Shown here: piece by piece, positions 1 through 64,000 of the stretch
How the letters are laid out: the number at the start of each line of letters is the position of its first letter
How positions within the stretch are numbered: the first letter of the stretch is position 1
Sequence record: MK373794.1
Source of the DNA: Escherichia phage vB_EcoS_HdK1
DNA length: 64,000 nucleotides
Direction: 5' to 3' (one strand)
Program-made: the position numbers and the translations under genes
Notes under the pieces: model-generated
What the model was told of the DNA's origin: nothing
The model's input: the letters and a program-made list of their open reading frames with translations, nothing else
The model's database searches: none

Positions 1-339
1 ATAAAGGGGTCTCGTGGGGTCGTCAGTAGACAACTCAAAAATAAAAAATCTTTATAAAATTTATATAAATACACACATATACACATTTTTACCTTATTTT
101 TCATGCACTTACCTCCTTTCATTTCGTATATTAAGCGACAATATACGAGCAATATAAGAAATATTTGTTGCGCAACAACGAGGCGCTCACAAGCTCGCGC
201 ACGCGCATAATGCGGGCACGCGGTCTAACACAAAAGAAAATTGAATTGCAAGCGATTTTTGCTGAGGTAACTCTCGAAGCGAAAGCGATTTGCGAGTTTG
301 AAATTTTGTAGCCCGAAAACGATTCTATTTTATGGTATA

Positions 340-660
340 AATGTCGGATTTTTCGGTGAAAGGTGGCTTTTCGGTGAGGTTGGGTGGCTGGGATCGGTGT
401 AACTGGTAGCCCATAAAGCGAAAATAGCCGCGAAAACGGGGCACGCAGCGCGATTAAATGGTTGGATCAGTGTAAGGGTGGCGGTGAGGGGGCGAAAATG
501 CCGCAAAATCGCTTACAGGGATGCAGGGAGTGGGCCGCTGTAAGGGCGTATAAGGCGATTAAATTGGAGTCTATGGTAATGTATGGAAGATGGATTTAGG
601 CTCTTAGAGCGCGAATGGTGGAGCTATGGGTGAGGAATATGTGGTCAGCAGGGTAGCGCG
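340..660. repeat. Non-coding G-rich region with reiterated CGGTGAGG / TGTAAGGG-like short motifs
   Basis: No ORF of 60 aa or more; repeated motifs such as cggtgaaagg, cggtgagg, cagtgtaaggg, ggcggtgaggggg, gctgtaaggg, gggtgagg read directly in the sequence. Confidence 0.5.
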
Positions 661-675
661 GGAGGTTATGCAGGT

Positions 676-714
676 ACAAAAACGAAAGCGCCCCGTTGGA
701 CTTCAACAGGGCGC
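676..714 (-). terminator. Rho-independent terminator candidate downstream of the leftward small-gene operon
   Basis: GC stem gcgccc / gggcgc (688..693 and 709..714) with 15-nt loop; on the minus strand it is followed by a T-rich tract (revcomp of 676..687). Lies just past the stop of CDS 738..986. Confidence 0.4.
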
Positions 715-737
715 GGATTGTATAATGCTTTTAGAAG

Positions 738-986
738 TTATTTACTAGTTAATAATACCGCCCAGGTATTATCTGGAAGCGTACCAACTCCGAGTATCTT
801 AAACTGAAGCGACTTGTTCTGCATGTTGTAGTTGTCGAGTAACTCCTGGGCAGCCGCAGCAGCGTTCGCTTCACCGTTCAGGTTGTAGTCGTTTGCAGTT
901 ATTGCACACATACCGAGACCGACCGCTTTGAAGCGCATACCTTTGGATTGAGTCGGTGCAAGTGCTTTAACATGGATAGCGTTCAT
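738..986 (-). CDS. hypothetical protein (82 aa)
   Basis: ORF with GGAGA Shine-Dalgarno-like sequence upstream of the ATG; balanced composition. Confidence 0.6.
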   Translation of the reverse strand: MNAIHVKALAPTQSKGMRFKAVGLGMCAITANDYNLNGEANAAAAAQELLDNYNMQNKSLQFKILGVGTLPDNTWAVLLTSK

Positions 987-1015
987 ATTATTTATCTCCG
1001 TTACAATTTGAAAGG

Positions 1016-1279
1016 TTAGCAGTTTTTTAACAGGTTGATGAAGCCCACCAGCGTGGACGCTGTTGCAACCAGGCGGCCCATAGTATGCAGTTCCGCGTAA
1101 ACTTTACCGTCGTCAAACACAGTTAAATAAACGTTAAGACCATTGCAACGGACGCGATATTTGCGCGAGTTATTACCAAAAGTTTCCAGCTCTGCGGTGA
1201 TAGTCGCAAGATTAGCTATACGTTTGCCGATAATGCGGCGAGTGATAGTGGACTGGTTTAATACTGTAGACATAATCAT
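1016..1279 (-). CDS. hypothetical small protein (87 aa); paralog of 2588..2893
   Basis: ORF with AGAGGAA RBS; N-terminal motif QSTITRRIIGKR shared with the protein at 2588..2893 (QSQITKRIIGKR). Confidence 0.6.
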   Translation of the reverse strand: MIMSTVLNQSTITRRIIGKRIANLATITAELETFGNNSRKYRVRCNGLNVYLTVFDDGKVYAELHTMGRLVATASTLVGFINLLKNC

Positions 1280-1341
1280 TTCCTCTGTTAACTATGCGAA
1301 GTGCATATTATTGCCCACTGTTACTATGGGCAATGTATATG

Positions 1342-1506
1342 TCACTCAGCGGACACATATTCTAACGCTTCTGATAGTGTAGCGAAGTAACCATCGCTCA
1401 CCAGATTAATAGCGTACTCAAGTTGATCGCGGGTCAGGTTGCGAAACTTGTTACGGATGTGATAGCAACGACCGCGATAAATAACCTGGAAATAGTTGCG
1501 TTCCAT
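1342..1506 (-). CDS. hypothetical small protein (54 aa; ORF-track version 1342..1662 is probably over-extended)
   Basis: Internal ATG at 1506 is preceded by AAGGGGA RBS; the longer ORF overlaps the well-formed gene 1517..1762 in another frame. Confidence 0.4.
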   Translation of the reverse strand: MERNYFQVIYRGRCYHIRNKFRNLTRDQLEYAINLVSDGYFATLSEALEYVSAE

Positions 1507-1516
1507 AATTATCCCC

Positions 1517-1762
1517 TTATGCAACGATGAACGCGTAACCGCTTTGATCCGGGAGTTCACCACCGGAAAGAATTTCAAACTCAACGCCCGCTTTATCGCT
1601 GAACTTTTTGATAAGCTCTTCCGCTGCGGCGCGGTGGTTGCCGTAAACACCAAGATCGTCACGCCACGTGATAGTCAAGGAGCCGTTCCAACCTGTTGCT
1701 TTTACGCGCGGGTTACGGGTGGCAGTCGGGTTCATGAATTTTGTGATGATAGCTTGAGCCAT
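1517..1762 (-). CDS. hypothetical protein (81 aa)
   Basis: ORF with GGAG RBS upstream; protein-like composition. Confidence 0.55.
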   Translation of the reverse strand: MAQAIITKFMNPTATRNPRVKATGWNGSLTITWRDDLGVYGNHRAAAEELIKKFSDKAGVEFEILSGGELPDQSGYAFIVA

Positions 1763-1767
1763 GATAA

Positions 1768-1953
1768 TTACTCCGGTAAAATTACAGTGACGTTAATATT
1801 TGCAAGGCGAGCGCACTCGCGGAAACCTTTTACATAAGCATCCATTTCGTCATAGGATGCGAAAGTTGCGTCCGGGACTGGTCCGTTGTTAATATTCACG
1901 CAATATTCGTGTTCGTCCAGGTCAACCCAACAAGTCAGAACGATAGTTTCCAT
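1768..1953 (-). CDS. hypothetical small protein (61 aa; start at internal ATG)
   Basis: ATG at 1953 preceded by GGAGGG RBS; ORF-track version extends to 1986. Confidence 0.45.
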   Translation of the reverse strand: METIVLTCWVDLDEHEYCVNINNGPVPDATFASYDEMDAYVKGFRECARLANINVTVILPE

Positions 1954-2031
1954 ATTATTTGCCCTCCGTATAATACAGACCCGCAACTATTGGAGCTCCG
2001 AAAACTAAGAAAGCTAATAAATAGAACATAA

Positions 2032-2511
2032 TTAGTTACCCCCTTTATTGTTGAGCCCGTTGAATTTACGCCATGCGTAGAATTCAATCGTTGCATTATT
2101 AATATTCCAACCATTAGCTTTCGCAAGGTCACGGACGTTACCAATAGTTGGCACACCATCAGGCAACATATTATCCAGGGCATTCCAAACGTCTGCGCAT
2201 TTACCTTTAATCGGGCGACGAACCCCGTTGCGCGTTTCGCTGCGCGTTTTGCTCTTGGCTGGAGCGACCGGAGCTTGTTGTGTGGTCACTTCCACGACAG
2301 TCGCTTTATCAGCTTCCACCAGATCGCTAGCTGCCTTATTAACCGCGCTTTCGCTGTACCAGTAGCGACCACCGTCTTCGTGCGGTTCCTGGTGAATAAA
2401 GCTATTTGCTGTCGCAGTGTCCACATCCAGAACCTTTTTTAAGGCACGGCGAGCGTTAGACATAGTGGCGAAGAAGCGAGCGTCTTTTGCTACGCGAGTG
2501 ATAGTAACCAT
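2032..2511 (-). CDS. hypothetical protein (159 aa)
   Basis: ATG at 2511 with GGAGA RBS; ORF-track version 2032..2526. Confidence 0.55.
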   Translation of the reverse strand: MVTITRVAKDARFFATMSNARRALKKVLDVDTATANSFIHQEPHEDGGRYWYSESAVNKAASDLVEADKATVVEVTTQQAPVAPAKSKTRSETRNGVRRPIKGKCADVWNALDNMLPDGVPTIGNVRDLAKANGWNINNATIEFYAWRKFNGLNNKGGN

Positions 2512-2587
2512 TGTGAATATCTCCATGTTGTTCTAGCGGATTGCTAGTGGGAGCCCACTGTTACAATGGGCAACCATTAGCACGCTA

Positions 2588-2893
2588 TTATTGTTGAATA
2601 GCTTTATCTATCATTGCGATGAAGCAGAACACAGACCAAAGGCTATTCGCTTGGCATACTGCGCGACCATACATTACGCTATAAGAGCTGACAGTACCGT
2701 CCTCGTTAATGCGAATATATAACGCGGTGCTGGAATACTTTTCGTTGCCCGGGAGCATTACTAAATACTCGTCGAAACCCCAATCCCCGTCGACTTTTTC
2801 CGCAGTAAGGCCCAGTTGGTGCAGTCGCTTGCCAATAATGCGCTTAGTAATCTGAGATTGGGACATGGAACGCGGTAAGTAGATAATGGACAT
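2588..2893 (-). CDS. hypothetical small protein (101 aa); paralog of 1016..1279
   Basis: ATG at 2893 with AGGGAGA RBS; shares the ITKRIIGKR N-terminal motif with 1016..1279; ORF-track version extends to 3010. Confidence 0.55.
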   Translation of the reverse strand: MSIIYLPRSMSQSQITKRIIGKRLHQLGLTAEKVDGDWGFDEYLVMLPGNEKYSSTALYIRINEDGTVSSYSVMYGRAVCQANSLWSVFCFIAMIDKAIQQ

Positions 2894-2968
2894 AATGCAA
2901 TCTCCCTTCGGGTGAGGCGGGCGCGGAACCCGTGTCCCGCTTAACAACCCCCTTAACCCTACACAGTT

Positions 2969-2997
2969 ATAGTATGACAACGGGGTATCAGATGCAA
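2969..2997 (-). promoter_or_regulatory. sigma70-like promoter candidate driving leftward transcription of 2893..738
   Basis: Minus strand reads TTGCAT-N17-TACTAT (revcomp of 2992..2997 and 2969..2974). Confidence 0.25.
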
Positions 2998-3073
2998 CTA
3001 TTATCTGCAATATTTTAGAACTTTTTTAGTTGTGTTTCATAATAATAACATCCGGGACTATGCGGTAGATGGT

Positions 3074-3147
3074 GTGCCGGAAATACCAGGTAGCGCGAGC
3101 GTGCCGAAAATACCAGGTAACAGCACGCGCCGAACATACCAGGTAGC
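3074..3147. repeat. Three 21-bp direct repeats (iteron-like), consensus GyGCCGrAmATACCAGGTArC
   Basis: gtgccggaaataccaggtagc (3074..3094), gtgccgaaaataccaggtaac (3101..3121), gcgccgaacataccaggtagc (3127..3147); spacing 27 and 26 bp; non-coding region. Confidence 0.6.
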
Positions 3148-3535
3148 ACATACATAGACAGCACATAGTGGGCAGGTGGATAGTAACAGATGCAATTATA
3201 CTGGACGGTACAGTATAGTCATGTAATAGATAGCATACTAATTAAATAAAAAATAATAACGCGTGTAACAATAAACAACGTTACAGTAGAGCGCGCAACA
3301 GTCACATGACGTAACAATCACCTCACTGACGATCACGGGACGTTATAGTAACGCCGCGGGGCGGCTCTTAGATCTCTGCCAAGGATTCTAGACGTAAACA
3401 TTGAATCGCCACTAGACTATTTACATCACAACCTCACTCCTCACACAATAATACATAGAATTTAAATCCGTATATAAATACTCGAGATAGTATCTACATA
3501 TTCGAGGATGAGTGCTCAATCATTGTAGGTTATAA

Positions 3536-4015
3536 ATGCGTATCAATTGGTGTGATTATTTCTCTTACGAAGATGGTAGACTTTACTGGAAGGCCAGTAG
3601 AGGAAGAATACGAGTAGGTTCAGAAGCCGGAAGCGAGGACCAACAAGGTTACATTGTGGTCAGGTTAAACGGGAAAGATTATAAAGCCCACCGCATCATT
3701 TGGGAAATGCACTATGGGCCGATACCAGAAGGAATGGAAGTTGACCACATTTGGCATAACCGAAAAGATAACCGGATTGAGAATCTGCGGTTAGTGACGC
3801 GTACAGGTAATGGGCGTAATCAGTCTAAATTTGCGACAAATACATCAGGTGTAACTGGTGTGAATTGGAATAGCCGGGCTGGTAAATGGAGAGCGGAAAT
3901 TTATGTTGATGGAAAGCATATATCTCTTGGTTTATTCACAATCTTTAATGATGCTGTCTTAGCGCGTAAATCGGCCGAGGCTAAGTATGGTTTCCATAAA
4001 AATCATGGCGAGTGA
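3536..4015 (+). CDS. HNH homing endonuclease with AP2 DNA-binding domain
   Basis: HNH motif EVDHIWHNRKDNRIENL; AP2-like segment GVTGVNWNSRAGKWRAEIYVDGKHISLGLF. Confidence 0.8.
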   Translation: MRINWCDYFSYEDGRLYWKASRGRIRVGSEAGSEDQQGYIVVRLNGKDYKAHRIIWEMHYGPIPEGMEVDHIWHNRKDNRIENLRLVTRTGNGRNQSKFATNTSGVTGVNWNSRAGKWRAEIYVDGKHISLGLFTIFNDAVLARKSAEAKYGFHKNHGE

Positions 4016-4075
4016 GCATGTTAATCAACTTGCGTATCCTGTTATAGTTATTCCGTTAACGTTAAAGGGGTTTAT

Positions 4076-4441
4076 ATGAACGAGAATATAGTTAAAGCCT
4101 GGTCTATCTTACGACCACAGCTGAAAGACGATCATGTCGCTTTTGTTTTATGTCCTGCTAACGAATATCGCCGGAAGCTCGAAGAAGTGTTGCGCGAAGA
4201 TCCTGAGTTCGTTCGCTGTGTGCAACTGTCGCGCGAGTCATCTGTGGTACAGTTTGATCGTTTCCATCTTCGTTTGGTTTCTCATCACAGAGCATCGTAT
4301 GAAGACACTGTTATTCGTACGAGTGGCTTTCATTGCGATATTGCAATTCTTGACTGCAAACTGGACATTGGGCAGAAACAGGATTTATATAATCTCGCTC
4401 GTGAACGTCATGGTGAATTGTTAATTGTGGAAGTGCAATAA
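4076..4441 (+). CDS. hypothetical protein (121 aa)
   Basis: ORF in a compact same-strand gene array; no recognised motif. Confidence 0.5.
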   Translation: MNENIVKAWSILRPQLKDDHVAFVLCPANEYRRKLEEVLREDPEFVRCVQLSRESSVVQFDRFHLRLVSHHRASYEDTVIRTSGFHCDIAILDCKLDIGQKQDLYNLARERHGELLIVEVQ

Positions 4442-4779
4442 TGGCCAAAGATATCGTTATTCCGAAAATGTATTGTCAGCTCCGTGATACTTTATTACAG
4501 AGCGGCTGGATTATTAGTCACAGCGATGTAAATGACACTTATATCGTTCTTATACCACCTGAAGGAACGATATCTTGCATTTTGCACTATATGCCCGAAG
4601 CAAAGACGGTTTATCCGAACGGGTCGTTCTTGCTTCGTCTGCGCTCCGACACATGGAAGATCCAGACTGATACCTGTGCAATTGACGAGAATACCAGTAA
4701 AGAGTTTATTCGCAAGCTAACTCAGCTGAATAAAATCTACGAGCATGTTAAATTTGATTTGTTTAAGGAAGTGTTCTAA
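4441..4779 (+). CDS. hypothetical protein (112 aa)
   Basis: ORF start overlaps the previous stop (ATGG/TAATGG style coupling). Confidence 0.5.
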   Translation: MAKDIVIPKMYCQLRDTLLQSGWIISHSDVNDTYIVLIPPEGTISCILHYMPEAKTVYPNGSFLLRLRSDTWKIQTDTCAIDENTSKEFIRKLTQLNKIYEHVKFDLFKEVF

Positions 4780-5219
4780 TGGTTACTATTAACGATCGCA
4801 TCACACATAAAACTCAGCCGACAATGATGTCTTGCATGGCAGCCTGTTTGGCTATGCTTCTTGACAGGGATGTTGAAGAGGTTGACAACGAATTCAGCCT
4901 AGACTACGTTCGTGGGTATATTGATGTTGCTACTTATCTATATCGACAAGGTATCTTTGCACAGCCACATATCACTGCCGGTATGCACCAAATATATCCA
5001 GGGCGCTTGTATCTTGCGACTGTACCTTCTTTGCAGTTACCTGGGCTTTTCCATCAGATCATTATTGACGCTCGTTTTGACGGTGTAACCGTATACGATC
5101 CAGCTAAAGGTCTGGAAGGGAAACAATATTATTCCTATGACCACATTGCAGAAGAAAACGAGCTGGCGTATCCTTTGCGGTCTTTCTTGATTGATTACGA
5201 AATTATATTACCGGAGTGA
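4779..5219 (+). CDS. papain-like cysteine peptidase, C39-like domain (putative)
   Basis: Q-x5-C signature QPTMMSCMAACLAMLL and a His block HQIIIDARFDGVTVYDPAKG resembling the C39 peptidase Gln/Cys/His arrangement. Confidence 0.45.
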   Translation: MVTINDRITHKTQPTMMSCMAACLAMLLDRDVEEVDNEFSLDYVRGYIDVATYLYRQGIFAQPHITAGMHQIYPGRLYLATVPSLQLPGLFHQIIIDARFDGVTVYDPAKGLEGKQYYSYDHIAEENELAYPLRSFLIDYEIILPE

Positions 5220-5222
5220 TTC

Positions 5223-5576
5223 ATGAGCTTGCAACGTTTTGACAATGCAGAACTCGCGTGTGAATTTGCAAAGCGCAAGTTCGCTAAAACAGGTACGCCG
5301 CGATGCGTGCACGCGGCTATTGGGCAAAATGGGGCAAAGTATTGGTACGTTGGTACAGTAGCTCAGATCAAGCGAAGATTCGCGACTACGCTCGAAATGC
5401 GCCGGCTTGGGTCCCCTACACTTGTACGAAACAGGCACTTGGATAAAGAGGAAATTTATCAATTTCTCAGAAATTACACTGGTAAAGAGAATAGATTTCA
5501 GGTTGCAGCGAAAGAGTTTAATATTGGTCTTTCCACTGCTTATAAAATTTATCACATATATGGGCGTTTAATATGA
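5223..5576 (+). CDS. hypothetical protein with C-terminal helix-turn-helix-like segment
   Basis: C-terminal KEFNIGLSTAYKIYHIY resembles an HTH; otherwise unassigned. Confidence 0.45.
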   Translation: MSLQRFDNAELACEFAKRKFAKTGTPRCVHAAIGQNGAKYWYVGTVAQIKRRFATTLEMRRLGSPTLVRNRHLDKEEIYQFLRNYTGKENRFQVAAKEFNIGLSTAYKIYHIYGRLI

Positions 5577-6076
5577 CCGCAATTGCTTATCGTAATGGGA
5601 TATTAGCTGTAGATCGACAGGTTACATGGGGTAATATTGCAACGACTACGAATAAAGTTCATACTATCAGTATTCCAGGGATTGGTCTGTGTCTTGTTGC
5701 CATGTCTGGTAAACTACGTGCTGTAGATGACATTGTAGAACATTTACAAACTACGTCACGTGGACGCAAAGAACCTTTCTCAGATTTAAACCCAGATTCG
5801 CGTTATGGTATTGCTGTGACGCAGGAACTTGTCGTATATCCTATCTACGGGGATGGTAAATTAGGTCTACCGGACACTAACGAATTTATTGCGGAAGGTA
5901 GTGCGTTTGAGTTCTTGATGGGTGCAATGGCGGGAGGTTGCACCGCCGAAGAGGCTGTACGACTGGCGTGCGTATACTGCGACAGTTGTGGTCAAGGGGT
6001 TAAGTTCTATGACGTAGCTTATACTCTAAAGTGGCGCAGTGTAAAATCGAGGAGAAACCATTTTGAAGAAGCCTAA
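5573..6076 (+). CDS. HslV / proteasome beta-subunit-like Ntn hydrolase (putative)
   Basis: N-terminus MTAIAYRNGILAVDRQVTWGN parallels HslV [25 protein letters not shown] (Thr nucleophile directly after Met); later IAEGSA resembles HslV IAIGSGG. Confidence 0.5.
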   Translation: MTAIAYRNGILAVDRQVTWGNIATTTNKVHTISIPGIGLCLVAMSGKLRAVDDIVEHLQTTSRGRKEPFSDLNPDSRYGIAVTQELVVYPIYGDGKLGLPDTNEFIAEGSAFEFLMGAMAGGCTAEEAVRLACVYCDSCGQGVKFYDVAYTLKWRSVKSRRNHFEEA

Positions 6077-6254
6077 GACTGGTCTGTTCCTTTGTGTTGG
6101 TGGACCTTTTGACGGTAAGCGTATACGCTTAACAACATCAGATTTGTATCCAAGTTCTTCCGTTTTCTCTGTTCCATCCTATAAAAACGGTGAGAAGGGG
6201 AAATACGTCTGGAATGATGAAATTCGAAACAGTGTAATCTGGAGAACATCGTGA
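6063..6254 (+). CDS. hypothetical small protein (63 aa, TTG start)
   Basis: GGAGAA RBS 8 nt upstream of TTG. Confidence 0.4.
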   Translation: MKKPKTGLFLCVGGPFDGKRIRLTTSDLYPSSSVFSVPSYKNGEKGKYVWNDEIRNSVIWRTS

Positions 6255-6478
6255 GTGATTCTACAAATGCGCAATTAGCCGCTGCAAGAGTGTATATGCG
6301 CGGAGCTGCCGCTGAGATTGATGCTTTGCCACAATTTGAAAAGCATGTACAGCAACTCGAAGATAAATTTAAGACTCTTAAAGATCTAGGGGATACGAAA
6401 GATGCTATAGCCTTTCTTCTTGCTATCCAATACTTGTCTATGGGGGTTGGTGACAAAGTATGTTCCTTAGAAGAATAA
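6251..6478 (+). CDS. hypothetical small protein (75 aa, GTG start)
   Basis: GGAGAA RBS upstream of GTG; coiled-coil-like composition. Confidence 0.4.
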   Translation: MSDSTNAQLAAARVYMRGAAAEIDALPQFEKHVQQLEDKFKTLKDLGDTKDAIAFLLAIQYLSMGVGDKVCSLEE

Positions 6479-6990
6479 TTGGTATTGTTGCACCTTGGAT
6501 ACCACTTGTCATAATTGTTATTCTAGCCAACTGGGCTTATGACAATGCCATAGAATCAGCTAGAAAGGAGGGTTTCGATGCCGGTGTGTCGTACCAAAAA
6601 GAAACTCAGAAAGCGGTTGATTTCGAGGAGGAGAAACGAAGAGCGTATGAGAAAGACACTATCGAACGTCAGTACAGATCTCGTATTGAATCTTTGGTTG
6701 CGATCTTAATAATTATCGCGCTACTAATGACAGGTTGCACAACGAAATCGCAACCGTCCGTAAGTACCTCGGTGACGCTACCGGCCCTCAGCCCGACAGC
6801 AAGACAACCGCCCAGATCGCCCGTGTGCTCACCGAGCTGTATTCAGAAAGCGTCACAGAATACAGACAAGTGGCAGAAGAGGCTGAAAAGTATCGTATTG
6901 CCGGCGAGCAGTGCGAACTACAGTATGATGCAATGCGAAATCCGCGTAAAGAAAAGTGATAAACTGCAAAGTCCTTGCCGGGTTGCGTAA
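6460..6990 (+). CDS. spanin-like locus (N-terminal TM domain; lipoprotein-box segment; coiled-coil C-terminus in another frame)
   Basis: N-terminal TM helix IIGIVAPWIPLVIIVILANWAY; signal-plus-lipobox LVAILIIIALLMTGC followed by Pro-rich tail; an overlapping frame (6690..6959) encodes a charged coiled-coil segment. Confidence 0.4.
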   Translation: MFLRRIIGIVAPWIPLVIIVILANWAYDNAIESARKEGFDAGVSYQKETQKAVDFEEEKRRAYEKDTIERQYRSRIESLVAILIIIALLMTGCTTKSQPSVSTSVTLPALSPTARQPPRSPVCSPSCIQKASQNTDKWQKRLKSIVLPASSANYSMMQCEIRVKKSDKLQSPCRVA

Positions 6991-7081
6991 CTAAACGTTC
7001 AATCTTAATTGCACATAATTGATTGTGTACATGTGATAATTCAACTATGCTCTATTCGGTTTAACTGAATGGAGCTTTTTT

Positions 7082-7516
7082 ATGACTGTGCAACCACGAG
7101 GTATCCGGAATAACAATCCGGGAAATATTCGTTGGGGTGATAATTGGAAAGGTCTTGTTCCTGAAAACAAACGGACTGACCGTTCCTTCTGTCAATTTAT
7201 CGATGTAAAATACGGTATTCGCGCCATTGCGCGTATTCTACTAAACTACCGCAACCGCGAAGGAATGAAACGTGTCGGAAACAAAGGGATTGACACTGTA
7301 CGGGAGATTATTTCGCGCTGGGCTCCGCCGAATGAAAATAACACTGAAGCCTATATTCAATCTGTGGCTAAGGCTTGTGGTGTTGGTGCAGAACAGCCGA
7401 TTTCAGTGACCGATGATAAAATCATGCTTGCAATCGTGAAAGCGATTATCAAACATGAGAACGGTGTGCAACCTTATTCTGATGAAGTTTTGCTCGCGGG
7501 TATTCACATGGCATAG
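7082..7516 (+). CDS. hypothetical protein; candidate endolysin by position only
   Basis: 144-aa soluble protein between the spanin-like and holin-like genes; conserved-looking motif RNNNPGNIR; no catalytic family confidently recognised. Confidence 0.3.
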   Translation: MTVQPRGIRNNNPGNIRWGDNWKGLVPENKRTDRSFCQFIDVKYGIRAIARILLNYRNREGMKRVGNKGIDTVREIISRWAPPNENNTEAYIQSVAKACGVGAEQPISVTDDKIMLAIVKAIIKHENGVQPYSDEVLLAGIHMA

Positions 7517-7529
7517 TAAGAGGTTATAA

Positions 7530-7838
7530 GTGTCGCCGAACTGGGATTGGAATATAGTTTTTATTCTCACTGCCATTGCGATGGTAGGGGGTTCCCTTGG
7601 CTACGCTGCAAGAACCCATGATGCTAAAGAAAGGTTCAGACTTAGTGTCTTCATTCAAGAGGGTGCTTTTTCTGCATTCTTTGGTTTCTTGATAGGTGTA
7701 ATTAACGTGGAACATGGTGTCTCACTGGGGCTCAGTGGGGCGTTCATAGGCGTGTTATCTTGGTCCGGTTCAAGAACCATGCTAAAGTTTCTACGGAGAA
7801 AGACAGAAGCATGTGACCGAGAAAAGGAAAGAGGTTGA
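7530..7838 (+). CDS. holin-like membrane protein (putative)
   Basis: Three predicted hydrophobic helices and a charged C-terminus (RRKTEACDREKERG); AGAGG RBS before GTG start. Confidence 0.45.
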   Translation: MSPNWDWNIVFILTAIAMVGGSLGYAARTHDAKERFRLSVFIQEGAFSAFFGFLIGVINVEHGVSLGLSGAFIGVLSWSGSRTMLKFLRRKTEACDREKERG

Positions 7839-8077
7839 TTATGCGTCACTTCATCAATGATCTTCTTATATTGTGTAAGAAACCGCGATTGCTTTTCATC
7901 TATATGATGATTGGACTTGCACAAATTGGAGTCAGTGCTATCGCCATTGATCAGATGCACAAGAAACACAGGGCAAACCTGCAACCTTCAACACCACCTG
8001 TTTATGTGGTCAATAAGGTTGAACAAATCAAACAAGACATCCGGGAGATAACGTACATTCCTAAAGTTGAAATGTAG
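7835..8077 (+). CDS. small membrane protein (single TM; possible antiholin or spanin component)
   Basis: 80 aa with central hydrophobic helix LLFIYMMIGLAQIGVSAIAI. Confidence 0.4.
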   Translation: MIMRHFINDLLILCKKPRLLFIYMMIGLAQIGVSAIAIDQMHKKHRANLQPSTPPVYVVNKVEQIKQDIREITYIPKVEM

Positions 8078-8092
8078 ATTGGTTTATAAGTA

Positions 8093-8130
8093 AAGCCCGC
8101 TCCTTGAATTTATATCGAGCGGGCTTTTTA
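8093..8130 (+). terminator. Rho-independent terminator
   Basis: Perfect 10-bp inverted repeat aagcccgctc / gagcgggctt (8093..8102 and 8118..8127) followed by TTTTT. Confidence 0.6.
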
Positions 8131-8160
8131 TTGACATTTGCTATAACCCTTGCAATTAAT
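8131..8160 (+). promoter_or_regulatory. sigma70-like promoter candidate for the terminase/morphogenesis operon
   Basis: TTGACA (8131..8136), then 18 nt, then ATTAAT; lies immediately after the terminator and about 50 nt before the terS RBS. Confidence 0.3.
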
Positions 8161-8206
8161 TAATCCACCGCTTATATTCGTGTCAAGAATCGACAGGAGT
8201 AACGTT

Positions 8207-8758
8207 ATGGTAAAGCCTATTCTACCTTGGACACGTAGCATTGAATACGAAGCCGATCTCACTAAAGAAGAGATGGCTATACGTGACTCTGTCGTTGAAG
8301 AATATCTGTTCGATTATGATTGGGTTAATGCGTGTAAACGTGTAGGCATGAGCTCCGCAATGGCGTTTGATTATGCTAAACGTTTTCAGGATGATAGCTA
8401 TTGCCAAAGACGAATTAAAGAACTTCAACAGCAGAAAGCAAGAAGTGCTCAACGTGACAGCAAATATGAAATAGAACAAGAGCGCCAGCGCATCATTGAA
8501 GGTCTTAGATTTGAATCCACTTATCGTGGTCCTGGATCTTCTCAAGCTGCTCGTGTTGCTGCATATAAACAATTATGTAGCATCTTTGGATTTGAAGCTC
8601 CTAAGCAACAGAAGATGGATGTTGGTGTATCTACTGGTGTTATGCTGGTTCCTATGGTTGGTTCTATGGATGATTGGGAAAGAGTTGCTGGGGAGTCTCA
8701 GACTAAGCTGCAAGAGGATACTTTAAATGGACTCAATGATTCAGACACCGTCCACTAA
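8207..8758 (+). CDS. terminase small subunit (putative)
   Basis: Position immediately upstream of and overlapping terL; AGGAG RBS 7 nt before ATG at 8207 (ORF-track version begins at 8150). Confidence 0.5.
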   Translation: MVKPILPWTRSIEYEADLTKEEMAIRDSVVEEYLFDYDWVNACKRVGMSSAMAFDYAKRFQDDSYCQRRIKELQQQKARSAQRDSKYEIEQERQRIIEGLRFESTYRGPGSSQAARVAAYKQLCSIFGFEAPKQQKMDVGVSTGVMLVPMVGSMDDWERVAGESQTKLQEDTLNGLNDSDTVH

Positions 8759-10325
8759 GGTAGTATGGAAACCACATCCAGGATCTCAGGTACTGGCACT
8801 GAGTTGTCCAGCGGATGAGATTTTATATCATGGTACTCGTGGCCCTGGAAAGACCGATGCCCAGTTGATGCGTTTTCGTCGTTATGTTGGCATGGGGTAT
8901 GGTAAACACTGGCGCGGTATCATTTTTGACCGAGAATACAAAAACTTAGATGACTTAGTTGCAAAGTCACAGCGTTGGTTTCCTGAATTTAATGATGGTT
9001 GTAAATTCTTATCTTCCAAGTCAGATTATAAATGGGTATGGCCTAGCGGCGAAGAACTAATGTTCCGTGTTGCTAAAAAGCCTAAGGATTACTGGCTGTA
9101 CCACGGTCAGGAATTTCCATTTATTGGATGGAACGAATTAACTAAATATCCCGATAGTGGGCTTTATGAAGCAATGAAGTCTTGTAACCGTACATCCTTT
9201 GTTGCAGAAGAAAACCCGATAATTATTGACGGTGACGTGTATCAGAGAACTGGGCGTCTTGTGCTTGTTCAACCGGACCATGAATACGCAATGCAGTTCA
9301 TACTACCACCTTTGCCGTTGCAGATCTTTTCTACGACTAACCCATTTGGGGTTGGACATAACTGGGTCAAGAAATATTTTATTAACTCCTGTCCTCTTGG
9401 GTCCATGAAGAAGGAAGTAACAAACGTCTTCAACCCGCGTACACAGAAACGGGAAGACGTAGTTCGAACTCGCTGCCATATATTTGGTTCGTATCGAGAG
9501 AACCGCAACTTGACACCCGAGTATGTTGCGCAGCTTGTAAACATTGACGATCCTAACCTCCGTATGGCATGGCTCGGTGGTAGCTGGGATATTACGTCAG
9601 GTGGAATGTTCGACGACCTGTGGCGCCAGAATATACATGTGGTCAAACCATTTCCAATACCTCACTCCTGGAGAATTGATAGATCATTTGACTGGGGCTC
9701 AAGTAAACCGTTTTCTGTCGGTTGGTGGGCAAGAAGTGATGGTAGCGATATCGTGTATCCAAATGGGCGTCGTGTACGAACAGTACGAGGTGACTTATTT
9801 AGGATCATGGAGTGGTATGGTACTAACGGGAAACCGAACGAAGGTTTAAGATTATTGGATTCTGAAATTGCTCGTGGTATCATCGTCAGGGAAATTGAAG
9901 CTGGTTTATACGGTCGCGTAGTTCCAGGCCCTGCTGATAACAGCATTTGGGACGTTAAGGATGGTAACAGTACCGCAGCAACAATGTCTAAACCAATAAC
10001 CATCAATGGTCGGTCTTATCCAGGTGTACAGTGGATTCGAAGTGATAAATCTCCTGGATCTCGTAAAGCAGGTTGGAAACGAATGCGGGAATATTTAGCT
10101 GCTTCAATTCCGGATCCTAAGGTTGCCGCTTTACGTGAAAGACCTTCTATGTTTATTTTTGACAACTGTCATCACTTTATAGATCTTGTTCCAACTCTTG
10201 CCAGAGACGAAGATGATCTTGATGATGTCGATACTGATTCTGAAGACCACATTGCTGACGAAGCTCGTTATCGCGTAGCCAACGAAGCACGTGGCGGTAG
10301 TATCGGTAAGACTGTGGGGACATAA
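8727..10325 (+). CDS. terL: terminase large subunit
   Basis: 532 aa; Walker A-like GTRGPGKTD near the N-terminus; size and position typical of TerL ATPase/nuclease. Confidence 0.85.
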   Translation: MDSMIQTPSTKVVWKPHPGSQVLALSCPADEILYHGTRGPGKTDAQLMRFRRYVGMGYGKHWRGIIFDREYKNLDDLVAKSQRWFPEFNDGCKFLSSKSDYKWVWPSGEELMFRVAKKPKDYWLYHGQEFPFIGWNELTKYPDSGLYEAMKSCNRTSFVAEENPIIIDGDVYQRTGRLVLVQPDHEYAMQFILPPLPLQIFSTTNPFGVGHNWVKKYFINSCPLGSMKKEVTNVFNPRTQKREDVVRTRCHIFGSYRENRNLTPEYVAQLVNIDDPNLRMAWLGGSWDITSGGMFDDLWRQNIHVVKPFPIPHSWRIDRSFDWGSSKPFSVGWWARSDGSDIVYPNGRRVRTVRGDLFRIMEWYGTNGKPNEGLRLLDSEIARGIIVREIEAGLYGRVVPGPADNSIWDVKDGNSTAATMSKPITINGRSYPGVQWIRSDKSPGSRKAGWKRMREYLAASIPDPKVAALRERPSMFIFDNCHHFIDLVPTLARDEDDLDDVDTDSEDHIADEARYRVANEARGGSIGKTVGT

Positions 10326-10337
10326 GGAGTTCAACAG

Positions 10338-11864
10338 ATGGCCATTTCTTCGGTTCATCCTAAATATTTACAGTTTAGTGCATTATGGTTGAAGATGCGG
10401 GACTGTTTCCTTGGAGCTGACCACGTTAAGGCTCAAGGTACTTTGTATCTTCCACCGACACCTGCTATGCGTTATGACGGTATGAAACCAGGCGAAGATG
10501 GCTATATCCGTTACAACGATTATAAAGACCGTGCAGTGTTCCCGGAGTATGTCGCTGATGCAGTAGTTAATCACAGTGGTATGCTTCATAGTAAGTCAGC
10601 TATTATTCAGTTGCCTGCTGCAATGGAACCCCTTCGTCAATCTGCTACCAGCAAGCGCGAAGGTTTAGATCAGCTATTACGCCGCATAAACGAGCTACAG
10701 CTACGCGATGGTCGTCTTGGCCTTCTGTTGGAGCTGCCAGCGGGAAGTACCCGTGACACGCTCCCGTACATTGCGGTATACGAGGCGTTAAGTATACGAA
10801 ACTGGGACGACGGTGAGGATGATCTTGGTTCACTTAACCTTAACCTAGTTGTTCTGGATGAGTCCAAAGAAGTAATGGACAAGACTTCATTTGATTGGAC
10901 TTATAAAGTTCAATACCGAGTTCTTGTTCTTGGAAGCGCCAATGTAGATGAACCATCAGATAGCGGTTACGTGTATGGGCAGTACATGACAGAACTGCTT
11001 CCTGGTGAAGATGACGAACCAGAAGAGGTGAGCTCTGACGTTGTAGTTCCTCAATATAAAGGTACTCCGCTTGAGCAGATACCTTTCGTATTTTGTAACG
11101 CTATGGACTTAGTCCCAGAACCAGATAAACCACCGCTACTCGCATTAGCAAACAGATGTATTTCCATTTATCAGGGTGAAGCTGATTATCGACAGGCTTT
11201 GTTTATGCAGAGCCAGGATACGCTGGTTGTTCGTGGTGGTATTACGAACAGTGACGCAGTTGATGATAAAGCTCCTGTTCGTGTCGGTGCTGGTGCTCGT
11301 ATTGATGTATCTCCGGACGGTGATGCCAAATACATTGGTACTAACTCGCAAGGTCTACCGGAGCAACGTAAAGCACTTGAAGCTGACCATAAAGACGCTC
11401 AGACCCGTTCCGGGCATTTAACCAGTGCAGAAAGTGCTTCTCAAGAGTCCGGCGACGCACTGGAAACACGTCTTATCACTAAGACTGCTTCATTAGTTGG
11501 TATTGCTAAGACTGGTGCTGCTGCGTTAGAAAAAATCCTTCGTATTTGCGCTATATGGATGGGATTAAATCCAGACGAAGTTAAAGTTACACCTAACCTT
11601 GACTTCAGCAAAGCTAATATTGAAGGCCAGGAATTGGTGCAGGTGCAGACTGCCAAGAATCTTGGTGCTCCGTTATGTGCTGAGTCTATGCACAACTGGT
11701 TGCAGGATAAGGGGATGACCTCTTTGACGTTTGAAGAGGAGATGAAACGGCTTGAGGAAGAGCGCAAAGAATACCCGTTCCTTTTACCTCAAGTTAAAAA
11801 CGATCAGAACCAGATCCAGCAAACAACTGGAGAACAGACGGGGAATGAAAACGCCGCTAAGTAA
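10338..11864 (+). CDS. portal protein
   Basis: 508 aa immediately after terL with AAGGAG RBS; acidic C-terminal region; position and size typical. Confidence 0.75.
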   Translation: MAISSVHPKYLQFSALWLKMRDCFLGADHVKAQGTLYLPPTPAMRYDGMKPGEDGYIRYNDYKDRAVFPEYVADAVVNHSGMLHSKSAIIQLPAAMEPLRQSATSKREGLDQLLRRINELQLRDGRLGLLLELPAGSTRDTLPYIAVYEALSIRNWDDGEDDLGSLNLNLVVLDESKEVMDKTSFDWTYKVQYRVLVLGSANVDEPSDSGYVYGQYMTELLPGEDDEPEEVSSDVVVPQYKGTPLEQIPFVFCNAMDLVPEPDKPPLLALANRCISIYQGEADYRQALFMQSQDTLVVRGGITNSDAVDDKAPVRVGAGARIDVSPDGDAKYIGTNSQGLPEQRKALEADHKDAQTRSGHLTSAESASQESGDALETRLITKTASLVGIAKTGAAALEKILRICAIWMGLNPDEVKVTPNLDFSKANIEGQELVQVQTAKNLGAPLCAESMHNWLQDKGMTSLTFEEEMKRLEEERKEYPFLLPQVKNDQNQIQQTTGEQTGNENAAK

Positions 11865-11968
11865 AGGCGTGCAACGTAAAGCAAAAGCCAAGAGTAAAAA
11901 ATAGTTGCTTCATTCTTAATGATGTATTAGTCTTTATAGCGCGGTAGAACGGTCTATCGCGCTTTTTA

Positions 11969-12874
11969 GTGGAACGGTCCACAATGGAGAATTTTATGAA
12001 CAAATATCACATTCATCTAGCGGTAGCTTATTCCGCTGGCTTCTTCCAGTCCATGCCTCGTTTTGGTGCATTGGAACTTGAATATACTTCTGAGGATGAA
12101 ATCCCGGAAAACGCTCGTGAGTATTATTCCCAAGAAGGTGATAAGTGGATCCTCACTGGTGTAAAGGGTGGCGGCAAACAGAATATTGACAGGTTGCAAT
12201 CCGCACTTGAAAAAGAACGCAACGATCATAAAGCGGTTAAGAGTAAGCTAAGTAAGCTGAACGGACGTGATATTGACGAACTCTTGCAGCGCGACGCTGA
12301 ATATGAAGAGCTTAAACTGCGTGCGGATAAAGTTGATGATGAAAAGTTGGAGCAGATCATTAACGTGCGAATCCGTAACAAGTTGACTCCGCTTGAGCGT
12401 GAACGTGACGAGCTGAAAAACAAACTTTCCACCTATGAGAAGCAAGTGGAAGAGCTGACCACAAAAGAGAAGAACCGCATCGTTAAGACCGCTCTGAGCA
12501 AGGCTGCAATGTCTGCTAAAGTGATCACGGAAGCTATCGACGATGTGGAACTGATTGGTTCTCGTTTGTTTGAGCTCACCGAAGACGGTCAGGTTGTAAC
12601 ACGCGACGGTGTGGGTGTAACTCCGGGCATCACTCCAGAAATGTGGTTACAGGACATTCAGGATAAGAAACCTCACTGGTTCCCTGGAAACGTTGGCGGT
12701 GGTGCTGGTGGCTCCCGTACTCCTGGCGCGGCTGGTAAGAACCCGTGGAGTGCTGACGGTTGGAACCTTACTGAACAGGGTAAAATTCTTCGTGAAAATC
12801 CTGAAAAAGCAGGCCGTCTGGCAGCCATGGTTGGCGTGGACTTGAAGCGTCCAGTACGTCCAGTTAAAAAATAA
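11969..12874 (+). CDS. scaffolding protein (putative)
   Basis: Charged, coiled-coil-rich protein between portal and major capsid; likely true start is ATG at 11996 (GGAGA RBS). Confidence 0.5.
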   Translation: MERSTMENFMNKYHIHLAVAYSAGFFQSMPRFGALELEYTSEDEIPENAREYYSQEGDKWILTGVKGGGKQNIDRLQSALEKERNDHKAVKSKLSKLNGRDIDELLQRDAEYEELKLRADKVDDEKLEQIINVRIRNKLTPLERERDELKNKLSTYEKQVEELTTKEKNRIVKTALSKAAMSAKVITEAIDDVELIGSRLFELTEDGQVVTRDGVGVTPGITPEMWLQDIQDKKPHWFPGNVGGGAGGSRTPGAAGKNPWSADGWNLTEQGKILRENPEKAGRLAAMVGVDLKRPVRPVKK

Positions 12875-12883
12875 TAAAATTTG

Positions 12884-12912
12884 TTGACACTCCCTCCGGT
12901 TGGTGCTAGTTT
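12884..12912 (+). promoter_or_regulatory. promoter-like element and structured 5' leader before the major capsid gene
   Basis: TTGACA at 12884..12889; weak -10 (TAGTTT); 9-bp inverted repeat ctccggttg / caaccggag in the leader. Confidence 0.25.
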
Positions 12913-13012
12913 TACATCAACCGGAGCACGGGCTCCGATCAATCAAGGATTATTGGAGCCTCCCACGGCGGTAGAGTTCCAAAGTAAATCGATTAACTTT
13001 GCGGAGACTACC

Positions 13013-13573
13013 ATGTCTAAAATTCTGTCAGCTCCGATGCTTAATTTGCGAGCTACCAATTCAATTCTTCTGTCTGCTGTTCGTCGTGGTGCAATCACTG
13101 AACTTGCAGATGTTATCGTTCCAGAGATCTTCGTACCGTATGTGCAGAACCGCACAACTGAAAAGTCCCGACTGATCCAGTCTGGTGCTATTGAGATTTC
13201 TGAGCGTCTTAACGCTGCATTGATGGGTGAAGGTACTACCTTTAACCAGCGTTTCTTCAAAGATCTGGATCGTGACGAAGAAAACGTTTCAAGCGCAAGC
13301 GATTCAACCGATTCTACTCCTGGTGGTATCAAATCTGGGCGTGAAATTCAGATCCGTCTGTCCCGTAACCATTCCTGGGGTTCTGCGGACCTGCTGGACA
13401 GCCTGATCTCCCCGGACCCGCTGGATGCTATCATTAACTTAGTGGCAAGCTACCGTCAGAGCCGTCTGCAACGTGCATTCGTTGCAACTGTCAGTGGTGT
13501 GTTTGCTATGAACGCCGCTGCTCTCCGGTTGGTTCCGGTGATAAGAAGTCTACCCATGTTCAGAACGATATGA
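13013..13573 (+). CDS. major capsid protein, N-terminal fragment (gene interrupted by frameshift)
   Basis: ATG at 13013 with GGAG RBS; ORF terminates at 13573 while the capsid-like sequence continues in the -1 frame. Confidence 0.7.
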   Translation: MSKILSAPMLNLRATNSILLSAVRRGAITELADVIVPEIFVPYVQNRTTEKSRLIQSGAIEISERLNAALMGEGTTFNQRFFKDLDRDEENVSSASDSTDSTPGGIKSGREIQIRLSRNHSWGSADLLDSLISPDPLDAIINLVASYRQSRLQRAFVATVSGVFAMNAAALRLVPVIRSLPMFRTI

Positions 13574-14130
13574 CCCATGATATCTCTGGTTCATCCTTCA
13601 CTGATGGTGTGACTAACTTCAACCCGGCCGGTGTTATCCTGGCGGCTGGTACTATGGGTGACTCCCTGAACGACCTGTCCATGATGATGGTTCACAGTGT
13701 GGTTTACCAGCGTATGCAGCTGATGAACCTGATCGACTTCATCCCGGATGCCCGTGCTGAAGTAATGATCCCAACTTACATGGGCCGTGAAGTTATCGTT
13801 GATGATATGATGCCTCACGATAGCGGTAAGTACGAAACCTGGCTGGTCGGTCGTCGTGGTGCATTCCAGTTAGGTGTTGGTTCACCGAAAGTTCCTGTTG
13901 AAACTGAACGTAAACCTGCGTCCTACAAAGGTGGCGGTTCTGAAATCCTGTTCCACCGCTGGGAAAACATCATTCACCCTGTCGGTCACGCATGGGTTGG
14001 TACTGCTGCTGAAGGTGGCCCGGATAACGCCGCTCTGAAGACTGCTGCCAACTGGGCTCGTGTATTCCCTGAGCGTAAACAGATTAAGATTGCTCGCCCT
14101 GATCACTCGCGAACACGCTTAATGCTTTAG
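13570..14130 (+). CDS. major capsid protein, C-terminal fragment
   Basis: Open frame continues upstream of 13570 into the previous ORF (GSGDKKSTHVQND...); combined length about 370 aa fits an HK97-fold capsid protein. Confidence 0.7.
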   Translation: MTHDISGSSFTDGVTNFNPAGVILAAGTMGDSLNDLSMMMVHSVVYQRMQLMNLIDFIPDARAEVMIPTYMGREVIVDDMMPHDSGKYETWLVGRRGAFQLGVGSPKVPVETERKPASYKGGGSEILFHRWENIIHPVGHAWVGTAAEGGPDNAALKTAANWARVFPERKQIKIARPDHSRTRLML

Positions 14131-14140
14131 CCATGTAATT

Positions 14141-14166
14141 AAAGGGGCCTATATGGTCCCTTTTTT
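14141..14166 (+). terminator. terminator-like hairpin after the capsid gene
   Basis: aagggGcc tatat ggtCcctt stem (one mismatch) followed by TTTTTT. Confidence 0.45.
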
Positions 14167-14179
14167 GTTAGGAGGAAAC

Positions 14180-14614
14180 ATGCGTTATCAACGTCATTCA
14201 AGACATCGTCGTTATGTACGTCATGAACGTCACGGTTCAGATGCAACACCTAAAGCGAAGATTAAGACTGTAGGTAAAGTTCAGTATTCAGCTGATGGTG
14301 AAAGTGGTTGGCAAGATACAATCCCTGAAGGTCTTATGAAAGTAAGTACACCACTGACTTTCTACATTCGTGCTAAAGAAGTAGATCCAGAGGATGATGG
14401 TTCTTATATCTACAAGTTTGAAATTGCTGCTGGAACTGGTGATGCGTTGTCCCTTCAAAATACGGACGTCAACAAAGCAAAAATCTCTGGTACGGCTCCA
14501 GAAGGTATGCTGAGTAAAACGTTCAGTGTGAACTGTACTGTTGAAGACAGTTATGGGACAGAAGTTACGGGAACTGCATTAACGCAAGCCTGGTCTGCAG
14601 CTTCCGAAGTATAA
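14180..14614 (+). CDS. hypothetical structural protein (Arg/His-rich N-terminus)
   Basis: GGAGGA RBS before ATG at 14180; N-terminus RYQRHSRHRRYVRHERH; located in the head module. Confidence 0.5.
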   Translation: MRYQRHSRHRRYVRHERHGSDATPKAKIKTVGKVQYSADGESGWQDTIPEGLMKVSTPLTFYIRAKEVDPEDDGSYIYKFEIAAGTGDALSLQNTDVNKAKISGTAPEGMLSKTFSVNCTVEDSYGTEVTGTALTQAWSAASEV

Positions 14615-14683
14615 ACGTTAAATTGCTAGATGTTTTAAAGGGTGTTACACTTCGCTTGTAACACCTTTTATTTTGAGGAATGA

Positions 14684-14863
14684 ATGATGAAAGACAAGAT
14701 CATTGAAGGGCTTCGTAAACTCAACGTTGAGAATGACAATCATTGGACTGCCGATGGCCTGCCTAAAATTGAAGCATTGAAGTTTACAGTTGGCCCGTCC
14801 GTCACGCGAGAAGATGTCAATTCTGTTGCGCCTGGGTTCACTCGTTTCAAATCCTGTAATTGA
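14684..14863 (+). CDS. hypothetical structural protein, fragment 1 of 3 (frameshifted gene 14684..15357)
   Basis: ATG at 14684; reading continues in the +1 frame after a stop at 14861..14863. Confidence 0.45.
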   Translation: MMKDKIIEGLRKLNVENDNHWTADGLPKIEALKFTVGPSVTREDVNSVAPGFTRFKSCN

Positions 14864-15191
14864 GGACGTCGAACATGAAGAAAAGCATGACACTTCCTCA
14901 TTGCAGGAAACCGAACAGACGGAAGTTGTTGCAGATACCGACAATGCACAATATGAGTCCTTATCTAAGGCTGAAGCAGATAAGGAAACTGTTAACGGTA
15001 AATCGATTGTCACTACGCGAGTAGCTTTAGAAGTCAACGTGAGCGATGCAGTTAAAGCAATGCTCAAAGATATTCCAGATATTGACTTTGACACTGTTTC
15101 TGTGGAAGAGCTTAAAGAATATGAAAAAGTTCTTTTCGGAACAAGTCAACGCAGACAACCAGATGTTATCTGCAATGCACGAACTTGTTGA
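14790..15191 (+). CDS. hypothetical structural protein, fragment 2 of 3
   Basis: Acidic protein-like segment; frame breaks near 15120..15140 in an A/T homopolymer region (aaaaagttcttttc). Confidence 0.45.
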   Translation: MARPSREKMSILLRLGSLVSNPVIEDVEHEEKHDTSSLQETEQTEVVADTDNAQYESLSKAEADKETVNGKSIVTTRVALEVNVSDAVKAMLKDIPDIDFDTVSVEELKEYEKVLFGTSQRRQPDVICNARTC

Positions 15192-15357
15192 ATCTCGTGC
15201 TAAACTGTACGCAAAAGTCAACACTGAAATTGAACGTCGTAAGCCTAAGACCGAGCTGGCTCACACGTTAGCATCTTTCCGCGATCAGATGGCACAAATC
15301 CCACATGTAGTCAATCAGCCTCGTATGGTTGTTCGTAACGGTATTCGCACTCGTTAA
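15046..15357 (+). CDS. hypothetical structural protein, fragment 3 of 3
   Basis: Continues the protein-like sequence of fragment 2 in the +1 frame. Confidence 0.45.
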   Translation: MQLKQCSKIFQILTLTLFLWKSLKNMKKFFSEQVNADNQMLSAMHELVESRAKLYAKVNTEIERRKPKTELAHTLASFRDQMAQIPHVVNQPRMVVRNGIRTR

Positions 15358-15365
15358 GGTGACAT

Positions 15366-15695
15366 ATGGCATTTCGAACAGACAAAAAGTTCTTGTTTCA
15401 TATGATGCAACGTAACAGACGTCGTCGAGATGCCACGTTGAACCCTGTAAGCGGTGTCCTGGGGTGGGTAACGCCGCCCCCGTCGACAGGTGTGGTAGAT
15501 ACCGATTACGTTACAACGTGGCAGAATGGACAAACACCTTACGTTGTACAGGTCTTTAAAGATAAAGAATTGGTCTCACAGAATCAGTCTGATCTGCAGA
15601 CCTTCACAATTAACGAATCGTCTGCTGCAAGGTATGACATTAAAATTATAAGTGCAGACGGTCAGATTCTTAATGGTACAATAGATATTGCCTGA
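15366..15695 (+). CDS. hypothetical protein (109 aa)
   Basis: AAGGTGA RBS before ATG. Confidence 0.5.
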   Translation: MAFRTDKKFLFHMMQRNRRRRDATLNPVSGVLGWVTPPPSTGVVDTDYVTTWQNGQTPYVVQVFKDKELVSQNQSDLQTFTINESSAARYDIKIISADGQILNGTIDIA

Positions 15696-15702
15696 GGTGC
15701 AT

Positions 15703-15828
15703 ATGACTGTAACTATCATTGTTGAAGATGGGTCTTGTGTACCTAACGCAAATAGCTATATTGATGTCGAATATGCTACGCAATATTTAGAAGACCGTGG
15801 ATTTACTGTTCCGGGCGGAAGATAAGTT
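15703..15828 (+). CDS. head-tail adaptor-like protein, N-terminal fragment (frameshifted)
   Basis: GAGGTG RBS before ATG at 15703; 41 codons then stop, with continuation in the next frame. Confidence 0.4.
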
Positions 15829-16207
15829 GAAACCTATGCTTATCAACGCAATGGATTTTATGGAAAGTCTTAATCGCTATAAGGGTAAGCGCACCAACCA
15901 GGATCAGGAACTACAGTTCCCGCGCAGCGGCTTATACAGCGACGGTGTAGAGATTCCAGGTAATACCATACCCGTAGCAATTAAGCGAGCACAGGCCCAA
16001 CTGGTCGCGGATACGGTGCAGAGCGGTAAGCCATTATTAAGTAACAGTACCAATTATGCACTGAAAAAACGTATTCTTGGACCGCTGACGCTTGAATATG
16101 CAGTTGGTCAGAGTGCTGTATTAGAAAGTGCGACACCACACCCGCGTTTCTGGGCTTTGATTAATGACTACCTGCGAAGCTCTAGCTCACAAGGAGTAAT
16201 GCGATGA
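15797..16207 (+). CDS. head-tail adaptor-like protein, C-terminal fragment
   Basis: Continuation of 15703..15828 in the +1 frame; position between head and tail genes. Confidence 0.45.
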   Translation: MDLLFRAEDKLKPMLINAMDFMESLNRYKGKRTNQDQELQFPRSGLYSDGVEIPGNTIPVAIKRAQAQLVADTVQSGKPLLSNSTNYALKKRILGPLTLEYAVGQSAVLESATPHPRFWALINDYLRSSSSQGVMR

Positions 16208-16578
16208 CAATTGCTTCAGAATTTATTGCAATGGCACATGAGATGTTGAACGACCAAGAAATTGGTTTTGATGGAACACTCATTGTTAAAGTAAAAGAAG
16301 ATGGAAGTGAATCAAAGCCTTGGGCTCCCACTTTTAAAGAACAAGAAATACCACTGCGTTTGTTCTATGACGAGCAGTCAAAGACTAGCGTAAACGGTAG
16401 TATAGTTCTTCAAGGTGAAAAGGTCTTTATCACTTACGAACCGGACGGTATTAGTCTGGAAGATTGCATTGGTTTTAAATTTATTGACCACAAAGGGCGC
16501 TCGTTCGTTGTTAATGCAGTTGAGCCTATCGGTGCGGGTGGAACTACAATCATTAGTTACGTTAAAGTTGGTTCCTAA
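16204..16578 (+). CDS. head-tail connector / head closure protein (putative)
   Basis: AGGAG RBS; start overlaps previous stop; position in the neck module. Confidence 0.45.
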   Translation: MTIASEFIAMAHEMLNDQEIGFDGTLIVKVKEDGSESKPWAPTFKEQEIPLRLFYDEQSKTSVNGSIVLQGEKVFITYEPDGISLEDCIGFKFIDHKGRSFVVNAVEPIGAGGTTIISYVKVGS

Positions 16579-16997
16579 TGGCTAAGAAGAGCTTCCGTGA
16601 TCAGTTTACCAGTGCTCGATTAAGAGCTATGCAAAAAGCCGCAGGTGAGGTAAAACAAAGACTTTATGGCTTCGTTAGTGCTGTTGTTGATGACACTCCT
16701 GTTAAGGACGGTGAATTACGCGGAAGTTGGCAGATACAGAAATCACCCGACCTTATTGAGGACAATCTGCCGGAAGACCCGTCCGGAGCTGCTACGAAAC
16801 AAAGATTGTTTACTATAATAAGATATCTCCCAATCCATCAAGATTGGGATATTTATTTTGGTAACGGTAAGCCTTATGCTCAGAAGATCGAATATGAAGG
16901 TTACAGTAAGCAGGCGCCTAACGGGATGTTGCGTAAGAACATCGCAAGAGGTGGACAAGCATTCAGTGGATTTAAACTTGGGAGCTTTGATAAATGA
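16578..16997 (+). CDS. neck / tail completion protein (putative)
   Basis: Translationally coupled to flanking genes; position only. Confidence 0.45.
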   Translation: MAKKSFRDQFTSARLRAMQKAAGEVKQRLYGFVSAVVDDTPVKDGELRGSWQIQKSPDLIEDNLPEDPSGAATKQRLFTIIRYLPIHQDWDIYFGNGKPYAQKIEYEGYSKQAPNGMLRKNIARGGQAFSGFKLGSFDK

Positions 16998-17461
16998 TCC
17001 CGTATCCGTTTCATTGGGTAGAAGATACCCTGAAATCACACTTAGTGAATAACTATGCTGAAATGTCACACGCTATGGCGTGGAAGAACTTGACATTTGA
17101 TGCCAGCGGCTTTAAAGTGTGGTTAAAGATTATCAATACCCCATCCAGTGAAGATCCTGTAACGTTAGGCCCTTATGGCGATAATGAAATGCGTGGGTTT
17201 TTACAGATTGGTATATATTCACAGTTGAATATCGGTATTGAAGAATCTAACGCTGTTCTTGGGCATGTGAGTAAAATCTTTAGTGTGCCAAGACAGCTCC
17301 AGGCACCGGACGGCTGCATGTTAAGACTGACAAGAAAGACGTTTTCCCAGGGCGGGCAGACGTCAATTGCAGACTTCACTCGCGGTGGTGTTGAAGGTGT
17401 TTGGGATGCTCAATATGTAACAATCTACTGGCTCGCACGTGAGCCTAAACAGAGGATATAA
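16994..17461 (+). CDS. tail terminator-like protein (putative)
   Basis: Immediately upstream of the major tail gene; ATGA overlap with previous gene. Confidence 0.4.
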   Translation: MIPYPFHWVEDTLKSHLVNNYAEMSHAMAWKNLTFDASGFKVWLKIINTPSSEDPVTLGPYGDNEMRGFLQIGIYSQLNIGIEESNAVLGHVSKIFSVPRQLQAPDGCMLRLTRKTFSQGGQTSIADFTRGGVEGVWDAQYVTIYWLAREPKQRI

Positions 17462-17463
17462 CG

Positions 17464-18645
17464 ATGGCTGAAGGTTCACGTTATAGTAGCTATTACATCA
17501 AAGAACAGACCTCCGGTGTCACTCCGTCTAGCGGAACTCTGAAGGTCTTTCGTGCTACTAAATCGGGTCTTGATATTAAAGTCGCTACTCTGCAATCTGA
17601 AGAAATTCGAGATGACGCGGAAGTGGCGGATTTCCGTCTTGGTGCTCGTCACGTAGAAGGTACAGCAACGGGTGAATTGTCTTATGAGACATTTGACGAC
17701 CTGTTGGGTGGTGCATTACGTGGTACGTTTGCGGGAGAAGCGTTGACCGCAAGTATCGAGCGCCAATCTTTTACCTTTATTGACTATAACGCAGATATTC
17801 CGGATTTCCCGTATACCATCTATCGTGGTTGTGAAGTTAACAGTCTTGCAATTACTGTAAGTGCTGAAGCTATCACCAGCGTGGAATTCGGTATCGTTGG
17901 TCGTACAATGGAACAGGCTGCTACCCTGCCGTCTGGTCTAAGTAAAGGTACTCGTACGACTACGTCACCTATGGATGGCTTCTCTGGTAAGCTAACTATG
18001 GGCGATGTGTCTGTTGATGTTATCACTGAGATGGCTATTAACATTGAGAACGGCATCGAGCCTCGTTTCGTTGTTGGTTCCAAGTTCTCTATCAAGCCAA
18101 GCTCTAAACGTCGTCAGATCAGTGGTACACTGACCGCCTACTACGAAGATAACAAACTGCGTAGTAAATTCCTGAACGAACAGGAAAGCGACCTAACTAT
18201 CGACATCCTGGACGGAACTACTGGTGCTGGTTATCGTTTCAGTATGCCTCGTATCAAGATTACGGAAGCTCCGCGTCCGATCGATGGTGAAGGCGATATC
18301 ATGCTGAACATGAGTTATACTGGTCTGTTGGACCAAGACGAAGGTTACAGCATTCGTATTACTAAACTTCCTCCGATGTCTTTCACGACCGATCTTACAG
18401 GAAACAAGACTATCACTAAAGGACAAACACTAACCCTTTCAGTTGTGGTCAAAGGTGGCGAAGAACCTTATACCTATGTATGGAAGAAAGGTGGTGTTGT
18501 TATTCCGGAAGCTAAACAAGCGACATACACTAAATCTAACGCACAAGAGGTGGATGCCGGTCAGTATGTATGTGAAGTAACAGATTCACATGGTCGTACT
18601 ATACCGAGCACACCTTGCCTTGTTGCTGTTAATCCTGGTGAGTGA
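17464..18645 (+). CDS. major tail protein with C-terminal Ig-like domain
   Basis: 393 aa; C-terminal segment TLTLSVVVKGGEEPYTYVWKKGGVVIPEAKQATYTKSNAQEVDAGQYVCEVTD resembles an Ig-like (Big_2-type) domain as in lambda gpV. Confidence 0.7.
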   Translation: MAEGSRYSSYYIKEQTSGVTPSSGTLKVFRATKSGLDIKVATLQSEEIRDDAEVADFRLGARHVEGTATGELSYETFDDLLGGALRGTFAGEALTASIERQSFTFIDYNADIPDFPYTIYRGCEVNSLAITVSAEAITSVEFGIVGRTMEQAATLPSGLSKGTRTTTSPMDGFSGKLTMGDVSVDVITEMAINIENGIEPRFVVGSKFSIKPSSKRRQISGTLTAYYEDNKLRSKFLNEQESDLTIDILDGTTGAGYRFSMPRIKITEAPRPIDGEGDIMLNMSYTGLLDQDEGYSIRITKLPPMSFTTDLTGNKTITKGQTLTLSVVVKGGEEPYTYVWKKGGVVIPEAKQATYTKSNAQEVDAGQYVCEVTDSHGRTIPSTPCLVAVNPGE

Positions 18646-18651
18646 TTGGAA

Positions 18652-18677
18652 CGGGGTGCAAACCCCGTTTTATTAAG
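18652..18677 (+). terminator. terminator-like hairpin after the major tail gene
   Basis: acgggg tgcaaa ccccgt stem-loop followed by TTTTATT. Confidence 0.4.
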
Positions 18678-18685
18678 GAACGATT

Positions 18686-19114
18686 ATGTCTTCAGAAAAC
18701 AAACAAGTATCCACTGAAGTTGCAAAGAAAGCTGTTGGTACATCTTTCCGTGACTTTAACTTGAAAAAGAAATTAGAGAACGCTCCGCTGCTGCATTACC
18801 CGCTTGTTTTTCCAGGACAGGGCGATACAGGTCACTGGTTGAAAATTCGCAACCGCCACAGCGAAGAATTTCGTCAAGCAGATTTAAAAGCACAACGTCA
18901 GATCAGTGCGCTTGTCGTTGCCAACGGATCTTTTGAAAAGATTGATAAGGACATGCTCGACGATATCAATATGCGAGCGTTCTGTAAGTTGGTTGCTTCG
19001 TGGAGCTTCGAAGAAGAATGCAACGAAGACAATCTTCTTGAATTCTTTGATAATAACCCGTTTGCGTATGACGACATCAACCGTCTGGCAGCGCAAGATT
19101 CCCTTTTTTTCTAA
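18686..19114 (+). CDS. tail assembly chaperone (G-like)
   Basis: 142 aa directly upstream of the tape measure gene, ending in a T-run slippery site. Confidence 0.65.
   Translation: MSSENKQVSTEVAKKAVGTSFRDFNLKKKLENAPLLHYPLVFPGQGDTGHWLKIRNRHSEEFRQADLKAQRQISALVVANGSFEKIDKDMLDDINMRAFCKLVASWSFEEECNEDNLLEFFDNNPFAYDDINRLAAQDSLFF
19104..19110 (+). promoter_or_regulatory. slippery heptamer T_TTT_TTC for programmed -1 ribosomal frameshift
   Basis: Run of seven T then C at 19104..19111, 1 codon before the chaperone stop; the -1 frame is open from 19072 to 19506. Confidence 0.5.
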
Positions 19115-19506
19115 GATCCCGCGAAAAGCTAATTGATCACTTACTGCTCGAATGGCAATTGCACAGTTGCCCGCCGGGCAGTAAGACTCCAACAATTAAA
19201 CATCTCCAGCACGTTAAAAAAGTCACTGGTAAGACTCCCTCCTTACTAGCAAAGTACGAATCCAGCTCCGTACCACACGAACTCAGATACATTTACAAGT
19301 TATTTCTTGACTTTTATAATGGTGATAAATTCAGTTACAGCGAATTTAACGCCTGGCAAGATTATATAGGTGTAGAACTTGATTTCAGAGAGCGTGAACT
19401 AATTCGGGCCAGATTTGTCTTGAACGGCAAGCATTTGATATTAGGCGTCAACAAGAACTTATGCAACACGCTCAGACCAATAATAAAGGAGGTAAATAAT
19501 GGCTGA
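19108..19506 (+). CDS. tail assembly chaperone frameshift extension (G-T-like product)
   Basis: -1 frame relative to 18686..19114, open across the slippery site to 19506; ORF-track portion 19159..19506. Confidence 0.6.
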   Translation, partial: FLRSREKLIDHLLLEWQLHSCPPGSKTPTIKHLQHVKKVTGKTPSLLAKYESSSVPHELRYIYKLFLDFYNGDKFSYSEFNAWQDYIGVELDFRERELIRARFVLNGKHLILGVNKNLCNTLRPIIKEVNNG

Positions 19507-20335
19507 TGCAGCTGACATCGTCATTAGAGTCCGTGCTGAAGGTATTCAGAATGCTGAAACAGCACTGCGACGCTTGCAAGCGGCAGGTGTAAGAGTTGAG
19601 ACTGTCAGCTCGCGTATGGAGAATGGTTTTCACCGTGCGGCTACAAGTGCTGACGCGTTCCATCATGCCATTAGTGCAATCTATACGGTAATGACTGTAA
19701 CCACACTGACATCCTACGTCGGTGGGCTTGCTAAGTTATCGGATGCGTGGCTGGACGTTACTAACAAACTGGCTAACGCCAACTCTGCAAACGAGCAGAT
19801 GGTTGATATTCAAGAGCGAGTATTTGGTATCGCTCAAAGAACTCGTACGAGCCTGGAAGCTACGTCAACTCTTTATGCTCGTATGGAACGTTCACTGAAC
19901 CAGTACGGTGTGACTGGTAAACAGGTCGCTCAGATCACTGAAACAATTAACAAGGCAATGATTGTTTCTGGTGCAACCACTGCGGAATCCACTGCTGCTA
20001 TTATCCAGTTCTCACAGGGTCTGCAATCTGGTGTGTTACGTGGGGACGAATTCCGTTCTGTAATGGAACAAGCTCCTCGTCTTGGTAAGATGATTGCAGA
20101 TGGTCTTGGTGTTGGTACTGCTGGTCTACGCCAGATGGCTAACACTGGACAATTAACCGCTGATGTTGTTATTAACTCCATCTCTAAAGCTGCATCAACT
20201 ATTGACGATGAGTTTAATCGTACAATACCAACGTTCTCTCAGCGAATGGAGATTGCGAATAACAACTTAATTAAATTCGCGGGGAACGTCAACCTCGGTA
20301 CAAACTGTGGTCAATTCAATGGGTGCTGTCATTGA
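19499..20335 (+). CDS. tape measure protein, fragment 1 of 3
   Basis: TMP-like N-terminus; ORF ends at 20335 but protein-like sequence continues in the +1 frame from about 20271. Confidence 0.8.
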   Translation: MADAADIVIRVRAEGIQNAETALRRLQAAGVRVETVSSRMENGFHRAATSADAFHHAISAIYTVMTVTTLTSYVGGLAKLSDAWLDVTNKLANANSANEQMVDIQERVFGIAQRTRTSLEATSTLYARMERSLNQYGVTGKQVAQITETINKAMIVSGATTAESTAAIIQFSQGLQSGVLRGDEFRSVMEQAPRLGKMIADGLGVGTAGLRQMANTGQLTADVVINSISKAASTIDDEFNRTIPTFSQRMEIANNNLIKFAGNVNLGTNCGQFNGCCH

Positions 20336-21458
20336 AACTGCTACAGACCACCTCACCTTGCTGTCTAATGTCGCAATCGGTGTTGCTGCTATTGTTGGCG
20401 GTCGAATGATTACTGCACTGGCTGCACAGATTGCGGCATTCATAAAGCTCAACGCGATACAAGCAAGTAGCTCGGCCATAAACATTAAGACTATTGATGG
20501 TATCACAAGATCCGCAGTAGCTCGATATAATGAAGCACAAGCAACGTTAGCACAGGTTGCAGCCGAGCGCACCAAGATTCAGGCAGCATTGCAAGCCAAC
20601 CAAACGTATTATAAAGGTATAGCGACACTCAACGCATACATGCAGAATACGCGGCAGGTGCGCGAAGCTACGGAAGCGGTTGCTATTGCCCAGACTACCA
20701 TGCAGGCGCGTATGTCTGCCGCGACCGTAGCGTCCCGTGTGCTTACTGTCACCATGACAGGACTGCGGACGGTAATGGGCTTGATGGGTGGACCTGTAGG
20801 TGTGGTCACATTGGCTGCTGCCGCATGGTTCATGTGGAGTCAAAATAGCAAACAAGCTGTCCAGGATGCACAGAACCTTGCTTCCTCCCAAGAAGATTTA
20901 AAGAACAAGTTAAAAGAAACAACTCTTGAACAGCAACGAGCTCTTAGTGTTCAGTTGCAACGTGCCGCTATTACGTTGGACGAACAGATTGCCTCTGAAA
21001 ACAGGGAGTTGGCTGAATTAAAGAACCGTCTTAGCACAGTAACGCGCTATCAAGCTGAAGCAACTGAAGGAACAAGCGAGTATAACCGACTCACTAAAGA
21101 CCGTAAGGAATTAGAAGGTGATGTCGCTATTAAGATTGGTGAAATATCCACTCTTGAGCAAAAAGCACAACAGATTAAATCTAATTTAACGACTGTACTG
21201 AACAATTTAACTGCTGCTGTAATGGGTCACACCGATGCACTCAAAGCAGAAAACGAGCAGTTATCTATTAATATCAGTTCTGCTGCCGGTCGTTCGAAGG
21301 AGCTAGTTAGTGCAATCCAAGCTCAGAATAATGAGCTCGATGTTGCTCAATTGAAGATGTCTGGTCATGCACGACAAGCAAGCATCTTAAAAGATGCTCA
21401 GACAGCTCTTGGTAAGAAGTATAAAGAAAACGAATCGTTCATCCAAGAATTATATTAG
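20307..21458 (+). CDS. tape measure protein, fragment 2 of 3
   Basis: Hydrophobic and coiled-coil segments typical of TMP; second frame break near 21400..21458. Confidence 0.8.
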   Translation: MVNSMGAVIETATDHLTLLSNVAIGVAAIVGGRMITALAAQIAAFIKLNAIQASSSAINIKTIDGITRSAVARYNEAQATLAQVAAERTKIQAALQANQTYYKGIATLNAYMQNTRQVREATEAVAIAQTTMQARMSAATVASRVLTVTMTGLRTVMGLMGGPVGVVTLAAAAWFMWSQNSKQAVQDAQNLASSQEDLKNKLKETTLEQQRALSVQLQRAAITLDEQIASENRELAELKNRLSTVTRYQAEATEGTSEYNRLTKDRKELEGDVAIKIGEISTLEQKAQQIKSNLTTVLNNLTAAVMGHTDALKAENEQLSINISSAAGRSKELVSAIQAQNNELDVAQLKMSGHARQASILKDAQTALGKKYKENESFIQELY

Positions 21459-22761
21459 CGGTCACGCTGACGCAACTGCTGTATTAACGGATGAGCAACG
21501 AGGACTGGTTGAATTTATCAACTTGTCTGGAAAGAACTATGACGCTCAGAAGAAGATCCATGAACAGCAAGAAAAAGAACGTCAGAGTAAGAAAGACAAT
21601 AAAGCTGCCATACGCTATGCTGAACAATGGGATAAAGCATATGAACGCGTAGAAGCGCGTGGTGCTACTGGTTTACAGCGTCTTAACTTACAGCAAGAAG
21701 CTGAAGTTCGTGCTATTCGTGATAAAGCTGAACGAGCTAAAGCATCTGAAGAAGAATTACAGAATGCCTTACTGGCTATTCAACGTAAGTACGATCTGAA
21801 ACGTGCAGAACTGGCAGAGCAGTACAAGCCAGGCGTTGCAATGGTGCGTGCGTACAAAGAAGCCCAGCAAGAAATAAATCAGTTGCTTGAAGCTGGTTTA
21901 TTGACAGAGCAACAGGCATATACGGCTAGATTGAATTTGCAGGCGGATTATTATACAAAACGTGCGCAAATGCAATCTGAATTGAACCCCGCTGGACAAG
22001 CTGCTGATCAAGAAGCTGCTGAACTTGCAACACTTAAATCCCAGTATGAAACAGCGATTGAATTAGCTACTGGTAAGGAAGAGCAACTAACCGCTATCAA
22101 AGAGAACTATGAGCGCATACGACACGACATTCAGTTGAAGTACGCTCAGAAGCAGATGCTCGCACAGAACCAGACGGCAATGGCTTACATTGAAAGTCTG
22201 AGCTCTATGGCTGGATCAATGACCACAATTATGGCGGCTGCTGGCGATGATGCTAGTGGTGCTTACAGGGTTATGTTCGCACTGTCTAAATCGTTCAGTA
22301 TTGCTCAGTCGATGTTAAGTATTACTACCGCACTGTCGCAGGTGTTAGCAGATCCGACAGCATTGACACCGATGCAAAAGATGGCCAACTACGCGACTAT
22401 TGCAGCCGCTGGTGCTAACATTATTTCGACATTATCCAGTGTCGCCCTTACTGGTATGGCTCACGATGGTATAGCCAACGTTCCAGAAGAGGGTACGTGG
22501 CTTCTGAATAAAGGTGAACGAGTTCTTAGTCCCCAACAGAACGCGGACTTTACTAACTTTATGAAGGGTCAATCAAATACTGGCAATAATTCGGGTGGGG
22601 GTGTTATCATTAACCAGAACTTTAACATCCAGGGTAATGGTGATGCAGCTTTGAAAAGCGCAGTTCAACAAGCTGCGAGAGATGGCGCCCAGCAAGGTTA
22701 TAACATGGTACTCCAAGACTTTGCTAACCGTGGATCAATTAGAAAATTAGCGTTGGGGTAA
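21394..22761 (+). CDS. tape measure protein, fragment 3 of 3
   Basis: Coiled-coil rich; the three fragments total about 1,090 aa. Confidence 0.8.
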   Translation: MLRQLLVRSIKKTNRSSKNYISGHADATAVLTDEQRGLVEFINLSGKNYDAQKKIHEQQEKERQSKKDNKAAIRYAEQWDKAYERVEARGATGLQRLNLQQEAEVRAIRDKAERAKASEEELQNALLAIQRKYDLKRAELAEQYKPGVAMVRAYKEAQQEINQLLEAGLLTEQQAYTARLNLQADYYTKRAQMQSELNPAGQAADQEAAELATLKSQYETAIELATGKEEQLTAIKENYERIRHDIQLKYAQKQMLAQNQTAMAYIESLSSMAGSMTTIMAAAGDDASGAYRVMFALSKSFSIAQSMLSITTALSQVLADPTALTPMQKMANYATIAAAGANIISTLSSVALTGMAHDGIANVPEEGTWLLNKGERVLSPQQNADFTNFMKGQSNTGNNSGGGVIINQNFNIQGNGDAALKSAVQQAARDGAQQGYNMVLQDFANRGSIRKLALG

Positions 22762-22763
22762 AG

Positions 22764-23354
22764 ATGGCGATATTAACCTGGCCTGAAGCCTTAAGACCTT
22801 CTACGATGGACTGGGATCTCGTATCTAACTCTGTAAAATTTACAAGCCCCTTCAACGGGGCTTCACAGGTTGTAGGATATCCAGGATCACGTTGGAAGGC
22901 GAGTCTTAAATTTAATAACTTGGACGATTGGGAATCCAGAAAGCTGGAAGTCCTTATCGCTAAGTTGGACGGCATGGTTGGCATGATAAAGTTACACGAC
23001 TTCGGTAGATGGGGACGTCCACCAGTTGGGACACCTGTGGTCAAAGGAGCAAATAATACCGGGACACAGATACAGTCAAGAGGTTGGCTCGCTAAACGCC
23101 TTGTTCTACAAGAAGGTGATTACATTACTGTCAACAACGAACTCAAACTTGTTACGGAAGATGTATGGAGCGACGCGAGTGGCCTTGCTACGGTGTACTT
23201 TGCACCTATGTTAAGAAATGTCCCACCTGACGGAGCTAAGATAGAGACTGAAAACCCATTTGGATTGTTTCGTTTATCCGATAACACAAATGGCGTGTCC
23301 CGTCAACCTGCATTCAATAACTCGTTCACGTTAGAGTTTGAGGAGACTTTTTAA
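22764..23354 (+). CDS. minor tail protein (putative)
   Basis: First gene after the tape measure gene; position only. Confidence 0.5.
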   Translation: MAILTWPEALRPSTMDWDLVSNSVKFTSPFNGASQVVGYPGSRWKASLKFNNLDDWESRKLEVLIAKLDGMVGMIKLHDFGRWGRPPVGTPVVKGANNTGTQIQSRGWLAKRLVLQEGDYITVNNELKLVTEDVWSDASGLATVYFAPMLRNVPPDGAKIETENPFGLFRLSDNTNGVSRQPAFNNSFTLEFEETF

Positions 23355-23939
23355 ATGATATTTAGTCCGTTCAGTGACTCTTTATTGGACTCTATGGAAC
23401 AACCTAGCGTCACGATGATAATTGCAGTTGCAATTTATTTTGATTCAGGAACAACGAGAGTCCATTCTGGTACTGGAGTATTATCCATTGATGGCCAGAC
23501 ATTCGTTGGTGTCGGTAATCTTGGTGATGTAGGTGGTGTCACGGAAGAGAATACTACCAGTGCAAGTACGATGTCTCTTACATTAAGTGGACTTGATATG
23601 ACACTTGTTGGGCAGACACTCAATGAAAACTGCGTAGGACGCGATGTGAAATGTTATATCGCTACTATGGATGAAAGAGGGCAAGTGACTAACGCTAACG
23701 TCCTTTTTGAAGGTTTTATTAGTGATACTGCAATGCAAGCTGGCACAACAAACGCTATCACATATACGGTGTCAAATATATTTGAAAAGTGGTCTTCCGG
23801 TATACCGGATCGTTATACGGATGAAAGCCAACAGCGATTACATCCAGGAGACCGCTTCTTTAGATATGTTGCACAGATGGCGGAGCGTTCAATTTATTGG
23901 GGAAGTAAAAAAGATGCACCAGGATTCAACTACAATTAA
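23355..23939 (+). CDS. minor tail protein (putative)
   Basis: Second gene after the tape measure gene; position only. Confidence 0.5.
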   Translation: MIFSPFSDSLLDSMEQPSVTMIIAVAIYFDSGTTRVHSGTGVLSIDGQTFVGVGNLGDVGGVTEENTTSASTMSLTLSGLDMTLVGQTLNENCVGRDVKCYIATMDERGQVTNANVLFEGFISDTAMQAGTTNAITYTVSNIFEKWSSGIPDRYTDESQQRLHPGDRFFRYVAQMAERSIYWGSKKDAPGFNYN

Positions 23940-24348
23940 GATTCCAGGTTGGCAGACACGCTTGCTAACCACAGTTAACTCCCTCAAAGAAGTTCCTTTC
24001 CAATGGGGTCAAAATGATTGCTGCATCTTTGCTGCTAAGTGTATTGATGCTCAATATGGTACAAAGATTGCGGATGAAGTTATCGGTCAATATGACTCCG
24101 AGATTAGCTGTAAACGCTTTATGCTAAAACGAGTCAAAGACACATCCTTAGCAATGGTTCTGGACTCATTCTTACCAGTTCGTGTAGACAGAAAGTTTGC
24201 TCAACGCGGTGACGTAGTGACATTTAACGGGGATCTTGGCTTAACTGCTGGGGTACTGTGGACAGGTTGCATCTGGGCGATGGGCCCGAATGGTGTTGTT
24301 ACCTTTAAACTGGCGGACGTCGAAATCACAGACGCGTGGAGGGTGTAA
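23914..24348 (+). CDS. tail assembly protein (putative, Cys-containing)
   Basis: ATG at 23914; motif GQNDCCIF; position before the J-like gene (ORF-track version 23707..24348). Confidence 0.4.
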   Translation: MHQDSTTIKIPGWQTRLLTTVNSLKEVPFQWGQNDCCIFAAKCIDAQYGTKIADEVIGQYDSEISCKRFMLKRVKDTSLAMVLDSFLPVRVDRKFAQRGDVVTFNGDLGLTAGVLWTGCIWAMGPNGVVTFKLADVEITDAWRV

Positions 24349-27300
24349 ATGCCACCAGCAATAATTGGAGCTGTAGTTGCTATCGGGGCAGCGGCTGGCG
24401 CAGCGGCAGGTATTATCACAGCCACTACCGCGCTTGTGATTGGTATTGCTGCCAGTGCTGCTGGAGCTCTACTTACAAAAACTCAGAGCTATAACTTTGA
24501 CTCCTATACACCTCAGAGCGAGCGTAAACAGGTTATTCGTGCCGCCGCTGCATCTAGAACTGTGATTTATGGGACAACTGTGTCTAGTGGTGTTCTTGTA
24601 TTTGCAGAAGAAGAACCAGGAGTACAAGATCCAGATAAACACGGTGAGAACTACGAGAAGTTGACTCTTGTATTGGCGTTAGCCGGACACGAACTGACAG
24701 AAGTAGGACAAGTGTGGTTAGGGGACGATCCAATAGGTACTTATGCTGGAAACGCATCCTATAAGGTATACAACAACCCTACTACGGTCAGTCAAGACAT
24801 GTTAAATCGTTGCCCATCATGGAAAAGGGACATGATTGGTAAAGGTATCTGCTGGATGCAATTGAATCTAGTATATGATTCACAGAAGTTTCCAGCTGGG
24901 CTTCCTAATGTCAAATGTGTTAAGAAGGGGAGAAAAGTTCTAGACCCTAGAACTGGTCAGATGGTGTTTAGCAATAATGCCGCCCTTGTGATTTTGGACT
25001 ATCTTCGAGTGTATCTTAAACGCGGAGACGATTCAATTCTTTGGGACCAGTTCAAAGAGGCCGCTAACATATGTGATGAAAGAGTTAAGAACGCGGATGA
25101 CACGTTTGAATCCCGGTATACTATCAACGGGGAATTTGACATGGATGAAGCACCTTCCAAGATCCTGGAAGACATGCTTGACGCTTGCGGTGGGGAGTTG
25201 ACTTATATCGGCGGTAAGCATGGTATCCTAGTAGGTGCATATTACGGGCCTCCTGAATTAACTCTGGATACGAGTTGCATTGCTGGTGACATTAAAATCA
25301 CACCAGAGACAGCTTTTAAAGATCGAACTAATACAATCACAGGTACTTACATCGATCCTCTGCAAAACTATCAAGAAGCAGACTTCCCGTCTGTAAGTGT
25401 TTCTGAATGGGTACAACAAGACGGTCAAGAGATTACACAAGACGTCGATTATCGTTTTGTCACAAGCCCATATCAGGCTCAACGTCTAGCTAACTTGACG
25501 TTGAAACGCAAACGTATTGGTCGTTCCATCGAGATACCATGTAACATGCGTGGGTATCGTTTCCGTCCAGGTATGTATGTCTACGTTGACATTCCTAATA
25601 TTGGAATGAACAAAGTAGAGATGCGTGTTATTAAGTGGCAGTTTGATCCGAAAGGTGGTGTCACTGTAACTGTACGTCAAGACTTCCCGGACTTATGGGA
25701 CGATGCAATTGGCAAACCTGTAGAGCGACCAGATCTAGTGGATTTGCCTACTGGTGGCGCTATGCAACCTCAGAACCTACAATATGAAGTCTTACAAATT
25801 AGCGACGTTGTACAGGGTGTTCTGTCGTGGCAAAATATAATGGCTGTAGCCTACAACAACGTAGTAATTAAGAAAGATGGTACTACCGTATTGACGGTGC
25901 AAGTACCGGGCCAGAGCACGCGGATTACGGGGCTTATTCGCGGCGCTTATACAGCACATGTGAAAGCTGTGGCGTATACCGGCGCAACAAGTCCAGAAGC
26001 GTATCTTGAATTCAATATTCAAGCACCTTCCGCTCCTACGTCTGTTGAAGTGACGCAAGGCTACTTCGCAGTAACATTGAAACCAAAATCTGCAGATCTA
26101 GCTAACGTTAGTACACAATATGATTTCTGGACGTCCGGTGAAACAAGATTACCATCCGCCGCTGTAGACGTTGTAGAACGACAGGCCACCCGTGCTGGTA
26201 TGGGCACAACGTGGACTTCAGAGGGGTTGCTTAATGACCACACTTATTACTGGTACGTGCGGGCAATTAATGCTTTTGGTTCTTCTTCATTTGTAGAGGT
26301 GGCTGCAAGATGCTTCACAGATGCTGCTGGCCTTATTCCGCAAATTGACACAGAGTTCAAAGGTACTAACACCTATAAAGAACTTATGGCTGAGATTGGA
26401 AGCGTCAGCGATGGTGTCAAGAGTTATGTGGACGACCAAATTGAAACCTCTGAAGGGCGCTTAACTCAAACAATAGATACAGTGCAACAATCTGTAGTTC
26501 TTGTTGACGGTAAAGTGCAGCAACAAGGCGTCACAATCAATGAACAGGGGCAGTTAATAGATGCTCAAGGTAAGTTAATTGAGACAAACGGCCAACAGAT
26601 TAATGTGGTCAAAGCTACCGTACAGGAAGTCAGTAAGTCCGTTGTGGATCTTGAAGGTAACGTCAACGCTCAGTGGGGTGCCAAGATCCAGGTGGATAGT
26701 AAAGGTCAAAAATACGTTGCCGGTATTCAGTTAGGTATGGAAGGTTCCGGTGGAGCTATCCAATCTTACTTTATGGTCAACGCCAACAACTTTGCTATCT
26801 ATAACCCAACTAACAGCACAGCGGATTTAGCATTTGCAGTTAAAAACGGTCAAGTGTTCATGAAGGCAGCGTTCATTGAGAACGGTTCTATTGATAATGC
26901 TAAGATCGGTAACTATATTCAATCTAACAACTATGTAGCTGGTTCTGCAGGCTGGAAGTTGAATAAAGCTGGGGATGCTGAACTGAATAATGTTGTCGTG
27001 AGGGGTACGGTATATGCCACAAACGGTAGATTCACAGGCGAGATACAAGCAACTAGTGGGACATTTAAAGGTACAGTTGAAGCAAGTAGATTTATCGGGG
27101 ATGTAGTCGCAATCTATACTTTCCCAGATATATTAAGTATAGGTACGGATATTTCCGGTGAGCAATATAAAGTATACACTTATAATGACTCGTCATCCTC
27201 CCCACAAGCAAGATCTGTTGTATTTGATTGTATAGTGAGAACTACAAATACTACAAATGGATATAAATTAAAACTAACATTAGCAGGTCAATATAGGGAA

Positions 27301-27477
27301 TATGTATTCTATCAAACTAATACTATGATTCCTATAAAATTCGGAGTAAGTGGAGTTACAACACGTAGTATACAACTGATTCTGGATACAGATAGGGGTA
27401 GTGGTACACATATAGATATAATAGCACCGACATTAACAATAGGGAGAGCTAGTGGTACTTTCACTGTAAGTGGATAA
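24349..27477 (+). CDS. tail tip / host-specificity protein (J-like) with glycine-zipper N-terminus
   Basis: 1,042 aa; N-terminal hydrophobic Gly/Ala-rich segment; large size and position after the minor tail genes. Confidence 0.65.
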   Translation: MPPAIIGAVVAIGAAAGAAAGIITATTALVIGIAASAAGALLTKTQSYNFDSYTPQSERKQVIRAAAASRTVIYGTTVSSGVLVFAEEEPGVQDPDKHGENYEKLTLVLALAGHELTEVGQVWLGDDPIGTYAGNASYKVYNNPTTVSQDMLNRCPSWKRDMIGKGICWMQLNLVYDSQKFPAGLPNVKCVKKGRKVLDPRTGQMVFSNNAALVILDYLRVYLKRGDDSILWDQFKEAANICDERVKNADDTFESRYTINGEFDMDEAPSKILEDMLDACGGELTYIGGKHGILVGAYYGPPELTLDTSCIAGDIKITPETAFKDRTNTITGTYIDPLQNYQEADFPSVSVSEWVQQDGQEITQDVDYRFVTSPYQAQRLANLTLKRKRIGRSIEIPCNMRGYRFRPGMYVYVDIPNIGMNKVEMRVIKWQFDPKGGVTVTVRQDFPDLWDDAIGKPVERPDLVDLPTGGAMQPQNLQYEVLQISDVVQGVLSWQNIMAVAYNNVVIKKDGTTVLTVQVPGQSTRITGLIRGAYTAHVKAVAYTGATSPEAYLEFNIQAPSAPTSVEVTQGYFAVTLKPKSADLANVSTQYDFWTSGETRLPSAAVDVVERQATRAGMGTTWTSEGLLNDHTYYWYVRAINAFGSSSFVEVAARCFTDAAGLIPQIDTEFKGTNTYKELMAEIGSVSDGVKSYVDDQIETSEGRLTQTIDTVQQSVVLVDGKVQQQGVTINEQGQLIDAQGKLIETNGQQINVVKATVQEVSKSVVDLEGNVNAQWGAKIQVDSKGQKYVAGIQLGMEGSGGAIQSYFMVNANNFAIYNPTNSTADLAFAVKNGQVFMKAAFIENGSIDNAKIGNYIQSNNYVAGSAGWKLNKAGDAELNNVVVRGTVYATNGRFTGEIQATSGTFKGTVEASRFIGDVVAIYTFPDILSIGTDISGEQYKVYTYNDSSSSPQARSVVFDCIVRTTNTTNGYKLKLTLAGQYREYVFYQTNTMIPIKFGVSGVTTRSIQLILDTDRGSGTHIDIIAPTLTIGRASGTFTVSG

Positions 27478-27481
27478 AAAA

Positions 27482-27507
27482 TAGGCGCTCTATCGAGCGC
27501 CTATAAT
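27482..27507. terminator. bidirectional terminator hairpin between convergent genes
   Basis: taggcgctc tat gagcgccta perfect stem; T-rich tracts on both strands (strong T-run on the minus strand). Confidence 0.55.
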
Positions 27508-27798
27508 TTATTTACAACCTTCAGACCAACCAATACGGTTCATAGCCGGTGAGCAATCAGGTTTGACTTTTTTACCTTTCATCCACTCAGCTTTAGCTTT
27601 ACCAGCGGTAGTACCTTCGTAGATGGAAGTCTGGTGCTCAATGTTACTTACTCCACCAGTATGCCCGCCTAATGATGAACCACTACCAGGACCACCAGCT
27701 CCACCATTACCTGGACCACCAGTACCACCGGAAGGACCAGTCGCGTAAGCAAAAGTAGCAGTCATAGAAAGGATAATGGCGCAGATTAAAGTCTTCAT
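27508..27798 (-). CDS. small secreted glycine-rich protein encoded antisense between tail tip and tail fibre genes
   Basis: ATG at 27798 with AAGGAG RBS; signal peptide MKTLICAIILSMTATFAYA; mature part Gly-rich with two C-terminal Cys. Confidence 0.55.
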   Translation of the reverse strand: MKTLICAIILSMTATFAYATGPSGGTGGPGNGGAGGPGSGSSLGGHTGGVSNIEHQTSIYEGTTAGKAKAEWMKGKKVKPDCSPAMNRIGWSEGCK

Positions 27799-27829
27799 TT
27801 CGAACTCCTTTATGTTTGTGTGTAACAAC

Positions 27830-27857
27830 TATATAGGGATATAATTTAAGATGTAAA
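27830..27857 (-). promoter_or_regulatory. sigma70-like promoter candidate for the antisense secreted-protein gene
   Basis: Minus strand reads TTTACA-N16-TATATA about 30 nt upstream of the RBS. Confidence 0.3.
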
Positions 27858-38362: not shown

Positions 38363-38977
38363 TTACTTTTTACACGCTTCAAGAAATTCCCGACGCCATG
38401 TGTCACCAGTTACGTCCGGTAATACACCATCACCCAATGCAGTACGTCCGCGGAATGCTTTAGTGATGGTTGAGCTTCCGCATACCTGTTTAATACCGCG
38501 CGACTCCATGCACATATGTTTTGCATCGATGTAGACACACACAGCTTTCGGCTCTAAATGGTCACGGATAGCGTCCGCAATTTGATTAGTCAGACGTTCT
38601 TGGACTTGCAAACGTCGAGCAAAAGCATCAACCACACGAGATAACTTACTAAGGCCAACAATTTTTCCATTCGGGACATACCCGACCACCGCATGACCAA
38701 TAATAGGAGCCATATGATGCTCACAATGACTGTAGACAGGGATATCACGGACGATGACCATTTCATCACAGTTTTCCCCACCATCCTCAAACGTTTTGAA
38801 CAGGGATGCAATATCGACAGAATAACCCCCGAACCACGTTTCAAATGCTTTAGCGACGCGCAATGGAGTTTCAACTAGACCTTCACGCAAGTCATCGCCA
38901 CCTTCAATCAACTTTAAAATCTTTTCGATACTGTGCGAAATTTCTGCTCGGTTTGTCATCTTTGTAAATTCATTCAT
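38363..38977 (-). CDS. folE: GTP cyclohydrolase I
   Basis: Motif HCEHHMAPIIGHAVVGYVPNGKIVGLSKLSRVVDAFARRLQVQERLT; ATG at 38977 with AAGGAAA RBS (ORF-track TTG start at 39013). Confidence 0.85.
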   Translation of the reverse strand: MNEFTKMTNRAEISHSIEKILKLIEGGDDLREGLVETPLRVAKAFETWFGGYSVDIASLFKTFEDGGENCDEMVIVRDIPVYSHCEHHMAPIIGHAVVGYVPNGKIVGLSKLSRVVDAFARRLQVQERLTNQIADAIRDHLEPKAVCVYIDAKHMCMESRGIKQVCGSSTITKAFRGRTALGDGVLPDVTGDTWRREFLEACKK

Positions 38978-39003
38978 GGTTTGCAGTTTCCTTGTGTGGT
39001 CAA

Positions 39004-39540
39004 TTATTTGCAATAGTTAACATGGCATTTAGATGTTTCTTCAATGGTACATTCTACCAGTTCAACACCATATTGGTCAAGCAGTTGAGGACCAATTACG
39101 TCAACCATATATGCAGCTAAGTTTTCCGCAGTTGGGTTGAATGGTAAAGCTACCAAAGAATTAAAGAAAGGATCATAATCTTCATCCGTCACTAAATTGT
39201 TCTCGCGCGCAAACTTAGTCGATGCAACAACAATGAGCGAATTAATCAGGCTGTCTTGTTCCCAATGCAGGAACTTATGATCCCAATTATCTTCCAGCCA
39301 CTGGCAGAGCGTAGTTTTAACCACACTAAAGTCGATAACGCGGCCTACATCGTCCAGGGATCCTTCTAAAGCAAATCCACTTACAGACTTAACGTAACCT
39401 TCCGACAATGTTTTCTTTGGTGCGACTTTAAAATGGAACTTATAGTTGTGACCATGAAGATGGCGACATTTGCTTTCGTGACCTACAACACGATGACCAG
39501 CGCAAATCTCGTGTGTGAAACGAATAACAGTGTAACCCAT
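39004..39540 (-). CDS. queD: 6-carboxy-5,6,7,8-tetrahydropterin synthase (QueD-like), with C-terminal extension
   Basis: Zn-binding motif CAGHRVVGHESKCRHLHGHNY; GAGGAA RBS. Confidence 0.8.
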   Translation of the reverse strand: MGYTVIRFTHEICAGHRVVGHESKCRHLHGHNYKFHFKVAPKKTLSEGYVKSVSGFALEGSLDDVGRVIDFSVVKTTLCQWLEDNWDHKFLHWEQDSLINSLIVVASTKFARENNLVTDEDYDPFFNSLVALPFNPTAENLAAYMVDVIGPQLLDQYGVELVECTIEETSKCHVNYCK

Positions 39541-39542
39541 TT

Positions 39543-40958
39543 TTATTCCTCGTTTTCGTATTTAATAACTTCTTGTGCGTTATTAATATTAAACGCAGTC
39601 CGGCGCATCATGCAAGGGCCACAAGTACCGCAATGCAAATCCCCGTTACGGTAACAGCTCCAGGTGTGCTCCAACGGGGCCCCTAAACGCAGACCTGTAG
39701 CGACAATCTCGTGCTTCATTAAGTTACCTACAGGCATGAGCACTTCAACGCGCTTACCGTCCCCTACAGCGAACGGTAACACCTGATTAAAGCGATTAAT
39801 AAACTCAGGTTCGTTGTCCGGATAGGCTCCAGCTTCTTCTAGGTTGTTACCAAGAACAATATAGTCGAAACCGTTAGCTTCTGCGTATGCAGTAGCAACA
39901 GAAAGCATCACAAGGTTACGAGCTGGAACCCATTCATGCGCGAACTCAGCGCCTTCTTCACCGCCCGCAATTGCAGCATCTTGGTCAAATAACGGGCTAT
40001 CTTTTTTATCGTAAATTGGGATTGGGAATTCAACTAATGGAACTTCCATCACTTCCGCAATTTTACGAATAGCCTTCAACTCGTTAGTTTCTGCACGACA
40101 ACCATACTGGAAGTTAATTAGAGTGACATCTAAACCATTGGACTTACACATTTGAGCTGCTACTGTGCTGTCCATACCACCACTGGCGACAACTAACGCA
40201 CGTTGAGTTTGCTTATTTGGAATAAGATCAACTTCATTACATACATCAGTGGATGTGACCACATTACATGAATAAGGCTTCAGCATTTGCTTAATAGCGC
40301 GTGTTGGTAGCATGTCTTCCTGGCTGGCGAAATACATACCAGTATCAGTCTTACCAATCCAGATTGGACGATAATTACATGCTGTAAACACACATCCCGG
40401 AAAGGAATCATGTGTCGCAAGGATTGCGAAGCTACCTTTTAATTTGCGAACAACTTCATGAAACACACTGTACAGGTAATTAAAGTCAGACAAACACATT
40501 TCATCTGCTGAAAGTGTACATTCCGCTAACTGTTCAACAATCGCAGCACTATCAATCTTAGTCTGTAGGGCATAGGTACGAAGGTCTTTATCGTTCGCAA
40601 TAGTACCGTTATGAACAATAGTCCAACCATCCATATGATACGGTTGCTGGTCCCACTCATTCTTGTCAACGACCCACTCTGTAGTCGGTTCAGCGCGAGC
40701 GTTACCAATCATTGTGAAGCTACCAATAGCTCCAGCATGAGATACAATGCGCCCAACTTTAACAAGACGTTCCAGCGATGTTTTCTTACCGACACTAACA
40801 ATACGTTGCGGGTGCATACTGTGGTCACCATGCGTAAAGCGTACACCAAGACCATCACGACCACGGTTGATACTAGCTTTAATAAGATCCTCAATGTCGT
40901 TACGGATAATAAGACTTTCAGGTTGACCGTTAGTAATAACACCAAAGATAGAGCACAT
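39543..40958 (-). CDS. queC: glutamine amidotransferase (class II) - QueC fusion, 7-cyano-7-deazaguanine synthase-like
   Basis: Starts Met-Cys (MCSIFGV, Ntn amidotransferase); PP-loop VVASGGMDSTVAAQMC; C-terminal Zn motif CGTCGPC; AAGGAAGG RBS. Confidence 0.8.
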   Translation of the reverse strand: MCSIFGVITNGQPESLIIRNDIEDLIKASINRGRDGLGVRFTHGDHSMHPQRIVSVGKKTSLERLVKVGRIVSHAGAIGSFTMIGNARAEPTTEWVVDKNEWDQQPYHMDGWTIVHNGTIANDKDLRTYALQTKIDSAAIVEQLAECTLSADEMCLSDFNYLYSVFHEVVRKLKGSFAILATHDSFPGCVFTACNYRPIWIGKTDTGMYFASQEDMLPTRAIKQMLKPYSCNVVTSTDVCNEVDLIPNKQTQRALVVASGGMDSTVAAQMCKSNGLDVTLINFQYGCRAETNELKAIRKIAEVMEVPLVEFPIPIYDKKDSPLFDQDAAIAGGEEGAEFAHEWVPARNLVMLSVATAYAEANGFDYIVLGNNLEEAGAYPDNEPEFINRFNQVLPFAVGDGKRVEVLMPVGNLMKHEIVATGLRLGAPLEHTWSCYRNGDLHCGTCGPCMMRRTAFNINNAQEVIKYENEE

Positions 40959-40959
40959 A

Positions 40960-41706
40960 TTATTTACCTTCCTTAACCATTTCAATTTCACGCTCAACGG
41001 ATGCAATAATATCGTTGAGGTCTTCCAGTAAGTCTTTATGACCGCGCTCACCCGCACACAGCACTTTCTTCAGTGCATGTTGCATGGGCCCACTGGTTAC
41101 ATTGAATGCTTTAATTACGTCGTACACGTCAACCCATACATCAATTTCAATTGGGCTACCATTAATGTCATGGGATTCAAAAGTTTTAATTTTGCGCATA
41201 TATTTATTCGGACGTGGAGCTTTAATCTCCTGGATACAACCCTTGTCGATAAACGTTTCTTTAATAAATACTTCAGGATTACCTTCTTTGTCACGATCAA
41301 CGTTAAAGACATTCGTAAGTAGATCGTCCATGATACTGGTTAATTTCTGAGTAGACGTCGTATGCTTCACGGTATTCACTTCCTCTTCTGCTTTCTGACT
41401 TCTTCTGGCAGAAGTATTGATACGCCATTTGTAAAGTGCATTACGTGGAGGCGTTACATGCGTGTTGTAGACCGTCTTTAAGTTCATAAGATCGTGTCCA
41501 TCCATACCTTCAACAAAGACAGTGAGTGCAGGGCAACTATCGTTCAGAACATCCACCATATACCCTTCTCGAATCACAGATGCAAGAGCTGCATGGGACG
41601 CAGCCTGAGAAACTGTGGTTACATAATGTTTTACAAATCCGTCTTCATCAAACAGACACTGGTTCAACACATTTTCTGGAACGATTTCACCGAGTAAACT
41701 GAACAT
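40960..41706 (-). CDS. hypothetical protein embedded in the deazaguanine cluster (248 aa)
   Basis: ORF between queE and gat-queC on the same strand, 1-nt spacing to the gat-queC start; no motif recognised. Confidence 0.5.
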   Translation of the reverse strand: MFSLLGEIVPENVLNQCLFDEDGFVKHYVTTVSQAASHAALASVIREGYMVDVLNDSCPALTVFVEGMDGHDLMNLKTVYNTHVTPPRNALYKWRINTSARRSQKAEEEVNTVKHTTSTQKLTSIMDDLLTNVFNVDRDKEGNPEVFIKETFIDKGCIQEIKAPRPNKYMRKIKTFESHDINGSPIEIDVWVDVYDVIKAFNVTSGPMQHALKKVLCAGERGHKDLLEDLNDIIASVEREIEMVKEGK

Positions 41707-41779
41707 ACTTATTCATAATAACCTACCTTATTAGTTGAACATACCATGTCTTCTAGCGTGTGCGTGAGTATGTATAGCT

Positions 41780-42544
41780 TCACTCTACACCTAAATATTT
41801 GTGGATCTGCAATTGCACGATGTAATTGTGCTTCATTGCATATTTAACGACAGCTTGAGCGTTTGCTTTATTAGCATCGTCGTCCTGTTCATCCATAGGT
41901 TGAAGATAAATCTTACCTTTAAAGTGTACAGGCGGACGTGCGATAAATGGTGTCGCACGGTGATCCAGTGCCTGCAACGGTAAACCATCTTCCTCGTTGA
42001 CGTTTCCGCTTTTCATTACATATTTGAAAGCATCCGCTCGAGCGGAAACGCTAGGGTGAACCTTTGCTGCCTTAGGACTACATACTACCACACAGTTATA
42101 GTTGAGTTCACGCGGGATAGGCATAGTTCCGTTAGTTTCAACCTGTACGCGATAACCTTTCATATCAATAAGGTAATTGATAAAATTAGCAACTTCAGGT
42201 TGACGGAAAGGTTCTCCGCCAGTAATGACAACTAAGTTAGTCTTGGCTTCACCAGTAACACGGACAATCTCTTGCCAGATGTCACCGTGATTCATCTTCT
42301 TACGATTGGACGTGTAGTTTGTATCACATCCTGGGCATTGCAAATTACAACCAGCTAATCGAACAAACACGGCAGGTTGACCACAAAACGGGCCTTCGCC
42401 TTGAATGGTATGAAAAATGGAATGCACGTCAAGAATACCACGTTCACGAACTAACTTCTCAGGTTCCTGAGTATTAATAATTTTCATATGATTTCCAAAT
42501 TTGGCTTGAGCCCAGTGGTGGGCGATAATGGCTTGTGCAAACAT
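41780..42544 (-). CDS. queE: 7-carboxy-7-deazaguanine synthase (radical SAM QueE)
   Basis: Motifs IQGEGPFCGQPAVFVRLAGCNLQCPGCDT and VITGGEP; start uncertain (ATG at 42544 or 42487; ORF-track TTG at 42568). Confidence 0.8.
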   Translation of the reverse strand: MFAQAIIAHHWAQAKFGNHMKIINTQEPEKLVRERGILDVHSIFHTIQGEGPFCGQPAVFVRLAGCNLQCPGCDTNYTSNRKKMNHGDIWQEIVRVTGEAKTNLVVITGGEPFRQPEVANFINYLIDMKGYRVQVETNGTMPIPRELNYNCVVVCSPKAAKVHPSVSARADAFKYVMKSGNVNEEDGLPLQALDHRATPFIARPPVHFKGKIYLQPMDEQDDDANKANAQAVVKYAMKHNYIVQLQIHKYLGVE

Positions 42545-42612
42545 TTGAACCTCGGGGTAAGATAACAAAGGGGCAGTAAATGCCCCTTCTGAGTTTCCGA
42601 AGTATCTACAGA

Positions 42613-43438
42613 TTACTCTGCAGTTTTCTGAGACGGAATTTCTACGTTAGCGGCCGCTTGTGCAATATTAGCAGGTACTGGAACGGATACGCGACCAGTA
42701 ATGCCCATGTATTTCTTCCAGCGAGCGTATTCCGCTTTAACGTTGGCTTCGTTCAGGCCTTTGTCCAGTGCAACAGGCCAGAACGTAGCTGATCGGTGCA
42801 GTCTGCCCCAGCTCCAGGGTCACAGCGTCAAAGATATCCCATGCAGCACGGCACAGAGTACCAACACCAGGCTTGCGAATACCGTTCTGTTCAGGCTCTT
42901 TCTTAGCTTCGCGTTCTGCTGCTTTACGAGCACGCTCTTCGTCCTGCAGACGTTTCTTCTCAGCGCGTTGTGCGTCACGTTTCGCTTTTTCAGCGGCCTT
43001 AGTGGCTTCGCGGGCAGCGGATACACGACCTTTAACATCTTTCAGAGTGGATTCAATGGAGGAAACCAGATCTTCAGATGCTGCAACGGCAGTTTTCAGC
43101 TGATCGTTGTCTTTAACTTTACGTGCTGCCGCTTTAACAGCTTTCAGACCTTCTTTAGCGGTCTTCAGCTGAGCGGTAACTACGCCTTCAACTGCTTTAA
43201 CTTCGTCCAGCAATGAACCTTCGTTCAGGGTCGCGAACTGTTCTTTAACAGCGGACGTAGCACCTTCGATCACATTGTAACCGGCAGTGGCTTCGTTCAT
43301 TGCGGCGTCAACTTTAGCCTGCAATTCACGTGCTGCTTTTTCTTCAGCTTCACGTTTTTTCTTTGCTTCAGCTTCTTTTGCTGCTTTCTTTGCTGCTTCT
43401 TCTGCTTCCAGTTGTTCTGGAGTTTTCTCTTTAGCCAT
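42613..43438 (-). CDS. Lys/Ala/Glu-rich helical protein (frameshifted near 42790)
   Basis: N-terminal AEEAAKKAAKEAEAKKKREAEEKAAREL-type low complexity; C-terminal segment ending ...VEIPSQKTAE lies in another frame, ending at 42613 (ORF-track 42737..43438). Confidence 0.45.
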
Positions 43439-43534
43439 GATTTAAATCCTCACAGTGTGGTTATTGGTTGTGAACTACGTTCTAAGTGGTTGCACTATAA
43501 CCCCTCTAAAAGAACTATGCAATATTTTAGTTAA

Positions 43535-44107
43535 TTAATTTAAGCCACGTTCTTTTACCCAGACCCCTAATGTATTACTTGATGTATTACGCTTCACACC
43601 TTGTGCCTCTAAACGATCCATCATTTGTTTTCTAAGCTGAAGGATTTCCTTCTTGTCACGAGGTTCACCAGCTTCTTTCCACATTTCGTCAGCAACAGCG
43701 AAAATAATATCGCGAGTGCCGGCTGTACGCGACGTTGCGGCACGTTTTTCGTTTGCCGGTGTGCTAGTACCTTGCCGCTCTCTTGTCGGTGTCCATGCCC
43801 CTTGTATGCCCATATTTGTTTGTACGGTTGGGCCGTCAATGATGGCGGATTCCAATGAACTATCATTCCGTACTTGAATATTAGGCTCCTCCCCCAAATC
43901 TGGAACAGAGCTGCCTTCGCGGTACATGCACTCACCCTCTTTATTACTAGCAATTGCCCAGTCCGCTTGTTCAGCCACATCCGCATCTATTACTGTCTCC
44001 GGTATTTCATTTAAAAAGTAATGGATGATCTTACTGATCATTTTCTTTGGATATAAAGCACCTTGCTTATTACCCGTTAAGTTGATGTACAAAAGCTGCA
44101 TTTGCAC
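43535..44107 (-). CDS. hypothetical protein, C-terminal fragment of frameshifted gene 43535..44337
   Basis: Upstream same-frame continuation (SSFPLEVEELYKEFDDVQ...) joins the 44140..44337 ORF after a frame change. Confidence 0.45.
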   Translation of the reverse strand: MQMQLLYINLTGNKQGALYPKKMISKIIHYFLNEIPETVIDADVAEQADWAIASNKEGECMYREGSSVPDLGEEPNIQVRNDSSLESAIIDGPTVQTNMGIQGAWTPTRERQGTSTPANEKRAATSRTAGTRDIIFAVADEMWKEAGEPRDKKEILQLRKQMMDRLEAQGVKRNTSSNTLGVWVKERGLN

Positions 44108-44139
44108 ATCATCAAACTCTTTATACAGTTCTTCAACTT

Positions 44140-44337
44140 CTAACGGGAAAGAACTACAGAACTTTCGCTACAGCATAGAATTCCATACTCATGAAGACGT
44201 TGAAAGTTTGGATGTTTGGCTAATACCTGCATCCGATCGTAATCAATTAAGACGTACATATTAATCCTTCCACCATTCGGGCCCACAATACATTCCACGT
44301 AGTTCTTCACGCATGTAATTTTCAAACTCGTCTTCAA
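44140..44337 (-). CDS. hypothetical protein, N-terminal fragment of frameshifted gene 43535..44337
   Basis: MYVLIDYDRMQVLAKHPNFQRLHEYGILCCSE then stop; continuation in another frame. Confidence 0.4.
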   Translation of the reverse strand: MKTSLKITCVKNYVECIVGPNGGRINMYVLIDYDRMQVLAKHPNFQRLHEYGILCCSESSVVLSR

Positions 44338-44500
44338 TATTGATTACTTGACTTTCGTGAAAAACTGCTACACCATGAATAAATCGTTTAGCTCTTTCTC
44401 CTTTAATTACACCGTAACCTAACGCCTCCCACTCTTTAAAAGTCTTCCATTCACCATCTTCCGGTGAATAGTCGTCACTTCTAAACGTCATCTTTGCCAT
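44261..44500 (-). CDS. hypothetical small protein (79 aa)
   Basis: ATG at 44500 with GAGG RBS, just downstream of the helicase stop (ORF-track version extends to 44668). Confidence 0.45.
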   Translation of the reverse strand: MAKMTFRSDDYSPEDGEWKTFKEWEALGYGVIKGERAKRFIHGVAVFHESQVINIEDEFENYMREELRGMYCGPEWWKD

Positions 44501-44507
44501 ATAAGCC

Positions 44508-46511
44508 TCAAAACGGAATGTCGTCATCAAAGTCTGGTGGTAGTTCTTTACCGTTACCAGTAAGAATAGGTTGATTAGACGTAGAATGCAATACTGTCGT
44601 ACGGGAATCAGTCTGCTCATCTTCATCAAACTTATTCGTATAACTTCCACCAAACTGGGACAGACCATTCATTGCTGCAATTTGTACAACCGGACGTTCG
44701 TTTGTTGCTTCTTTCTTACCGAATTCACTACCATCATAGCAACTATTCAACACTTCGGGGAACTTACCCTTCAAGTTGACATATATGTGCGTCGGTACAC
44801 GAAGCTGGCTGACCACATTGAGTGCTTCGTCAATGTTAGCTGGGATTGCCAAGCTGCAATGCTCGCGCCACCAGTTACGCGCTTTCTTACCTGCAAAGCC
44901 GGTATGGAACAGGCAAATATATTGTTGAATAGTTTGTGAGCCACAAAGATAGTCCACGCGAAGTGTCGGTGGCTTAGAACGGTCACCCCTGTTCTCGTGG
45001 CGGTAGTAACTCACCATATCAACTTTCAATACCTCAGTGACTGGTAAATCATTCTTGATAATAGCTTTCGTACTAGCACTCGCCATTAGTTTCTTCTCAA
45101 AAGTAAACTCATGACCGCAATAACCAGCACGGCACGCTTTATTATTCGTAATGGTATAACCTAATCCTTGCAGATAGAGTATTTCTTCATGTGACATGCT
45201 ACTTGTGTCGAATGGTTTTAACCCACCACAGAAGCGAACTGACGCATGGTTCCATGTTTTACATATTGGGCATTCCTTAACAGGTGCAGCGGATTTTCCT
45301 TTCTGCCCTGGACGCTTAGGAATAACAGGGTCATTAATAGGCCCAAGGCGCCTTGTGTTACCTGCATAATCCAATACAAGACAGTTCTGTTTATGCGAAG
45401 CGGAGATAGCTTGCAAACGACCCTCTGTTGTGGTCAAATCAAAACCATCTGCATAATCAGGTCGTGTACCACGTCCAAGCATCTGAACCCACAAACGGGA
45501 AGATTGAGATGGTCGCATACCAATTATCAAGTCAAGTCCTGGATGGTCAAAGCCTGTCGTTAATACGTTGTTGTTTGCTATTGCCTGTAAACGACCAGCT
45601 TTAAAATCAATAAGATACTGGTCACGCAAGGCTTTCGGTGTATCACCAGTTACAACTTCACAACTAATACCGCGCTCGTTGAGGTAGTCCTTGACATCTT
45701 TTGCATGGTCTACACCAGCACAAAAGACAAGCCAACTCATTCTATTCTCTTCTTCCGCAATACTAATCGCATCATCTAATAAATGGCGAGTTACATCAGG
45801 ATCGTTTACAACCTTTTGAAGCTCACTTTCAATGAACTCACCGCCTCGAGTATGAACACCACTTACATCATACTCTTTCTTTGTTTTACGTGGTACTAAC
45901 GGAACAAGATAACCCTCATCAATGAACCAGTTGAAGCACTCTACGGTACATGCGTTAAATACGATTTCATCAAATAAAGCATTAGGCGCATAATCATCTT
46001 TGATAATAGAACCAAAACCAAGACGCCAACTCGTAGCAGTAAGACCGATAATCTTTAGATATGGATTCTTTTCACGAATGTGCGCAAAGAACTTCTGGTA
46101 ACTTGTTTGTTGATTTGGGCTAATAAGGTCACATTCGTCAACTATAATAATATCAACGTCCTCAAAGTATTTAGCTTGTTTTGCAACAGACTGAATACCC
46201 GCGAACGTTATCATTGCGTTCTTATCTTTGCGGCCCATACCAGCACTATAAATACCAGTCGGTGCTTCAGGCCACAACTTCTTAAATTTATCGTGGTTCT
46301 GGTCTATCAATTCTTTTACGTGAGTAATTACCATCATGCGGGTACTACCCCAATTATCGTGAATTGTCTTTAATAGACCAGCAATTACAAGGGACTTACC
46401 AGTCCCTGTAGGCAACAAGATAACAGGATTTCCTGACTTTTCACCATGCTTGATGAAATAGCGCAATGTACTGTTTACAGCTTCTTGCTGATAATCACGT
46501 AGTTTGAACAT
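44508..46511 (-). CDS. superfamily 2 DNA helicase (DExD-box) with zinc-finger and SSB-like acidic C-terminal tip
   Basis: Motif I LLPTGTGKS; motif II IIVDECD; motif VI QMLGRGTR; CPICKTW...FCGG zinc finger; C-terminus ...PPDFDDDIPF. Confidence 0.8.
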   Translation of the reverse strand: MFKLRDYQQEAVNSTLRYFIKHGEKSGNPVILLPTGTGKSLVIAGLLKTIHDNWGSTRMMVITHVKELIDQNHDKFKKLWPEAPTGIYSAGMGRKDKNAMITFAGIQSVAKQAKYFEDVDIIIVDECDLISPNQQTSYQKFFAHIREKNPYLKIIGLTATSWRLGFGSIIKDDYAPNALFDEIVFNACTVECFNWFIDEGYLVPLVPRKTKKEYDVSGVHTRGGEFIESELQKVVNDPDVTRHLLDDAISIAEEENRMSWLVFCAGVDHAKDVKDYLNERGISCEVVTGDTPKALRDQYLIDFKAGRLQAIANNNVLTTGFDHPGLDLIIGMRPSQSSRLWVQMLGRGTRPDYADGFDLTTTEGRLQAISASHKQNCLVLDYAGNTRRLGPINDPVIPKRPGQKGKSAAPVKECPICKTWNHASVRFCGGLKPFDTSSMSHEEILYLQGLGYTITNNKACRAGYCGHEFTFEKKLMASASTKAIIKNDLPVTEVLKVDMVSYYRHENRGDRSKPPTLRVDYLCGSQTIQQYICLFHTGFAGKKARNWWREHCSLAIPANIDEALNVVSQLRVPTHIYVNLKGKFPEVLNSCYDGSEFGKKEATNERPVVQIAAMNGLSQFGGSYTNKFDEDEQTDSRTTVLHSTSNQPILTGNGKELPPDFDDDIPF

Positions 46512-47462
46512 TTACTCACCGTAATAATCTGCTGCTTCGTATTGACCACATGCTGCCATTTGATCTTCCTTCGTTAACACACCTTCGGTTCCATCGGTGA
46601 TGTATGCAGTAGCAGAAGCTACTTTGATTGCGCATCTCCAGGTTCCATCTTCAAGCGGATAAGAGTGCTTACAGGTGCGGCAGTTAACTTCAGGCATTTT
46701 GTTGTTATGGCACACCGCTTTGTGGTCACACCATTTGCATTTATAGTAAGATTTACTTTCATTGATCTTAGGTGGTGGGCATTCCGCCAGTGCAATTACA
46801 AATCCACGGTCTTTGTAGCGTTCTGCTGTTTCTTTATCAAACGGTACAAGCTCTGCCCAAATCTCGTCCGTGTTCTTATTAACTGCAATATAAAGAGCGG
46901 CTGGGAGTCCATAATACAACATGTATTCCTGCATCTGAACATAGTGCTCCCATTTGGATTCCATCACACCATTAACGACAAGTTTCTTGAACGAATCGTT
47001 ATTGTGCGTTTTCATCTCCGTTAAGATTGGTGTAGAAGGTTGTGGCATGTCAGGACAACCAATGACAATACCATCTATCGCGGAACCAAAGTGCCCGTTG
47101 AGATAGCTGACTCTATACTGGCTGCCATTTTCGTCTTGTTGGATGACTTGCATACCGGCGGTAAGTAATAAGGCCACGAAGCGACCTTCTTCAAGATGCC
47201 CGCGATTGAATAGACGTAAGGTCTTACCGTTAAAGTGTGGTTTTGTTGCCCATCGCCATCCGTAGAAGATTGCTCTGCTACACTCCTGCCCGATAAGACT
47301 AATCCCAAGATGCGAACGGAATCCGCCATCCCCCTCTCGATATGCGTCTTCAATATGCGGTAATACTTTTCCGAGCCATACTCTGTAAGCGGATCCTTGA
47401 TCTCGTTCAATACAGTCATTGAATAACTCCATTGTCTTAGTAGCAGGATAAAAATGTGGCAT
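46512..47462 (-). CDS. RecB/Cas4-like PD-(D/E)xK exonuclease with C-terminal Cys cluster (putative)
   Basis: D...EMK nuclease-like motif (AIDGIV...ILTEMKTH); four-Cys cluster CKWCDHKAVCHNNKMPEVNCRTC. Confidence 0.45.
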   Translation of the reverse strand: MPHFYPATKTMELFNDCIERDQGSAYRVWLGKVLPHIEDAYREGDGGFRSHLGISLIGQECSRAIFYGWRWATKPHFNGKTLRLFNRGHLEEGRFVALLLTAGMQVIQQDENGSQYRVSYLNGHFGSAIDGIVIGCPDMPQPSTPILTEMKTHNNDSFKKLVVNGVMESKWEHYVQMQEYMLYYGLPAALYIAVNKNTDEIWAELVPFDKETAERYKDRGFVIALAECPPPKINESKSYYKCKWCDHKAVCHNNKMPEVNCRTCKHSYPLEDGTWRCAIKVASATAYITDGTEGVLTKEDQMAACGQYEAADYYGE

Positions 47463-47524
47463 ATCATAATCCTATATAGAAAAATAAAGCTCCCGGAGGA
47501 GCTTTATTATAACATGATTTTTAA

Positions 47525-48445
47525 TTACTGTGCAGCGTCATCGCCTTCGGTGGAACGTTTCCACGGTGGAGTCTTGGTCTGAGCTGCTTTAGCGATATCG
47601 TCCTGGACTTCAGGTTCTGCATGGTTAGCAGTACCAGTGTTCTGAGCTTGAGTTTGCGGTTGCTCCGCTCCAGGCTGTACCTGCTGAGTTGCCCAGTTAG
47701 GCTGCTGTGTGGCTTGTTGCTGCGGCTGCTGCGCACCAGTAGCCCACGGTTGAGATTGTGCCGCGCTGTTAAAATCAACTGTTCCAGACTGCTGCTGTTG
47801 CTGTACCGGCTGCTGCGGCTGTTGTTGCTGCTGCGGCTGCTGGAACCCCTGAGTCTGAGGTTGTTGCTGCTGTTGCTGCGGCTGCTGCCCAAATGCGCCC
47901 GGGAAACCCTGCTGCGGTTGCTGCTGTTGTTGCTGAGCACCACCGAACGCACCGCCACCAAATGCTGGGGATTGTGCTGCCGCTGCCGGAGTTGATTTAG
48001 GCAGGTTAGCCATATCCGCCTTAGTTGCGTATACAACACCTTCCATATTATCAATTGCTTGATAAATCTGAGGTTCGTTGTTTGGCTCATAGCCGGGTTG
48101 CTGACGAACTTTCACTTTCAGGTTAAACGGGATACCGTGCAGTTGTTCAGTATCGTTCCAGACTGGAACTTTAACAGCACGAGACAGCTCTGCCAGTTCT
48201 TCCATTGCAATCTGTACAGCGACAGGGTTCGCGTTCTTGACGTTGTAACCGCCAAACATTACACGACCAGCAAAATCACCCTGCATAATCTTAAACTGAA
48301 GATTCAGACGCGCACCGCCTGGAGTTTTAGTCGGTTTGATTTCAGAGTTTACAATCTGAACAACATACCAACCAGCGGGCATCAAGCTGTTGTGTTGACG
48401 CTCTGCGTGTTGTCCAGCGTTAAATTGCATTCCTAAACCGGCCAT
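47525..48445 (-). CDS. single-stranded DNA-binding protein-like, with Gln/Pro-rich low-complexity tail (putative)
   Basis: About 130-aa N-terminal domain followed by a Q/G/P-rich linker; next to the Sak4-like ATPase gene; lacks the canonical acidic tip. Confidence 0.35.
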   Translation of the reverse strand: MAGLGMQFNAGQHAERQHNSLMPAGWYVVQIVNSEIKPTKTPGGARLNLQFKIMQGDFAGRVMFGGYNVKNANPVAVQIAMEELAELSRAVKVPVWNDTEQLHGIPFNLKVKVRQQPGYEPNNEPQIYQAIDNMEGVVYATKADMANLPKSTPAAAAQSPAFGGGAFGGAQQQQQQPQQGFPGAFGQQPQQQQQQPQTQGFQQPQQQQQPQQPVQQQQQSGTVDFNSAAQSQPWATGAQQPQQQATQQPNWATQQVQPGAEQPQTQAQNTGTANHAEPEVQDDIAKAAQTKTPPWKRSTEGDDAAQ

Positions 48446-48466
48446 TATTGTACCCCTTTGATTTTG

Positions 48467-49195
48467 TTAATGATTGCACCGAGATGTGGATATTCCATCT
48501 GTTCTAACGAACGAACCAGAACGATCTTTACATACATTTGACAGATCTGGTCTTGTCAGCAGATAACGAAAATCTGCTTGAGTATTTTGGTCTTTACCAA
48601 CACTAATCTTGAACACTTCGTCAAAAAAGTATGGTAATTCTGGACCTAATTTTGCACCAGGCATAGAAGGACCATAAGACGTAATACCTGTTAACTCGTC
48701 CTTATTACGGGACATTTTAGCTGCCATGTATACGTTAAGTCCAGGGATATCTCGAAAAGCACGAACCAACGTTTGCATCTTCTCAATGAGATCCCCATAA
48801 GCCTGACGCGGATCCTTTACAGTACGCTTCGCATTGTTAAGGCACTTTTCAGCAATCTCAGTAAGTGAATCCAGCGCAAGAGATTGAAAGCGCGGTAAAC
48901 CATCTTCACCTACAGGATTGTTTGCAGGATTAGTTGCCCAAACATAAGCCTGCTCCACATCCTGGATATTTTCAACCGTGATGGTTGGAATATCGTAACA
49001 GATATCTGGTCTGTTTTCACCAAACACACGAGCAATGTTATTCGGTGTTAAAGACAGAAGCCCAGACTCTGCAGAAATCAGCAACGGTCTTGGAAGAGTT
49101 GCTGTAAGCATGGTCTTACCCATACCGGATTCACCATACACAAGCATCTTGACACCAGTGTCCAAAACTGCCTGCGCGGTAGTTGTAAATTGCAT
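48467..49195 (-). CDS. Sak4-like RecA-family ATPase (recombination)
   Basis: Walker A VYGESGMGKT near the N-terminus; size about 240 aa; adjacent to the SSB-like gene. Confidence 0.6.
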   Translation of the reverse strand: MQFTTTAQAVLDTGVKMLVYGESGMGKTMLTATLPRPLLISAESGLLSLTPNNIARVFGENRPDICYDIPTITVENIQDVEQAYVWATNPANNPVGEDGLPRFQSLALDSLTEIAEKCLNNAKRTVKDPRQAYGDLIEKMQTLVRAFRDIPGLNVYMAAKMSRNKDELTGITSYGPSMPGAKLGPELPYFFDEVFKISVGKDQNTQADFRYLLTRPDLSNVCKDRSGSFVRTDGISTSRCNH

Positions 49196-49259
49196 AAGTT
49201 GTTCCTTGTGTGGTTACGGTTGCAATACTAGGACCTAATTAACCTGAATGCAAACGTGA

Positions 49260-50204
49260 TTATTCACTAATATCTGTTGGATCACGGAAACTTTGATGCG
49301 TAGGAATACGCAATTTGTCTTTCATACCGTGAGCAAAGAATTTCCATTTAGAAATCTTCCCAATGAATTCATCAGGATGCTCAAAATAATATTTACGTTC
49401 TTCGTGCGTAAGACGACCAGCACCTACACGCATCTCTTGCCCGACTTCAATAAGATCTTCAAGGCCTTCTGGTACTGTAAGCACACGTACATCAAATGAG
49501 CCGACCATACCATTTGGAACCATATTAGCTTGATGGCTTGAACGATAAGTCTGCCCTAACTCATTAATCTGGGCTTCATTCCCATTGGTGCAACCTTCGA
49601 TAATACGAATGATCTCACCTTCACCATCAGTGAAACGCTTAATGCGGAGATAACCGCCTTCACGCTGCGTACTACGACCCCATTTATATTTCGCTTCAAG
49701 GTCACGAATAATAACACCTTCGTATCCCATATCGAGCCAAATATTTTCCCACTCCAAGAGTTCTTGTTCGTTGTTGACCACATACAGTGGCACAAGTTTC
49801 ACGTCCATTAACTCACCGTTAGCGTGGCATTCGTCCACGTACTTCTTGAGCATGTCATAACGCTCTTTGTACGGTAGATGTGCAACATTCGGTTCGCATA
49901 AATCGAACACATGCCACGTCCAAACGTATTCAGCTTCGATTTTAGATGTTGCACTACTTGTCTTGCGACATAAATCAAAGTCTGTTTCGTCCCCAACGGC
50001 AAGCTCACCGTCCATACCATCATAGATGGGAGATCCAAATACCTTTGCGACCTGCTTATTTGCAAAAGATTTAAGACTTCGTCCAACAAGCTCCCCAAAC
50101 GGTTTCATCCCACGAACGCCGTCAATTTTAGGCATGATACCTACAGGGTATTTCTGTTTAGCTGAATCCCAATCTGTTGCTAGATAAGGTTTAAATCGAG
50201 CCAT
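49260..50204 (-). CDS. ATP-dependent DNA ligase
   Basis: Adenylation motif MPKIDGVRG (KxDGxR); size 314 aa. Confidence 0.75.
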   Translation of the reverse strand: MARFKPYLATDWDSAKQKYPVGIMPKIDGVRGMKPFGELVGRSLKSFANKQVAKVFGSPIYDGMDGELAVGDETDFDLCRKTSSATSKIEAEYVWTWHVFDLCEPNVAHLPYKERYDMLKKYVDECHANGELMDVKLVPLYVVNNEQELLEWENIWLDMGYEGVIIRDLEAKYKWGRSTQREGGYLRIKRFTDGEGEIIRIIEGCTNGNEAQINELGQTYRSSHQANMVPNGMVGSFDVRVLTVPEGLEDLIEVGQEMRVGAGRLTHEERKYYFEHPDEFIGKISKWKFFAHGMKDKLRIPTHQSFRDPTDISE

Positions 50205-50781
50205 TGAAATTTACCTTTGTGTGTTCCCGAACAAGAAGTTTTAACTTCCTAACCCAAGATTGCTGTTTCTCAATGTTAACTTTCTTCGGTTTAGGAATAA
50301 CGGATTTTGCTGTATCTACTTTTAATTTATCGTAGTCCATGCGTCGTCTACCTGTTCGCATGTGCATACCCGCAATTTCATCGCACTTGTCTTGTGCAAG
50401 ACTACGGGGATCCATCCTACCCGAATGACCTTTAACATGACGGAATTGGAAACTAAGCCTATTCTCGACAATAGTATCCATGAACCATTTATATACTTGC
50501 TGTTCTTCTCCTCTCGGTGGACGTTTACCTTCGAACATATGGATTGCTGCTTTGCAATCCGTCTGGAATAATATAACGTCGTTTGTGTAGATAAGTCCAG
50601 CTTCTATGCCGTGATATAAACCGTTAGCTACTGCAATACATTCAACTACGGTATTATCTGTGTGACCATGTGCAGGGCCACCAAAAGCCTTCTTACCCCG
50701 TTTGGAGGCTACCCAAATCCCATAGCCTCCACATTTAGTACGGTGACAAAACGACGCATCCGATATTATCGTGATGAGCAT
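50191..50781 (-). CDS. ribonuclease H
   Basis: RNase H-like catalytic pattern: SDASF, VVECIA, FQTDCK, HVKGHSG, DKCDE. Confidence 0.7.
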   Translation of the reverse strand: MLITIISDASFCHRTKCGGYGIWVASKRGKKAFGGPAHGHTDNTVVECIAVANGLYHGIEAGLIYTNDVILFQTDCKAAIHMFEGKRPPRGEEQQVYKWFMDTIVENRLSFQFRHVKGHSGRMDPRSLAQDKCDEIAGMHMRTGRRRMDYDKLKVDTAKSVIPKPKKVNIEKQQSWVRKLKLLVREHTKVNFNGSI

Positions 50782-51207
50782 TTAACCCTTCTTAACAGCG
50801 ATCTTAACCTGTGGAGAACCTGGAGTTGTGGTCACACATTCATCAAAGATTGCCAACTGTTCCGGTGTTAACTGACGGTATTTAGCAACTCGAAGTTCTA
50901 CTTTAGTTTCAGTAACTTCGTTGACGTCAACTCCAGCTTTTACAAGATCTGGAAGGATTTGACTAAAGATAGCCTTATCAACTTTACGAGTATAAGGTTG
51001 AGTAACAACAAGATCGTCACCTGTATCAAGTTTGATCTTGTTAGTATTTTCATTGAGACCATCTGGAAAGAAGACGCTAACCACACTCTGGCGCAGTGCG
51101 CGTTCTTGCGCTTGCACTTTGGTTAATTCTTCTTTCTTAGAATACCAGTTGTAAAGGAGTTCGTACTTCTGCTCTTCAGTTAAGTTCATTTCTGGTAACT
51201 GGACCAT
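50782..51207 (-). CDS. hypothetical protein (141 aa)
   Basis: ORF in the replication block; no motif recognised. Confidence 0.45.
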   Translation of the reverse strand: MVQLPEMNLTEEQKYELLYNWYSKKEELTKVQAQERALRQSVVSVFFPDGLNENTNKIKLDTGDDLVVTQPYTRKVDKAIFSQILPDLVKAGVDVNEVTETKVELRVAKYRQLTPEQLAIFDECVTTTPGSPQVKIAVKKG

Positions 51208-51282
51208 GTTATTGCCCTCGTTGTTTGCTAATAGGGGTATAATACTTAGAATTAAATTCCTTGTAAATACCCCTAAATATGA

Positions 51283-51792
51283 TTACAACTTACCAGTAGA
51301 ACCAAAACCCCCGCGGCCTGTTTCTTCTACAATACCAGAAACAATGCGCGTACGAACCAACTCCACAAGACGTGCCTGTGCAATACGTTCGCCAACCTGG
51401 ACTGTGTAAGGTTCACAAGAGTCGTTATGTAGACGTATTTTCAACTCATCACGGTAATCATGATCGATGATACCAGTACAGTTACCTAAACGAATCCCGT
51501 GTTTAAACCCGTGACCGCTACGTGAATAAACTTCCAGGCCATAACCATGAGGGATCTGTAGCTTAATACCCGTGCTGAACGTATACGCACGACCTGCATA
51601 GATAGTTACGGGCTCTGGTTCATCCGCATAGATATCAAAGCACATAGAACCTGGAGTGGCAAATCGTGGCATTTGAGCAGTGTCCGTAAGGAGCTCCACG
51701 ATTAGCTGTTGCACAGCGCCATCTTGAACCGCAATAGTACCTTTGACAGTTACATCTTTGATAATATTAGACATATCGCCTTTGTTAGTCAT
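51283..51792 (-). CDS. dut: dUTP diphosphatase
   Basis: Motifs RSGHGFKHGIRLGNCTGIIDHDYRDE and C-terminal GRGGFGSTG. Confidence 0.8.
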   Translation of the reverse strand: MTNKGDMSNIIKDVTVKGTIAVQDGAVQQLIVELLTDTAQMPRFATPGSMCFDIYADEPEPVTIYAGRAYTFSTGIKLQIPHGYGLEVYSRSGHGFKHGIRLGNCTGIIDHDYRDELKIRLHNDSCEPYTVQVGERIAQARLVELVRTRIVSGIVEETGRGGFGSTGKL

Positions 51793-51928
51793 GTTTTTCA
51801 CTCTCTTTATCGGACAGACGTTGTTCCCACTGTTGCTTTAACTGATAATAACGATAAGCGTCCTCACCAGTTTCAGCTTCCCGTTGCATACGTTCACACC
51901 ATTGAACGGGACTTTCCTCACTACTCAC
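51788..51928 (-). CDS. hypothetical small protein (46 aa, GTG start)
   Basis: AGGAGG RBS 8 nt before GTG; stop overlaps the dut start; below the ORF-track size cut-off. Confidence 0.3.
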
Positions 51929-51940
51929 TTCTTACACCTC

Positions 51941-52402
51941 CTAAGCGTGGCCGTTTCTCTTAATGTATTCGTAAGCATGTGATTTAAAGATCATTCGAAA
52001 ATCTTCCAGGGATATTTCACATCTTGGGGGATCTTCTTTGTGATGTTTCGCTTCATCAGCGAAAAGCATGATAGGGTTCATATACAGGACTACGCGCCAG
52101 GACTTTTTATTTTGACGGTACATAAGAACTGGAAACTTGTCTGCTTCCAATGCACTCTTAACACACTGCGCCCACCATGTGTTAATTGATAGCTGCTCCT
52201 GTCGTTTAACTTCTACCGCATAGAAACAGGTATTTGTGATATCACAACCACCTACAGCACTCTGATTCTGGTTACGTTGTGCTATGGGCTTTTCTGGATA
52301 AGTCATTCCAAGAGCGGCGTAAACTTCTTCGTAGATATCATTAAAGAATTTACAAATTTCACGCTCACCTGTTTGACCTTTAGTACGAGGATTAGCTCCC
52401 AT
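51941..52402 (-). CDS. PD-(D/E)xK-type nuclease, Holliday-junction-resolvase-like (putative)
   Basis: GQTGERE...GGCDIT...AVEVKRQ pattern resembling the D/E-x-K catalytic core; GGAGA RBS before ATG at 52402. Confidence 0.35.
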   Translation of the reverse strand: MGANPRTKGQTGEREICKFFNDIYEEVYAALGMTYPEKPIAQRNQNQSAVGGCDITNTCFYAVEVKRQEQLSINTWWAQCVKSALEADKFPVLMYRQNKKSWRVVLYMNPIMLFADEAKHHKEDPPRCEISLEDFRMIFKSHAYEYIKRNGHA

Positions 52403-52419
52403 GTTATAAATCTCCATCC

Positions 52420-52445
52420 AAAAAATAGGGGTACACAAGTACCCC
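52420..52445 (-). terminator. Rho-independent terminator (minus strand)
   Basis: Perfect stem ggggtac / gtacccc with 4-nt loop; T-tract follows on the minus strand. Confidence 0.5.
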
Positions 52446-52587
52446 CGAAAGCGAAGCATATAATAGATAATAACATGTCAGCGAGAGGCAGCCTTCGAAA
52501 AGGGGTAATCTACCAACCACTCTCGCAAATAATGTTAACCTGTTTACGTGTTTGATTACAATACACGAATTCGTCAGAATTCACAGG

Positions 52588-52863
52588 TCATACCGTACAT
52601 TTTTGCCAATGGCCCATAGAAAATGACAGCGAAGTGCAGACAACTTCCAACCCGTCATCATCACGTACCACGGGCAAAGCTAGGCCGCTGCGGGCGTTAT
52701 GTACAGTGCGGTGTACTCTATACACAGAGTTATGCGTAAAGCGCCGCGTGTTCGCGTTTGTGCAGCGTAATAACGATCCGATATGCACAAGTGGAGCAGG
52801 CATAGTAAAACCAATCATTAGATCCTTCTCTTTCTTATTAGGCTGGCGTACAGTTACATTCAT
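52588..52863 (-). CDS. hypothetical protein (91 aa)
   Basis: GAGGGGA RBS; ATGA overlap with the upstream HTH gene. Confidence 0.45.
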   Translation of the reverse strand: MNVTVRQPNKKEKDLMIGFTMPAPLVHIGSLLRCTNANTRRFTHNSVYRVHRTVHNARSGLALPVVRDDDGLEVVCTSLSFSMGHWQKCTV

Positions 52864-53039
52864 TGTGTCGTCCCCTCATTTAAAGATTCCAGGCGCCCAC
52901 CTAACAAAATGAGCGATTTAATTTGATGCGGTTTCTTACCAAGATGTTCAGCAATGTGGTTATAAGTAAAACCTTTCTCCCGCATACGATAAGCAGTAAT
53001 GGCGGCATTGCGATTGCGGATATCGGTTTTCTTACTCAT
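52860..53039 (-). CDS. small helix-turn-helix DNA-binding protein (59 aa)
   Basis: FTYNHIAEHLGKKPHQIKSLI HTH-like segment; ATGA overlaps on both sides; below the ORF-track size cut-off. Confidence 0.4.
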   Translation of the reverse strand: MSKKTDIRNRNAAITAYRMREKGFTYNHIAEHLGKKPHQIKSLILLGGRLESLNEGTTQ

Positions 53040-53344
53040 GGTAAACTAGCTCCCCTTAATTTAGCTTCAATACGATTAATTAGCATCGACATACTACGAT
53101 CTGCAACCATATGATGCGGTTCGTAGTAACCATATGCCCAATAGTTTACCTCTTGCCCACAATGATTACAATTAATCTTTGACTCGCATACAGGCGAATA
53201 GTAGCCATCCACTTGATCTACGACAATCTCTGTAAACTCAGTGTGACCACACTTTGGGCATCGTATGCACTTCATTTTCTTGTCGTAGTTTGAGCGAAAA
53301 GTATAAGGCTTCCACCCTAACACCTTGTATATTTTGCTAGGCAT
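53036..53344 (-). CDS. zinc-finger protein (CxxC x2)
   Basis: CIRCPKCGH ... CNHCGQ motifs. Confidence 0.5.
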   Translation of the reverse strand: MPSKIYKVLGWKPYTFRSNYDKKMKCIRCPKCGHTEFTEIVVDQVDGYYSPVCESKINCNHCGQEVNYWAYGYYEPHHMVADRSMSMLINRIEAKLRGASLP

Positions 53345-53568
53345 TAGTGTAGATTCTCTTTAGGTTGTTCTTCGCTCGTCATAAGGTGAGCTAATACGCT
53401 ACATGTGTTTGATTTCTGCCAGGCTTTCTCAATTTCATCTAGCGAGGATTCTGGTTTACATAAGCGATAGGCTTCCATGAAGGAATTCTGGGCTGCTTCA
53501 ATGATTGCCAAAGACACCAACACTCTTTCGTCTATCATTGTCATCATTTCTTCACATTTATCACACAT
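53344..53568 (-). CDS. hypothetical protein (74 aa)
   Basis: Coupled to the downstream gene (start/stop overlap). Confidence 0.45.
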   Translation of the reverse strand: MCDKCEEMMTMIDERVLVSLAIIEAAQNSFMEAYRLCKPESSLDEIEKAWQKSNTCSVLAHLMTSEEQPKENLH

Positions 53569-53585
53569 ATTATTTCTCCAGTGTC

Positions 53586-53807
53586 CTAATCATCAATTAA
53601 TGTGATATCATCCACAAAAAATAAGCTATCGTTCTGGATACATTTACGTCGATTGATAATATCGTCGACATTGTAGTCCATCAAGGAAGGGTACTCGACC
53701 TCATCCTTCATACAAGGCCCATACACACTCAGACCCAACTCAGCCAAATGTTGCATGAATCCTTCAAGAGATTTTTTAGTATAAATTGTCGTTTTTAATT
53801 TACCCAT
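53586..53807 (-). CDS. hypothetical protein (73 aa)
   Basis: ATG at 53807 with AAGGAG RBS (ORF-track version extends to 53909). Confidence 0.45.
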   Translation of the reverse strand: MGKLKTTIYTKKSLEGFMQHLAELGLSVYGPCMKDEVEYPSLMDYNVDDIINRRKCIQNDSLFFVDDITLIDD

Positions 53808-53842
53808 CGCCCACTCCTTAAATCTTAATGGTAAACTGGAAG

Positions 53843-54040
53843 TTAAAAGAACGTACCAGTTAACACATACAGCACAGCGTCGCGCAGTGTTGGTAACAAA
53901 GGTGAACAATTAGGAACGCTGTAGAATTTACGTGATCCCACTTTAACACTCACTATTGTAATAGAACGTTTATTGCGCTCTACTGCGTAGAGACCACCAC
54001 CGAGACGACGGACTTTATATAGAGGTTGATGCTTTTGCAT
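53843..54040 (-). CDS. hypothetical small basic protein (65 aa)
   Basis: AAAGGAG RBS before ATG at 54040. Confidence 0.45.
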   Translation of the reverse strand: MQKHQPLYKVRRLGGGLYAVERNKRSITIVSVKVGSRKFYSVPNCSPLLPTLRDAVLYVLTGTFF

Positions 54041-54057
54041 GTTTTAACTCCTTTCTT

Positions 54058-54336
54058 TTATTTGCTGACACGTATGGCTCTACCTGTTAAGAAGGTGTAT
54101 CCACAGTGCCGCATTAAGTCACGTTCTTCTATTACACTTCGTAACTGGCGTGACAGCGTTTCATAGTAAGGACGGACTTCGTTCTTACTTATAGCTAAAG
54201 CATAGGCGAACAGTTGTTCCGAGTCAATACGATTAGACTTGATTCTTTTGATCGCCTGCTCAATTCCTGGGAACTCCTCATCCTGGTATAGAGCACCGTA
54301 CACAATTTTAATAGCTGCTAGATTGTAACTGGACAT
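54058..54336 (-). CDS. hypothetical protein (92 aa)
   Basis: ORF in the compact minus-strand array. Confidence 0.45.
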   Translation of the reverse strand: MSSYNLAAIKIVYGALYQDEEFPGIEQAIKRIKSNRIDSEQLFAYALAISKNEVRPYYETLSRQLRSVIEERDLMRHCGYTFLTGRAIRVSK

Positions 54337-54434
54337 TTGACCCTCGGACGTAAAATAATTCTTGATACCTATTGCATTCCTAAGGAAATGCTCTATAGTA
54401 TGTATTATACAGTTTGTAAGCGGAGGAACACAAA

Positions 54435-54665
54435 ATGACTCACCAAGATCTTATAAAAAGAAACATCAGAACTGCAATGAACAAGTCAGAGGAATTCTCA
54501 CATAACTGTACTGATGGTACTCATAAAATTAGATACGAATATATGGGATCCTCAACTGTGGTTAAGTTTGAGAAAGATGAGTATCACGTTGGAGATTTTT
54601 CAACACCAGATTACGACGAGATGTTTGAATACGTTGTATGTGGGTTCTTAAAATTGCACGAATAA
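54435..54665 (+). CDS. hypothetical protein (76 aa), lone plus-strand gene inside the minus-strand block
   Basis: GGAGGAA RBS; followed immediately by a strong terminator. Confidence 0.5.
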   Translation: MTHQDLIKRNIRTAMNKSEEFSHNCTDGTHKIRYEYMGSSTVVKFEKDEYHVGDFSTPDYDEMFEYVVCGFLKLHE

Positions 54666-54669
54666 TATA

Positions 54670-54696
54670 ATGGGCGCATATAGCGCCCATTTTTTA
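54670..54696. terminator. bidirectional Rho-independent terminator
   Basis: Stem atgggcgc / gcgcccat (54670..54677 and 54683..54690) followed by TTTTTT on the plus strand and T-rich sequence on the minus strand. Confidence 0.55.
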
Positions 54697-55746
54697 TAAC
54701 TTAATAACTTCGTTCATTCTCTCAATATCTACCAAATAACACTTCATTCTCGGTGGTGTAAACTCTGCGCCGAAGAAATTTGAAAAGTCCATTGGCCTCA
54801 TCTCGGTAAGAACTTCCATAGACATCAAACCATAGATTGTATTGTCTATGACCTGTAGGATGTTGTCATTTCTTGTCTGTTTAAAAGCCTTGAACTGGCG
54901 ACATACTGTGCATAGATCACTCCTTGTGACAATAAATGCGTCCTTAAACATGGGAAACCGTTTATATACACCAGCTTTAACTTCACCATCCAAGAACTTC
55001 TTAATGGAGTTCAGCATTATCTTCTCACGACTTGTACTGTCCGTAGAACCAATCTGCCCACTGTTACGCTTCTCTAAGAAACGCTCGTTACCCTGATCGA
55101 TAAATGACTCAGCCCAACGATAATGTTCCATAGTGACAACAGGACGCTCACTGTTATCTGCAACAGCAAGAAGAGAAGCTATACGCAATACCTTCAACGC
55201 CTTCCTTGTGTACATCTGACGAATTACTTCGTCTTGCACCTGCTCACCATCATTGCCGCTGTTCAGGAACTTCGCAACAATATTATCAAGATTATCAAAC
55301 GCTTCGTGTACCTCTGCTTCCATTTCAACATAACACGGAGCAGTCCCTGACATAATACGCACAGCTTGTTTATAGATAGCTCCAATAGTGCGCAGTATTG
55401 CTTCTGGATATTCCAGGAGCATACTCTTATTCATCAATGGGCGGTTAGCTGTACATTCCCATGCGATAATACGGGACATGAAACCACTCGACATCATGCG
55501 GTCATCTACGTTCCCGTAAAATTCATCTGGTGTTGTTTCACCTGCAAAACTATACGCCTTAACCTTACCGCCAGCAGTCGTATTATCTTTACTAGAGTGC
55601 TTTGAACCACCAGAGAAAGCATAGAAATGCCCCTTGTCATAAAGGGAAAGCATTTCATCCATAATGTCTTTAGCTTTACCGACTTCCATCTTACCGTTAC
55701 GGAAAAAATGCACCGACTTCAGTCTTATAGTTAATGGATGAGCCAC
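54694..55746 (-). CDS. primase-polymerase / helicase-like replication protein, C-terminal fragment (multiply frameshifted gene spanning 54694..57260)
   Basis: 350-aa ORF continuous in sequence with upstream fragments; frame break next to an 8-A homopolymer at about 55881..55888. Confidence 0.45.
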   Translation of the reverse strand: MAHPLTIRLKSVHFFRNGKMEVGKAKDIMDEMLSLYDKGHFYAFSGGSKHSSKDNTTAGGKVKAYSFAGETTPDEFYGNVDDRMMSSGFMSRIIAWECTANRPLMNKSMLLEYPEAILRTIGAIYKQAVRIMSGTAPCYVEMEAEVHEAFDNLDNIVAKFLNSGNDGEQVQDEVIRQMYTRKALKVLRIASLLAVADNSERPVVTMEHYRWAESFIDQGNERFLEKRNSGQIGSTDSTSREKIMLNSIKKFLDGEVKAGVYKRFPMFKDAFIVTRSDLCTVCRQFKAFKQTRNDNILQVIDNTIYGLMSMEVLTEMRPMDFSNFFGAEFTPPRMKCYLVDIERMNEVIKL

Positions 55747-55767
55747 AAGACATAACGGACGTATCCA

Positions 55768-56352
55768 TTATGACATCCTTGCGCAATGCAGCATCAGACG
55801 CATAGGTACTTGTATCCAAGACACGTTCGATACCAAATATCTGCTGACCGTCTTGACCGCCATAATTGGATACTTGAGAAAAAAAAGAATAGTTTCAATG
55901 TTGGAGCGAAACGCTTCTTTACCAATACCAGAACGTGCAATTAGTACAAAGTAGTTATTCAAACCACTTCGTGTGACTGTGTTCCACGCCTTACCGCACA
56001 TACCACTAAATAAAGCAAGCGCAGACAGAATACTAATGTCTTTAATAGGCAACAAGCTCGCTTTATACATATTACGCGCAACCTCGCCCATAAAGCCCGG
56101 AGGCCAAGCCAAACCGTCTGCCTGCTCTTCAGTGTAATTACCATCTGTAGTCAACACTTCTTCAGGTGGGCGTTCTGGTGTAGTTGCTTGACGTAGTTTT
56201 TCCGTGCGCTCTATAGCTGCATTAACGTTATTCTGAACTATCTGCATAAGTCCCATAGATTTAACATGGGCATCGTAGCGATAGTTGCGAATCATTCTAT
56301 CCAGGTGGTACGGACGTTTAATTTTTTCACCAGGCATACGACGGGGAATCAT
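55768..56352 (-). CDS. primase-polymerase / helicase-like protein, central fragment
   Basis: Segment ...NYFVLIARSGIGKEAF then out-of-frame tail; overlaps the upstream fragment in another frame. Confidence 0.4.
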   Translation of the reverse strand: MIPRRMPGEKIKRPYHLDRMIRNYRYDAHVKSMGLMQIVQNNVNAAIERTEKLRQATTPERPPEEVLTTDGNYTEEQADGLAWPPGFMGEVARNMYKASLLPIKDISILSALALFSGMCGKAWNTVTRSGLNNYFVLIARSGIGKEAFRSNIETILFFLKYPIMAVKTVSRYLVSNVSWIQVPMRLMLHCARMS

Positions 56353-56474
56353 CGTAACGGCTACTCATTGGTGAATACATGAATAGACGTCTTACCTGGA
56401 AATTGTACTTACTCTTAAAGCAAAGAAAGTCAATTAATGCAAATTCTGCTTCAGACTGAGAAGGGAAACAACGT

Positions 56475-56855
56475 TCACCGATTAGAAGTATCAACTTCTT
56501 CAGCTCTCCAACGACCCTCCCATAGCTGCTTAAACAATGTTCCGTTTTCTTGTTCGCACAACTGAATATAGACATCCTGGTCTTCCATTGCATATGGGTC
56601 GTTACTAAAATCTTCTTCAGTAAGTTCCAGCATTTGGAAGCCATCAGACTCATTAATCTCACTCATCTCAGACATAAGTTGGATGAATGAGATTAGCGAT
56701 ATACCCTTCGCTTTCACTGCCTGGAGCACCAGACACAGTGCGCGGGAGTAAAGTAACATCCCAGTGATCCCCTGTACAGATAATAAAACGATACTGGGAA
56801 TACACTTCCACACCGTCACGGCGCTTACCAGCCTGAGGGGATGGAATAAATCCAT
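56475..56855 (-). CDS. primase-polymerase-like protein, internal fragments (at least 3 frames used between 56327 and 56871)
   Basis: Protein-like segments alternate between frames, e.g. TEISRSGDGLHTWIYSIPSGW then AGKRRDGVEVYSQYRFII then SEMSEINESDGFQMLELTEEDF. Confidence 0.35.
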   Translation of the reverse strand: MDLFHPLRLVSAVTVWKCIPSIVLLSVQGITGMLLYSRALCLVLQAVKAKGISLISFIQLMSEMSEINESDGFQMLELTEEDFSNDPYAMEDQDVYIQLCEQENGTLFKQLWEGRWRAEEVDTSNR

Positions 56856-56894
56856 GTGTGCAACCCATCACCGCTTCTGGAAATTTCCGTATAG

Positions 56895-57260
56895 CTATGG
56901 AAACGATTCAACAATCTTCTTATATCGCTCACCAGCAACTTTCTTTTCCATTTCAGACATGGTATCTTTAATGTCCATGTCGATACAACAGAACGGGTCA
57001 CTTGGAAGTAGATAGAAACCTAAACGCAAGTTATGACCAATCTCGTTATAATAACGAACGCAGCGTTCAGCATCTTCAAAAGACATAAGTAAATGCAGGT
57101 TAGACGGTTTCTTATCATTACCGTCTTTACGAAGTGGGACCATATCCCCTAAATCATCGTCCCATACATAAGGTTGTTTTTCTGATGATGTACCCGGATG
57201 GAAACCGCAGACAGCCCACTGTTCGTATTGTTTAATTTCTTGAGGAAAAAGTTCCAGCAT
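56895..57260 (-). CDS. primase-polymerase (AEP superfamily) N-terminal fragment
   Basis: Prim-pol-like pattern EQWAVCGF...KKP...LMSFEDAER...GHNLRLGFYLLPSDPFCCIDMDIKD (DxD motif); downstream SGDGLHTW motif in a shifted frame. Confidence 0.5.
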   Translation of the reverse strand: MLELFPQEIKQYEQWAVCGFHPGTSSEKQPYVWDDDLGDMVPLRKDGNDKKPSNLHLLMSFEDAERCVRYYNEIGHNLRLGFYLLPSDPFCCIDMDIKDTMSEMEKKVAGERYKKIVESFP

Positions 57261-57269
57261 GTTATTACC

Positions 57270-57506
57270 TTAAAACGTAGCGGGATTAATTTCAAATAAC
57301 GAACGTGATGGTACAACATCAAAGTTGACATCTACCAGCTTAAAAGAATTCGTGTAAACACACCATGTACCGACTTTTTCATTAAAGACGGGCTTGTCAT
57401 TATTAAATGCGTACACGCAACCATCAGAATCTGTTGCAATATATCTTGTGTCTTTTGGTACTTCTACATCTGAACCATAATAGTGAACGATAATTAAATC
57501 TGACAT
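57270..57506 (-). CDS. hypothetical protein (78 aa)
   Basis: AGGAGA RBS before ATG at 57506. Confidence 0.5.
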   Translation of the reverse strand: MSDLIIVHYYGSDVEVPKDTRYIATDSDGCVYAFNNDKPVFNEKVGTWCVYTNSFKLVDVNFDVVPSRSLFEINPATF

Positions 57507-57556
57507 GTTATTCTCCTACGATCCATTAGGACACACATAGTATATACTGATGGATC

Positions 57557-57576
57557 GCAGGGGGCTAACCCCCTGC
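57557..57576. other. perfect GC-rich hairpin (8-bp stem gcaggggg / ccccctgc, loop ctaa) in an intergenic gap
   Basis: Read directly; no adjacent U-tract on either strand, so it may be an RNA processing or regulatory structure rather than a terminator. Confidence 0.4.
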
Positions 57577-57579
57577 AAA

Positions 57580-57978
57580 TTATGGTACTAAGACCCAACG
57601 ACAGGTGATAGGTTTACACGTTACTTGTTCTTTAGAGATAGTAATTCTGTCCCTGAACATTATTCTCGGATAAAAGTATTGCATGTAATTATCCGAATCC
57701 GTTTTACATTGTGCATTCAATATGCGGGAGCTAACAATAAACTTTAAATCCGCCCAATCCTCCATAGAATCAGAAAAAGATAGGATACGCCCATTTCCAC
57801 GAACTTTAGCCGTTGACTCAGCTGGTAGTCTGTGGTTAATATCACACGGTAAATCTAAAGCAGGTAGCTTCCCTTTGATTAATTTATCGGTATTAAAAGA
57901 GCCAATTTCTAAAGTATGAATATTCTGACCTTTAATTGGTTCTTCAAACTTAACATCAACAACAAGTTTGACTAGCAT
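57580..57978 (-). CDS. hypothetical protein (132 aa)
   Basis: ORF in the early-gene array. Confidence 0.45.
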   Translation of the reverse strand: MLVKLVVDVKFEEPIKGQNIHTLEIGSFNTDKLIKGKLPALDLPCDINHRLPAESTAKVRGNGRILSFSDSMEDWADLKFIVSSRILNAQCKTDSDNYMQYFYPRIMFRDRITISKEQVTCKPITCRWVLVP

Positions 57979-57992
57979 AGCTTACCCTATAA

Positions 57993-58262
57993 TCACCATA
58001 AAATTTCTACACTTTCAGTATCCAGCTGACTTAATGGTTGCTTATATGAGATTGTATATCCAAATGATACCAGTTGTTCAGTTACCTTTCTCATTACAGG
58101 ACGTGCATTAGGACTACCGATTTCACTATATGGCTTTTTAAATAATTTAATATGATCCCTGCCATCTAGAGATGCTTTAGTAATCCATTTATCCAAATCA
58201 TCAAGATATGCACTGGTATCCAGACTTTCACTATTTGTACGGGCTTCTTGTGCTGTAATCAC
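57993..58262 (-). CDS. hypothetical protein (89 aa)
   Basis: ORF in the early-gene array. Confidence 0.45.
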   Translation of the reverse strand: MITAQEARTNSESLDTSAYLDDLDKWITKASLDGRDHIKLFKKPYSEIGSPNARPVMRKVTEQLVSFGYTISYKQPLSQLDTESVEILW

Positions 58263-58264
58263 GA

Positions 58265-58573
58265 TTATTGCTCCATAGCTTGTTTCATCAATGCGTCATA
58301 GATACGTTTCGTGCTAGACGCGTTCCACAGTTGTTCGTCTGTCTGAACTTCCTGGTTCCATTGCTTGTCCAATAAACCTTCTTCATACGCATCTTTAATA
58401 CGCTTGCACAAAGTAAGGATGTCTGTTTGAAGAATATCAATTTCTTCTTGAGTTAACGGAGCATTCTTAAATGGCTCTTTAACTACTGCAATAATTGCTT
58501 CATAAATGCTGTATGCAATGCCGCCGCAACAATGTGCCTCCCGCGCAATAGCTTCACCAATGTCGTCTGTCAT
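58265..58573 (-). CDS. hypothetical protein (102 aa)
   Basis: ORF in the early-gene array; tightly packed with neighbours. Confidence 0.45.
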   Translation of the reverse strand: MTDDIGEAIAREAHCCGGIAYSIYEAIIAVVKEPFKNAPLTQEEIDILQTDILTLCKRIKDAYEEGLLDKQWNQEVQTDEQLWNASSTKRIYDALMKQAMEQ

Positions 58574-58605
58574 TTCACGCGGGATAATAACAGGATCTGC
58601 AAGGA

Positions 58606-58815
58606 TTAGATAGAGCGAAGAGCCTGCAACTCTTTCTCCAATTGGTCGATTCGCATATCACGATGTCCCAACTCCGCAGCAATAGCACTTTTACTATGCA
58701 GTTGTTCGGACGTCATTGCCATAACGTGACGAGAATAAAAACCACCAGCTTTATCTAATTCAAAAGCGTCACGCTCTTGATATAAACGCACACATTCTTT
58801 ACTCATCTTTGCCAC
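58606..58815 (-). CDS. hypothetical protein (69 aa)
   Basis: ORF in the early-gene array. Confidence 0.4.
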   Translation of the reverse strand: MAKMSKECVRLYQERDAFELDKAGGFYSRHVMAMTSEQLHSKSAIAAELGHRDMRIDQLEKELQALRSI

Positions 58816-59158
58816 CTTCTTTATTCAGTTGACTACATGCTGGAGTCCATTGTCCGTTCAATGTCCGCTTAAGATCATCTTTGCGCATACGTTCGAACCA
58901 TTCAGTGTGGTCATGAGGATTGTCGCTTACTTTATAGTCAATATTAACACACGTTTCTTTGAAATCCATACCTTCCAGGTCCACGTTATAACAGATATCT
59001 ATTTCAATACCTGGCTCAGTTAATACCCAAAAACCATCGCCATCGATACATTCGCACCACTGAGGCTCATTCTCGAACGCAGTTAAAGTACCGTCCTCGT
59101 CGACCGCAAGGTATTTCGCCCACACTGGAACAAACAACACTTCACCGAAGTATCGCAC
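58799..59158 (-). CDS. hypothetical protein (119 aa)
   Basis: ORF in the early-gene array. Confidence 0.45.
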   Translation of the reverse strand: MRYFGEVLFVPVWAKYLAVDEDGTLTAFENEPQWCECIDGDGFWVLTEPGIEIDICYNVDLEGMDFKETCVNIDYKVSDNPHDHTEWFERMRKDDLKRTLNGQWTPACSQLNKEGGKDE

Positions 59159-59175
59159 AGCCTTCTGGAGTAAGA

Positions 59176-59505
59176 TTAATTTGCATGTTCACCTCGAAGC
59201 AGACGCTCGAGCTTCGATTTATTTTTGATAAGCTGATATTGCCGATCCACCACAAGCGCCTTCTGACGGTTACGCATAAGGTATTCGAACGCACTTTGAA
59301 AATCTTCGACTTTACCTTCATAACCTAAAGCCTTGGCGACGTGCGACACGCGATGGAACAGAAAGTCCGCAAAGTCCATAATTTCCATCGCATTGACAAT
59401 AGCGTCAAGTAAATCAGGATTTATATTCGGGTCCACCTTTTTAGCTTGTTCAAGAAGTCGCACCTTTGCTTTATATAAAGGTGAATTGCTTACTGTTTGC
59501 ATCAC
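59176..59505 (-). CDS. hypothetical protein (109 aa)
   Basis: ORF in the early-gene array. Confidence 0.45.
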   Translation of the reverse strand: MMQTVSNSPLYKAKVRLLEQAKKVDPNINPDLLDAIVNAMEIMDFADFLFHRVSHVAKALGYEGKVEDFQSAFEYLMRNRQKALVVDRQYQLIKNKSKLERLLRGEHAN

Positions 59506-59771
59506 TTCCTCCAGATATCACGCGATTCTTTAATACGGATGTTATACCGTATAAGTTGCTGCATAACTTTATGCAGGTCATCGAGATGCTTCCTTAAACG
59601 AAGACGTTTCTTGATAGCCCACAAGTTCTTCATATCCGTTCGTTGGAGATCCTCCCTTAAATACAATGAAAAGTCAGTCTGGTGATCTAAGATAAATTGG
59701 ATACGCATCAAAGTATCCGACTTACGATAATCAGGATACCACTTAGGAAGCACATCTTGTTCGCCAATCAT
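59502..59771 (-). CDS. hypothetical protein (90 aa)
   Basis: ATG at 59771 with GGAG RBS; corresponds to the C-terminal third of ORF-track 59502..60278, which appears chimeric. Confidence 0.45.
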   Translation of the reverse strand: MIGEQDVLPKWYPDYRKSDTLMRIQFILDHQTDFSLYLREDLQRTDMKNLWAIKKRLRLRKHLDDLHKVMQQLIRYNIRIKESRDIWRK

Positions 59772-59772
59772 C

Positions 59773-60393
59773 TTACGCTCCAAACTGATCAATGTATTCA
59801 ATGAGCTCTTGCAATTCTTGCTGTAACTGCACATTACCACTATTATTCGTCTGAAGTCTAACGAGGCGTTCCTTGATATGTGCAATGTGGTTAGTGCCCA
59901 TCCGACGCTTCTGTACATCACACCAGCGAACAACACCATCTTCAATATATGCACGACGGGCTTTACCACGCGGGTATCGCAGCGGCGCCGAATTTCACAC
60001 TTATCGCCCACCCACTTAAAGCCCAGGATCATAACAGCGTTACCTTCCGTATCAGGACACACGTCAAAACAACTGTTGAACCCTTTACTGCGCATATACT
60101 CGTCGAGCGGAATCACCTTATCAGGCGACAACCATTGATACCCGAAGTAAATATCGACAGTGAACACCGTACCCAACATCGGAGCCGACCAGCACATATA
60201 CATCCGCCCGTCATCCAACTTCTTGACCGCATTCGGCCCGCAACACGAGGCCAGCCGCCTTCCACGCTTTGACCACATTAATCGTGTTGTCCTGCTCCTG
60301 AAAGATTGCGTCTGCCTGCATATATGTAGGCGCGTCCCAGCCCGAACATTTCCTTTACATGAGCATTAGTGATTTTAACCTTTTGATTGCGCA
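59773..60393 (-). CDS. hypothetical early protein, frameshifted (at least 2 frame changes)
   Basis: ATG at 60393 (MRNQKVKITNAHVKEMFGLGRAYIYAGR...) stops after 38 codons; protein-like sequence continues in two other frames down to a stop at 59773. Confidence 0.4.
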
Positions 60394-60446
60394 TAACCTC
60401 ACCTTTGATGATAATAAATCGATTAATTTTGAAATTCAGTTGCCGG

Positions 60447-60474
60447 TTTTATGTTTATTTTACGCAATGTGTTT
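60447..60474 (-). promoter_or_regulatory. sigma70-like promoter candidate for the leftward early operon
   Basis: Minus strand reads TTGTAT-N16-TAAAAT (revcomp of 60469..60474 and 60447..60452), about 50 nt upstream of the ATG at 60393. Confidence 0.35.
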
Positions 60475-60600
60475 TGCAATACAATATTGATATATTTTGT
60501 TTTTGCATTGCAATGTTTTTGTATTGCAAAAATTACAACAGTCTGAAGGTGAGAAATTGCAAATTTATAAAGATTGGTGAAAAAATGCACAATTTATAAA
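60455..60600. repeat. Cluster of TTGCAA / TTGCAAT palindromic half-sites and duplicated AATTTATAAAGATT element
   Basis: ttttgcaatacaat, tttgcattgcaatg, tgtattgcaaaaa, aaattgcaaattt; aatttataaagatt occurs twice (about 60562 and 60590). Confidence 0.5.
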
Positions 60601-60692
60601 GATTCAGCAATATACGAAACGGCGAAGCGAAGTGTATGAAAAATAAGGGAAAATTTCGAGAGTTGGGAGGTTTGTAGTGATTTATATTATTT

Positions 60693-63600
60693 ATAAAGGG
60701 GTCTCGTGGGGTCGTCAGTAGACAACTCAAAAATAAAAAATCTTTATAAAATTTATATAAATACACACATATACACATTTTTACCTTATTTTTCATGCAC
60801 TTACCTCCTTTCATTTCGTATATTAAGCGACAATATACGAGCAATATAAGAAATATTTGTTGCGCAACAACGAGGCGCTCACAAGCTCGCGCACGCGCAT
60901 AATGCGGGCACGCGGTCTAACACAAAAGAAAATTGAATTGCAAGCGATTTTTGCTGAGGTAACTCTCGAAGCGAAAGCGATTTGCGAGTTTGAAATTTTG
61001 TAGCCCGAAAACGATTCTATTTTATGGTATAAATGTCGGATTTTTCGGTGAAAGGTGGCTTTTCGGTGAGGTTGGGTGGCTGGGATCGGTGTAACTGGTA
61101 GCCCATAAAGCGAAAATAGCCGCGAAAACGGGGCACGCAGCGCGATTAAATGGTTGGATCAGTGTAAGGGTGGCGGTGAGGGGGCGAAAATGCCGCAAAA
61201 TCGCTTACAGGGATGCAGGGAGTGGGCCGCTGTAAGGGCGTATAAGGCGATTAAATTGGAGTCTATGGTAATGTATGGAAGATGGATTTAGGCTCTTAGA
61301 GCGCGAATGGTGGAGCTATGGGTGAGGAATATGTGGTCAGCAGGGTAGCGCGGGAGGTTATGCAGGTACAAAAACGAAAGCGCCCCGTTGGACTTCAACA
61401 GGGCGCGGATTGTATAATGCTTTTAGAAGTTATTTACTAGTTAATAATACCGCCCAGGTATTATCTGGAAGCGTACCAACTCCGAGTATCTTAAACTGAA
61501 GCGACTTGTTCTGCATGTTGTAGTTGTCGAGTAACTCCTGGGCAGCCGCAGCAGCGTTCGCTTCACCGTTCAGGTTGTAGTCGTTTGCAGTTATTGCACA
61601 CATACCGAGACCGACCGCTTTGAAGCGCATACCTTTGGATTGAGTCGGTGCAAGTGCTTTAACATGGATAGCGTTCATATTATTTATCTCCGTTACAATT
61701 TGAAAGGTTAGCAGTTTTTTAACAGGTTGATGAAGCCCACCAGCGTGGACGCTGTTGCAACCAGGCGGCCCATAGTATGCAGTTCCGCGTAAACTTTACC
61801 GTCGTCAAACACAGTTAAATAAACGTTAAGACCATTGCAACGGACGCGATATTTGCGCGAGTTATTACCAAAAGTTTCCAGCTCTGCGGTGATAGTCGCA
61901 AGATTAGCTATACGTTTGCCGATAATGCGGCGAGTGATAGTGGACTGGTTTAATACTGTAGACATAATCATTTCCTCTGTTAACTATGCGAAGTGCATAT
62001 TATTGCCCACTGTTACTATGGGCAATGTATATGTCACTCAGCGGACACATATTCTAACGCTTCTGATAGTGTAGCGAAGTAACCATCGCTCACCAGATTA
62101 ATAGCGTACTCAAGTTGATCGCGGGTCAGGTTGCGAAACTTGTTACGGATGTGATAGCAACGACCGCGATAAATAACCTGGAAATAGTTGCGTTCCATAA
62201 TTATCCCCTTATGCAACGATGAACGCGTAACCGCTTTGATCCGGGAGTTCACCACCGGAAAGAATTTCAAACTCAACGCCCGCTTTATCGCTGAACTTTT
62301 TGATAAGCTCTTCCGCTGCGGCGCGGTGGTTGCCGTAAACACCAAGATCGTCACGCCACGTGATAGTCAAGGAGCCGTTCCAACCTGTTGCTTTTACGCG
62401 CGGGTTACGGGTGGCAGTCGGGTTCATGAATTTTGTGATGATAGCTTGAGCCATGATAATTACTCCGGTAAAATTACAGTGACGTTAATATTTGCAAGGC
62501 GAGCGCACTCGCGGAAACCTTTTACATAAGCATCCATTTCGTCATAGGATGCGAAAGTTGCGTCCGGGACTGGTCCGTTGTTAATATTCACGCAATATTC
62601 GTGTTCGTCCAGGTCAACCCAACAAGTCAGAACGATAGTTTCCATATTATTTGCCCTCCGTATAATACAGACCCGCAACTATTGGAGCTCCGAAAACTAA
62701 GAAAGCTAATAAATAGAACATAATTAGTTACCCCCTTTATTGTTGAGCCCGTTGAATTTACGCCATGCGTAGAATTCAATCGTTGCATTATTAATATTCC
62801 AACCATTAGCTTTCGCAAGGTCACGGACGTTACCAATAGTTGGCACACCATCAGGCAACATATTATCCAGGGCATTCCAAACGTCTGCGCATTTACCTTT
62901 AATCGGGCGACGAACCCCGTTGCGCGTTTCGCTGCGCGTTTTGCTCTTGGCTGGAGCGACCGGAGCTTGTTGTGTGGTCACTTCCACGACAGTCGCTTTA
63001 TCAGCTTCCACCAGATCGCTAGCTGCCTTATTAACCGCGCTTTCGCTGTACCAGTAGCGACCACCGTCTTCGTGCGGTTCCTGGTGAATAAAGCTATTTG
63101 CTGTCGCAGTGTCCACATCCAGAACCTTTTTTAAGGCACGGCGAGCGTTAGACATAGTGGCGAAGAAGCGAGCGTCTTTTGCTACGCGAGTGATAGTAAC
63201 CATTGTGAATATCTCCATGTTGTTCTAGCGGATTGCTAGTGGGAGCCCACTGTTACAATGGGCAACCATTAGCACGCTATTATTGTTGAATAGCTTTATC
63301 TATCATTGCGATGAAGCAGAACACAGACCAAAGGCTATTCGCTTGGCATACTGCGCGACCATACATTACGCTATAAGAGCTGACAGTACCGTCCTCGTTA
63401 ATGCGAATATATAACGCGGTGCTGGAATACTTTTCGTTGCCCGGGAGCATTACTAAATACTCGTCGAAACCCCAATCCCCGTCGACTTTTTCCGCAGTAA
63501 GGCCCAGTTGGTGCAGTCGCTTGCCAATAATGCGCTTAGTAATCTGAGATTGGGACATGGAACGCGGTAAGTAGATAATGGACATAATGCAATCTCCCTT

Positions 63601-64000
63601 CGGGTGAGGCGGGCGCGGAACCCGTGTCCCGCTTAACAACCCCCTTAACCCTACACAGTTATAGTATGACAACGGGGTATCAGATGCAACTATTATCTGC
63701 AATATTTTAGAACTTTTTTAGTTGTGTTTCATAATAATAACATCCGGGACTATGCGGTAGATGGTGTGCCGGAAATACCAGGTAGCGCGAGCGTGCCGAA
63801 AATACCAGGTAACAGCACGCGCCGAACATACCAGGTAGCACATACATAGACAGCACATAGTGGGCAGGTGGATAGTAACAGATGCAATTATACTGGACGG
63901 TACAGTATAGTCATGTAATAGATAGCATACTAATTAAATAAAAAATAATAACGCGTGTAACAATAAACAACGTTACAGTAGAGCGCGCAACAGTCACATG
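60693..64000. repeat. Window-end exact duplication, copy 2 (identical to 1..3308); contains duplicate copies of the small minus-strand early genes
   Basis: Same as copy 1; all ORFs at 61430..63702 duplicate those at 738..3010. Not re-listed individually. Confidence 0.9.

Follow-up and report, generated by a model that had tools for sequence, protein, structure and literature searches.

The genome record of Escherichia phage vB_EcoS_HdK1 (MK373794.1) carries the same sequence at its two ends, and the question that this raises is whether the duplication is a real feature of the virion DNA or a product of the way in which the genome was assembled and presented. The window considered here is the whole stretch of DNA analysed, 64,000 nucleotides long, which corresponds to nt 1–64,000 of the 64,059-bp record, such that 59 nt of the right-hand copy are cut off. 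On comparison of the window with itself, positions 1–3308 and 60693–64000 match at 3,308 of 3,308 positions with no mismatches, just as the original prediction had it, and the period of the duplication sets the unit genome at 60,692 bp; the first 100 bases of the window occur at positions 1 and 60693 only. An exact repeat of 3.3 kb cannot have arisen by chance. Exact repeats are likewise found at the record ends of the related phages HdSG1 and ECP2304, and the evidence set out below indicates that, very probably, the virion DNA of this Nonagvirus is a linear molecule without permutation and the duplication is its direct terminal repeat (DTR), the whole consisting of the 60,692-bp unit and a second copy of the ~3,367-bp repeat.

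The extent of the repeat is given by its relatives. The expectation that it runs on past the end of the window holds, by 59 nt, in that homology with HdSG1 and with phage 9g puts its end at 3367. The left copy is accordingly taken as 1–3367, within which 1–3308 is duplicated in the window and 3309–3367 is assigned from this homology, and the right copy starts at 60693 and is identical to 1–3308 up to the window edge at 64000. The full length of the repeat is thus predicted, from homology, to be about 3,367 bp. The sum of 60,692 and 3,367 bp is 64,059 bp, a total that was predicted before the published size of HdK1 was compared; that size is 64,059 bp, with a GC content of 44.07% (Korf 2019, Table S4, PMC6563267), and the GC content of the window is 44.06%. 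The same table gives terminal repeat lengths for HdK1 and HdSG1, in which the HdK1 entry of ‘3,48’ (3,480 bp) is 113 bp above the 3,367 bp allowed by the 60,692-bp period together with the 64,059-bp total. The genomes in that study were linearised at the points where most reads came to an abrupt end (Korf 2019, PMC6563267).

The window belongs to the genus Nonagvirus (Queuovirinae), with 95.8% identity to JenP2 and 94.8% to HdSG1, 86–96% identity over the regions tested and synteny with the 9g group. The relationship to 9g extends to the packaging proteins, the portal protein being 98% identical to that of 9g and the large terminase subunit (8727–10325, plus strand) 100% identical; the small subunit is encoded just before it at 8150–8758 on the same strand (phrog_5334, E = 2e-63). 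The right end of the repeat, after ...GCCGCGGGGCGGCTC, falls at window 3367 by homology with HdSG1 and 9g, and lies at the edge of a plus-strand element at 3331–3367 in which two copies of SRYCRCGGGRCG (3331–3342 and 3352–3363) are followed by GCTC/TTAG, where the slash denotes the terminus. A block of ~90 nt across this terminus is nearly invariant in an alignment of 13 phages, and window 3367 aligns exactly with nt 28,243 of 9g. That nucleotide has been identified by run-off sequencing as an end of the virion DNA (Tsai 2017, PMC5567051) and is the one read-start hot spot reported in 9g (Kulikov 2014, PMC4276943; Tsai 2017, PMC5567051). It is well supported by this alignment that window 3367 is the terminase cut site mapped in 9g, a phage with an identical large terminase.

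The left end lies at window 1 (= 60693), and this placement is well supported to within a few nucleotides. The plus-strand sequence across the terminus (60690–60698) reads TTT/ATAAAG, is invariant in the 13 phages, and continues as TTT/ATAAAGGGG; the first bases of the HdK1 record are expected to be ATAAAGGGGTCTCG. HdSG1 (MK373795.1) has an exact 3,363-bp repeat, the ends of which align to window −2 and window 3367; in other words, its record starts 3 nt earlier than the window does, with TTTATAAAG as against ATAAAG. Public contigs from four unrelated sequencing data sets also break at, or no more than 7 nt from, the two boundaries. At the left boundary one contig (L033) starts at the exact nucleotide, another (L030) 3 nt inside it and a third (L035) 7 nt outside it, such that this end agrees within 3–7 nt in five independent data sets (HdK1, HdSG1, L030, L033 and L035); at the right boundary contigs L029 and L030 end exactly at 3367. 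Among short independent contigs, 5 of 14 ends are within 7 nt of a boundary, and one contig, 3,084 nt long, starts 3 nt inside the left end, runs through the repeat and stops exactly at the right end. In IMG/VR the cut-site block occurs on unit-length contigs or on genomes of isolates, which are uninformative with respect to ends, and a search of papers on Seuratvirus and on the BASEL phages turned up no additional mapping of ends. Judged from the data of these relatives, both termini are at defined nucleotides.

The rival explanation which best survives these observations is that of pac-initiated headful packaging, which is the model put forward for 9g by the authors who mapped its cut site and who measured a terminal redundancy of 3.0–3.2 kb (Tsai 2017, PMC5567051). 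On this model only the GC-rich site at 3367 is cut precisely, packaging stops at a non-specific position once the head is full, leaving ~3 kb of redundancy with some permutation, and the sharp left boundary of the HdK1 record is merely the choice of an assembler; the report of a single read-start hot spot in 9g, at the right boundary, is in keeping with it. What such packaging would require, however, is that redundancy should shrink as the unit grows, and this is not seen: the units of HdK1 and HdSG1 differ by 460 bp, yet their left boundaries agree in sequence to within 3 nt and their repeats are ~3,367 and 3,363 bp, while 9g, with a unit 4 kb shorter, has a redundancy of ~3.1 kb and not ~7 kb. 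The repeat lengths inferred for 13 phages span 2,960–3,969 bp and correlate with unit length at +0.44, not negatively, which argues against headful packaging, albeit more weakly given that these lengths were computed on the assumption of conserved boundaries. Nor is there the variable, diffuse far end that the model calls for, since the left end is constant to within a few nucleotides, with independent contigs starting at or within 7 nt of it, and the terminal band of 9g is discrete.

This last point can be made quantitative. With the left end of 9g at the homologous position, 25,163, its repeat is predicted to be 3,081 bp, which fits the measured 3.0–3.2 kb. An in-silico DraI digest with the ends so fixed finds no site inside the repeat and yields terminal fragments of 8,363 and 8,235 bp out of a map fragment of 13,517 bp. 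The published DraI digest of 9g contains a doublet at ~8.4 kb and lacks a 5.2-kb band (Tsai 2017, PMC5567051), and terminal fragments of the two predicted sizes account for both features. The left-terminal fragment is a discrete band of the size expected from a fixed end, and discrete terminal fragments, here in the relative 9g, indicate a genome that is not permuted. Taken together, headful packaging appears improbable. The other rival, that an assembler left overlapping ends on an assembly that was circular or concatemeric, or that a 60,692-bp record was wrapped around to make up the 64 kb of the window, finds some favour in the unit-length public contigs of relatives that continue uninterrupted through the region, in the absence of the repeat from most deposited relatives and in the frequency with which long-read assemblers produce kilobase overlaps at contig ends, but it is scarcely credible when an arbitrary overlap would not share its start and end nucleotides with the HdSG1 repeat, when it would not be expected to coincide with the mapped end of 9g or with the places at which contigs from four other data sets break, and when the published 64,059 bp and the listed terminal repeat place the duplication in the deposited record rather than in the windowing. 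Of the two readings originally offered for the duplication, that of a long direct terminal repeat is thus the one upheld, by boundaries which match those of HdSG1 (within 3 nt), the mapped virion end of 9g, its DraI pattern and the contig breaks, whereas circular permutation or assembly wrap-around, for which no such boundary positions would be hit, falls away.

Given a direct terminal repeat with fixed ends, it is of interest what might fix them. Both boundaries fall in near-invariant sequence blocks, and the left one has distinctive surroundings. The motif TTTATAAAG, of which 0.8 copies are expected per window, occurs four times in the whole unit genome: at 60690–60698 (+), across the terminus itself, at two further plus-strand sites, 60564–60572 and 60593–60601, found by a sequence scan, and at 60742–60750 (−; window 50–58). 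All four copies are within 130 nt of the terminus, a clustering that was seen around 0 of 300 random centres. The terminus is, moreover, flanked by a 24-nt inverted repeat spanning 60630–60802, whose arms (60630–60653 and 60779–60802) are 92% complementary; the left arm shows almost no variation among the 13 phages and the right arm is conserved over its first part, which is the portion inside the alignment. A common recognition motif for the two boundaries, YCGYGGGGYSGYY, was considered and set aside, as it matches those two sites only but was derived from them post hoc; in an unbiased genome scan with the 16-mer of the right boundary, the left boundary matched at 8 of 16 positions and hundreds of other positions scored 9 or more. 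We tentatively suggest, as a possibility that falls somewhat short of being probable, that the length of the repeat may instead be set by two unlike signals: a GC-rich initiation site, with its two copies of SRYCRCGGGRCG and a cut after 3367, and a dedicated AT-rich end site, with its four copies of TTTATAAAG, the terminus in one of them and the 24-nt inverted repeat around it. Both signals are within a non-coding block of ~1.15 kb which is better conserved than the adjacent genes.

The repeat itself carries an early/late divergent promoter region and seven leftward early genes. Six small open reading frames had originally been counted in it, a number which has to be raised to seven on the annotation of relatives; all are on the minus strand (738–986, 1016–1279, 1342–1506, 1517–1762, 1768–1953, 2032–2526 and 2588–2893), and they include two pairs of paralogues, 738–986 with 1517–1762 and 1016–1279 with 2588–2893. 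All PHROG matches of the encoded proteins are to families of ‘unknown function’, and a Pfam search gave no match at E ≤ 0.1. On the 3′ side of the last of these genes is a strong intrinsic-terminator-like hairpin on the minus strand (688–714, detected at 61406–61380), which the HdSG1 annotation lists as a terminator. The promoter region, at 3014–3222, comprises a rightward promoter-like site (3014–3043) and a leftward one (3222–3195), and the annotated promoters of 9g are at the homologous position. As for the iteron-like repeats of the original prediction, repeats do exist, but they amount to three tandem copies of a 26-nt unit (3074–3148) situated between the two promoter-like sites, the unit being conserved in relatives. 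About 740 nt of the repeat is highly conserved non-coding DNA. A search of the conserved non-coding region for structured RNA with Rfam returned sub-threshold chance hits only, to a microRNA family and to a family of Drosophila lncRNA.

A mechanism can be proposed by which such a genome might be made and used. Replicated concatemers would contain one copy of the repeat per junction, and the terminase would cut them in a sequence-specific manner at two distinct sites separated by 3.4 kb. Strand-displacement synthesis, as has been proposed for T7-type DTR phages, could then duplicate the repeat so as to leave a copy at each virion end; we infer both this mode of duplication and the direction of packaging. 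After injection, recombination or annealing of the two copies may give rise to replicative forms, and each end of the incoming DNA would bring in the early promoter together with the first genes that it drives, comparable to the pre-early genes in the terminal repeat of T5.

That the duplication is biology and not assembly error means that each virion truly has two copies of the promoter region and of all seven genes. It also means that, for the most part, the deposited Nonagvirus and Seuratvirus genomes (56.7–60.8 kb), which lack the repeat, understate the length of the virion DNA by 3–4 kb. A terminal repeat has already been reported for this phage group, and to phage specialists the finding is correct but ordinary and unsurprising; its main practical value is one of annotation. 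Beyond this, the ~3-kb redundancy of 9g, published as headful with permutation, fits a fixed-end repeat quantitatively, which corrects the published interpretation. To our knowledge, the origin of long exact terminal repeats is not understood in any long-DTR phage, and the conserved end signals offer a concrete entry point to it. Were the two-signal proposal true, and were a single terminase or accessory protein to read both signals, these phages, which are small and easy to grow, would provide a tractable E. coli model for the making of kilobase exact terminal repeats.

Several known systems can be compared with HdK1. HdSG1 is of the same genus and has the same seven minus-strand open reading frames, terminator and promoter region, although it differs by ~5% in sequence and has a unit of 60,232 bp rather than 60,692 bp. 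Phage 9g shares an identical cut-site block and a terminal redundancy of ~3 kb, but its record, unlike that of HdK1, was deposited without the repeat and its redundancy was read by its authors as headful with permutation. Further away, the Seuratvirus ECP2304 (OR880647.1), with a large terminase 66.5% identical, has an exact repeat of 3,695 bp at the same map position and with the same layout, and the Pseudomonas phage iggy (Queuovirinae) has a DTR of 1,091 bp; in neither can the boundary sequences be aligned with those of the window. The left end of ECP2304 was observed to be inside a GGAATAAT motif, which recurs nearby and has a 22-nt inverted repeat around it. An AT-rich end-site cluster of the Nonagvirus kind was also sought in this Seuratvirus and the candidate discarded, as no ECP2304 k-mer passes the clustering test that TTTATAAAG passes in Nonagvirus. 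Outside the subfamily, the terminal repeats of T5 are about 10 kb and contain pre-early genes, and those of T7 are short, at 160 bp. Both phages resemble HdK1 in having exact, non-permuted repeats with fixed ends, and in T5, too, the genes held by the repeat are small, early and of unknown or host-takeover type; neither has any sequence relationship to HdK1, the repeat of which is intermediate in size between the two.

The two ends of the window are the same sequence: direct comparison matches 60693–64000 to 1–3308 without a mismatch, every one of the 3308 positions being equal, just as the original prediction had it, and the first 100 bases of the window have no copies besides the two repeat starts, which sets a period of 60,692 bp. 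For an exact repeat of 3.3 kb, a chance origin is far out of reach. The duplicated stretch is limited solely by the edge of the window, and the earlier guess that the repeat extends past that edge is borne out by alignment with the sister Nonagvirus vB_EcoS_HdSG1 (MK373795.1), the linear record of which (63,595 bp) carries an exact 3,363-bp repeat at both ends. The left end of HdSG1, TTTATAAAGGGG, aligns with window position −2 (the window itself starts ATAAAGGGG, and its right copy is preceded by TTT at 60690–60692), and the right end, ...GCCGCGGGGCGGCTC, aligns with window position 3367. From this boundary alignment, therefore, come a repeat of ~3,367 bp and, with the 60,692-bp period, a total of 64,059 bp, a value predicted before the published size was known. 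Table S4 of Korf et al. 2019 (PMC6563267), a paper which covers both HdSG1 and a second Nonagvirus, vB_EcoS_HdK1, gives HdK1 as 64,059 bp with 44.07% GC and lists a terminal repeat; the GC content of the window is 44.06%. The window almost certainly covers nt 1–64,000 of HdK1, the last 59 nt of the right copy lying beyond its edge. The same table puts the HdK1 repeat at ‘3,48’, to be read as 3,480 since trailing zeros are omitted there; with this period and total the maximum is 3,367 bp, a discrepancy of 113 bp. The HdSG1 repeat differs by 1 bp between table (3,362) and record (3,363).

The right boundary lies inside a near-invariant block of ~90 nt in 13 Nonagvirus genomes, ending ...GACGTTATAGTAACGCCGCGGGGCGGCTC/TTAGATCTCTGCCAAGGATTC. 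In phage 9g the final base of GGCGGCTC is nt 28,243, a position where Kulikov et al. (2014, PMC4276943) found a hot spot of read starts, marking the physical end of the virion DNA, and where Tsai et al. (2017, PMC5567051) located the cut made by terminase through run-off sequencing on virion DNA. The 12-nt ‘pac core’ of the latter authors, SRYCRCGGGRCG, has only two copies in the window, at 3331–3342 and 3352–3363, both within the cut-site block at 3331–3367. A sequence-specific cut by terminase is thus well supported as the origin of the right end. Kulikov et al. also observed that read coverage in the early half of 9g was ~1.5-fold that in the late half, and that it changed abruptly at nt 28,243 (window 3367); this step is not accounted for by a 3-kb terminal repeat.

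The nature of the left end is where the interpretations diverge. Tsai et al. modelled 9g packaging as headful, with a redundancy of 3.0–3.2 kb and circular permutation (PMC5567051), such that the left end would be set by the capacity of the head. Against this, the left ends of HdK1 and HdSG1 lie 3 nt apart despite a 460-bp difference in their units, the genome with the repeat counted once, and the repeats are ~3,367 and 3,363 bp. When the left end of each of the 13 phages is placed at the conserved boundary sequence, the computed repeats span 2,960–3,969 bp on units of 56.7–60.75 kb with a correlation of +0.44, whereas a fixed head capacity would require a strict negative dependence; moreover, the measured redundancy of 9g is about 3 kb though its unit is 4 kb shorter. 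The 9g restriction data point the same way. The DraI sites around the cut site (19,881 and 33,398) define a map fragment of 13,517 bp, and the predicted repeat contains no DraI site. In silico, the right-terminal fragment that results from cutting at 28,243 is 8,363 bp long; the left-terminal one is 8,235 bp if the left end is fixed at 25,163, and would be 5,154 bp without the repeat. The published digest has no 13.5-kb band, a doublet at ~8.4 kb and no 5.2-kb band (PMC5567051), matching the fixed-end fragments; fixed ends are expected to yield discrete bands.

Further evidence for a fixed left end comes from short contigs of about repeat length, carrying the largest repeat-encoded protein, in unrelated public assemblies. 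One (Logan ERR1301420, 3,084 nt) starts AAGGGGTC, 3 nt inside window position 1, and ends exactly at GGCGGCTC, as does a second (ERR1301370); of two others, one from a metagenome of Copenhagen sewage begins at precisely ATAAAGGGGTC and one (SRR10359458) 7 nt upstream of it, while three further contigs have ends away from the boundaries. Hence 5 of the 14 contig ends fall within 7 nt of a boundary, far above chance, and picking contigs by repeat length cannot create coincidences at the nucleotide level. Unit-length contigs pass straight through the region, as expected when the assembly of a genome with a direct terminal repeat closes into a circle and retains a single copy of the repeat. There is good support both for a left end fixed to a few nucleotides and for linear virion DNA that has ~3.37 kb of identical sequence at each end.

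Around this left terminus lies a non-coding block of ~1.15 kb (60,279–60,692 plus 1–737, the latter being the non-coding part of the repeat), which is conserved above the adjacent genes in the 13 phages, the first 125 nt of the repeat being 92–96% invariant. The terminus falls within a copy of TTTATAAAG, a motif with only four copies in the unit genome, at 60564, 60593 and 60690 (plus strand) and 60742 (minus strand). All lie within 130 nt of the terminus; 0.8 copies would be expected per window, and none of 300 random centres had a similar cluster. A 24-nt inverted repeat (60630–60653 and 60779–60802) brackets the terminus. A single motif common to both genome ends was also considered and fails an unbiased test. 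Tiny ORFs in the block are placed inconsistently by different annotators, and an Rfam search of it returned no credible match. The block may carry signals for packaging, for the genome end or for an origin, or else promoters that serve the early genes downstream of it.

Further into the repeat are seven small minus-strand ORFs (738–2893), followed by a strong terminator-like hairpin (688–714, minus strand) that is annotated as a terminator in HdSG1. All seven belong to PHROG families of unknown function and none has a Pfam match. Two families occur twice each, phrog_3199 and phrog_13865, pairing 738–986 with 1517–1762 and 1016–1279 with 2588–2893 (all minus strand), and therefore small early genes have been duplicated inside the repeat. 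At 3014–3222, rightward and leftward promoter-like sites face each other, at positions homologous to annotated promoters of 9g; between them the 26-nt unit GTGCCGAAAATACCAGGTAGCAGCAC stands three times in tandem (3074–3148). The unit is kept in relatives, its 17-nt core being exact one to three times, and the array could act as operators in switching between early and late expression or as origin iterons.

All 17 phage records that match the repeat come from Nonagvirus, the genus of phage 9g-like viruses in the subfamily Queuovirinae; identities are 95.8% for JenP2 and 94.8% for HdSG1, and a search with the junction region gave the same picture. GC skew and ORF orientation divide the window into two divergent arms: a plus-strand arm (~3.5 to 34 kb) with terminase, portal, head and tail genes, and a minus-strand arm (~34 to 60.7 kb, on through the repeat) with what in relatives are replication and early genes. 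The terminase small subunit lies at 8150–8758 and the large at 8727–10325; the latter has 100% protein identity to that of 9g, and the portal 98%. Compared with 9g, an insertion of 2 nt at about 13,521–13,522, GCTGCTCTCC versus GCTG--CTCC, breaks the major capsid protein gene (13013–14130) in two, such that 9g capsid residues 1–170 are found in one frame and 169–360 in another, and ORFs 12881–13573 and 13570–14130 stand in place of a single 367-aa ORF. As the gene is essential, the frameshift probably reflects an error in the recorded sequence. Just right of the repeat, an HNH endonuclease (HNH_3 with a weak AP2 match; 3536–4015, plus strand) occupies the place of a 288-nt ORF in relatives, and the window departs from 12 of 12 relatives from 3389 on, 21 nt beyond the terminus (3389–3535 being the upstream part), a likely homing-endonuclease replacement beside the genome end.

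The repeat as such is already known, a terminal repeat having been reported for HdK1 and HdSG1 (PMC6563267) and a ~3-kb redundancy for 9g (PMC5567051). The present comparison adds three things: it equates, to the nucleotide, the 9g cut site with the end of the HdK1/HdSG1 repeat; it reinterprets the restriction data on 9g, in quantitative terms, as those of a fixed-end repeat instead of headful packaging; and it describes the cluster of AT-rich motifs at the left terminus.

By analogy with T7- and T5-type phages with direct terminal repeats, replication would generate concatemers with one copy of the repeat at each junction, in which the terminase would cut at two different sites; the repeat would be duplicated, each head thereby receiving the unit and one extra copy, and after injection the repeats might recombine to give replicative forms. 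Among relatives, Seuratvirus ECP2304 (OR880647.1) has an exact 3,695-bp repeat of the same layout, and a direct terminal repeat of 1,091 bp is present in Pseudomonas phage iggy, which is less closely related within the Queuovirinae. In ECP2304 a 22-nt inverted repeat flanks the left end, which falls within a GGAATAAT motif that recurs nearby, a loose parallel to the Nonagvirus layout without sequence similarity, and a left-end motif cluster is not demonstrable in that phage; its repeat genes are annotated in the right copy only. The authors of the 9g studies suggested that packaging proceeds leftward from the GC-rich site (PMC4276943, PMC5567051). If so, packaging would finish and injection begin with the left end, and the first DNA to enter the cell would be the repeat, and with it the early promoter and the seven small genes, a putative role which recalls the pre-early region of T5.

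Follow-up and report, generated by a model that had tools for sequence, protein, structure and literature searches.

Three palindrome-centred repeats beside the DNA end of Nonagvirus coliphages form a candidate operator-like cluster

A 64,000-nucleotide stretch of Escherichia phage vB_EcoS_HdK1 (record MK373794.1), referred to here as the window, carries three 21-bp direct repeats, each built around the 9-bp palindrome TACC-W-GGTA, in the non-coding hub from which the two arms of the genome diverge. We tentatively consider this array a cluster of sites for a DNA-binding protein, sequence-specific and probably dimeric, that would modulate transcription from the early hub, and we hold this assignment with slightly less than even confidence. 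A first-pass annotation had offered two functions for the repeats, namely replication origin or regulator-binding operator. An operator would fit better than an origin because the core is palindromic, the setting is one of early promoters and the array is dispensable in a natural variant. The origin, on the other hand, is weakened by the same variant, by GC skew, by the helical phase of the spacing and by the lack of a recognisable initiator. In kind, the array would be an ordinary operator-like cluster, although its detail was previously undescribed: the publication on the related phage 9g and its GenBank record give two predicted promoters only in this region and do not mention the repeats (PMC4276943).

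Sequence and position of the array

The pattern GYGCCGRAMATACCAGGTARC matches exactly three times near the left end of the window (Table 1) and again at positions 63766, 63793 and 63819, and no further site was found on either strand of the 64-kb window when up to three mismatches were allowed. Given that only 0.04 matches are expected by chance and that none of 100 shuffled sequences reached six, the triple repeat noted in the first pass is real and non-random. The repeats start 27 and 26 bp apart, in agreement with the spacing initially recorded, and their consensus is gyGyyGrAmATACCAGGTArC (21 bp). Within the 60.7-kb genome unit, TACCWGGTA and even the 7-mer ACCWGGT occur exclusively in the array. 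A genome-wide search thus confines both the 21-mer and the 7-mer to this locus, rather than revealing copies scattered through coding regions. Although the duplicate reported at 63766..63839 is present, it is not a separate second locus. Positions 1-3308 of the window are 100% identical to positions 60693-64000, and the second array is simply part of the right-hand copy of a ~3.37-kb direct terminal repeat (DTR), a copy that the window end truncates.

Table 1. Features of the array, the control hub and the terminal repeat, in window coordinates.
Feature	Position	Strand	Remarks
Left DTR copy	1..3367		Inner boundary after ...GCCGCGGGGCGGCTC (between 3367 and 3368); right copy from 60693
g164, 164-aa DTR protein	2032..2526	-	Candidate DNA-binding protein; adjoins hub
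GC-rich leader and ribosome-binding site of first leftward gene	2894..2960	-	Invariant in 12 phages
P_L1, putative leftward promoter	2969..2997	-	TTGCAT (2997..2992), 17-nt spacer, TACTAT (2974..2969); start ~2961
Motif GTATCAGATGCAACTAT (also as GTAWCAGATGCAAYTAT)	2985..3001, 3183-3199	+	Two copies flanking array, 198 bp apart
Repeat 1, GTGCCGGAAATACCAGGTAGC	3074..3094	+	Palindromic core TACCAGGTA at 3084-3092
Repeat 2, GTGCCGAAAATACCAGGTAAC	3101..3121	+	Core 3111-3119
Repeat 3, GCGCCGAACATACCAGGTAGC	3127..3147	+	Core 3137-3145; 18/21 positions match single unit of L023
P_L2, predicted leftward promoter	3195..3222	-	ATGACT, 16-nt spacer, TATAAT; 10/12 consensus matches; start ~3187
AT-rich stretch, ~25% G+C	3225..3262		Between P_L2 and DTR end; 78 bp from array
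Three repeats, right-hand DTR copy	63766..63839	+	Offset 60692, 0 mismatches over 3308 bases

The array lies between a leftward gene (2591..2893) and a rightward gene (3536..4015, + strand) whose product is an HNH endonuclease (Pfam HNH_3, E=1.2e-22) of the HNH/AP2 homing-endonuclease type. The original placement of the repeats, in non-coding DNA between an HNH gene and the leftward genes, was therefore correct. Small ORFs that cross the array exhibit no codon-position bias (variable sites distribute 8/6/5, whichever frame is considered), the start ATG of one of them is absent in JenP2 and SP8, and the 26-bp spacing breaks the reading frame. These results lend no support to a protein-coding repeat. 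Because each core contains CCWGG, we also considered a Dcm/EcoRII target, but this idea was dropped because CCWGG is not depleted (115 sites compared with 80-105 expected).

Conservation and distribution

The region is 90-97% identical to the corresponding region of Nonagvirus (9g-like, Queuovirinae) coliphages. When 12 distinct Nonagvirus hubs are aligned, ATACCAGGTA does not vary in any of the three copies, with the sole exception of BRET (GGTG), and the 5' half of the unit (GyGyyGrAm) is variable. Information content, calculated from 45 copies in 15 array-bearing genomes, is highest at A-ATACCAGGTA-nC. Only 1 of 30 core positions varies, compared with 11 of 44 positions in the remainder of the array (Fisher p=0.02). 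The contrast is weaker when the cores are compared with the entire hub (71 of 445 positions variable; p=0.07), as the hub is generally well conserved, with 84% of its positions invariant overall. All 15 array-bearing genomes carry exactly three cores at 27- and 26-bp spacing, and a point change in copy 1 was observed in one metagenomic contig.

Among the genomes searched, the full triple array is restricted to Nonagvirus. No equivalent was found in Seurat, Vid5, PSTCR4, two Klebsiella phages or six metagenomic relatives whose g164 proteins are 62-68% identical to that of the window, and paired-core matches that emerged outside the genus in a scan of IMG/VR were discarded as coding Gly/Pro-rich repeats. 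However, the hub of one relative, L023, carries a single unit, GTGCCGAACATACCAGGTGCC, that shares 18/21 positions, and its g164 homologue is 62% identical to that of the window. Because L023 has this single unit in its hub, we infer that the unit is older than the genus and was later triplicated. Other lineages have different repeats in the same location. The Klebsiella phages carry short runs of GGGTA and GCCTTACAGC. Sphingomonas phage MMDA13 (PMC7472734), a distant relative that shares the C-terminal domain of g164, likewise has a large non-coding hub, in which ~6 copies of CGTTAACC(A/T)T with the palindromic core GTTAAC lie upstream of the operon of the g164 homologue, although these repeats differ from the array in sequence, in number of copies and in spacing (24-117 bp).

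Architecture of the control hub

According to the 9g annotation, the genome has a single divergent hub, the ~640-bp non-coding stretch that includes the array. The leftward arm comprises small DTR genes followed by genes for the primase-helicase, ligase, deazaguanine pathway and DNA polymerase, and the rightward arm comprises small genes followed by lysis, terminase and structural genes. The HNH gene is specific to this phage, given that relatives diverge from ~3390 onward. It replaces their first rightward gene, and the divergence begins ~22 bp past the DTR end.

The signature of the leftward promoter P_L1 is found once per genome unit, compared with 0.06 expected occurrences. It is present in all Nonagvirus members, and also upstream of the first leftward gene in relatives L022, L024, L026 and L027. 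In the isolate JenP1 the signature has been re-created in non-homologous sequence (TTGCAT-17-TATTAT). With this phylogenetic support, we take P_L1 to be a real promoter, although one recognised from sequence. The second leftward promoter, P_L2, coincides with a BPROM prediction in the 9g record and resembles the promoter-like units that L022, L026 and L027 each carry as a tandem set of three. The array is situated 77 bp upstream of the P_L1 -35 element and 48 bp downstream of the P_L2 -10 element. Relative to the putative start sites, the repeat centres fall at about -180, -154 and -127 of P_L1 and at about +46, +72 and +99 of P_L2, such that a P_L2 transcript, if made, would cross the array. 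A weak predicted rightward -35 element at 3155 adjoins copy 3.

Several other elements of the hub deserve mention. The leader of the first leftward gene is retained in FritzHoffmann despite a different downstream gene, and it may be a translational control element, although the z-score of its fold is only -1.6. The two copies of GTATCAGATGCAACTAT overlap the P_L1 -35 element and the -10/start region of P_L2, and the block AGATGCAACTAWTATCT within this motif is conserved even in the Klebsiella-phage outgroups. An inverted repeat, TATACTG-N7-CAGTATA (3197-3217), occupies the P_L2 spacer. Both the flanking motif and this inverted repeat may represent further protein sites. The 9g authors noted a temperate-like layout of the hub, suspected partial repression of its closely spaced promoters, found that read coverage is ~1.5-fold higher over the early genome half and changes abruptly at the terminus itself, and reported a stable phage-host carrier state (PMC4276943).

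The terminal repeat and the physical DNA end

Two independent determinations place the physical DNA end at the same base. The HdSG1 record has an exact DTR of 3363 bp that ends with ...GCCGCGGGGCGGCTC, followed by TTAG, and its last base is homologous to window base 3367. In 9g, the read-start hotspot at nt 28,243, which its authors took to be a physical end of virion DNA (PMC4276943), maps to this base as well. The array therefore lies 220 bp from the physical end and, because it is within the DTR, it is present at both ends of packaged DNA and once per replicating unit. The 9g authors further propose that the hub-side end enters the cell first (PMC4276943).

The left DTR boundary has a distinct organisation. 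A 1.15-kb non-coding, AT-rich zone (60279..61429) spans the terminus at 60693. It contains three direct and two inverted copies of ATTTATAAAG at the terminus, one of which is cut by it, and a tandem pair of TGTTTTTGYATTGCAA. A 24-nt inverted repeat (60630-60653 and 60779-60802) brackets the left end. As a candidate for a role in end recognition or replication, this zone, which also contains the cumulative GC-skew minimum (60403), is preferable to the array.

Further features of the DTR were recorded as separate observations. ACCTCAC is found on both sides of its end (3320-3326 and 3431-3437), and just inside this end lies the block ATCACCTCACYGAYGATCA, which is conserved across genera. The other leftward genes, at 36-60 kb, have a negative GC skew that the DTR (1..3300 and 60693..64000) lacks; its skew is clearly positive over about the first kb (cumulative value from ~0 to ~85) and nearly flat thereafter. 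Its leftward genes (738..2893) include two paralogous pairs, phrog_13865 (2591..2893 and 1019..1279) and phrog_3199 (1520..1762 and 741..986), and a 21-nt hairpin motif, GCCCACTGTTACWATGGGCAA, is located in two intergenic gaps (1313-1333 and 2553-2573). The paralogous pairs and the hairpin motif point to a putative cassette duplication internal to the DTR.

A natural variant without the array

In JenP1, which is recognised as a Nonagvirus isolate, the core is missing altogether. Its hub aligns with the window across the leader and again from ~3178 to beyond the DTR end, but the ~200 bp that hold the array in the window are swapped for ~700 bp of unrelated DNA that includes an extra leftward gene. 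No iteron-like repeats were detected in the replacement segment. In addition to the P_L1 signature, JenP1 retains the P_L2 region, the AT-rich stretch, the GC-rich leader and the terminus region, of which the terminus-proximal ~190 bp are almost unchanged. Since JenP1 is viable without the array, the repeats are unlikely to serve as an essential origin or packaging site. Their dispensability fits an accessory regulatory module. JenP1 also carries another homing endonuclease within its DTR-equivalent region.

A tentative operator-like reading

If the array is a cluster of operator-like sites, each TACC-W-GGTA core with its partly conserved 5' flank would take one dimer, and three sites at 26-27 bp from centre to centre could permit cooperative or graded occupancy. 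From its position at about +46 to +99 of the P_L2 transcript, the occupied array might act as a roadblock. From about -127 to -180 of P_L1 it could tune that promoter, and it would possibly also modulate the weak rightward promoter adjoining copy 3. The sites lie at both ends of virion DNA and, if the proposed order of entry (PMC4276943) is correct, they would be accessible inside the cell from the earliest stage of DNA entry.

Several characteristics of the locus support this reading. The motif is unique in the genome, has a dyad core and a fixed architecture, derives from a unit that appears to predate the genus, occupies the hub between P_L1 and the predicted P_L2, and is dispensable in JenP1. 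The partial repression of the hub promoters that the 9g authors independently suspected (PMC4276943) points the same way. Moreover, the locus is non-coding and exhibits no RNA covariation, and the hubs of other lineages have repeat clusters of their own. Other characteristics count against it. No phage gene is linked to the array, the core-versus-hub contrast is marginal, and the promoter positions are predicted. The sites overlap neither the -35 nor the -10 hexamer of P_L1, unlike classical operators. In addition, adjacent sites are 2.5 turns apart and so face opposite sides of the helix, an uncommon arrangement for simple cooperative dimers.

Among known systems, the array appears most like a multipartite operator of the lambda O_R/O_L type, in which three similar dyad sites with short spacers (23-24 bp from centre to centre) occupy a divergent control region. 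The resemblance extends to the three dyad-core sites, the short spacers and the position of the hub between two arms. However, the array has a wider spacing (26-27 bp), only 9 bp of each directly repeated 21-bp unit are palindromic, Pfam and PHROGs revealed no CI/Cro-like gene beside it, and the phage is virulent and has its own replication genes. Because the P_L1 hexamers are not overlapped and no cognate repressor was detected, we do not file the array as a member of the O_R type.

The early promoters A1-A3 of T7 lie near the leading end of its DNA, with no palindromic site array among them. In T5, small early genes are located in a long terminal repeat whose inner end is non-coding and rich in repeats. 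The hub resembles the former in that the host-type promoters P_L2 and P_L1, or three tandem units and P_L1 in relatives, are near the first-entering end and point inward, but differs in having a palindromic array. It resembles the latter in the small early genes of its DTR and in its repeat-rich, non-coding inner end. Nonagvirus is not known to use transcription-driven or two-step DNA entry. The palindromes lie 220-290 bp from the first-ejected end and, via the terminal repeat, are present at both ends. That they form a terminus-proximal control point, at which a host or very early phage protein bound to the three palindromes gates early transcription or DNA entry, strikes us as distinctly improbable. 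Such a control point, if real, would amount to a repressor-operator switch operating in a virulent phage that has no lysogeny genes.

Candidate binding proteins

The protein that would bind the array may be phage-encoded or a host factor, and we consider these equally possible. Of the phage proteins, g164 is a candidate by virtue of weak winged-helix-like matches in its C-terminal domain, although no Pfam domain was found in it and sequence searches of the PDB with g164 and g117 returned no meaningful match. Pfam revealed no DNA-binding domain among the DTR and early rightward proteins, and of 15 hub-proximal proteins Pfam and PHROGs together named just two, the HNH endonuclease and an HslV-like peptidase. 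Pfam does not support the labels 'TetR' and 'sigma factor' of the 9g record. In the Klebsiella phages, the annotation as 'late transcriptional activator' derives from a weak PHROG match (E=2e-4), and the window counterpart aligns at E=0.085 only. No early gene was lost together with the array when JenP1 was compared with the other phages, and no gene tracks the unit when L023 is compared with the other relatives. Operators of Fis, IHF, CRP, LexA and GntR-type proteins were also compared by eye with the unit, and none of them fits on inspection.

Alternative explanations

Replication-origin iterons are an unlikely alternative, in which an initiator bound to the three repeats would melt the AT-rich DNA at 3225-3262, perhaps aided by transcription in the hub. 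Direct repeats of ~21 bp with an internal dyad, a 25% G+C stretch ~80 bp away, an intergenic hub between divergent transcription units and one array per genome unit are all features that an origin might display. Lambda-type origins have four iterons inside the initiator gene O and an AT-rich flank. The array is similar in its ~20-bp direct repeats, internal symmetry, 5-6 bp spacers and nearby AT-rich DNA, but it has three copies instead of four, none of them lies within an initiator gene, and the searches did not reveal an O-like initiator. Indeed, no Rep- or O-type initiator was recognised among the hub-proximal proteins, and the primase-helicase matches only DUF3987. The genome also encodes AAA_24 and DUF669 proteins, which are commonly assumed to act in recombination and which, on that assumption, would permit origin-independent replication. 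Furthermore, the viable congener JenP1 lacks both the array and any substitute repeats. GC skew, suggested in the first pass as a way to evaluate an origin, does not point to the array. The cumulative curve reaches its lowest point at 60403, close to the left DTR boundary and at a distance of ~2.7 kb from the nearest array copy, and its maximum at 34457, although such a strand-switch criterion is weak evidence in phages. Plasmid iterons are spaced in helical phase, at multiples of ~10.5-11 bp, whereas the 26-27 bp spacing of the array (~2.5 turns) is out of phase and is fixed in all genomes. We judge it even less likely, indeed very unlikely, that the array is a terminus signal, either for terminase recognition and formation of the DTR end or for a DNA-entry checkpoint near the first-ejected end. 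Lambda cosB, with its R sites, and the first-step-transfer stop region of T5 are the models for such a role, and the three repeated sites recall cosB. The proximity of the array to the doubly determined end, at 220 bp, and its presence at both virion ends would be consistent with this role. However, JenP1 preserves the terminus-proximal ~190 bp and not the array, and the blocks near the end that are conserved across genera (ATCACCTCAC... and the AACGCCGC hairpin) exclude it; the Klebsiella-phage outgroups likewise conserve the terminus region and not the array. The left boundary, moreover, has its own set of direct and inverted ATTTATAAAG motifs. We know of no report of two-step DNA entry for these phages.

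The repeats might instead be weak tandem promoters or polymerase traps, or a repeated RNA motif in the P_L2 leader, but we regard this as quite unlikely. On the leftward strand, the units read as the extended -10-like string TGGTAT(T/G)T(T/C), with TGnTAnnnT-like strings in copies 2 and 3, and some relatives have three tandem promoter-like units in the same interval. Conservation is nevertheless symmetric about TACC-W-GGTA rather than centred on a -10 hexamer, positions 4-6 of which vary, and a spacing of 26 bp is too tight for independent polymerases. As for an RNA motif, the array does reside inside the predicted P_L2 leader, but fold z-scores reach only -1.7 to -1.9 and 0/33 pairs are compensatory. 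A scan of positions 1-8000 against Rfam (E<=1) gave no match. Finally, the array may have no present function and may simply reflect a local triplication in the hub whose apparent conservation is due to the close kinship of the sampled Nonagvirus genomes. The 84% invariance of the hub, the marginal core-versus-hub contrast (p=0.07) and the fact that JenP1 manages without the array are compatible with this explanation. Against it, the cores are better conserved than the array spacers and flanks (p=0.02), copy number and spacing are constant in 15 genomes, the unit persists in L023 despite only 62% identity in g164, and the palindrome is otherwise absent from the genome. We also consider the absence of function very improbable.

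Implications and additional observations

Members of Nonagvirus are common coliphages with deazaguanine-modified DNA and are represented in the BASEL collection, but we know of no account of the timing of their early and late expression. The array is the most distinctive cis element of the single Nonagvirus control hub, and it is situated beside the physical DNA end. Under the operator-like reading, identification of the protein that binds it would open a route to the early/late switch and perhaps also to the carrier state of 9g, and JenP1 offers a ready natural control.

Two observations from elsewhere in the window are included for completeness. The primase-helicase gene (54697..56978, - strand) exhibits four frame changes (tblastn frames -3, -1, -2, -1, -2), whereas the 9g counterpart is a single ORF of 755 aa; these changes mean either that the record contains indel errors or that an essential gene is degraded. 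At 47715..47940, a leftward ORF contains imperfect triplet repeats rich in TGC/TGT (GCTGCTGTTGCTG...), probably a low-complexity coding stretch.

Follow-up and report, generated by a model that had tools for sequence, protein, structure and literature searches.

We report that a phage genome carries, in the promoter-proximal part of its morphogenesis/lysis arm, the genes of two predicted peptidases with unrelated folds: a stand-alone C39-like cysteine peptidase of 146 aa and a proteasome/HslV homologue of the phage family known as PPH. The interpretation that we favour, and consider reasonably probable, is that these are two small cytoplasmic enzymes, probably both active, which form a conserved accessory pair of the Queuovirinae and would act on host or replication proteins. 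The result largely re-derives annotation that is already present in related phages, namely "peptidase HslV family", the RefSeq name for orthologues of the PPH protein, and "papain-like cysteine protease", the label of the orthologue of the 146-aa protein in the GenBank record of ESCO3. What is added here are corrections concerning the timing label, the phage rather than host origin of the proteins, and the length of one of the genes.

Genome layout and organization of the locus

The analysed stretch of 64,000 nt, referred to below as the window, is the genome of a 9g-like siphophage of E. coli (Queuovirinae, Nonagvirus) and consists of a single 60,692-bp unit, after which the first 3,308 bp of that unit are repeated exactly. 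HdSG1 and JenP2 are 96% identical to it over the 3-kb region 4000-7000. Two genome arms diverge out of the intergenic region 3010-3536, where divergent promoters were predicted in the 9g paper (PMC4276943). The plus-strand arm (~3.5-34 kb) contains the genes studied here and then the spanin, endolysin, holin, terminase and structural genes, and the minus-strand arm contains the replication and deazaguanine-modification genes. The features relevant to the locus are the following.

3010..3536, no strand assigned: divergent intergenic region, start of both arms, with sites resembling promoters and a CCGrAAmATACCAGGTArC-like repeat present in three copies
4076..4779, plus strand: two ORFs (121 aa and 112 aa) upstream of the C39-like gene and tightly coupled to it, each stop overlapping the next start
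4779..5219, plus strand: gene of the stand-alone C39-like cysteine peptidase, 146 aa; predicted Gln13, Cys19, His92 and Asp107-Pro108
5223..5576, plus strand: 117-aa ORF between both peptidase genes; 4-nt overlap of its stop with the start of PPH
5573..6076, plus strand: gene of the PPH-type proteasome/HslV homologue, 167 aa as written in the window; predicted nucleophile Thr2
6020..6076, plus strand: frameshifted 3' end of the PPH gene (1-bp deletion near 6027 in DNA alignments with JenP2, ESCO3 and 9g)
7049..7085, plus strand: terminator-like hairpin, 12-bp stem followed by a T-run, closing the block 4076-6990 ahead of the endolysin gene

Both peptidase ORFs are present in the ORF listing exactly as originally predicted (4779-5219, 146 aa, and 5573-6076, 167 aa). 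The genes within 4076-6990 overlap or nearly abut, and for this reason they look translationally coupled. The hairpin proper occupies 7049-7075, before its T-run, and lies in a 91-nt gap just 5' of the endolysin gene, the only sizeable intergenic gap of the block.

The intervening 117-aa ORF had not been mentioned in the original prediction. It matches phrog_17085 with E 2.5e-80 (function entry in PHROGs: unknown), and weak HTH_7/HTH_23 matches in residues 71-113 suggest that its product may be a small DNA-binding protein of the helix-turn-helix type. In Klebsiella phage Kpn2-P2, the gene at the equivalent position bears the label "late transcriptional activator", based on a weak match to phrog_532 (E 1.9e-4), and the pairwise comparison of the two proteins gives an E value of only 0.085. 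No counterpart was found in Seurat, EC151 or PEi21, and the ORF is not conserved outside Nonagvirus. The possibility that it constitutes a conserved third component was rejected on the grounds that PEi21 and Seurat have no homologue and that the Kpn2-P2 comparison yields the E value just given. As to the two ORFs upstream of the C39-like gene, the 9g homologue of the 121-aa ORF carries the note "potential sigma factor", and Kpn2-P2 keeps the 112-aa ORF only.

The peptidase genes had been described as early genes, a designation that we find unsupported, though not disproved, because they stand at the head of an arm that has been called late: in 9g, two transcription regions diverge from closely spaced promoters, and the morphogenesis/lysis arm was assigned to late functions (Kulikov et al. 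2014, PMC4276943). According to our proposal, both genes would be transcribed from the rightward promoter within the tightly coupled block, whose end lies immediately 5' of the endolysin gene. The block may, judging by its sequence, form an early or middle rightward operon, since the hairpin sets it apart from the endolysin gene and since it contains the "potential sigma factor" gene and the gene with weak HTH matches. Its location directly ahead of the lysis and packaging genes might instead indicate a late role related to lysis or assembly. One such role, to which we give hardly any weight, is that the C39-like protein assists the lysis cassette as an accessory cell-wall peptidase, comparable to papain-fold pseudomurein endoisopeptidases or to CHAP/NlpC-P60 endolysin domains.

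The 146-aa protein resembles C39 peptidases

The 146-aa protein is identical in sequence to QBQ80915.1 and is assigned to phrog_4049, whose function is listed as unknown. Single-sequence searches in Pfam, NCBIfam and PDB gave no significant match (in Pfam none at E<=1), and the protein falls below the Pfam gathering threshold for C39. A profile search of 1.84 billion representative proteins at E<=1e-3 yielded 778 clusters (50% identity) for the C39-like family, from which 150 representatives with 26-45% identity were taken for a conservation alignment. H92, D107 and P108 are invariant among these 150 representatives, and Q13, C19, C23 and a VPSL[NQ] motif are each at least 90% conserved. Most of the 150 listed relatives are ~120-190 aa in size, that is, near single-domain, stand-alone proteins. 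Nine of them match Pfam Peptidase_C39 (PF03412) directly, with a best E value of 2.4e-6. The only other protease-clan match in this set is Phytochelatin, found in one member with E 0.007, and no competing protease family among the 150 relatives reaches a score comparable to that of PF03412.

The family profile pairs Q13, C19, H92 and D107-P108 with the corresponding residues of LahT150 in an alignment that is statistically weak (E 0.7). In a Foldseek search with the structure model of the 146-aa protein, PCAT1 ranks at the top with probability 1.0 and a modest TM-score of ~0.5, so that the predicted fold is papain-like and closest to C39 domains. The sequence contains the expected Gln-x5-Cys together with the downstream His and Asp(-Pro), and because these motifs are conserved across 150 diverse relatives, their presence exceeds what would be expected by chance. 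The family profile, the conservation and the structure model thus uphold the C39-like fold and the Q-x5-C/His arrangement that had originally been recognized in the single sequence. The domain context of the ABC exporters in which C39 is found does not apply to this protein, which is a stand-alone 146-aa ORF, and no ABC transporter is annotated in JenP2. Judged by sequence and model together, the protein is a putative clan-CA cysteine peptidase of the stand-alone type, with a fold and motifs that are C39-like; the association with an ABC transporter, by which classical C39 enzymes are defined, is missing.

The HslV-like protein fits the PPH family

The 167-aa protein begins with MTAIAYRNGILAVDRQVTWGN and matches phrog_1040, "peptidase HslV family", with E 3.5e-35. 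It has no match at E<=1 to Pfam PF00227 or to the NCBIfam HslV/proteasome models, and a tblastn search of the window with E. coli HslV did not find the gene. Searching PDB with the single sequence likewise gave no significant match. An HMMER profile built from 20 PPH relatives gave proteasome beta subunits or HslV as all of its top six PDB matches (E 0.007-0.08). A wider search found about 1400 PPH relatives of 140-170 aa, some of them with a precomputed PF00227 match.

The family shows no variation at M1, T2, D14, K28 and G46. A MAFFT alignment places T2, D14 and K28 opposite Thr1, Asp17 and Lys33 of E. coli HslV, and AEGSAF opposite AIGSGG; Asp14, Lys28 and Gly46 correspond to Asp17, Lys33 and Gly47. 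The identity to E. coli HslV in this alignment is only ~26%, and hhalign of the PPH alignment against one E. coli HslV sequence aligned the C-terminal half alone, with low probability. The sequence starts with "MT" in 113 of 121 PPH relatives, which implies that the nucleophile would require only removal of the initiator Met and no processing of a propeptide. In the region where HslV has the two helices H1 and H2, the structure model shows one helix (48-58), a loop (59-76) and then the next strand, and the MAFFT alignment has a gap opposite helix H2.

The PPH family has been described as comprising proteins of ~140 residues from Caudovirales and prophages, related to HslV and BPH, with no propeptide and no H2 (PMC8665760). 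The protein analysed here combines a predicted alpha-beta-beta-alpha N-terminal-nucleophile fold, an N-terminal Thr without propeptide and a compact subunit without H2, and when judged by the published description it fits this phage-specific family in every stated feature, as far as sequence and model can tell. The original reading of the protein as HslV/proteasome-like with Thr2 as the potential nucleophile is supported by the top PDB matches of the profile, the invariant T2, D14, K28 and G46, and the frequency of the "MT" start. The accompanying description of the two proteins as host-type proteases did not hold, given that neither Pfam nor NCBIfam protease models match, that tblastn with E. 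coli HslV was negative and that PPH is phage-specific (PMC8665760).

The absence of an HslU-like ATPase from the window, also part of the original prediction, was confirmed. The tblastn search with E. coli HslU gave no match (best E 0.97), and Walker A motifs occur in the window only in the large terminase and in one 248-aa ORF, which occupies the position of the Sak4-like ssDNA-annealing protein of JenP2. No AAA+ protein is annotated in JenP2, a close relative. The combination of "HslV without HslU" was pointed out earlier for a Salmonella jumbo phage (PMC7823757). The phage protein might instead hijack the HslU of the host and form a hybrid ATP-dependent protease. We regard this as quite unlikely, considering the missing helix H2 (seen in the model and the alignment, and described for the family in PMC8665760), the low identity to E. 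coli HslV, and the failure of tblastn and of the NCBIfam and Pfam HslV/proteasome models to match. Helices H1 and H2 of the proteasome form the apical face that contacts the neighbouring ring or docks an activator.

A further alternative applies to both proteins, which could be catalytically dead scaffolds or binding proteins that kept their folds and lost enzyme function. Many proteasome homologues are indeed inactive, for example the alpha subunits, and the proteins of the window match no curated protease model. Nevertheless, the canonical catalytic residues are invariant or nearly so in hundreds of diverged relatives, which is unexpected for pseudo-enzymes, and we deem this alternative extremely unlikely. 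According to the alignments, the catalytic residues of both families are under purifying selection, and we infer from the strong conservation of complete catalytic sets that both enzymes are active.

Frameshifts in the PPH gene

The length of 167 aa applies to the ORF as written in the window and results from a frameshift relative to the 164-aa proteins of related phages. The window has lost one base near 6027, by which the tail, the last ~15 residues, changes from ...LKMAQCKPEEEPF (164-aa protein) to ...LKWRSVKSRRNHFEEA (167-aa protein). The genomes of JenP2, ESCO3 and 9g are without this deletion and encode a 164-aa protein ending in ...EEEPF. The same deletion abolishes the overlap of the PPH stop with the start of the next ORF. 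Isolated indels of 1-2 bp relative to JenP2 are numerous across the window, and the genes of the major capsid protein, the tape measure and the primase are fragmented by them into several ORFs; because many such indels split essential genes, the altered PPH tail is probably an artefact of sequence quality.

The deposited sequence of 9g has a separate frameshift near PPH codon 59. If that frameshift is real, PPH would be dispensable in the laboratory, and dispensability is hinted at by the 9g frameshift taken together with the frameshifted tail in the window. Both frameshifts may be sequencing errors, in which case they may say nothing about dispensability.

Conservation of the gene pair

The peptidase pair is a conserved feature of the Queuovirinae. 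Five lineages retain the order of C39-like gene, 0-1 small gene, PPH gene and lysis cassette, namely Nonagvirus, Seuratvirus (Seurat gp82-gp84), Klebsiella phage Kpn2-P2, Enterobacter phage EC151 (with the C39-like gene directly abutting PPH) and a metagenomic contig (L014). Identity between these five lineages is only 33-55%, and the genes around the pair, including the 117-aa middle gene, are swapped between lineages.

Outside these lineages each gene also occurs by itself. The C39-like gene is found alone in Kuttervirus, where it is inserted between the genes of the large and medium subunits of topoisomerase II with stop and start codons that overlap, among clustered small genes in Pseudomonas phage SM1 (Samunavirus), and on metagenomic contig L013. 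PPH is found alone in a small-gene cluster of Edwardsiella phage PEi21 and on metagenomic contig L012. Erwinia jumbo phages have it as gene 1 (in Huxley it is alone within the 3.4 kb examined at the left end), and in the Aeromonas phage locus examined it occurs as a tandem pair without a C39-like gene. An obligatory linkage of the two genes was rejected, as the distant contigs L012 and L013 each hold one gene only.

The two peptidases could still be parts of one functional system in which the C39-like enzyme clips a target or activates its partner and a PPH ring then degrades the product. This would account for an adjacency, with 0-1 genes between, that is kept at 33-55% identity while the neighbouring genes change. 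We consider it unlikely, however, in view of the many phages that have one gene without the other, and the adjacency inside one subfamily may be mere vertical inheritance.

The same contexts bear on the possibility that one or both proteins are morphogenetic proteases for prohead, scaffold or tail proteins. The genes share an arm with the packaging and structural genes, and JenP2 has no canonical prohead protease annotated between portal and major capsid protein. Against this, they are not part of the head module and precede the lysis cassette, with the terminator-like hairpin in between; homologues elsewhere are located among DNA-metabolism genes or in small-gene clusters, and none of the contexts examined is a module for the head or its maturation. 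JenP2 also has a separate scaffolding protein annotated, and many phages with a separate scaffold need no protease. In addition, 9g is viable despite the frameshifted PPH in its record. A morphogenetic function therefore seems very unlikely to us, and the association of the homologues with topoisomerase genes, small-gene clusters and the gene 1 position of jumbo phages fits an accessory, non-morphogenetic role.

Proposed mode of action

In the mechanism that we propose for the pair of independent accessory peptidases, the 146-aa protein would use Cys19 as its nucleophile, with His92 and Asp107 as the other members of the triad and Gln13 for the oxyanion hole. Reasoning from C39 enzymes, we expect this peptidase to make specific cuts at small-residue (Gly-Gly-type) sites of a defined protein substrate and not to carry out bulk protein degradation. 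In PPH, Thr2 would become the N-terminal nucleophile through the action of the methionine aminopeptidase of the host, making a propeptide unnecessary, and Asp14, Lys28 and Gly46 would complete an active site of the proteasome type. The protein probably forms HslV/BPH-like rings and, because H2 is missing and the phage encodes no unfoldase, probably works without a dedicated AAA+ partner. During infection, the two enzymes would most likely serve in the site-specific cleavage or inactivation of proteins of the host or, possibly, of the phage's own replication proteins; a part in virion maturation or in cell-wall lysis would be less likely. Such targets are favoured because of the genomic company that the homologues keep in other phages. 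A search of the proteins of the window against the PADLOC defence/anti-defence catalogue gave no match. Literature searches found no biochemistry on any member of the two phage peptidase families, no paper that deals with the HslV-like or the C39-like proteins in Nonagvirus or Seuratvirus, and no later work on PPH.

A precedent for a C39 domain that acts on a specific host protein in the cytoplasm is StbD-CT, whose substrates GyrB and ParE are cut at a Gly-Gly site (bioRxiv 10.64898/2026.05.07.723447). A more specific scenario, in our estimate a long shot, is a putative host-takeover toolkit directed against the DNA-transaction machinery of the host. It combines two separate ideas: some essential protein of the host would be cut by the C39-like peptidase at a Gly-Gly site, and the tail of PPH would mimic the tip of SSB. 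The candidate target of the C39-like enzyme would be the HAGG|K loop of GyrB/ParE, the cleavage site of StbD-CT. The topoisomerase II of Kuttervirus reads YAGSNF at the position of the GyrB cleavage motif; this check was rejected as discriminating evidence and is consistent only, since lack of the GG in a phage topoisomerase II is normal for the T4/eukaryote type.

The second part of the scenario concerns the C-terminus of PPH. The C-terminal tip of SSB is DDDIPF. Many PPH tails in the Queuovirinae are acidic with a terminal P-[F/W/Y], including EEEPF, PEIPF, NDDIPY, DGDIPW, EEPVPW and DDPPY. An acidic tail of the form ...(D/E)(D/E)(I/P)P[F/Y/W]-COOH could mimic the SSB tip and dock the protease onto SSB-client proteins. 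An ending that matches the SSB tip perfectly is found in another protein of the same phage:

44508-46511, minus strand: SF2 helicase, C-terminus ...DFDDDIPF

From their sequences, the acidic PPH tail and the C-terminus of this helicase may represent a shared docking motif.

Relation to known systems

Both families are widespread in phages, with ~780 clusters (50% identity) of C39-like proteins in addition to the ~1400 relatives of PPH. A free C39 domain in a phage would add phage-host conflict to the settings of double-glycine peptidases, alongside bacteriocin export and toxins acting between bacteria. Should the targets be host replication proteins, topoisomerases or defence proteins, the two peptidases would be new takeover or anti-defence enzymes and could serve as compact site-specific proteases.

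Among known systems, the HslV-like protein resembles the published PPH in being phage-borne, ~140-165 aa in size, with Thr after the initiator Met, without propeptide or H2, and with counterparts of Asp17, Lys33 and Gly47; like PPH, it is closest to HslV and BPH and has no unfoldase gene adjacent. The close PPH relatives that were found are from phages of Proteobacteria (Enterobacteriaceae, Erwinia, Aeromonas, Vibrio). A difference from the PPH description is the acidic P-[F/W/Y] tail of many Queuovirinae members, which the copy in the window has lost by frameshift. It differs from HslV (ClpQ) in its identity of ~26%, the lack of H2, the lack of an adjacent HslU and in being missed by the Pfam and NCBIfam models.

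The C39 domains of PCAT/AMS proteins (PCAT1, LahT150, ComA, CvaB; PF03412) are fused to ABC transporters, whereas the phage protein is stand-alone, has no evident bacteriocin-like substrate with a double-glycine leader, is sub-threshold in Pfam and carries the family-specific VPSL[NQ] motif. StbD-CT of Citrobacter rodentium (PDB 8ssm/8ssk) is a C39-family toxin of contact-dependent inhibition, and no sequence-level match was found between it and the phage C39-like family. Unlike the phage protein, StbD-CT has a CdiA-like delivery, an entry domain and an immunity protein (bioRxiv 10.64898/2026.05.07.723447).

Sequence quality and frameshifts

Isolated 1-2-bp indels relative to JenP2 are numerous in the window, and essential genes are broken into several ORFs by them:

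12881-14130, major capsid protein
19499-22761, tape measure
54694-57260, primase

Such features give the window the look of an error-prone assembly, and the lengths of its ORFs should therefore be treated with caution. The gene of the phage-type proteasome/HslV homologue (PPH; 5573-6076) lacks 1 bp near its 3' end (window ~6027) in DNA alignment with JenP2, ESCO3 and 9g; owing to this deletion the last ~15 codons are out of frame, the conserved ...EEEPF tail is gone, and the overlap between the PPH stop codon and the start of the 63-aa ORF downstream is abolished. The deposited sequence of phage 9g has its own PPH frameshift near codon 59 (L016:1328-1821, i.e., NC_024146.1 30245-30738), and its annotation covers only an 83-aa C-terminal fragment. 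The 9g frameshift could represent either a sequencing error or a sign that PPH is dispensable.

Genes surrounding the two peptidase genes

3536-4015, HNH homing-endonuclease ORF with which the rightward arm opens (phrog_99, E 9e-68)
5223-5576, plus strand, 117-aa ORF between the C39-like and PPH genes, with a weak C-terminal helix-turn-helix signal
6460-6990, 176-aa spanin ORF that begins with a transmembrane segment and has a lipobox-like LLMTGC in its interior
7049-7085, strong terminator-like hairpin (12-bp stem and T-run) between the spanin and endolysin genes

The HNH ORF is probably a mobile insertion because the near-identity to JenP2 and other relatives begins only downstream of it, at 4018. 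In the adjoining divergent intergenic region (3010-3536), within which the 3,308-bp terminal repeat terminates, a CCGrAAmATACCAGGTArC-like repeat occurs three times at intervals, and these copies are candidate operator sites.

The positional counterpart of the 117-aa ORF in Klebsiella phage Kpn2-P2 is named "late transcriptional activator" on the basis of a weak phrog_532 match, and no conserved counterpart was found in Seurat, EC151 or PEi21. Each half of the spanin ORF corresponds to a different reading frame in phage 9g, which is consistent with either an i-spanin/o-spanin pair joined by another indel or an unusual architecture. The hairpin divides the lysis genes at a possible transcription boundary.

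Acidic C-terminal tails

Many Queuovirinae-type PPH proteins (relatives P0001-P0007, P0010, P0022, P0029, P0203, P0208, P0209 and P0212, and L011:4001-4492) close with an acidic tail and a terminal P-[F/W/Y], the endings including EEEPF, PEIPF, NDDIPY, DGDIPW, EEPVPW and DDPPY. The terminal motif is retained while the rest of the tail varies, and it is absent from more distant PPH proteins. A further C-terminus concerns the following gene:

44508-46511, minus strand, 667-aa SF2 helicase (ResIII/DEAD/Helicase_C)

The helicase ends in ...ELPPDFDDDIPF, essentially the C-terminal tip of E. coli SSB, and this ending may mimic an SSB-client docking motif.

Homologues in other phages

Aeromonas phage 2L372D carries two adjacent "peptidase HslV family" genes (L010:2432-3885; 183 and 294 aa), the second with a long acidic C-terminal extension; the pair may form a hetero-oligomeric phage proteasome homologue. 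The C39-like homologue in Salmonella phage allotria (Kuttervirus; L006:3986-4435) lies between the genes for the large and medium subunits of topoisomerase II, its start and stop codons overlapping with these flanking genes. The C39 toxin StbD-CT of Citrobacter rodentium cleaves GyrB in the HAGGKF loop (bioRxiv 10.64898/2026.05.07.723447), at the position of which the allotria topoisomerase has YAGSNF.

Follow-up and report, generated by a model that had tools for sequence, protein, structure and literature searches.

The 64,000-nucleotide stretch of DNA analyzed here (the window) is a Nonagvirus (phage 9g-like) genome, with 93.8-98.6% nucleotide identity to 17 deposited phages over positions 6200-8200. 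The region at 6460-8077 is the already annotated, ordinary lysis cassette of a 9g-like Escherichia coli phage and is not novel. The features of the cassette and its borders, in window coordinates, are as follows:

6460..6701, + strand: N-terminal part of the Rz-like i-spanin (codons 1 to ~81), comprising an inner-membrane transmembrane domain (TMD; aa 5-27) plus the first helical periplasmic segment
6647..6701, + strand: o-spanin start, ATG 6647, +1 frame relative to the i-spanin; first 18 codons, lipoprotein signal peptide
6701..6702, + strand: site of a 1-nt deletion, GGTTGCCGATC in relatives and GGTTGCGATC in the window; one C of a CC pair is absent
6702..6959, + strand: i-spanin, C-terminal part (coiled-coil/helical periplasmic domain), stop TGA 6957-6959
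6702..6990, + strand: rest of the o-spanin (signal-peptide end, lipobox MTGC and mature domain); stop 6988-6990
7049..7081, + strand: hairpin, 12-bp stem then U6, ending directly at the endolysin ATG
7082..7516, + strand: predicted endolysin of the Enc34/PHA02564 type, 144 aa, soluble (PDB 7Q47, phrog_873)
7530..7838, + strand: predicted holin, LydA/holin superfamily III, 102 aa, GTG start with AAGAGG upstream
7841..8077, + strand: small protein with a single TM segment, 78 aa when read from ATG 7841 (the mechanical open reading frame begins at TTG 7835)
8092..8129, + strand: intrinsic terminator, 11-bp GC-rich stem AAAGCCCGCTC/GAGCGGGCTTT, then a T run

All 17 matching Nonagvirus records span at least 80% of the lysis region, and gene order was read from the annotation of 12. 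Every one of these 12 places the i-spanin/o-spanin pair first, followed by the endolysin, the holin, the small 1-TM protein, the terminator, and the terminase genes. Relative to the Nonagvirus cassettes (9g, JenK1, JenP1/P2, SE1, HdSG1, FritzHoffmann/Bas20, and ChristophMerian/Bas19), the window shares all five genes, with order and spacing unchanged, as well as the intergenic hairpin and the terminator, after which come terS/terL. It differs by the absence of one C at 6701, a loss that disrupts both spanin genes, and otherwise by point substitutions only. The records of two BASEL phages already carry the labels i-spanin, o-spanin, endolysin, and holin. An earlier note on this DNA had proposed a lysis cluster ordered as spanins, soluble protein, holin, and 1-TM protein; the cluster is supported by spanin, endolysin, and holin family matches together with the annotation of relatives, and the order stands as described. 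The note had also called that order unusual, but it is common to all 12 annotations and thus not peculiar to the window.

Lysis roles for all five cassette genes are predicted by homology; a literature search on Nonagvirus lysis genes retrieved no dedicated experimental study. The cassette forms the end of a rightward transcription unit, immediately upstream of the terminase genes of this E. coli/Salmonella siphovirus genus. As homology with the lambda/P1 paradigm suggests, the LydA-type holin (7530..7838) would build up in the inner membrane and trigger holes, through which the Enc34-type soluble endolysin (7082..7516) would exit to degrade peptidoglycan. In the last step, the two-component spanin would fuse or disrupt the outer membrane.

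The protein encoded at 7082..7516 had been described as bearing the motif RNNNPGNIR but no recognised lytic fold. The motif is present at aa 9-17. The second statement is out of date, as the Enc34/PHA02564 family has a crystal structure: the protein matches the Enc34 endolysin's catalytic domain (PDB 7Q47) over residues 2-131 by phmmer (E=2.7e-31, 111.7 bits). The profile search that the note had suggested returned phrog_873, "endolysin" (E=2.9e-64), a lytic rather than a non-lytic family, and no second endolysin was seen in the annotation of the Nonagvirus relatives. Pfam and NCBIfam gave no match at E<=0.1; the Enc34-type endolysin family is therefore absent from those libraries. The hydropathy scan found no hydrophobic segment, and the protein has no signal, SAR, or TM segment.

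The Enc34 endolysin uses a catalytic Glu131 and conserves Trp79 and Tyr95, and its ORF39deltaC construct is muralytic in turbidity assays (Cernooka et al. 2022, PMC8943055). Alignment to 7Q47 pairs these residues with Glu126, Trp80, and Tyr91, respectively, of the window protein, which also keeps the RGIRNNNPGNI N-terminal motif and the HENG motif containing the catalytic Glu of the Hafnia phage endolysin (ORF39). The product is thus probably an N-acetylglucosaminidase with a predicted catalytic Glu126. From the sequence match to 7Q47 we infer a lysozyme-alpha-lobe-like, all-helical fold; the AlphaFold2 model from the single sequence is all-helical but of low confidence (pLDDT 44.8). Compared with the Enc34 endolysin, the window protein is a 144-aa soluble, single-domain member that ends after the catalytic domain and contains no hydrophobic segment, and is therefore expected to require a canonical large-hole holin. 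Its annotation is thereby brought up to date: rather than an orphan, it is a soluble member of a structurally characterised family. Domains related to the Enc34-type endolysin also occur within virion, ejection, and tape-measure proteins (phrog_7182, phrog_2276; PDB 9VVP Gp29).

The hairpin directly upstream (7049..7081) folds at -18.6 kcal/mol (z=-3.1) and gives a terminator-like match. The candidate endolysin Shine-Dalgarno sequence, GGAG, sits in its 3' arm. It may act as a leaky terminator/attenuator or serve to control translation. Among relatives the stem is invariant save one base in SP8, in which the U tract is also one T shorter; near-invariance leaves no covariation to test.

The holin gene begins 14 nt past the endolysin stop. 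Its product matches PF16083 over residues 12-83 (32.0 bits; Pfam gathering cut-off, 28.4) and the holin family phrog_785 (E=1.2e-27), and relatives annotate its counterpart as a holin. A holin-like protein with three TM segments had been proposed. The family assignment stands, while the hydropathy scan gives two strong segments (8-27 and 40-60) and a weaker one at ~64-80 that was placed by eye and is sub-threshold. The C-terminal tail is charged and basic (RRKTEACDREKERG). Small size, several TM segments, and a basic C-terminal tail are shared with phage P1 LydA (PF16083), although the similarity is only moderate. The gene that follows the window holin encodes a 78-aa 1-TM protein of phrog_16688.

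This last gene likely starts at ATG 7841, because AAGAGG lies 7 nt upstream and the PHROG alignment pairs residues 3-80 with profile positions 1-78. Its product matched nothing other than its own family of unknown function, phrog_16688 (E=5.3e-56). The protein has one hydrophobic segment (aa 18-39; ~19-39 for 7835..8077), in agreement with the 1-TM protein described earlier, and it is predicted to lie N-in/C-out, with ~40 aa of periplasmic tail. The gene is kept at the cassette end in every relative examined; we infer only that its product might act as a lysis-timing regulator or antiholin. Downstream, before the terminase small subunit gene is reached, the terminator ends the lysis transcription unit. 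Its fold has an energy of -19.6 kcal/mol (z=-4.4), a stability that 0 of 200 shuffles reached, and a terminator is annotated at its counterpart in HdSG1 and SP8.

The spanin locus departs from this ordinary picture. The open reading frame at 6460..6990 encodes 176 aa with an N-terminal hydrophobic segment (aa 5-27; mean KD, 2.8, by hydropathy scan) and the lipobox MTGC at aa 90-93, preceded by an internal hydrophobic segment (LLMTGC). The earlier description of an N-terminal TM domain and a signal-plus-lipobox segment sharing one frame is therefore accurate for this frame, as is the placement of a coiled-coil C-terminal part in another frame (6690..6959). Following TGA 6687-6689, that second frame stays open from 6690 until its stop (6957-6959), and its product matches phrog_312 at positions 87-172 (E=1.2e-24) and Pfam PF10721 (DUF2514; 42.2 bits against a cut-off of 26). 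The N-terminal part in the first frame matches the same family, phrog_312 (Rz-like spanin), over residues 10-81 (E=6.2e-10), and residues 1-83 of the FritzHoffmann i-spanin align with window 6460-6708 in frame 1 at 98.8%. In the window, the i-spanin has no single uninterrupted frame: it passes from frame 1 to frame 3 at 6701, its C-terminal part lying in the -1 frame relative to its N-terminal part owing to the deletion, and the N-terminal frame runs on into the o-spanin frame up to 6990. The i-spanin reading frame is intact in 12 of 12 isolate relatives.

The o-spanin is interrupted at the same point. Its ATG at 6647 lies in the third frame, and the locus as a whole uses all three frames. By tblastn against the window, o-spanin residues 1-18 match frame 2 at 100% identity and residues 18-114 then match frame 1. 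In the window the start frame ends after 20 aa (MRKTLSNVSTDLVLNLWLRS, stop at 6707-6709). The ATG and the lipobox are consequently in different frames in the window but share one frame in relatives and after restoration of one C. The o-spanin body, at residues 80-157 of the 176-aa fused frame, matches phrog_11621, also an Rz-like spanin family (E=3.5e-21). The repaired o-spanin has a predicted lipidated Cys at residue 31 and a mature domain of 84 aa with 9 Pro and 5 Cys. An NCBIfam search with the repaired protein returned only lipoprotein matches (RNase A-like lipoprotein and RcsF) far under cut-offs, and these are treated as signal-peptide noise.

An embedded i-spanin/o-spanin pair with one frame change had been suggested. 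The pair and the single change are both there; the embedded arrangement is not. Because the o-spanin gene runs 31 nt past the i-spanin stop (6959) to its own stop at 6990, the pair belongs to the overlapped class. The coordinates in relatives agree (o-spanin 448..792 versus i-spanin 261..761; the BASEL o-spanin locus 448..792 corresponds to window 6647..6990). An embedded spanin of the lambda Rz/Rz1 type was rejected, since the o-spanin gene is not wholly within the i-spanin gene. Overlapped is the commonest class of two-component spanin (228 of 528 systems; Kongari et al. 2018, PMC6139136), and the same classification lists phage P2 lysB/lysC as an example. As is typical of this class, the window i-spanin has an N-terminal TMD and a helical periplasmic domain, the o-spanin lipoprotein begins in the +1 frame inside the i-spanin gene and ends past its stop, and periplasmic cysteines are present in both proteins. 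The mature o-spanin domain is longer than that of lambda Rz1 (84 versus 40 aa), and the spanin genes here come before those for the endolysin and holin instead of at the cassette end.

The two-frame appearance of the spanin locus arises because one C is missing at 6701, in i-spanin codon 81 and o-spanin codon 19. This single base lies inside their overlap, and its loss therefore breaks both genes. As written, the window encodes a fusion of i-spanin residues 1-81 to the o-spanin, a startless i-spanin C-terminal half, and a 20-aa o-spanin stub. Adding one C yields proteins of 166 and 114 aa, equal in length to those of annotated relatives, and the 166-aa i-spanin then matches PF10721 over residues 48-160 (43.8 bits; cut-off, 26). 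The comparison with relatives recommended in the earlier note covered 27 sequences, 12 Nonagvirus isolate genomes and 15 environmental contigs, and revealed an intact overlapped pair from which the window alone deviates by one C. The allele GCCGAT occurs in 12 of 12 isolate genomes by alignment and 15 of 15 environmental contigs; GCGAT is found in the window alone, and a search for the deletion allele in IMG/VR and metagenome contigs gave 0 of 15. The frame change had been placed near a TTT run at about 6690. Alignment with relatives instead locates it at 6701, as a single C in place of CC, and rejects the TTT run as the indel site: the run occupies 6693-6695, the deletion falls 6 nt downstream, and the run is not involved.

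The remainder of the window indicates how such a change is to be read. Compared with both HdSG1 and FritzHoffmann, ~26 indels with lengths that are not a multiple of 3 occur only in the window, ~25 besides the one in the spanin locus, and most of them alter the length of a homopolymer. Examples lie at 13521, 14097, 14845, 15133, 19408, 20281, 21443, 42778, 44147, and 55703-56901. Among the single-base insertions checked, 19 of 19 duplicate the adjacent base. Fifteen of 51 conserved genes are spread over two or three frames, with amino acid identity continuing past the break. These include the genes for the major capsid protein, which is cut into two open reading frames, the tape measure protein (three frames), the primase (three frames), DpdA, and a RecA-like ATPase. 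The indel rate of ~1 per 2.1 kb means that a 531-nt locus would be struck ~22% of the time, and at that frequency the spanin locus needs no special explanation. The cassette is thus very probably an ordinary Nonagvirus lysis cassette whose two-frame spanin reflects a missing C, most likely a homopolymer-length error of sequencing or assembly. Error best explains the missing C because similar indels split the major capsid, tape measure, and primase genes. The missing base would then be neither a mutation of the living phage nor programmed recoding. As a biological feature, the frame change is not upheld, being a 1-nt deletion absent from 27 of 27 relatives in an error-rich genome.

Under many laboratory conditions, plaques can form without spanins, as for lambda Rz/Rz1. 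A spanin-null phage could therefore survive, unlike one with broken capsid or primase genes, and error is not provable from the sequence alone. We accordingly considered that the deletion is genuine and that the isolate, natural or laboratory, is spanin-defective, a reading we regard as improbable. We attach the same low probability to its fuller form, a naturally occurring double knock-out of i-spanin and o-spanin that still propagates and expresses the i-spanin::o-spanin fusion. Such a phage would lyse by holin and endolysin, with shear or low divalent cations breaking the outer membrane. The deletion is present in the sequence as given, and the conditional dispensability seen in lambda would make it tolerable. 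Moreover, the spanin change and its neighbour at 6027 are deletions, whereas the window-only indels are mostly insertions. Against a genuine event stand the ~25 other frame-breaking, mostly homopolymer-length indels found in the window only, which fall in indispensable genes such as those for capsid, tape measure, and primase and show the record to be unreliable at sites of just this kind, as well as the intact state of all 27 relatives and environmental contigs and a background rate that already predicts one such event in the spanin locus. If real, the deletion would merely be one more case of conditional dispensability of spanins.

Far less plausible is that the 176-aa fused frame encodes a functional single-chain spanin resembling a unimolecular spanin in outcome. 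The frame is open throughout and combines an N-terminal TMD, a helical segment, a lipobox, and a Pro/Cys-rich o-spanin domain, but topology and layout led us to reject it. With the first TMD oriented N-in, the next hydrophobic stretch (aa 72-98) would enter the membrane again from the periplasmic side, which would make both the lipobox Cys and the o-spanin domain cytoplasmic, with neither lipidation nor outer-membrane sorting; in addition, the allele is found only in this error-rich sequence. Programmed recoding, by -1 ribosomal frameshifting or transcriptional slippage near 6690-6701 to join two i-spanin halves that are both open and adjacent (the -1 frame opening at 6690, just ahead of the break), is effectively refuted, since 27 of 27 relatives encode the i-spanin in one frame and the arrangement is not conserved, the same base change also destroys the o-spanin, no X_XXY_YYZ slippery heptamer lies between 6687 and 6760, the sole heptamer in the reading frame (GGGTTTC at 6570) lies 120 nt upstream, with TGA 6687 closing the -1 frame there, and a scan for slippage found no homopolymer of at least 6 bases.

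With a sequencing or assembly error as the preferred reading, the main value of the finding is one of quality control: as a copy of a well-known phage type, the window is rich in indels, and other frameshift, split-gene, or recoding findings in it should first be checked against relatives. The actual phage almost certainly carries an intact overlapped spanin pair like all its relatives.

Every record opened among the megablast matches belongs to the genus Nonagvirus (Queuovirinae), which identifies the window as a 9g-like siphovirus genome. The query, positions 6200-8200, matched 17 deposited phage genomes (identity 93.8-98.6%, query coverage 80% or more in every case); those opened were 9g, JenK1, JenP1, JenP2, SE1, HdSG1, SP8, BRET, ESCO3, PD328, and the BASEL phages FritzHoffmann and ChristophMerian. 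Positions 1-3388 (~3.4 kb) are duplicated at 60690-64000, and each of these window ends matches the two HdSG1 ends with the same indels, as would be expected if a long direct terminal repeat, like that of HdSG1, had been included in full at each end of the record. Two stretches, 38300-39515 and 58795-60690, share 81.7% and 89.7% identity with FritzHoffmann, with many gaps, while the rest of the genome is far closer. With locations near the FolE/QueD 7-deazaguanine genes and within the early-gene region, they look like mosaic replacements and not sequence errors.

An earlier note had called a putative lysis cluster here, and the open reading frames it described are present, listed here with the roles assigned in this analysis:

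6460..6990, plus strand, i-spanin/o-spanin locus
7082..7516, plus strand, endolysin
7530..7838, plus strand, holin
7841..8077, plus strand, protein with one transmembrane segment (1-TM)

The description of 7082..7516 as having no recognised lytic fold is explained by the absence of any match in Pfam and NCBIfam, but it does not hold. The protein matches phrog_873, "endolysin" (E=2.9e-64), and crystal structure 7Q47 (E=2.7e-31, residues 2-131), solved for the catalytic domain of an endolysin from Hafnia phage Enc34 (family PHA02564; PMC8943055). Muralytic activity has been demonstrated for the Enc34 enzyme, whose fold is described as a permuted lysozyme alpha-lobe akin to GH73/GH23; its catalytic residue is Glu131, and Trp79 and Tyr95 are conserved (PMC8943055). 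Their counterparts in the HMMER alignment are Glu126, Trp80, and Tyr91 of the window protein; Glu126 sits in a conserved HENG motif, and both proteins share RNNNPGNI. Whereas the Enc34 endolysin carries a C-terminal membrane domain, the window protein lacks both this domain and any hydrophobic segment. We assign it as a soluble endolysin that would depend on a canonical holin. A single-sequence AlphaFold model (pLDDT 44.8) was too low in confidence for use. Given this lytic-family match and a FritzHoffmann annotation that lists no second endolysin, the lysis-cluster call stands.

The candidate holin, 7530..7838, scores above the Pfam cut-off for LydA holins, and a holin PHROG matches it as well. 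Starting 2 nt past its stop codon, probably at ATG 7841 (78 aa), the last gene encodes a conserved 1-TM protein (phrog_16688). In location and predicted topology (N-in/C-out) it could fit an antiholin or a regulator of lysis; a role in lysis timing is only a guess. The unit is closed at 8092-8129 by a strong terminator, which the HdSG1 and SP8 records also annotate. Between the spanin and endolysin genes, positions 7049-7081 form a 12-bp hairpin followed by U6, ending exactly at the endolysin ATG (-18.6 kcal/mol, z=-3.1), with the only GGAG in its 3' arm. Conservation of the hairpin is almost complete in 13 Nonagvirus genomes (only SP8 differs, by one stem base and one U-tract T), which leaves no covariation to examine. 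It could act as a leaky terminator/attenuator or in translational control of the endolysin.

The gene order had been flagged as unusual, and the spanins-endolysin-holin arrangement does reverse the lambda paradigm. It is not special to the window, however: the same order occurs in 12/12 annotated Nonagvirus records, and public records of two BASEL phages already label the genes so, making it a known property of the genus and not a discovery. By homology, the holin would permeabilise the inner membrane, giving the soluble Enc34-type glycosidase access to the murein, which it would degrade; the overlapped i-spanin/o-spanin complex would disrupt the outer membrane as the last step.

The spanin locus was correctly described as spanning two frames with one frame change. 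The 176-aa ORF 6460..6990 has hydrophobic segments at aa 5-27 and aa 72-98, the second ending in the lipobox MTGC. Its residues 10-81 match the N-terminal half of an Rz-like i-spanin (phrog_312) and residues 80-157 an o-spanin family (phrog_11621, E=3.5e-21), while frame 6690..6959 holds the i-spanin C-terminal half (phrog_312 positions 87-172, E=1.2e-24) and scores above the Pfam cut-off for PF10721. Read as it stands, the sequence fuses i-spanin residues 1-81 to the o-spanin (the 176-aa ORF), leaves the C-terminal half of the i-spanin orphaned, and yields only a 20-aa stub when translated from ATG 6647, the true o-spanin start.

In all 12 relatives examined, the i-spanin is annotated as a single unbroken gene of 498-501 nt. 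Alignment shows GGTTGCCGATC in all relatives versus GGTTGCGATC in the window; the one C missing at 6701 is the sole difference behind the break. The TTT run proposed in the earlier note lies 6 nt upstream and is itself unchanged. Because the site falls within the i-spanin/o-spanin overlap (i-spanin codon 81, o-spanin signal peptide codon 19), both genes are affected. With one C restored, the i-spanin has 166 aa and the o-spanin 114 aa, lengths as in relatives, the latter with a signal peptide, Cys31, and an 84-aa mature part containing 9 Pro and 5 Cys. Since the o-spanin stop (6990) lies beyond that of the i-spanin (6959), the pair is overlapped rather than embedded; in the BASEL records, the o-spanin likewise starts inside the i-spanin gene and ends 31 nt past it. 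Among the 528 systems surveyed by Kongari et al. (PMC6139136), overlapped pairs are the commonest class (228).

Just upstream of the cassette, 5573..6076 encodes an HslV-family peptidase-like protein (phrog_1040, E=3.5e-35), conserved in relatives and annotated there as hypothetical. Its final ~16 codons are altered (167 aa versus 164 aa in relatives) by another 1-nt deletion specific to the window, TT to T at 6027, which precedes the spanin deletion by 674 nt.

Given how many errors this genome sequence contains, the unusual-looking spanin split most probably arose as a sequencing artefact. No X_XXY_YYZ heptamer or long homopolymer that could signal recoding occurs at the junction. Decisive is the genome-wide load of like lesions: ~26 indels of a length not divisible by 3 set the window apart from HdSG1 and FritzHoffmann alike (e.g., 13521, 14097, 14845, 15133, 15813, 19408, 20281, 21443, 37500, 42778, 44147, 48506, 55703-56901, 59167, 60237, and 60341). 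Most alter homopolymer length, and 19/19 single-base insertions inspected duplicate the adjacent base. By tblastn, 15 of 51 FritzHoffmann proteins are spread over 2-3 frames in the window, with amino acid identity running on past each break. Among them are the major capsid protein (visibly in two ORFs), the tape measure protein and primase (three frames each), DpdA, and a RecA-like ATPase. No viable phage could have all these genes broken, so the indels in them are sequence errors, and CC-to-C at 6701 belongs to the same class of lesion. At ~1 such indel per 2.1 kb, the expected chance of one in the 531-nt locus is ~22%, and no special explanation is needed. A true mutation of the phage would be tolerable, as spanins are conditionally dispensable, unlike capsid proteins. 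We nevertheless regard it as improbable: the deletion is confined to a window full of like lesions, and the intact CC allele occurs in 27/27 others, comprising the 12 isolates and 15/15 environmental contigs (7 IMG/VR, 8 metagenome) retrieved with a pattern accepting both alleles.

Overall, the observation in the earlier note is confirmed and its interpretation supported in part, and the lysis cassette as a whole is already known. Other frameshift-type findings in the window should be treated as probable sequence errors.

Follow-up and report, generated by a model that had tools for sequence, protein, structure and literature searches.

A frame break in the major capsid gene of Escherichia phage vB_EcoS_HdK1 is probably an indel error in the genome record

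The major capsid (head) protein gene in the record of Escherichia phage vB_EcoS_HdK1 (MK373794.1) changes reading frame partway through its length. Is this break an error of the sequence, a genuine mutation, or a site at which the phage recodes its message? We analyzed a 64-kb stretch of the record (64,000 nucleotides; hereafter the window), which is a complete siphophage genome of the 9g-like type (genus Nonagvirus in the subfamily Queuovirinae). Membership of Nonagvirus is indicated by nucleotide identity and synteny with its members, and by the presence of the dG+ gene cluster. When the capsid region was searched by megablast, 19 near-full-length matches were found among deposited phages, the top match being Escherichia phage vB_EcoS_HdSG1 (MK373795) with 98.3% identity; in a whole-window blastn, almost everything was aligned to HdSG1 at 94-98% identity. 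The dG+ pathway is encoded in full (DpdA, FolE, QueD, Gat-QueC and QueE), with protein identities of 85-99% as examined by tblastn.

Two features of the genome outside the capsid region are described here for completeness. A direct terminal repeat of ~3.3 kb is present in two copies, at 1-3308 and 60693-64000, arranged as in HdSG1 and with the right copy containing the window end. The copies are 100% identical over 3308 bp, so that a comparison between them gives no internal measure of error rate. The sole long stretch strongly diverged from HdSG1 is the tail fibre/collar region (29513-30778 and 29944-31548), where protein identity is 57%; this divergence probably represents exchange of a host-range module.

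The capsid gene and its relatives

The capsid gene occupies 13013-14122 on the plus strand, with its true stop codon (TAA) at 14120-14122, and is one gene broken by three private insertions. According to the ORF listing and a three-frame translation, frame 0 starts from the ATG at 13013, follows the relatives as far as codon 170 (..FAMNAAA), and ends at a premature TGA at 13571-13573, cutting the product to 186 aa. From PVGSGDKK.. on, the relatives' sequence continues in the -1 (= +2) frame, where a second ORF extends from 13570 to 14130 in a frame that is open already from 13438. The gene is consequently split by the insertions into two 186-aa ORFs, and the switch to the -1 frame that the original prediction had placed inside 13500-13575 is present in the sequence.

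The lesion itself was located by a five-way DNA alignment together with blastn at 15 loci. At 13520-13528, the window has gctgCTCTccgg, whereas every relative has gctgCTccgg; that is, CT is tandemly duplicated to CTCT at 13521-13524, where the Ala codon 170 meets the Pro codon 171, and this 2-nt duplication leaves the downstream frame at -1. The break had been assigned to ccggttggttccggtg, a conserved plus-strand coding sequence (P-V-G-S-G-D) at 13525-13540. This assignment was close, but the lesion lies 1-4 nt 5' of that segment and outside the 16-mer, which follows the lesion directly and is unaltered; the relatives carry the same 16-mer, differing by synonymous or conservative SNPs alone. 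The description of the site as a non-homopolymer agrees with the dinucleotide duplication found here. Two further private insertions on the plus strand had been overlooked. One is an in-frame GTC at 13850-13852 (GTCGTC to GTCGTCGTC), which adds one Arg (VGRRGAF vs VGRGAF). The other, seen in the alignments, is a single C at 14097-14099 (CC to CCC), which causes a second frameshift, changes the C-terminal LITREHA to PDHSRTRLML and shifts the stop codon to 14128-14130.

Deletion of the CT and the C in silico yielded a 368-aa protein with 97-99% identity to the 367-aa major head proteins of the relatives. This corrected protein matched phrog_247 ('major head protein') end to end with an E value of 4.8e-105, residues 27-366 being aligned to profile positions 4-343 of 351 across the junction, and it scored 27.8 bits against PF20036 (Gp13-like), for which the cut-off is 26.4. 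The corrected product is an ordinary Nonagvirus major head protein of the HK97-fold family of Queuovirinae. Two additional profiles, phrog_19632 and phrog_15288, matched residues 29-168 and 207-365 of the corrected capsid, respectively; such separate families for the N- and C-terminal halves suggest that split capsid calls recur in other deposited genomes of the group.

We next compared the locus with relatives and public collections. Of the 15 aligned relatives, four are GenBank phages and six are IMG/VR contigs; the remaining five are metagenome contigs, which encode an identical portal protein. The CT, GTC and C insertions were absent in all 15, each of which has an uninterrupted 367-codon ORF as examined by blastn. 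The identical portal protein was found on eight metagenome contigs, and the adjoining 367-aa capsid gene is unbroken in all of them. No exact match to the CT insertion allele was obtained among the contigs of IMG/VR, the JGI metagenomes or the GTDB genomes, while six IMG/VR viral contigs matched the wild-type allele; similarly, neither capsid half-protein had an exact record in the protein or contig collection. More widely, a capsid homologue was detected by tblastn in 699 phage records, and in 695 of them at least 80% of the query was covered in one place. The best 60 of the 699, down to ~53% identity, each gave a single aligned piece. Private substitutions in the capsid gene were also informative: four of five fall on the third base of a codon as read in the relatives' frame, three of them beyond the break, indicating that selection acted on the gene in its unbroken frame until very recently.

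Private indels across the genome

Using the full genomes of HdSG1, JenP2 and SE1 as references, we found 22 small indels that set the window apart from all three. Four more (15133, 15813, 19408 and 28196) are backed by one or two references together with frame breaks in tblastn. The approximately 26 events are located at 6701, 13521, 13850, 14097, 14845, 15133, 15813, 19408, 20281, 21443, 28196, 37500 and 42778, and at 44147, 48506, 52428, 55879, 56343, 56482, 56681, 56837, 56901, 59167, 59985, 60237 and 60341. They consist of 24 insertions and only two deletions; the insertions include 17 of a single base, four of 2 nt, and one each of 3, 4 and 5 nt. The earlier remark that shifts elsewhere are mostly +1 is therefore in line with the single-base insertions that make up 17 of the 26 events. 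Note that the capsid site is not the only 2-nt insertion, the others being at 19408, 44147 and 59985. Nearly all of the indels are not multiples of 3, and nearly all duplicate an adjacent base or unit. A 15-nt in-frame deletion relative to HdSG1 was also seen at 27694 inside a short repeat (ACCAGCTCCACC..); unlike the other indels, it looks like natural repeat-number variation.

A tblastn search of the window with the HdSG1 proteome showed that these private indels break 13 or more conserved genes. The reading frame is changed in the genes for the Rz-like spanin, the capsid (twice), gp55 (twice), the head-tail adaptor, gp63, the tape measure protein (twice), the side tail fibre, DpdA, Sak4, two hypothetical proteins of the replication module, the primase-helicase (several times) and a terminal hypothetical protein (three times). 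The genes split in the window are single ORFs in HdSG1 and JenP2. The primase-helicase gene (54697-57260, minus strand) contains six private insertions, the densest cluster in the genome (five As at 55879, and one base each at 56343, 56482, 56681, 56837 and 56901), and this cluster may reflect a region of low coverage or one that is difficult to read. In the DpdA gene (37493-37578, minus strand), a private G is inserted at 37500. If this insertion were true, the phage DNA would be unmodified; more likely, it is another error of the same class. Private substitutions look natural, with 290 transitions among 352. With regard to the references, the RefSeq annotation of Salmonella phage SE1 (NC_042025) divides the tape measure gene and a tail protein into two parts each and the primase into three, and that record is another error-prone or frameshifted Nonagvirus record.

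The capsid change is thus private to one record, absent from close relatives and from public collections, and the same record has many similar frame-breaking indels in essential conserved genes. By these testable signs, which are those of an indel artefact, the break is almost certainly not a real feature when judged from sequence comparison. Specifically, we consider it very likely that the capsid frameshift arose as an indel error of base calling or assembly in a Nonagvirus genome sequence of low accuracy, in which the CT dinucleotide would have been called twice at 13521-13524. The real phage would almost certainly have one intact capsid gene of ~367 codons, as in every relative. If the break is an error, the true DNA at this site would read GCTGCTCCGG, and the intact gene would give a capsid of ~40 kDa with the peptide AMNAAAPVGSGDK spanning ..NAAAPVGSGDK... 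The judgement of the original prediction that the break was probably an error is borne out by an insertion that is private, by two more in the same gene and ~23 more genome-wide, and by the lack of a recoding signal at the site. In annotation, the two 186-aa ORFs are best joined into one major head protein and the record treated as containing errors; 12 or more other split genes in the window call for the same caution.

Sequence motifs around the insertions

The errors may be systematic and tied to 7-deazaguanine (dG+) modification of the native DNA. Among the 64 trinucleotides, GAA showed the strongest enrichment in the 9 nt downstream of the indels (16 of 26 sites; background 0.13, p ~1e-8). 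In the 9 nt upstream, the strongest enrichment was that of TTC, the reverse complement of GAA (12 of 26, p ~5e-5). The mirror arrangement of GAA and TTC was not enriched (3 of 26 and 0 of 26). Most insertions, on either strand, can be described as a longer G run ending in GA or GGC, a longer A run after that G, or a duplicated unit containing it. On the minus strand, the capsid insertions CT and GTC correspond to GA/AG and GAC, respectively; at the CT site, the true 5'-CCGGAGCAGC would have been read as CCGGAGAGCAGC, the duplicated unit being GA/AG. Note that this site is outside the commonest layout, 'TTC..[ins]..GAA', and fits only through the minus-strand GA in its duplicated unit.

An unmatched test of whether the motif G lies inside the indel tract was confounded by G/C richness, since GG, GC and CG also gave p values of ~1e-3 to 1e-5, and it was replaced by a run-matched control. 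In this control, which was matched for runs and bases, 14 of 17 events were motif-positive, where 7.7 would be expected (p ~0.0014). Private indels of HdSG1, JenP2 and SE1 showed neither an association with GAA/TTC nor a bias toward insertions, and were mostly paired insertion/deletion alignment noise in diverged segments.

These motifs can be compared with what was reported for related phages. In CAjan, a related Seuratvirus, DpdA inserts preQ0 in GA and GGC motifs (PMC7544227), and in phage iggy GA alone was given as the motif (PMC10484667). In phage 9g, dG+ replaces 25-27% of G 'in an unknown motif' (Olsen 2023, PMC10484667), and a restriction survey of 9g revealed no apparent dG+ motif (Tsai 2017, PMC5567051). 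In the window, 26.5% of Gs precede A and 3.9% begin GGC; the former value is consistent with the 25-27% dG+ measured in 9g if the insertions are a footprint of the modification. Our literature search found no report of modification-induced assembly errors.

Taken together, we tentatively propose, at slightly short of even odds, that the ~26 private insertions, the capsid CT included, are a footprint left by 2'-deoxyarchaeosine (dG+) in the template DNA. In that case, the insertions would mark G in GA (especially GAA) and in GGC on either strand, and Nonagvirus DpdA would share its GA/GGC motifs with the DpdA of Seuratvirus CAjan. The link to modification is statistical and partly post hoc, as it was seen in part before being tested, and as such we hold it at no better than about even odds. 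Our conclusion about the capsid break stands with or without it. The main competing explanation is that the indels are random sequencing noise independent of modification, such as generic long-read or pyrosequencing homopolymer errors. Most events do extend a run of one to three identical bases, which is a classic technical error, and the GA/GGC test is in part confounded by G-rich context, as the GG, GC and CG controls indicate. However, an unbiased 3-mer scan placed GAA downstream and TTC upstream at the top with the mirror arrangement absent, and significance was retained in the run-length-matched control, so that we consider random noise the less likely reading, though far from negligible. 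Under random noise, the capsid break would still be an artefact, and the deazaguanine link would be lost. If motif-linked errors are confirmed, they would serve as a warning of systematic insertions at GA/GGC in native deazaguanine-modified phage DNA, and also as a cheap indirect readout of the Nonagvirus modification motif.

Mutation, recoding and comparison with known systems

The CT duplication could alternatively be a genuine mutation, present in a defective genome or in a minority variant; the capsid fragment would then be truncated at 186 aa. The duplication is truly present in the sequence as given, and replication slippage does create two-base tandem duplications. The same molecule, however, would also need the second capsid frameshift as well as breaks in the tape measure, adaptor, primase-helicase, DpdA, Sak4 and other genes. 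Nonagviruses are virulent and were propagated for sequencing, and with 13 or more conserved genes broken such a phage would form no plaques and could not be propagated. Moreover, the 24:2 bias toward insertions and the association with motifs resemble a technical signature, while the substitutions look natural. We therefore regard a genuine mutation as improbable.

Far less probable still is programmed recoding, in which a ribosomal -1 (or +2) shift near 13521 and a +1 shift near 14097, or slippage of RNA polymerase, would produce a full-length capsid. The downstream frame is indeed open and codes for the remainder of the capsid, but an indel error predicts the same. The only place where a ribosome could shift is the 133-nt overlap at 13438-13570 on the plus strand, where frame 0 and frame -1 are both open. 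No X_XXY_YYZ slippery heptamer was found there in any phase, nor a homopolymer of four or more or an A/T run. The predicted RNA fold of 13515-13620 was -25.8 kcal/mol, compared with an average of -23.5 for shuffled sequences (z = -0.64), giving no sign of a stable stimulatory structure downstream. One gene would furthermore need two different shifts, the second (14097) in the opposite direction. The two-frame layout was seen in none of the 15 close relatives and in none of the 60 best more distant homologues among the 699 homologous loci, indicating that there is no conserved recoding site. As the break lacks every testable hallmark of a programmed frameshift, recoding is effectively refuted by comparison at the level of sequence. 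Recoding and a defective genome, both of which had been flagged for verification, hence find no support in the evidence. A compensated frameshift, in which the three insertions sum to 6 (+2, +3 and +1), was rejected because frame 0 meets a stop 50 nt past the first insertion.

Among known Nonagviruses, the head protein genes of 9g (YP_009032376), JenP2 (YP_009216943), SE1 (YP_009613548) and HdSG1 (QBQ81029) share 94-98.6% DNA identity with the capsid gene of the window. They are found at the same genomic position, with the scaffolding protein gene on one side and gp54 on the other. The relatives have a single 1104-nt ORF, whereas the gene in the window has three private insertions and an altered C-terminus.

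With the lambda G/GT tail assembly chaperone and the C-terminal capsid extensions of some phages, the locus has only an outward resemblance in common, namely overlapping 0/-1 ORFs in a structural gene. Unlike these programmed -1 frameshifting systems, the site in the window has no slippery sequence, stimulatory structure or conservation, and a shift there would need ~100% efficiency in addition to a second, opposite shift. A parallel to the proposed modification-linked errors may lie in systematic base-calling errors at modified bases, as exemplified by Dam/Dcm-associated nanopore consensus errors. Errors of the Dam/Dcm methylation type are typically substitutions, whereas those in the window are insertions. 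The likeness is that the indels of the window concentrate at a short strand-symmetric motif, the same as the target motifs of CAjan DpdA.

Follow-up and report, generated by a model that had tools for sequence, protein, structure and literature searches.

Between the tail tube and tape measure genes of Escherichia phage vB_EcoS_HdK1, a short open reading frame for a tail assembly chaperone (referred to as G) overlaps a second frame (referred to as T) that lies in the -1 register. This arrangement raises the question of whether T is made as a protein of its own or as a C-terminal extension of G produced by programmed ribosomal frameshifting, as in phage lambda. An initial annotation, made from the letters alone, had proposed the latter, pointing to a slippery heptamer close to the end of G. 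Here we examine this proposal computationally in a 64,000-nt stretch of record MK373794.1, which is referred to as “the window”. The features under discussion are collected in Table 1.

Table 1. Features of the G-T region and its neighbours, in window coordinates
Feature	Coordinates	Strand	Basis
Major tail (tube) protein gene, C-terminal Ig-like domain	17464..18645	+	PF18906 Phage_tube_2, E 1.3e-41, plus Ig domains
Terminator-like hairpin ACGGGGT-GCAA-ACCCCGT followed by TTTATT, between tube gene and G	18651..18675	+	Sequence reading
G, tail assembly chaperone ORF, 142 aa; stop TAA 19112-19114	18686..19114	+	ORF translation, PHROG 569, PHROG 313
Slippery heptamer T_TTT_TTC, in phase	19105..19111	+	Zero-frame codons TTT 19106-19108 and TTC 19109-19111
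T extension, authentic part; first codon CTA from the re-read heptamer C	19111..19407	+	PF23812, E 9.4e-14; PHROG 569 positions 160-226
RNA hairpin within the T coding region	19140..19185	+	Outer stem 19140-19150/19175-19185; inner stem 19154-19160/19165-19171
Private 2-nt insertion, two neighbouring homopolymers each longer by one base, GG C to GGG CC	19408..19409	+	Alignments with 9g, FritzHoffmann, ESCO3
Rest of the T coding sequence, ancestral frame; TAA 19497-19499	19410..19499	+	Comparison with relatives
Tape measure protein gene; 3 ORFs in the window	19499..22761	+	PF20155 TMP_3, E 4.3e-59

The approximately 1 kb around the chaperone site is 94-98.7% identical to 17 phage records, every one of which is a Nonagvirus (9g, JenK1, JenP1/2, SE1, HdSG1, FritzHoffmann and others; subfamily Queuovirinae). 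Bases 1-3,308 of the window recur exactly at 60,693-64,000, and the window therefore consists of one 60,692-bp genome unit plus wrap-around. Pfam matches give the gene order as tail terminator (PF13554), tail tube protein, G, T (in the -1 frame) and tape measure protein; the order from tube through G and T to tape measure is also found in the annotations of relatives. The tube gene is called tail subunit or major tail protein in the 9g and ESCO3 records, and the tape measure gene of 9g is an intact 1086-aa ORF. At the site equivalent to the hairpin between the tube gene and G, the HdSG1 record carries an annotated putative terminator, although our consensus scan for terminators called none, this hairpin included. 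Promoter-like matches from a consensus promoter scan stayed near chance level.

The 3' end of G reads GAT TCC CTT TTT TTC TAA. The initial annotation had correctly recognised a T_TTT_TTC here but had given its position as 19104..19110; these are the coordinates of the run of seven T, and the heptamer itself is shifted by one base. It had also set the heptamer one codon before the chaperone stop, which is not the case, as the TTC of the heptamer is the final sense codon of G and the TAA adjoins it directly with 0 codons between. The two frames overlap over positions 19072-19114 (14 codons), and T_TTT_TTC is the sole in-phase heptamer within this overlap. The density of in-phase XXXYYYZ heptamers over the window's ORFs is 0.0029 per codon, so that about 0.04 would be expected in 14 codons. 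The string as such is not over-represented: the window has 8 copies of TTTTTTC, whereas shuffles lead one to expect 16.5 +/- 3.9. The significance of the site resides jointly in its phase, its placement where two homologous domains join and its conservation in 69 loci (see below).

Both frames resemble known tail assembly chaperones. G, which is 100% identical to its counterparts in SE1 and JenK1, matches PHROG 569 (E 1.9e-30) and PHROG 313, “tail assembly chaperone” (E 2.1e-14). Its score against Pfam family PF08748 (Phage_TAC_4) was 16.9 bits (E 0.0076), below the gathering threshold of 21.1 bits, and G is therefore placed with the chaperones via PHROG 313 and PHROG 569. The -1 extension matches PF23812 (Phage_TAC_18) with 51.7 bits in the window (E 9.4e-14; gathering threshold, 27 bits), and T of 9g matches it with 58.2 bits (E 9e-16). 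On the 256-position profile of PHROG 569, G aligns with positions 5-125 and T with positions 160-249. As the two are colinear within one profile, these halves are known elsewhere as a single chain. A PDB sequence search with the G-T profile returned chance matches to DNMT3 alone (E at least 0.028), and thus no solved homologue by sequence.

To follow the site through its relatives, we used 69 loci, 19 from GenBank (found by tblastn with G) and 50 from IMG/VR (retrieved using a 5-sequence enteric alignment), in which G and T homology was located separately. These loci come from Queuovirinae, Bradleyvirinae, Craquatrovirus, Knuthellervirus and marine phages, with protein identities as low as about 25-30%; many are close relatives of one another, some near-identical, and the counts do not represent independent events, yet several virus families are covered. 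In 68/69 loci, T lies in the -1 frame of G, and an in-phase slippery heptamer is present inside the G/T overlap in 67/69. By type, TTTTTTC was counted 51 times, TTTTTTA 7 times, AAAAAAG 6 times, TTTTTTT twice and AAATTTT once. Within Nonagvirus, T_TTT_TTC is invariant in every relative, and EC151-like phages carry TTTTTTA followed by TTTAAAG. The slippery site and the extended frame therefore do recur in relatives, which the initial annotation had made the touchstone of its proposal.

The loci with AAAAAAG are informative in that the junction and the downstream T motif (...QLYEWA.HE.EL...) are the same, with Phe-Phe replaced by Lys-Lys; it is slipperiness that has been conserved, not the amino acids. 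Swaps among T_TTT_TTC, T_TTT_TTA and A_AAA_AAG at one homologous junction over the 69 loci illustrate cleanly that selection acts on the recoding signal rather than on the peptide. Beyond the heptamer, the zero-frame tail of G varies from 0 to 38 codons and is of low complexity, Ser/Thr-rich and unconserved. When G-T fusions were reconstructed for 15 phages, their alignment ran through the junction without a gap, and there were invariant residues to either side of it. The shift site is pinned in Seuratvirus, where the -1 frame becomes open with the heptamer's first base and G stops right behind it, leaving an overlap of 10 nt. There are exceptions. In PaMx28 (a “partial genome”), T6 stands where its relative Ab18 has T7, and T falls into the +1 frame. 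In Tlacuache, the codons for Phe-Phe are TTC TTT and the junction has no slippery heptamer; this phage is counted among the 67 by virtue of its sole in-phase heptamer, AAAGGGT, which is not at the junction. A possible shift site in it is an A_AAG tetramer two codons upstream.

The initial annotation had described the -1 frame as open from 19072 through 19506. This is exactly so, but the 3' part of it is not the biological frame, owing to a private 2-nt insertion. Window T is the same as the T sequence of JenK1 and SE1 as far as ...ELIR, at which point the TTCGG-CAG of relatives has become TTCGGGCCAG in the window. The insertion is missing from all 17 GenBank relatives, each of which is 2 nt shorter over this stretch, and from 8/8 IMG/VR Nonagvirus loci, in which T has the same length as in 9g. 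In relatives, the T frame ends with ...ELIRQICLERQAFDIRRQQELMQHAQTNNKGGK and a stop, at the TAA of a TAATG overlap; in the window, TAA 19497-19499 likewise overlaps the tape measure ATG at 19499, and in 9g and FritzHoffmann the T ORF ends on the first base of that ATG. The insertion puts the last ~30 codons of window T out of frame, and the -1 frame continues as ...ELIRARFVLNGKHLILGV...NNG to a TGA at 19504-19506, remaining open that far because the shifted frame happens to be stop-free. It is also due to the insertion that the Pfam match ends at residue 100 in the window and at residue 107 in 9g.

Within 15.1-23.1 kb, the window carries further private 1-nt insertions (n=4), at 15133, 15813, 20281 and 21443, and those at ~20281 and ~21443 are the reason why its tape measure gene is split into three ORFs. 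The insertion at 19408-19409 is most likely a sequence error, and the four 1-nt insertions look like sequence errors as well. The change of frame between G and T is of another kind, being common to the relatives when the other breaks are unique to the window, and in setting it apart from them the initial annotation was right.

We propose, with a probability of roughly 0.9, that the locus carries a lambda-type G/G-T programmed -1 ribosomal frameshift. Most ribosomes translating G would stop at the TAA at 19112 and release the 142-aa G protein. A minority would slip on U_UUU_UUC (19105-19111), where two tRNA-Phe would move from UUU-UUC to UUU-UUU, one base back, and re-pairing after this tandem slippage would be cognate or wobble. 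The next codon would then be CUA (19111-19113), and translation would continue in the -1 frame to give a G-T fusion of ~270 aa whose C-terminal T domain belongs to Phage_TAC_18; the 2-nt insertion scrambles the final ~30 residues of this fusion in the window sequence. If the lambda model applies, the tape measure protein would be coated by G and by the G part of G-T, the T domain would recruit the tube protein, and the ratio of G to G-T would be set by the frameshift efficiency. The sequences show the signal, the two frames, the homology of either half, the synteny and the conservation, from which we infer the slippage itself, its efficiency and the functions of the proteins. In E. coli, H_HH.U_UU.Y heptamers, U_UUU_UUC included, are among the most efficient -1 motifs measured, and U_UU.U_UU.C allows >0.1% shifting without a stimulator and is used by IS elements (PMC4066793).

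An alternative is that G and T are two independent genes, with T initiated at a TTG codon (19159) or by reinitiation past the G stop, and with the heptamer being nothing but incidental Phe-Phe coding. Annotators have in effect chosen this view, since the inspected Nonagvirus records that call a second ORF (9g, JenK1, HdSG1 and FritzHoffmann) all start it at this TTG, giving 112 aa; the TTG is the sole start-like codon in the T frame before 19260, and with just 16 codons between the heptamer and the TTG, the openness of the -1 frame there could be due to chance. However, the starts chosen by gene callers are inconsistent among relatives, with ESCO3, ZQG1 and PMBT14 having no second ORF at all, and the TTG has no Shine-Dalgarno sequence and sits within the stable hairpin at 19140-19185, of about -25 kcal/mol. 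Among Nonagvirus and K9PH25C2-like phages, variation in those 16 T-frame codons falls 12 times on position 3, 5 times on position 1 and once on position 2 of the T-frame codon, and they encode conserved residues (REKLI...LLxW); third-position variation together with conserved residues shows a -1 coding constraint upstream of the TTG, on a segment that is readable solely by ribosomes coming from G. When it is further considered that the heptamer has been held at the nucleotide level, or swapped for AAAAAAG, over deep divergence, and that both PHROG 569 and a deposited Seurat protein treat G-T as one chain, separate translation of T appears very improbable.

The same G-T protein might be obtained by standard translation if RNA polymerase stuttered on the seven-T run and added one U to some of the mRNAs. 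In Nonagvirus the run is indeed a homopolymer on which one additional nucleotide would give the same -1 product, and in one relative, L055, it reaches nine T. Bacterial RNA polymerase slips efficiently on runs of about 8-9 or more, but the element common to the family is just 6-7 T or A6G, below such lengths, with T6 alone in Seuratvirus. Moreover, polymerase slippage needs no reading phase, yet the X_XXY_YYZ phase is kept in 67/69 loci. Transcriptional slippage is thus a weak rival that we consider very unlikely (A/T runs of this kind are discussed in PMC5009743 and PMC4066793). Since the shift site is itself homopolymeric and private, homopolymer-expanding insertions do break conserved ORFs elsewhere in the window (at 15133, 15813, 19408-09, 20281 and 21443), one might also suspect that G and T form one continuous ORF, interrupted by a homopolymer sequencing error or decayed into a pseudogene. 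The comparative data effectively refute this suspicion and leave it hardly any credibility: all 17 GenBank and 8 IMG/VR Nonagvirus sequences, which stem from independent projects, agree in the seven-T run and in the -1 offset, and the offset extends to 68/69 loci over several virus families, unlike the other breaks, which are unique to the window. Programmed ribosomal frameshifting on the heptamer remains our preferred explanation.

The initial annotation had suggested a search for a downstream stimulatory stem-loop or pseudoknot. No canonical structure was seen at 5-9 nt, and a strong hairpin was found at 28 nt. More precisely, the first 30-40 nt after the heptamer are unstructured, folding no more stably than shuffles (z 0.03) or synonymous recodings (z -0.9), and reading of the 34 nt upstream of the heptamer revealed no Shine-Dalgarno-like motif. 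A 4-bp hairpin, GAUC...GAUC, directly past the stop was considered as a stimulator and rejected (z 0.03). An Rfam scan of 18600-19600 at E<=1 found no known RNA family. The hairpin at 19140-19185 starts beyond the usual 5-9-nt spacing, and the segment 19112-19190 that includes it has an MFE of -29.1 kcal/mol (z -4.86 against dinucleotide shuffles); against synonymous recodings, the z of the window hairpin is -3.2. In 8/8 enteric Queuovirinae lineages tested, the segment from +22 to +99 is stabler than its synonymous recodings (z -2.3 to -5.2). The corresponding z of high-GC relatives such as Xp12 and Ab18 was computed with the codon usage of the window, which makes it unreliable, and it was excluded as evidence.

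Comparison of the hairpin between Nonagvirus and K9PH25C2-like phages, the only groups for which compensatory pairs were counted, yielded two such pairs: one went from A-U to G-C by synonymous third-position changes on both sides, and the other from C-G to U-A, with the 5' change alone being synonymous. A hairpin occupies this place in EC151-like phages and in Seuratvirus too, with other pairing registers, and because the registers of the 3' arm differ among Nonagvirus/K9-like phages, EC151-like phages and Seuratvirus, one covariation model for all enteric lineages was abandoned. On this comparative evidence, the hairpin appears to be under selection, and what makes it worth attention is that it is conserved although it does not keep to the spacing normally seen for frameshift stimulators.

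In many distant relatives whose zero frame runs past the heptamer, a hairpin follows 5-8 nt downstream, which is the canonical arrangement, and in the lineage of the window the stop codon is the sole feature adjoining the heptamer. Stops flanking slippery runs, the “shifty stops” of Weiss and colleagues (1987), can reportedly enhance shifting. The distant hairpin might act by occluding the TTG or preventing reinitiation, through the stability of the mRNA, or by modulating the shift. One could go further and suppose that in the enteric Queuovirinae (Nonagvirus, K9PH25C2-like, EC151-like and Seuratvirus) the stem-loop at 5-8 nt has been replaced by a heptamer-abutting stop plus a selected hairpin 18-30 nt downstream, and that this hairpin is functional in the recoding signal. 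We regard this as a rather unlikely, tentative proposal. If it were true, the enteric phages would have a non-canonical arrangement of the -1 frameshifting cassette, in which the long-spacer hairpin might make ribosomes queue and so tune how much G is made relative to G-T, or might keep termination from being followed by reinitiation or by independent synthesis of T.

The mechanism itself is textbook, and the site is orthologous to one annotated in Seuratvirus. The chief value of the present analysis is an annotation fix for Nonagvirus, where the examined records list G and T as unrelated small proteins or omit T. No inspected Nonagvirus record joins the G and T ORFs, and the RefSeq label on Nonagvirus G is “tail length tape measure protein”. 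When 7 reconstructed Nonagvirus G-T fusions were compared with about 15 billion public proteins, none was present, and a search for literature on frameshifting in Nonagvirus or Seuratvirus returned no paper on this site. With slippage annotated in Seurat and the Nonagvirus fusions absent, the site is known in the sister genus and unannotated in Nonagvirus. As the G-T fusion is missing from protein databases, a joined CDS should be added.

How does the site compare with known -1 frameshift signals? Those of E. coli dnaX and of the IS3/IS911 type share with it the tandem-slippage heptamer X_XXY_YYZ and the same host translation system. The dnaX/IS3-type cassette differs from that of the window in combining the heptamer with an upstream Shine-Dalgarno-like element and a stem-loop or pseudoknot 5-8 nt downstream, both of which the window is without. 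In the broader terms of a canonical bacterial cassette (a stimulator 5-9 nt downstream and/or a Shine-Dalgarno-like sequence 6-17 nt upstream), neither element is present around the heptamer in the window. In phage P2, as Christie and colleagues reportedly showed in 2002, the E gene gives rise to E+E', an extended tail assembly protein, by a -1 frameshift on T_TTT_TTG. As in the window, the shift would occur on a run of six T; however, P2 is a myovirus, its proteins belong to an unrelated family, and the last base of its heptamer is G instead of C.

The nearest known system is that of Seurat (KM236243; Seuratvirus, Queuovirinae), where ribosomal slippage is annotated at the orthologous heptamer. 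Its tape measure chaperone genes CPT_Seurat13/14 (AIW03877.1 and AIW03876.1) form the pair orthologous to G and G-T, with about 45% identity in G. As in the window, T_TTT_TTC stands right before the stop and the -1 extension ends at the start of the tape measure gene. The junction rule applied here (Phe-Phe, then the last base of the heptamer re-read) yields the deposited 268-aa AIW03876.1 exactly. The differences are that Seurat belongs to another genus, that it has T6 and not T7, and that its -1 frame opens exactly at the heptamer; its downstream hairpin is at a position similar to that of the window's but differs in sequence and pairing register.

The lambda pair gpG/gpGT provides the prototype. 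The heptamer of lambda is G_GGA_AAG, in contrast to T_TTT_TTC in the window, and the protein families differ as well: T belongs to PF23812, G matches PF08748 weakly, and the window pair has no match to the lambda families. In the class of systems outlined by Xu, Hendrix and Duda in 2004, both G and the scarcer G-T are reportedly made and required for tail assembly but not found in virions. In its layout, the lambda locus is like that of the window, since it lies between the major tail and tape measure genes and encodes a short product plus a -1 fusion with the heptamer near the end of G; the two also agree in that no strong stimulatory structure is needed and the expected efficiency is low. 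For lambda, the ratio of G to GT is about 30:1, i.e., ~3% shifting (Levin et al. 1993; Xu, Hendrix and Duda 2004, 2013, 2014, as relayed in PMC5009743). The initial annotation had seen in this locus the conserved G/G-T chaperone arrangement found upstream of tape measure genes, and synteny, homology, conservation of the site and the annotation of Seurat all bear this out.

The slippery heptamer T_TTT_TTC (19105..19111), which abuts the stop codon of the tail assembly chaperone gene G, is followed by a stable hairpin within the coding region of T, the -1 frame extension of G. In every enteric Queuovirinae lineage tested, this hairpin is more stable than synonymous recodings of the same region, and it carries two compensatory pairs when the window is compared with the K9PH25C2-like phages, a related enteric lineage. 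Its spacing from the heptamer is, however, too long for a canonical frameshift stimulator. Throughout the enteric lineages, the heptamer is followed directly or almost directly by a stop and the hairpin lies at 18-30 nt; in distant relatives (L009-L015, L017, L038-L040, L043, L049, L053, L054, L060, L063 and L065 of the 69 related G/T loci compared), the zero frame of G runs 6-38 codons beyond the heptamer, and a predicted hairpin starts 5-8 nt after it, at canonical spacing.

Predicted structures and transcription signals around G and T
Feature	Position	Location and details
Terminator-like hairpin with T-rich tail	18651-18675	3' of the tube protein gene and 5' of G
Stable hairpin	19140-19185	within the T coding region, 28 nt 3' of the heptamer
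Sigma-70-like promoter match	19292-19320	TTTACA, 17 nt, TATAAT (11/12); within the T coding region; the tape measure start lies ~180 nt further downstream

Candidate transcription signals also lie near these genes. A putative terminator is annotated at the position equivalent to the terminator-like hairpin in the record of the relative HdSG1, and with such an element the chaperone and tape measure genes would be transcribed less than the tube protein gene. The promoter-like match may be due to chance, as the scanned region yielded four such sites when 2.2 were expected.

Comparison of the 15.1-23.1 kb portion of the window with 9g, FritzHoffmann and ESCO3 revealed insertions private to the window at 15133, 15813, 19408-19409, 20281 and 21443, each in the form of a one-base homopolymer expansion. 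Those at 20281 and 21443 break the tape measure gene (1086 aa) into three ORFs (19499-20335, 20307-21458 and 21394-22761). All of these insertions seem to be errors in the sequence, not biological variation. At the window ends, positions 1-3308 and 60693-64000 are identical (3,308/3,308 bases); the window consists of one genome unit of 60,692 bp followed by a wrap-around, either because the genome is represented in circularised or concatenated form or because it has a long terminal repeat.

In the RefSeq record of JenK1 (NC_029021.1), the 142-aa chaperone G (gp14) is named "tail length tape measure protein" and T "hypothetical protein", and the same labels are found in NC_024146, NC_042025, NC_029028 and NC_028997. 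The name given to G is a misannotation, and it appears to have been taken over from the PHROG 569 label.

Among the 69 loci, T lies outside the -1 frame only in Pseudomonas phage PaMx28 (L013, JQ067089.2), where it is in the +1 frame of G because a T6 run (1871-1877) replaces the T7 of the related Ab18; the record bears the label "partial genome", and a homopolymer error is the probable cause. In Serratia phage Tlacuache (L018), the junction Phe-Phe (about 1790-1810) is encoded by the non-slippery TTC TTT, yet T keeps to the -1 frame; the shift may occur at an A_AAG tetramer (CGA AAG) two codons upstream. At the homologous junction of six IMG/VR contigs (L038, L039, L042, L044, L046 and L060), A_AAA_AAG encodes Lys-Lys where T_TTT_TTC encodes Phe-Phe, one canonical slippery heptamer having been exchanged for another.
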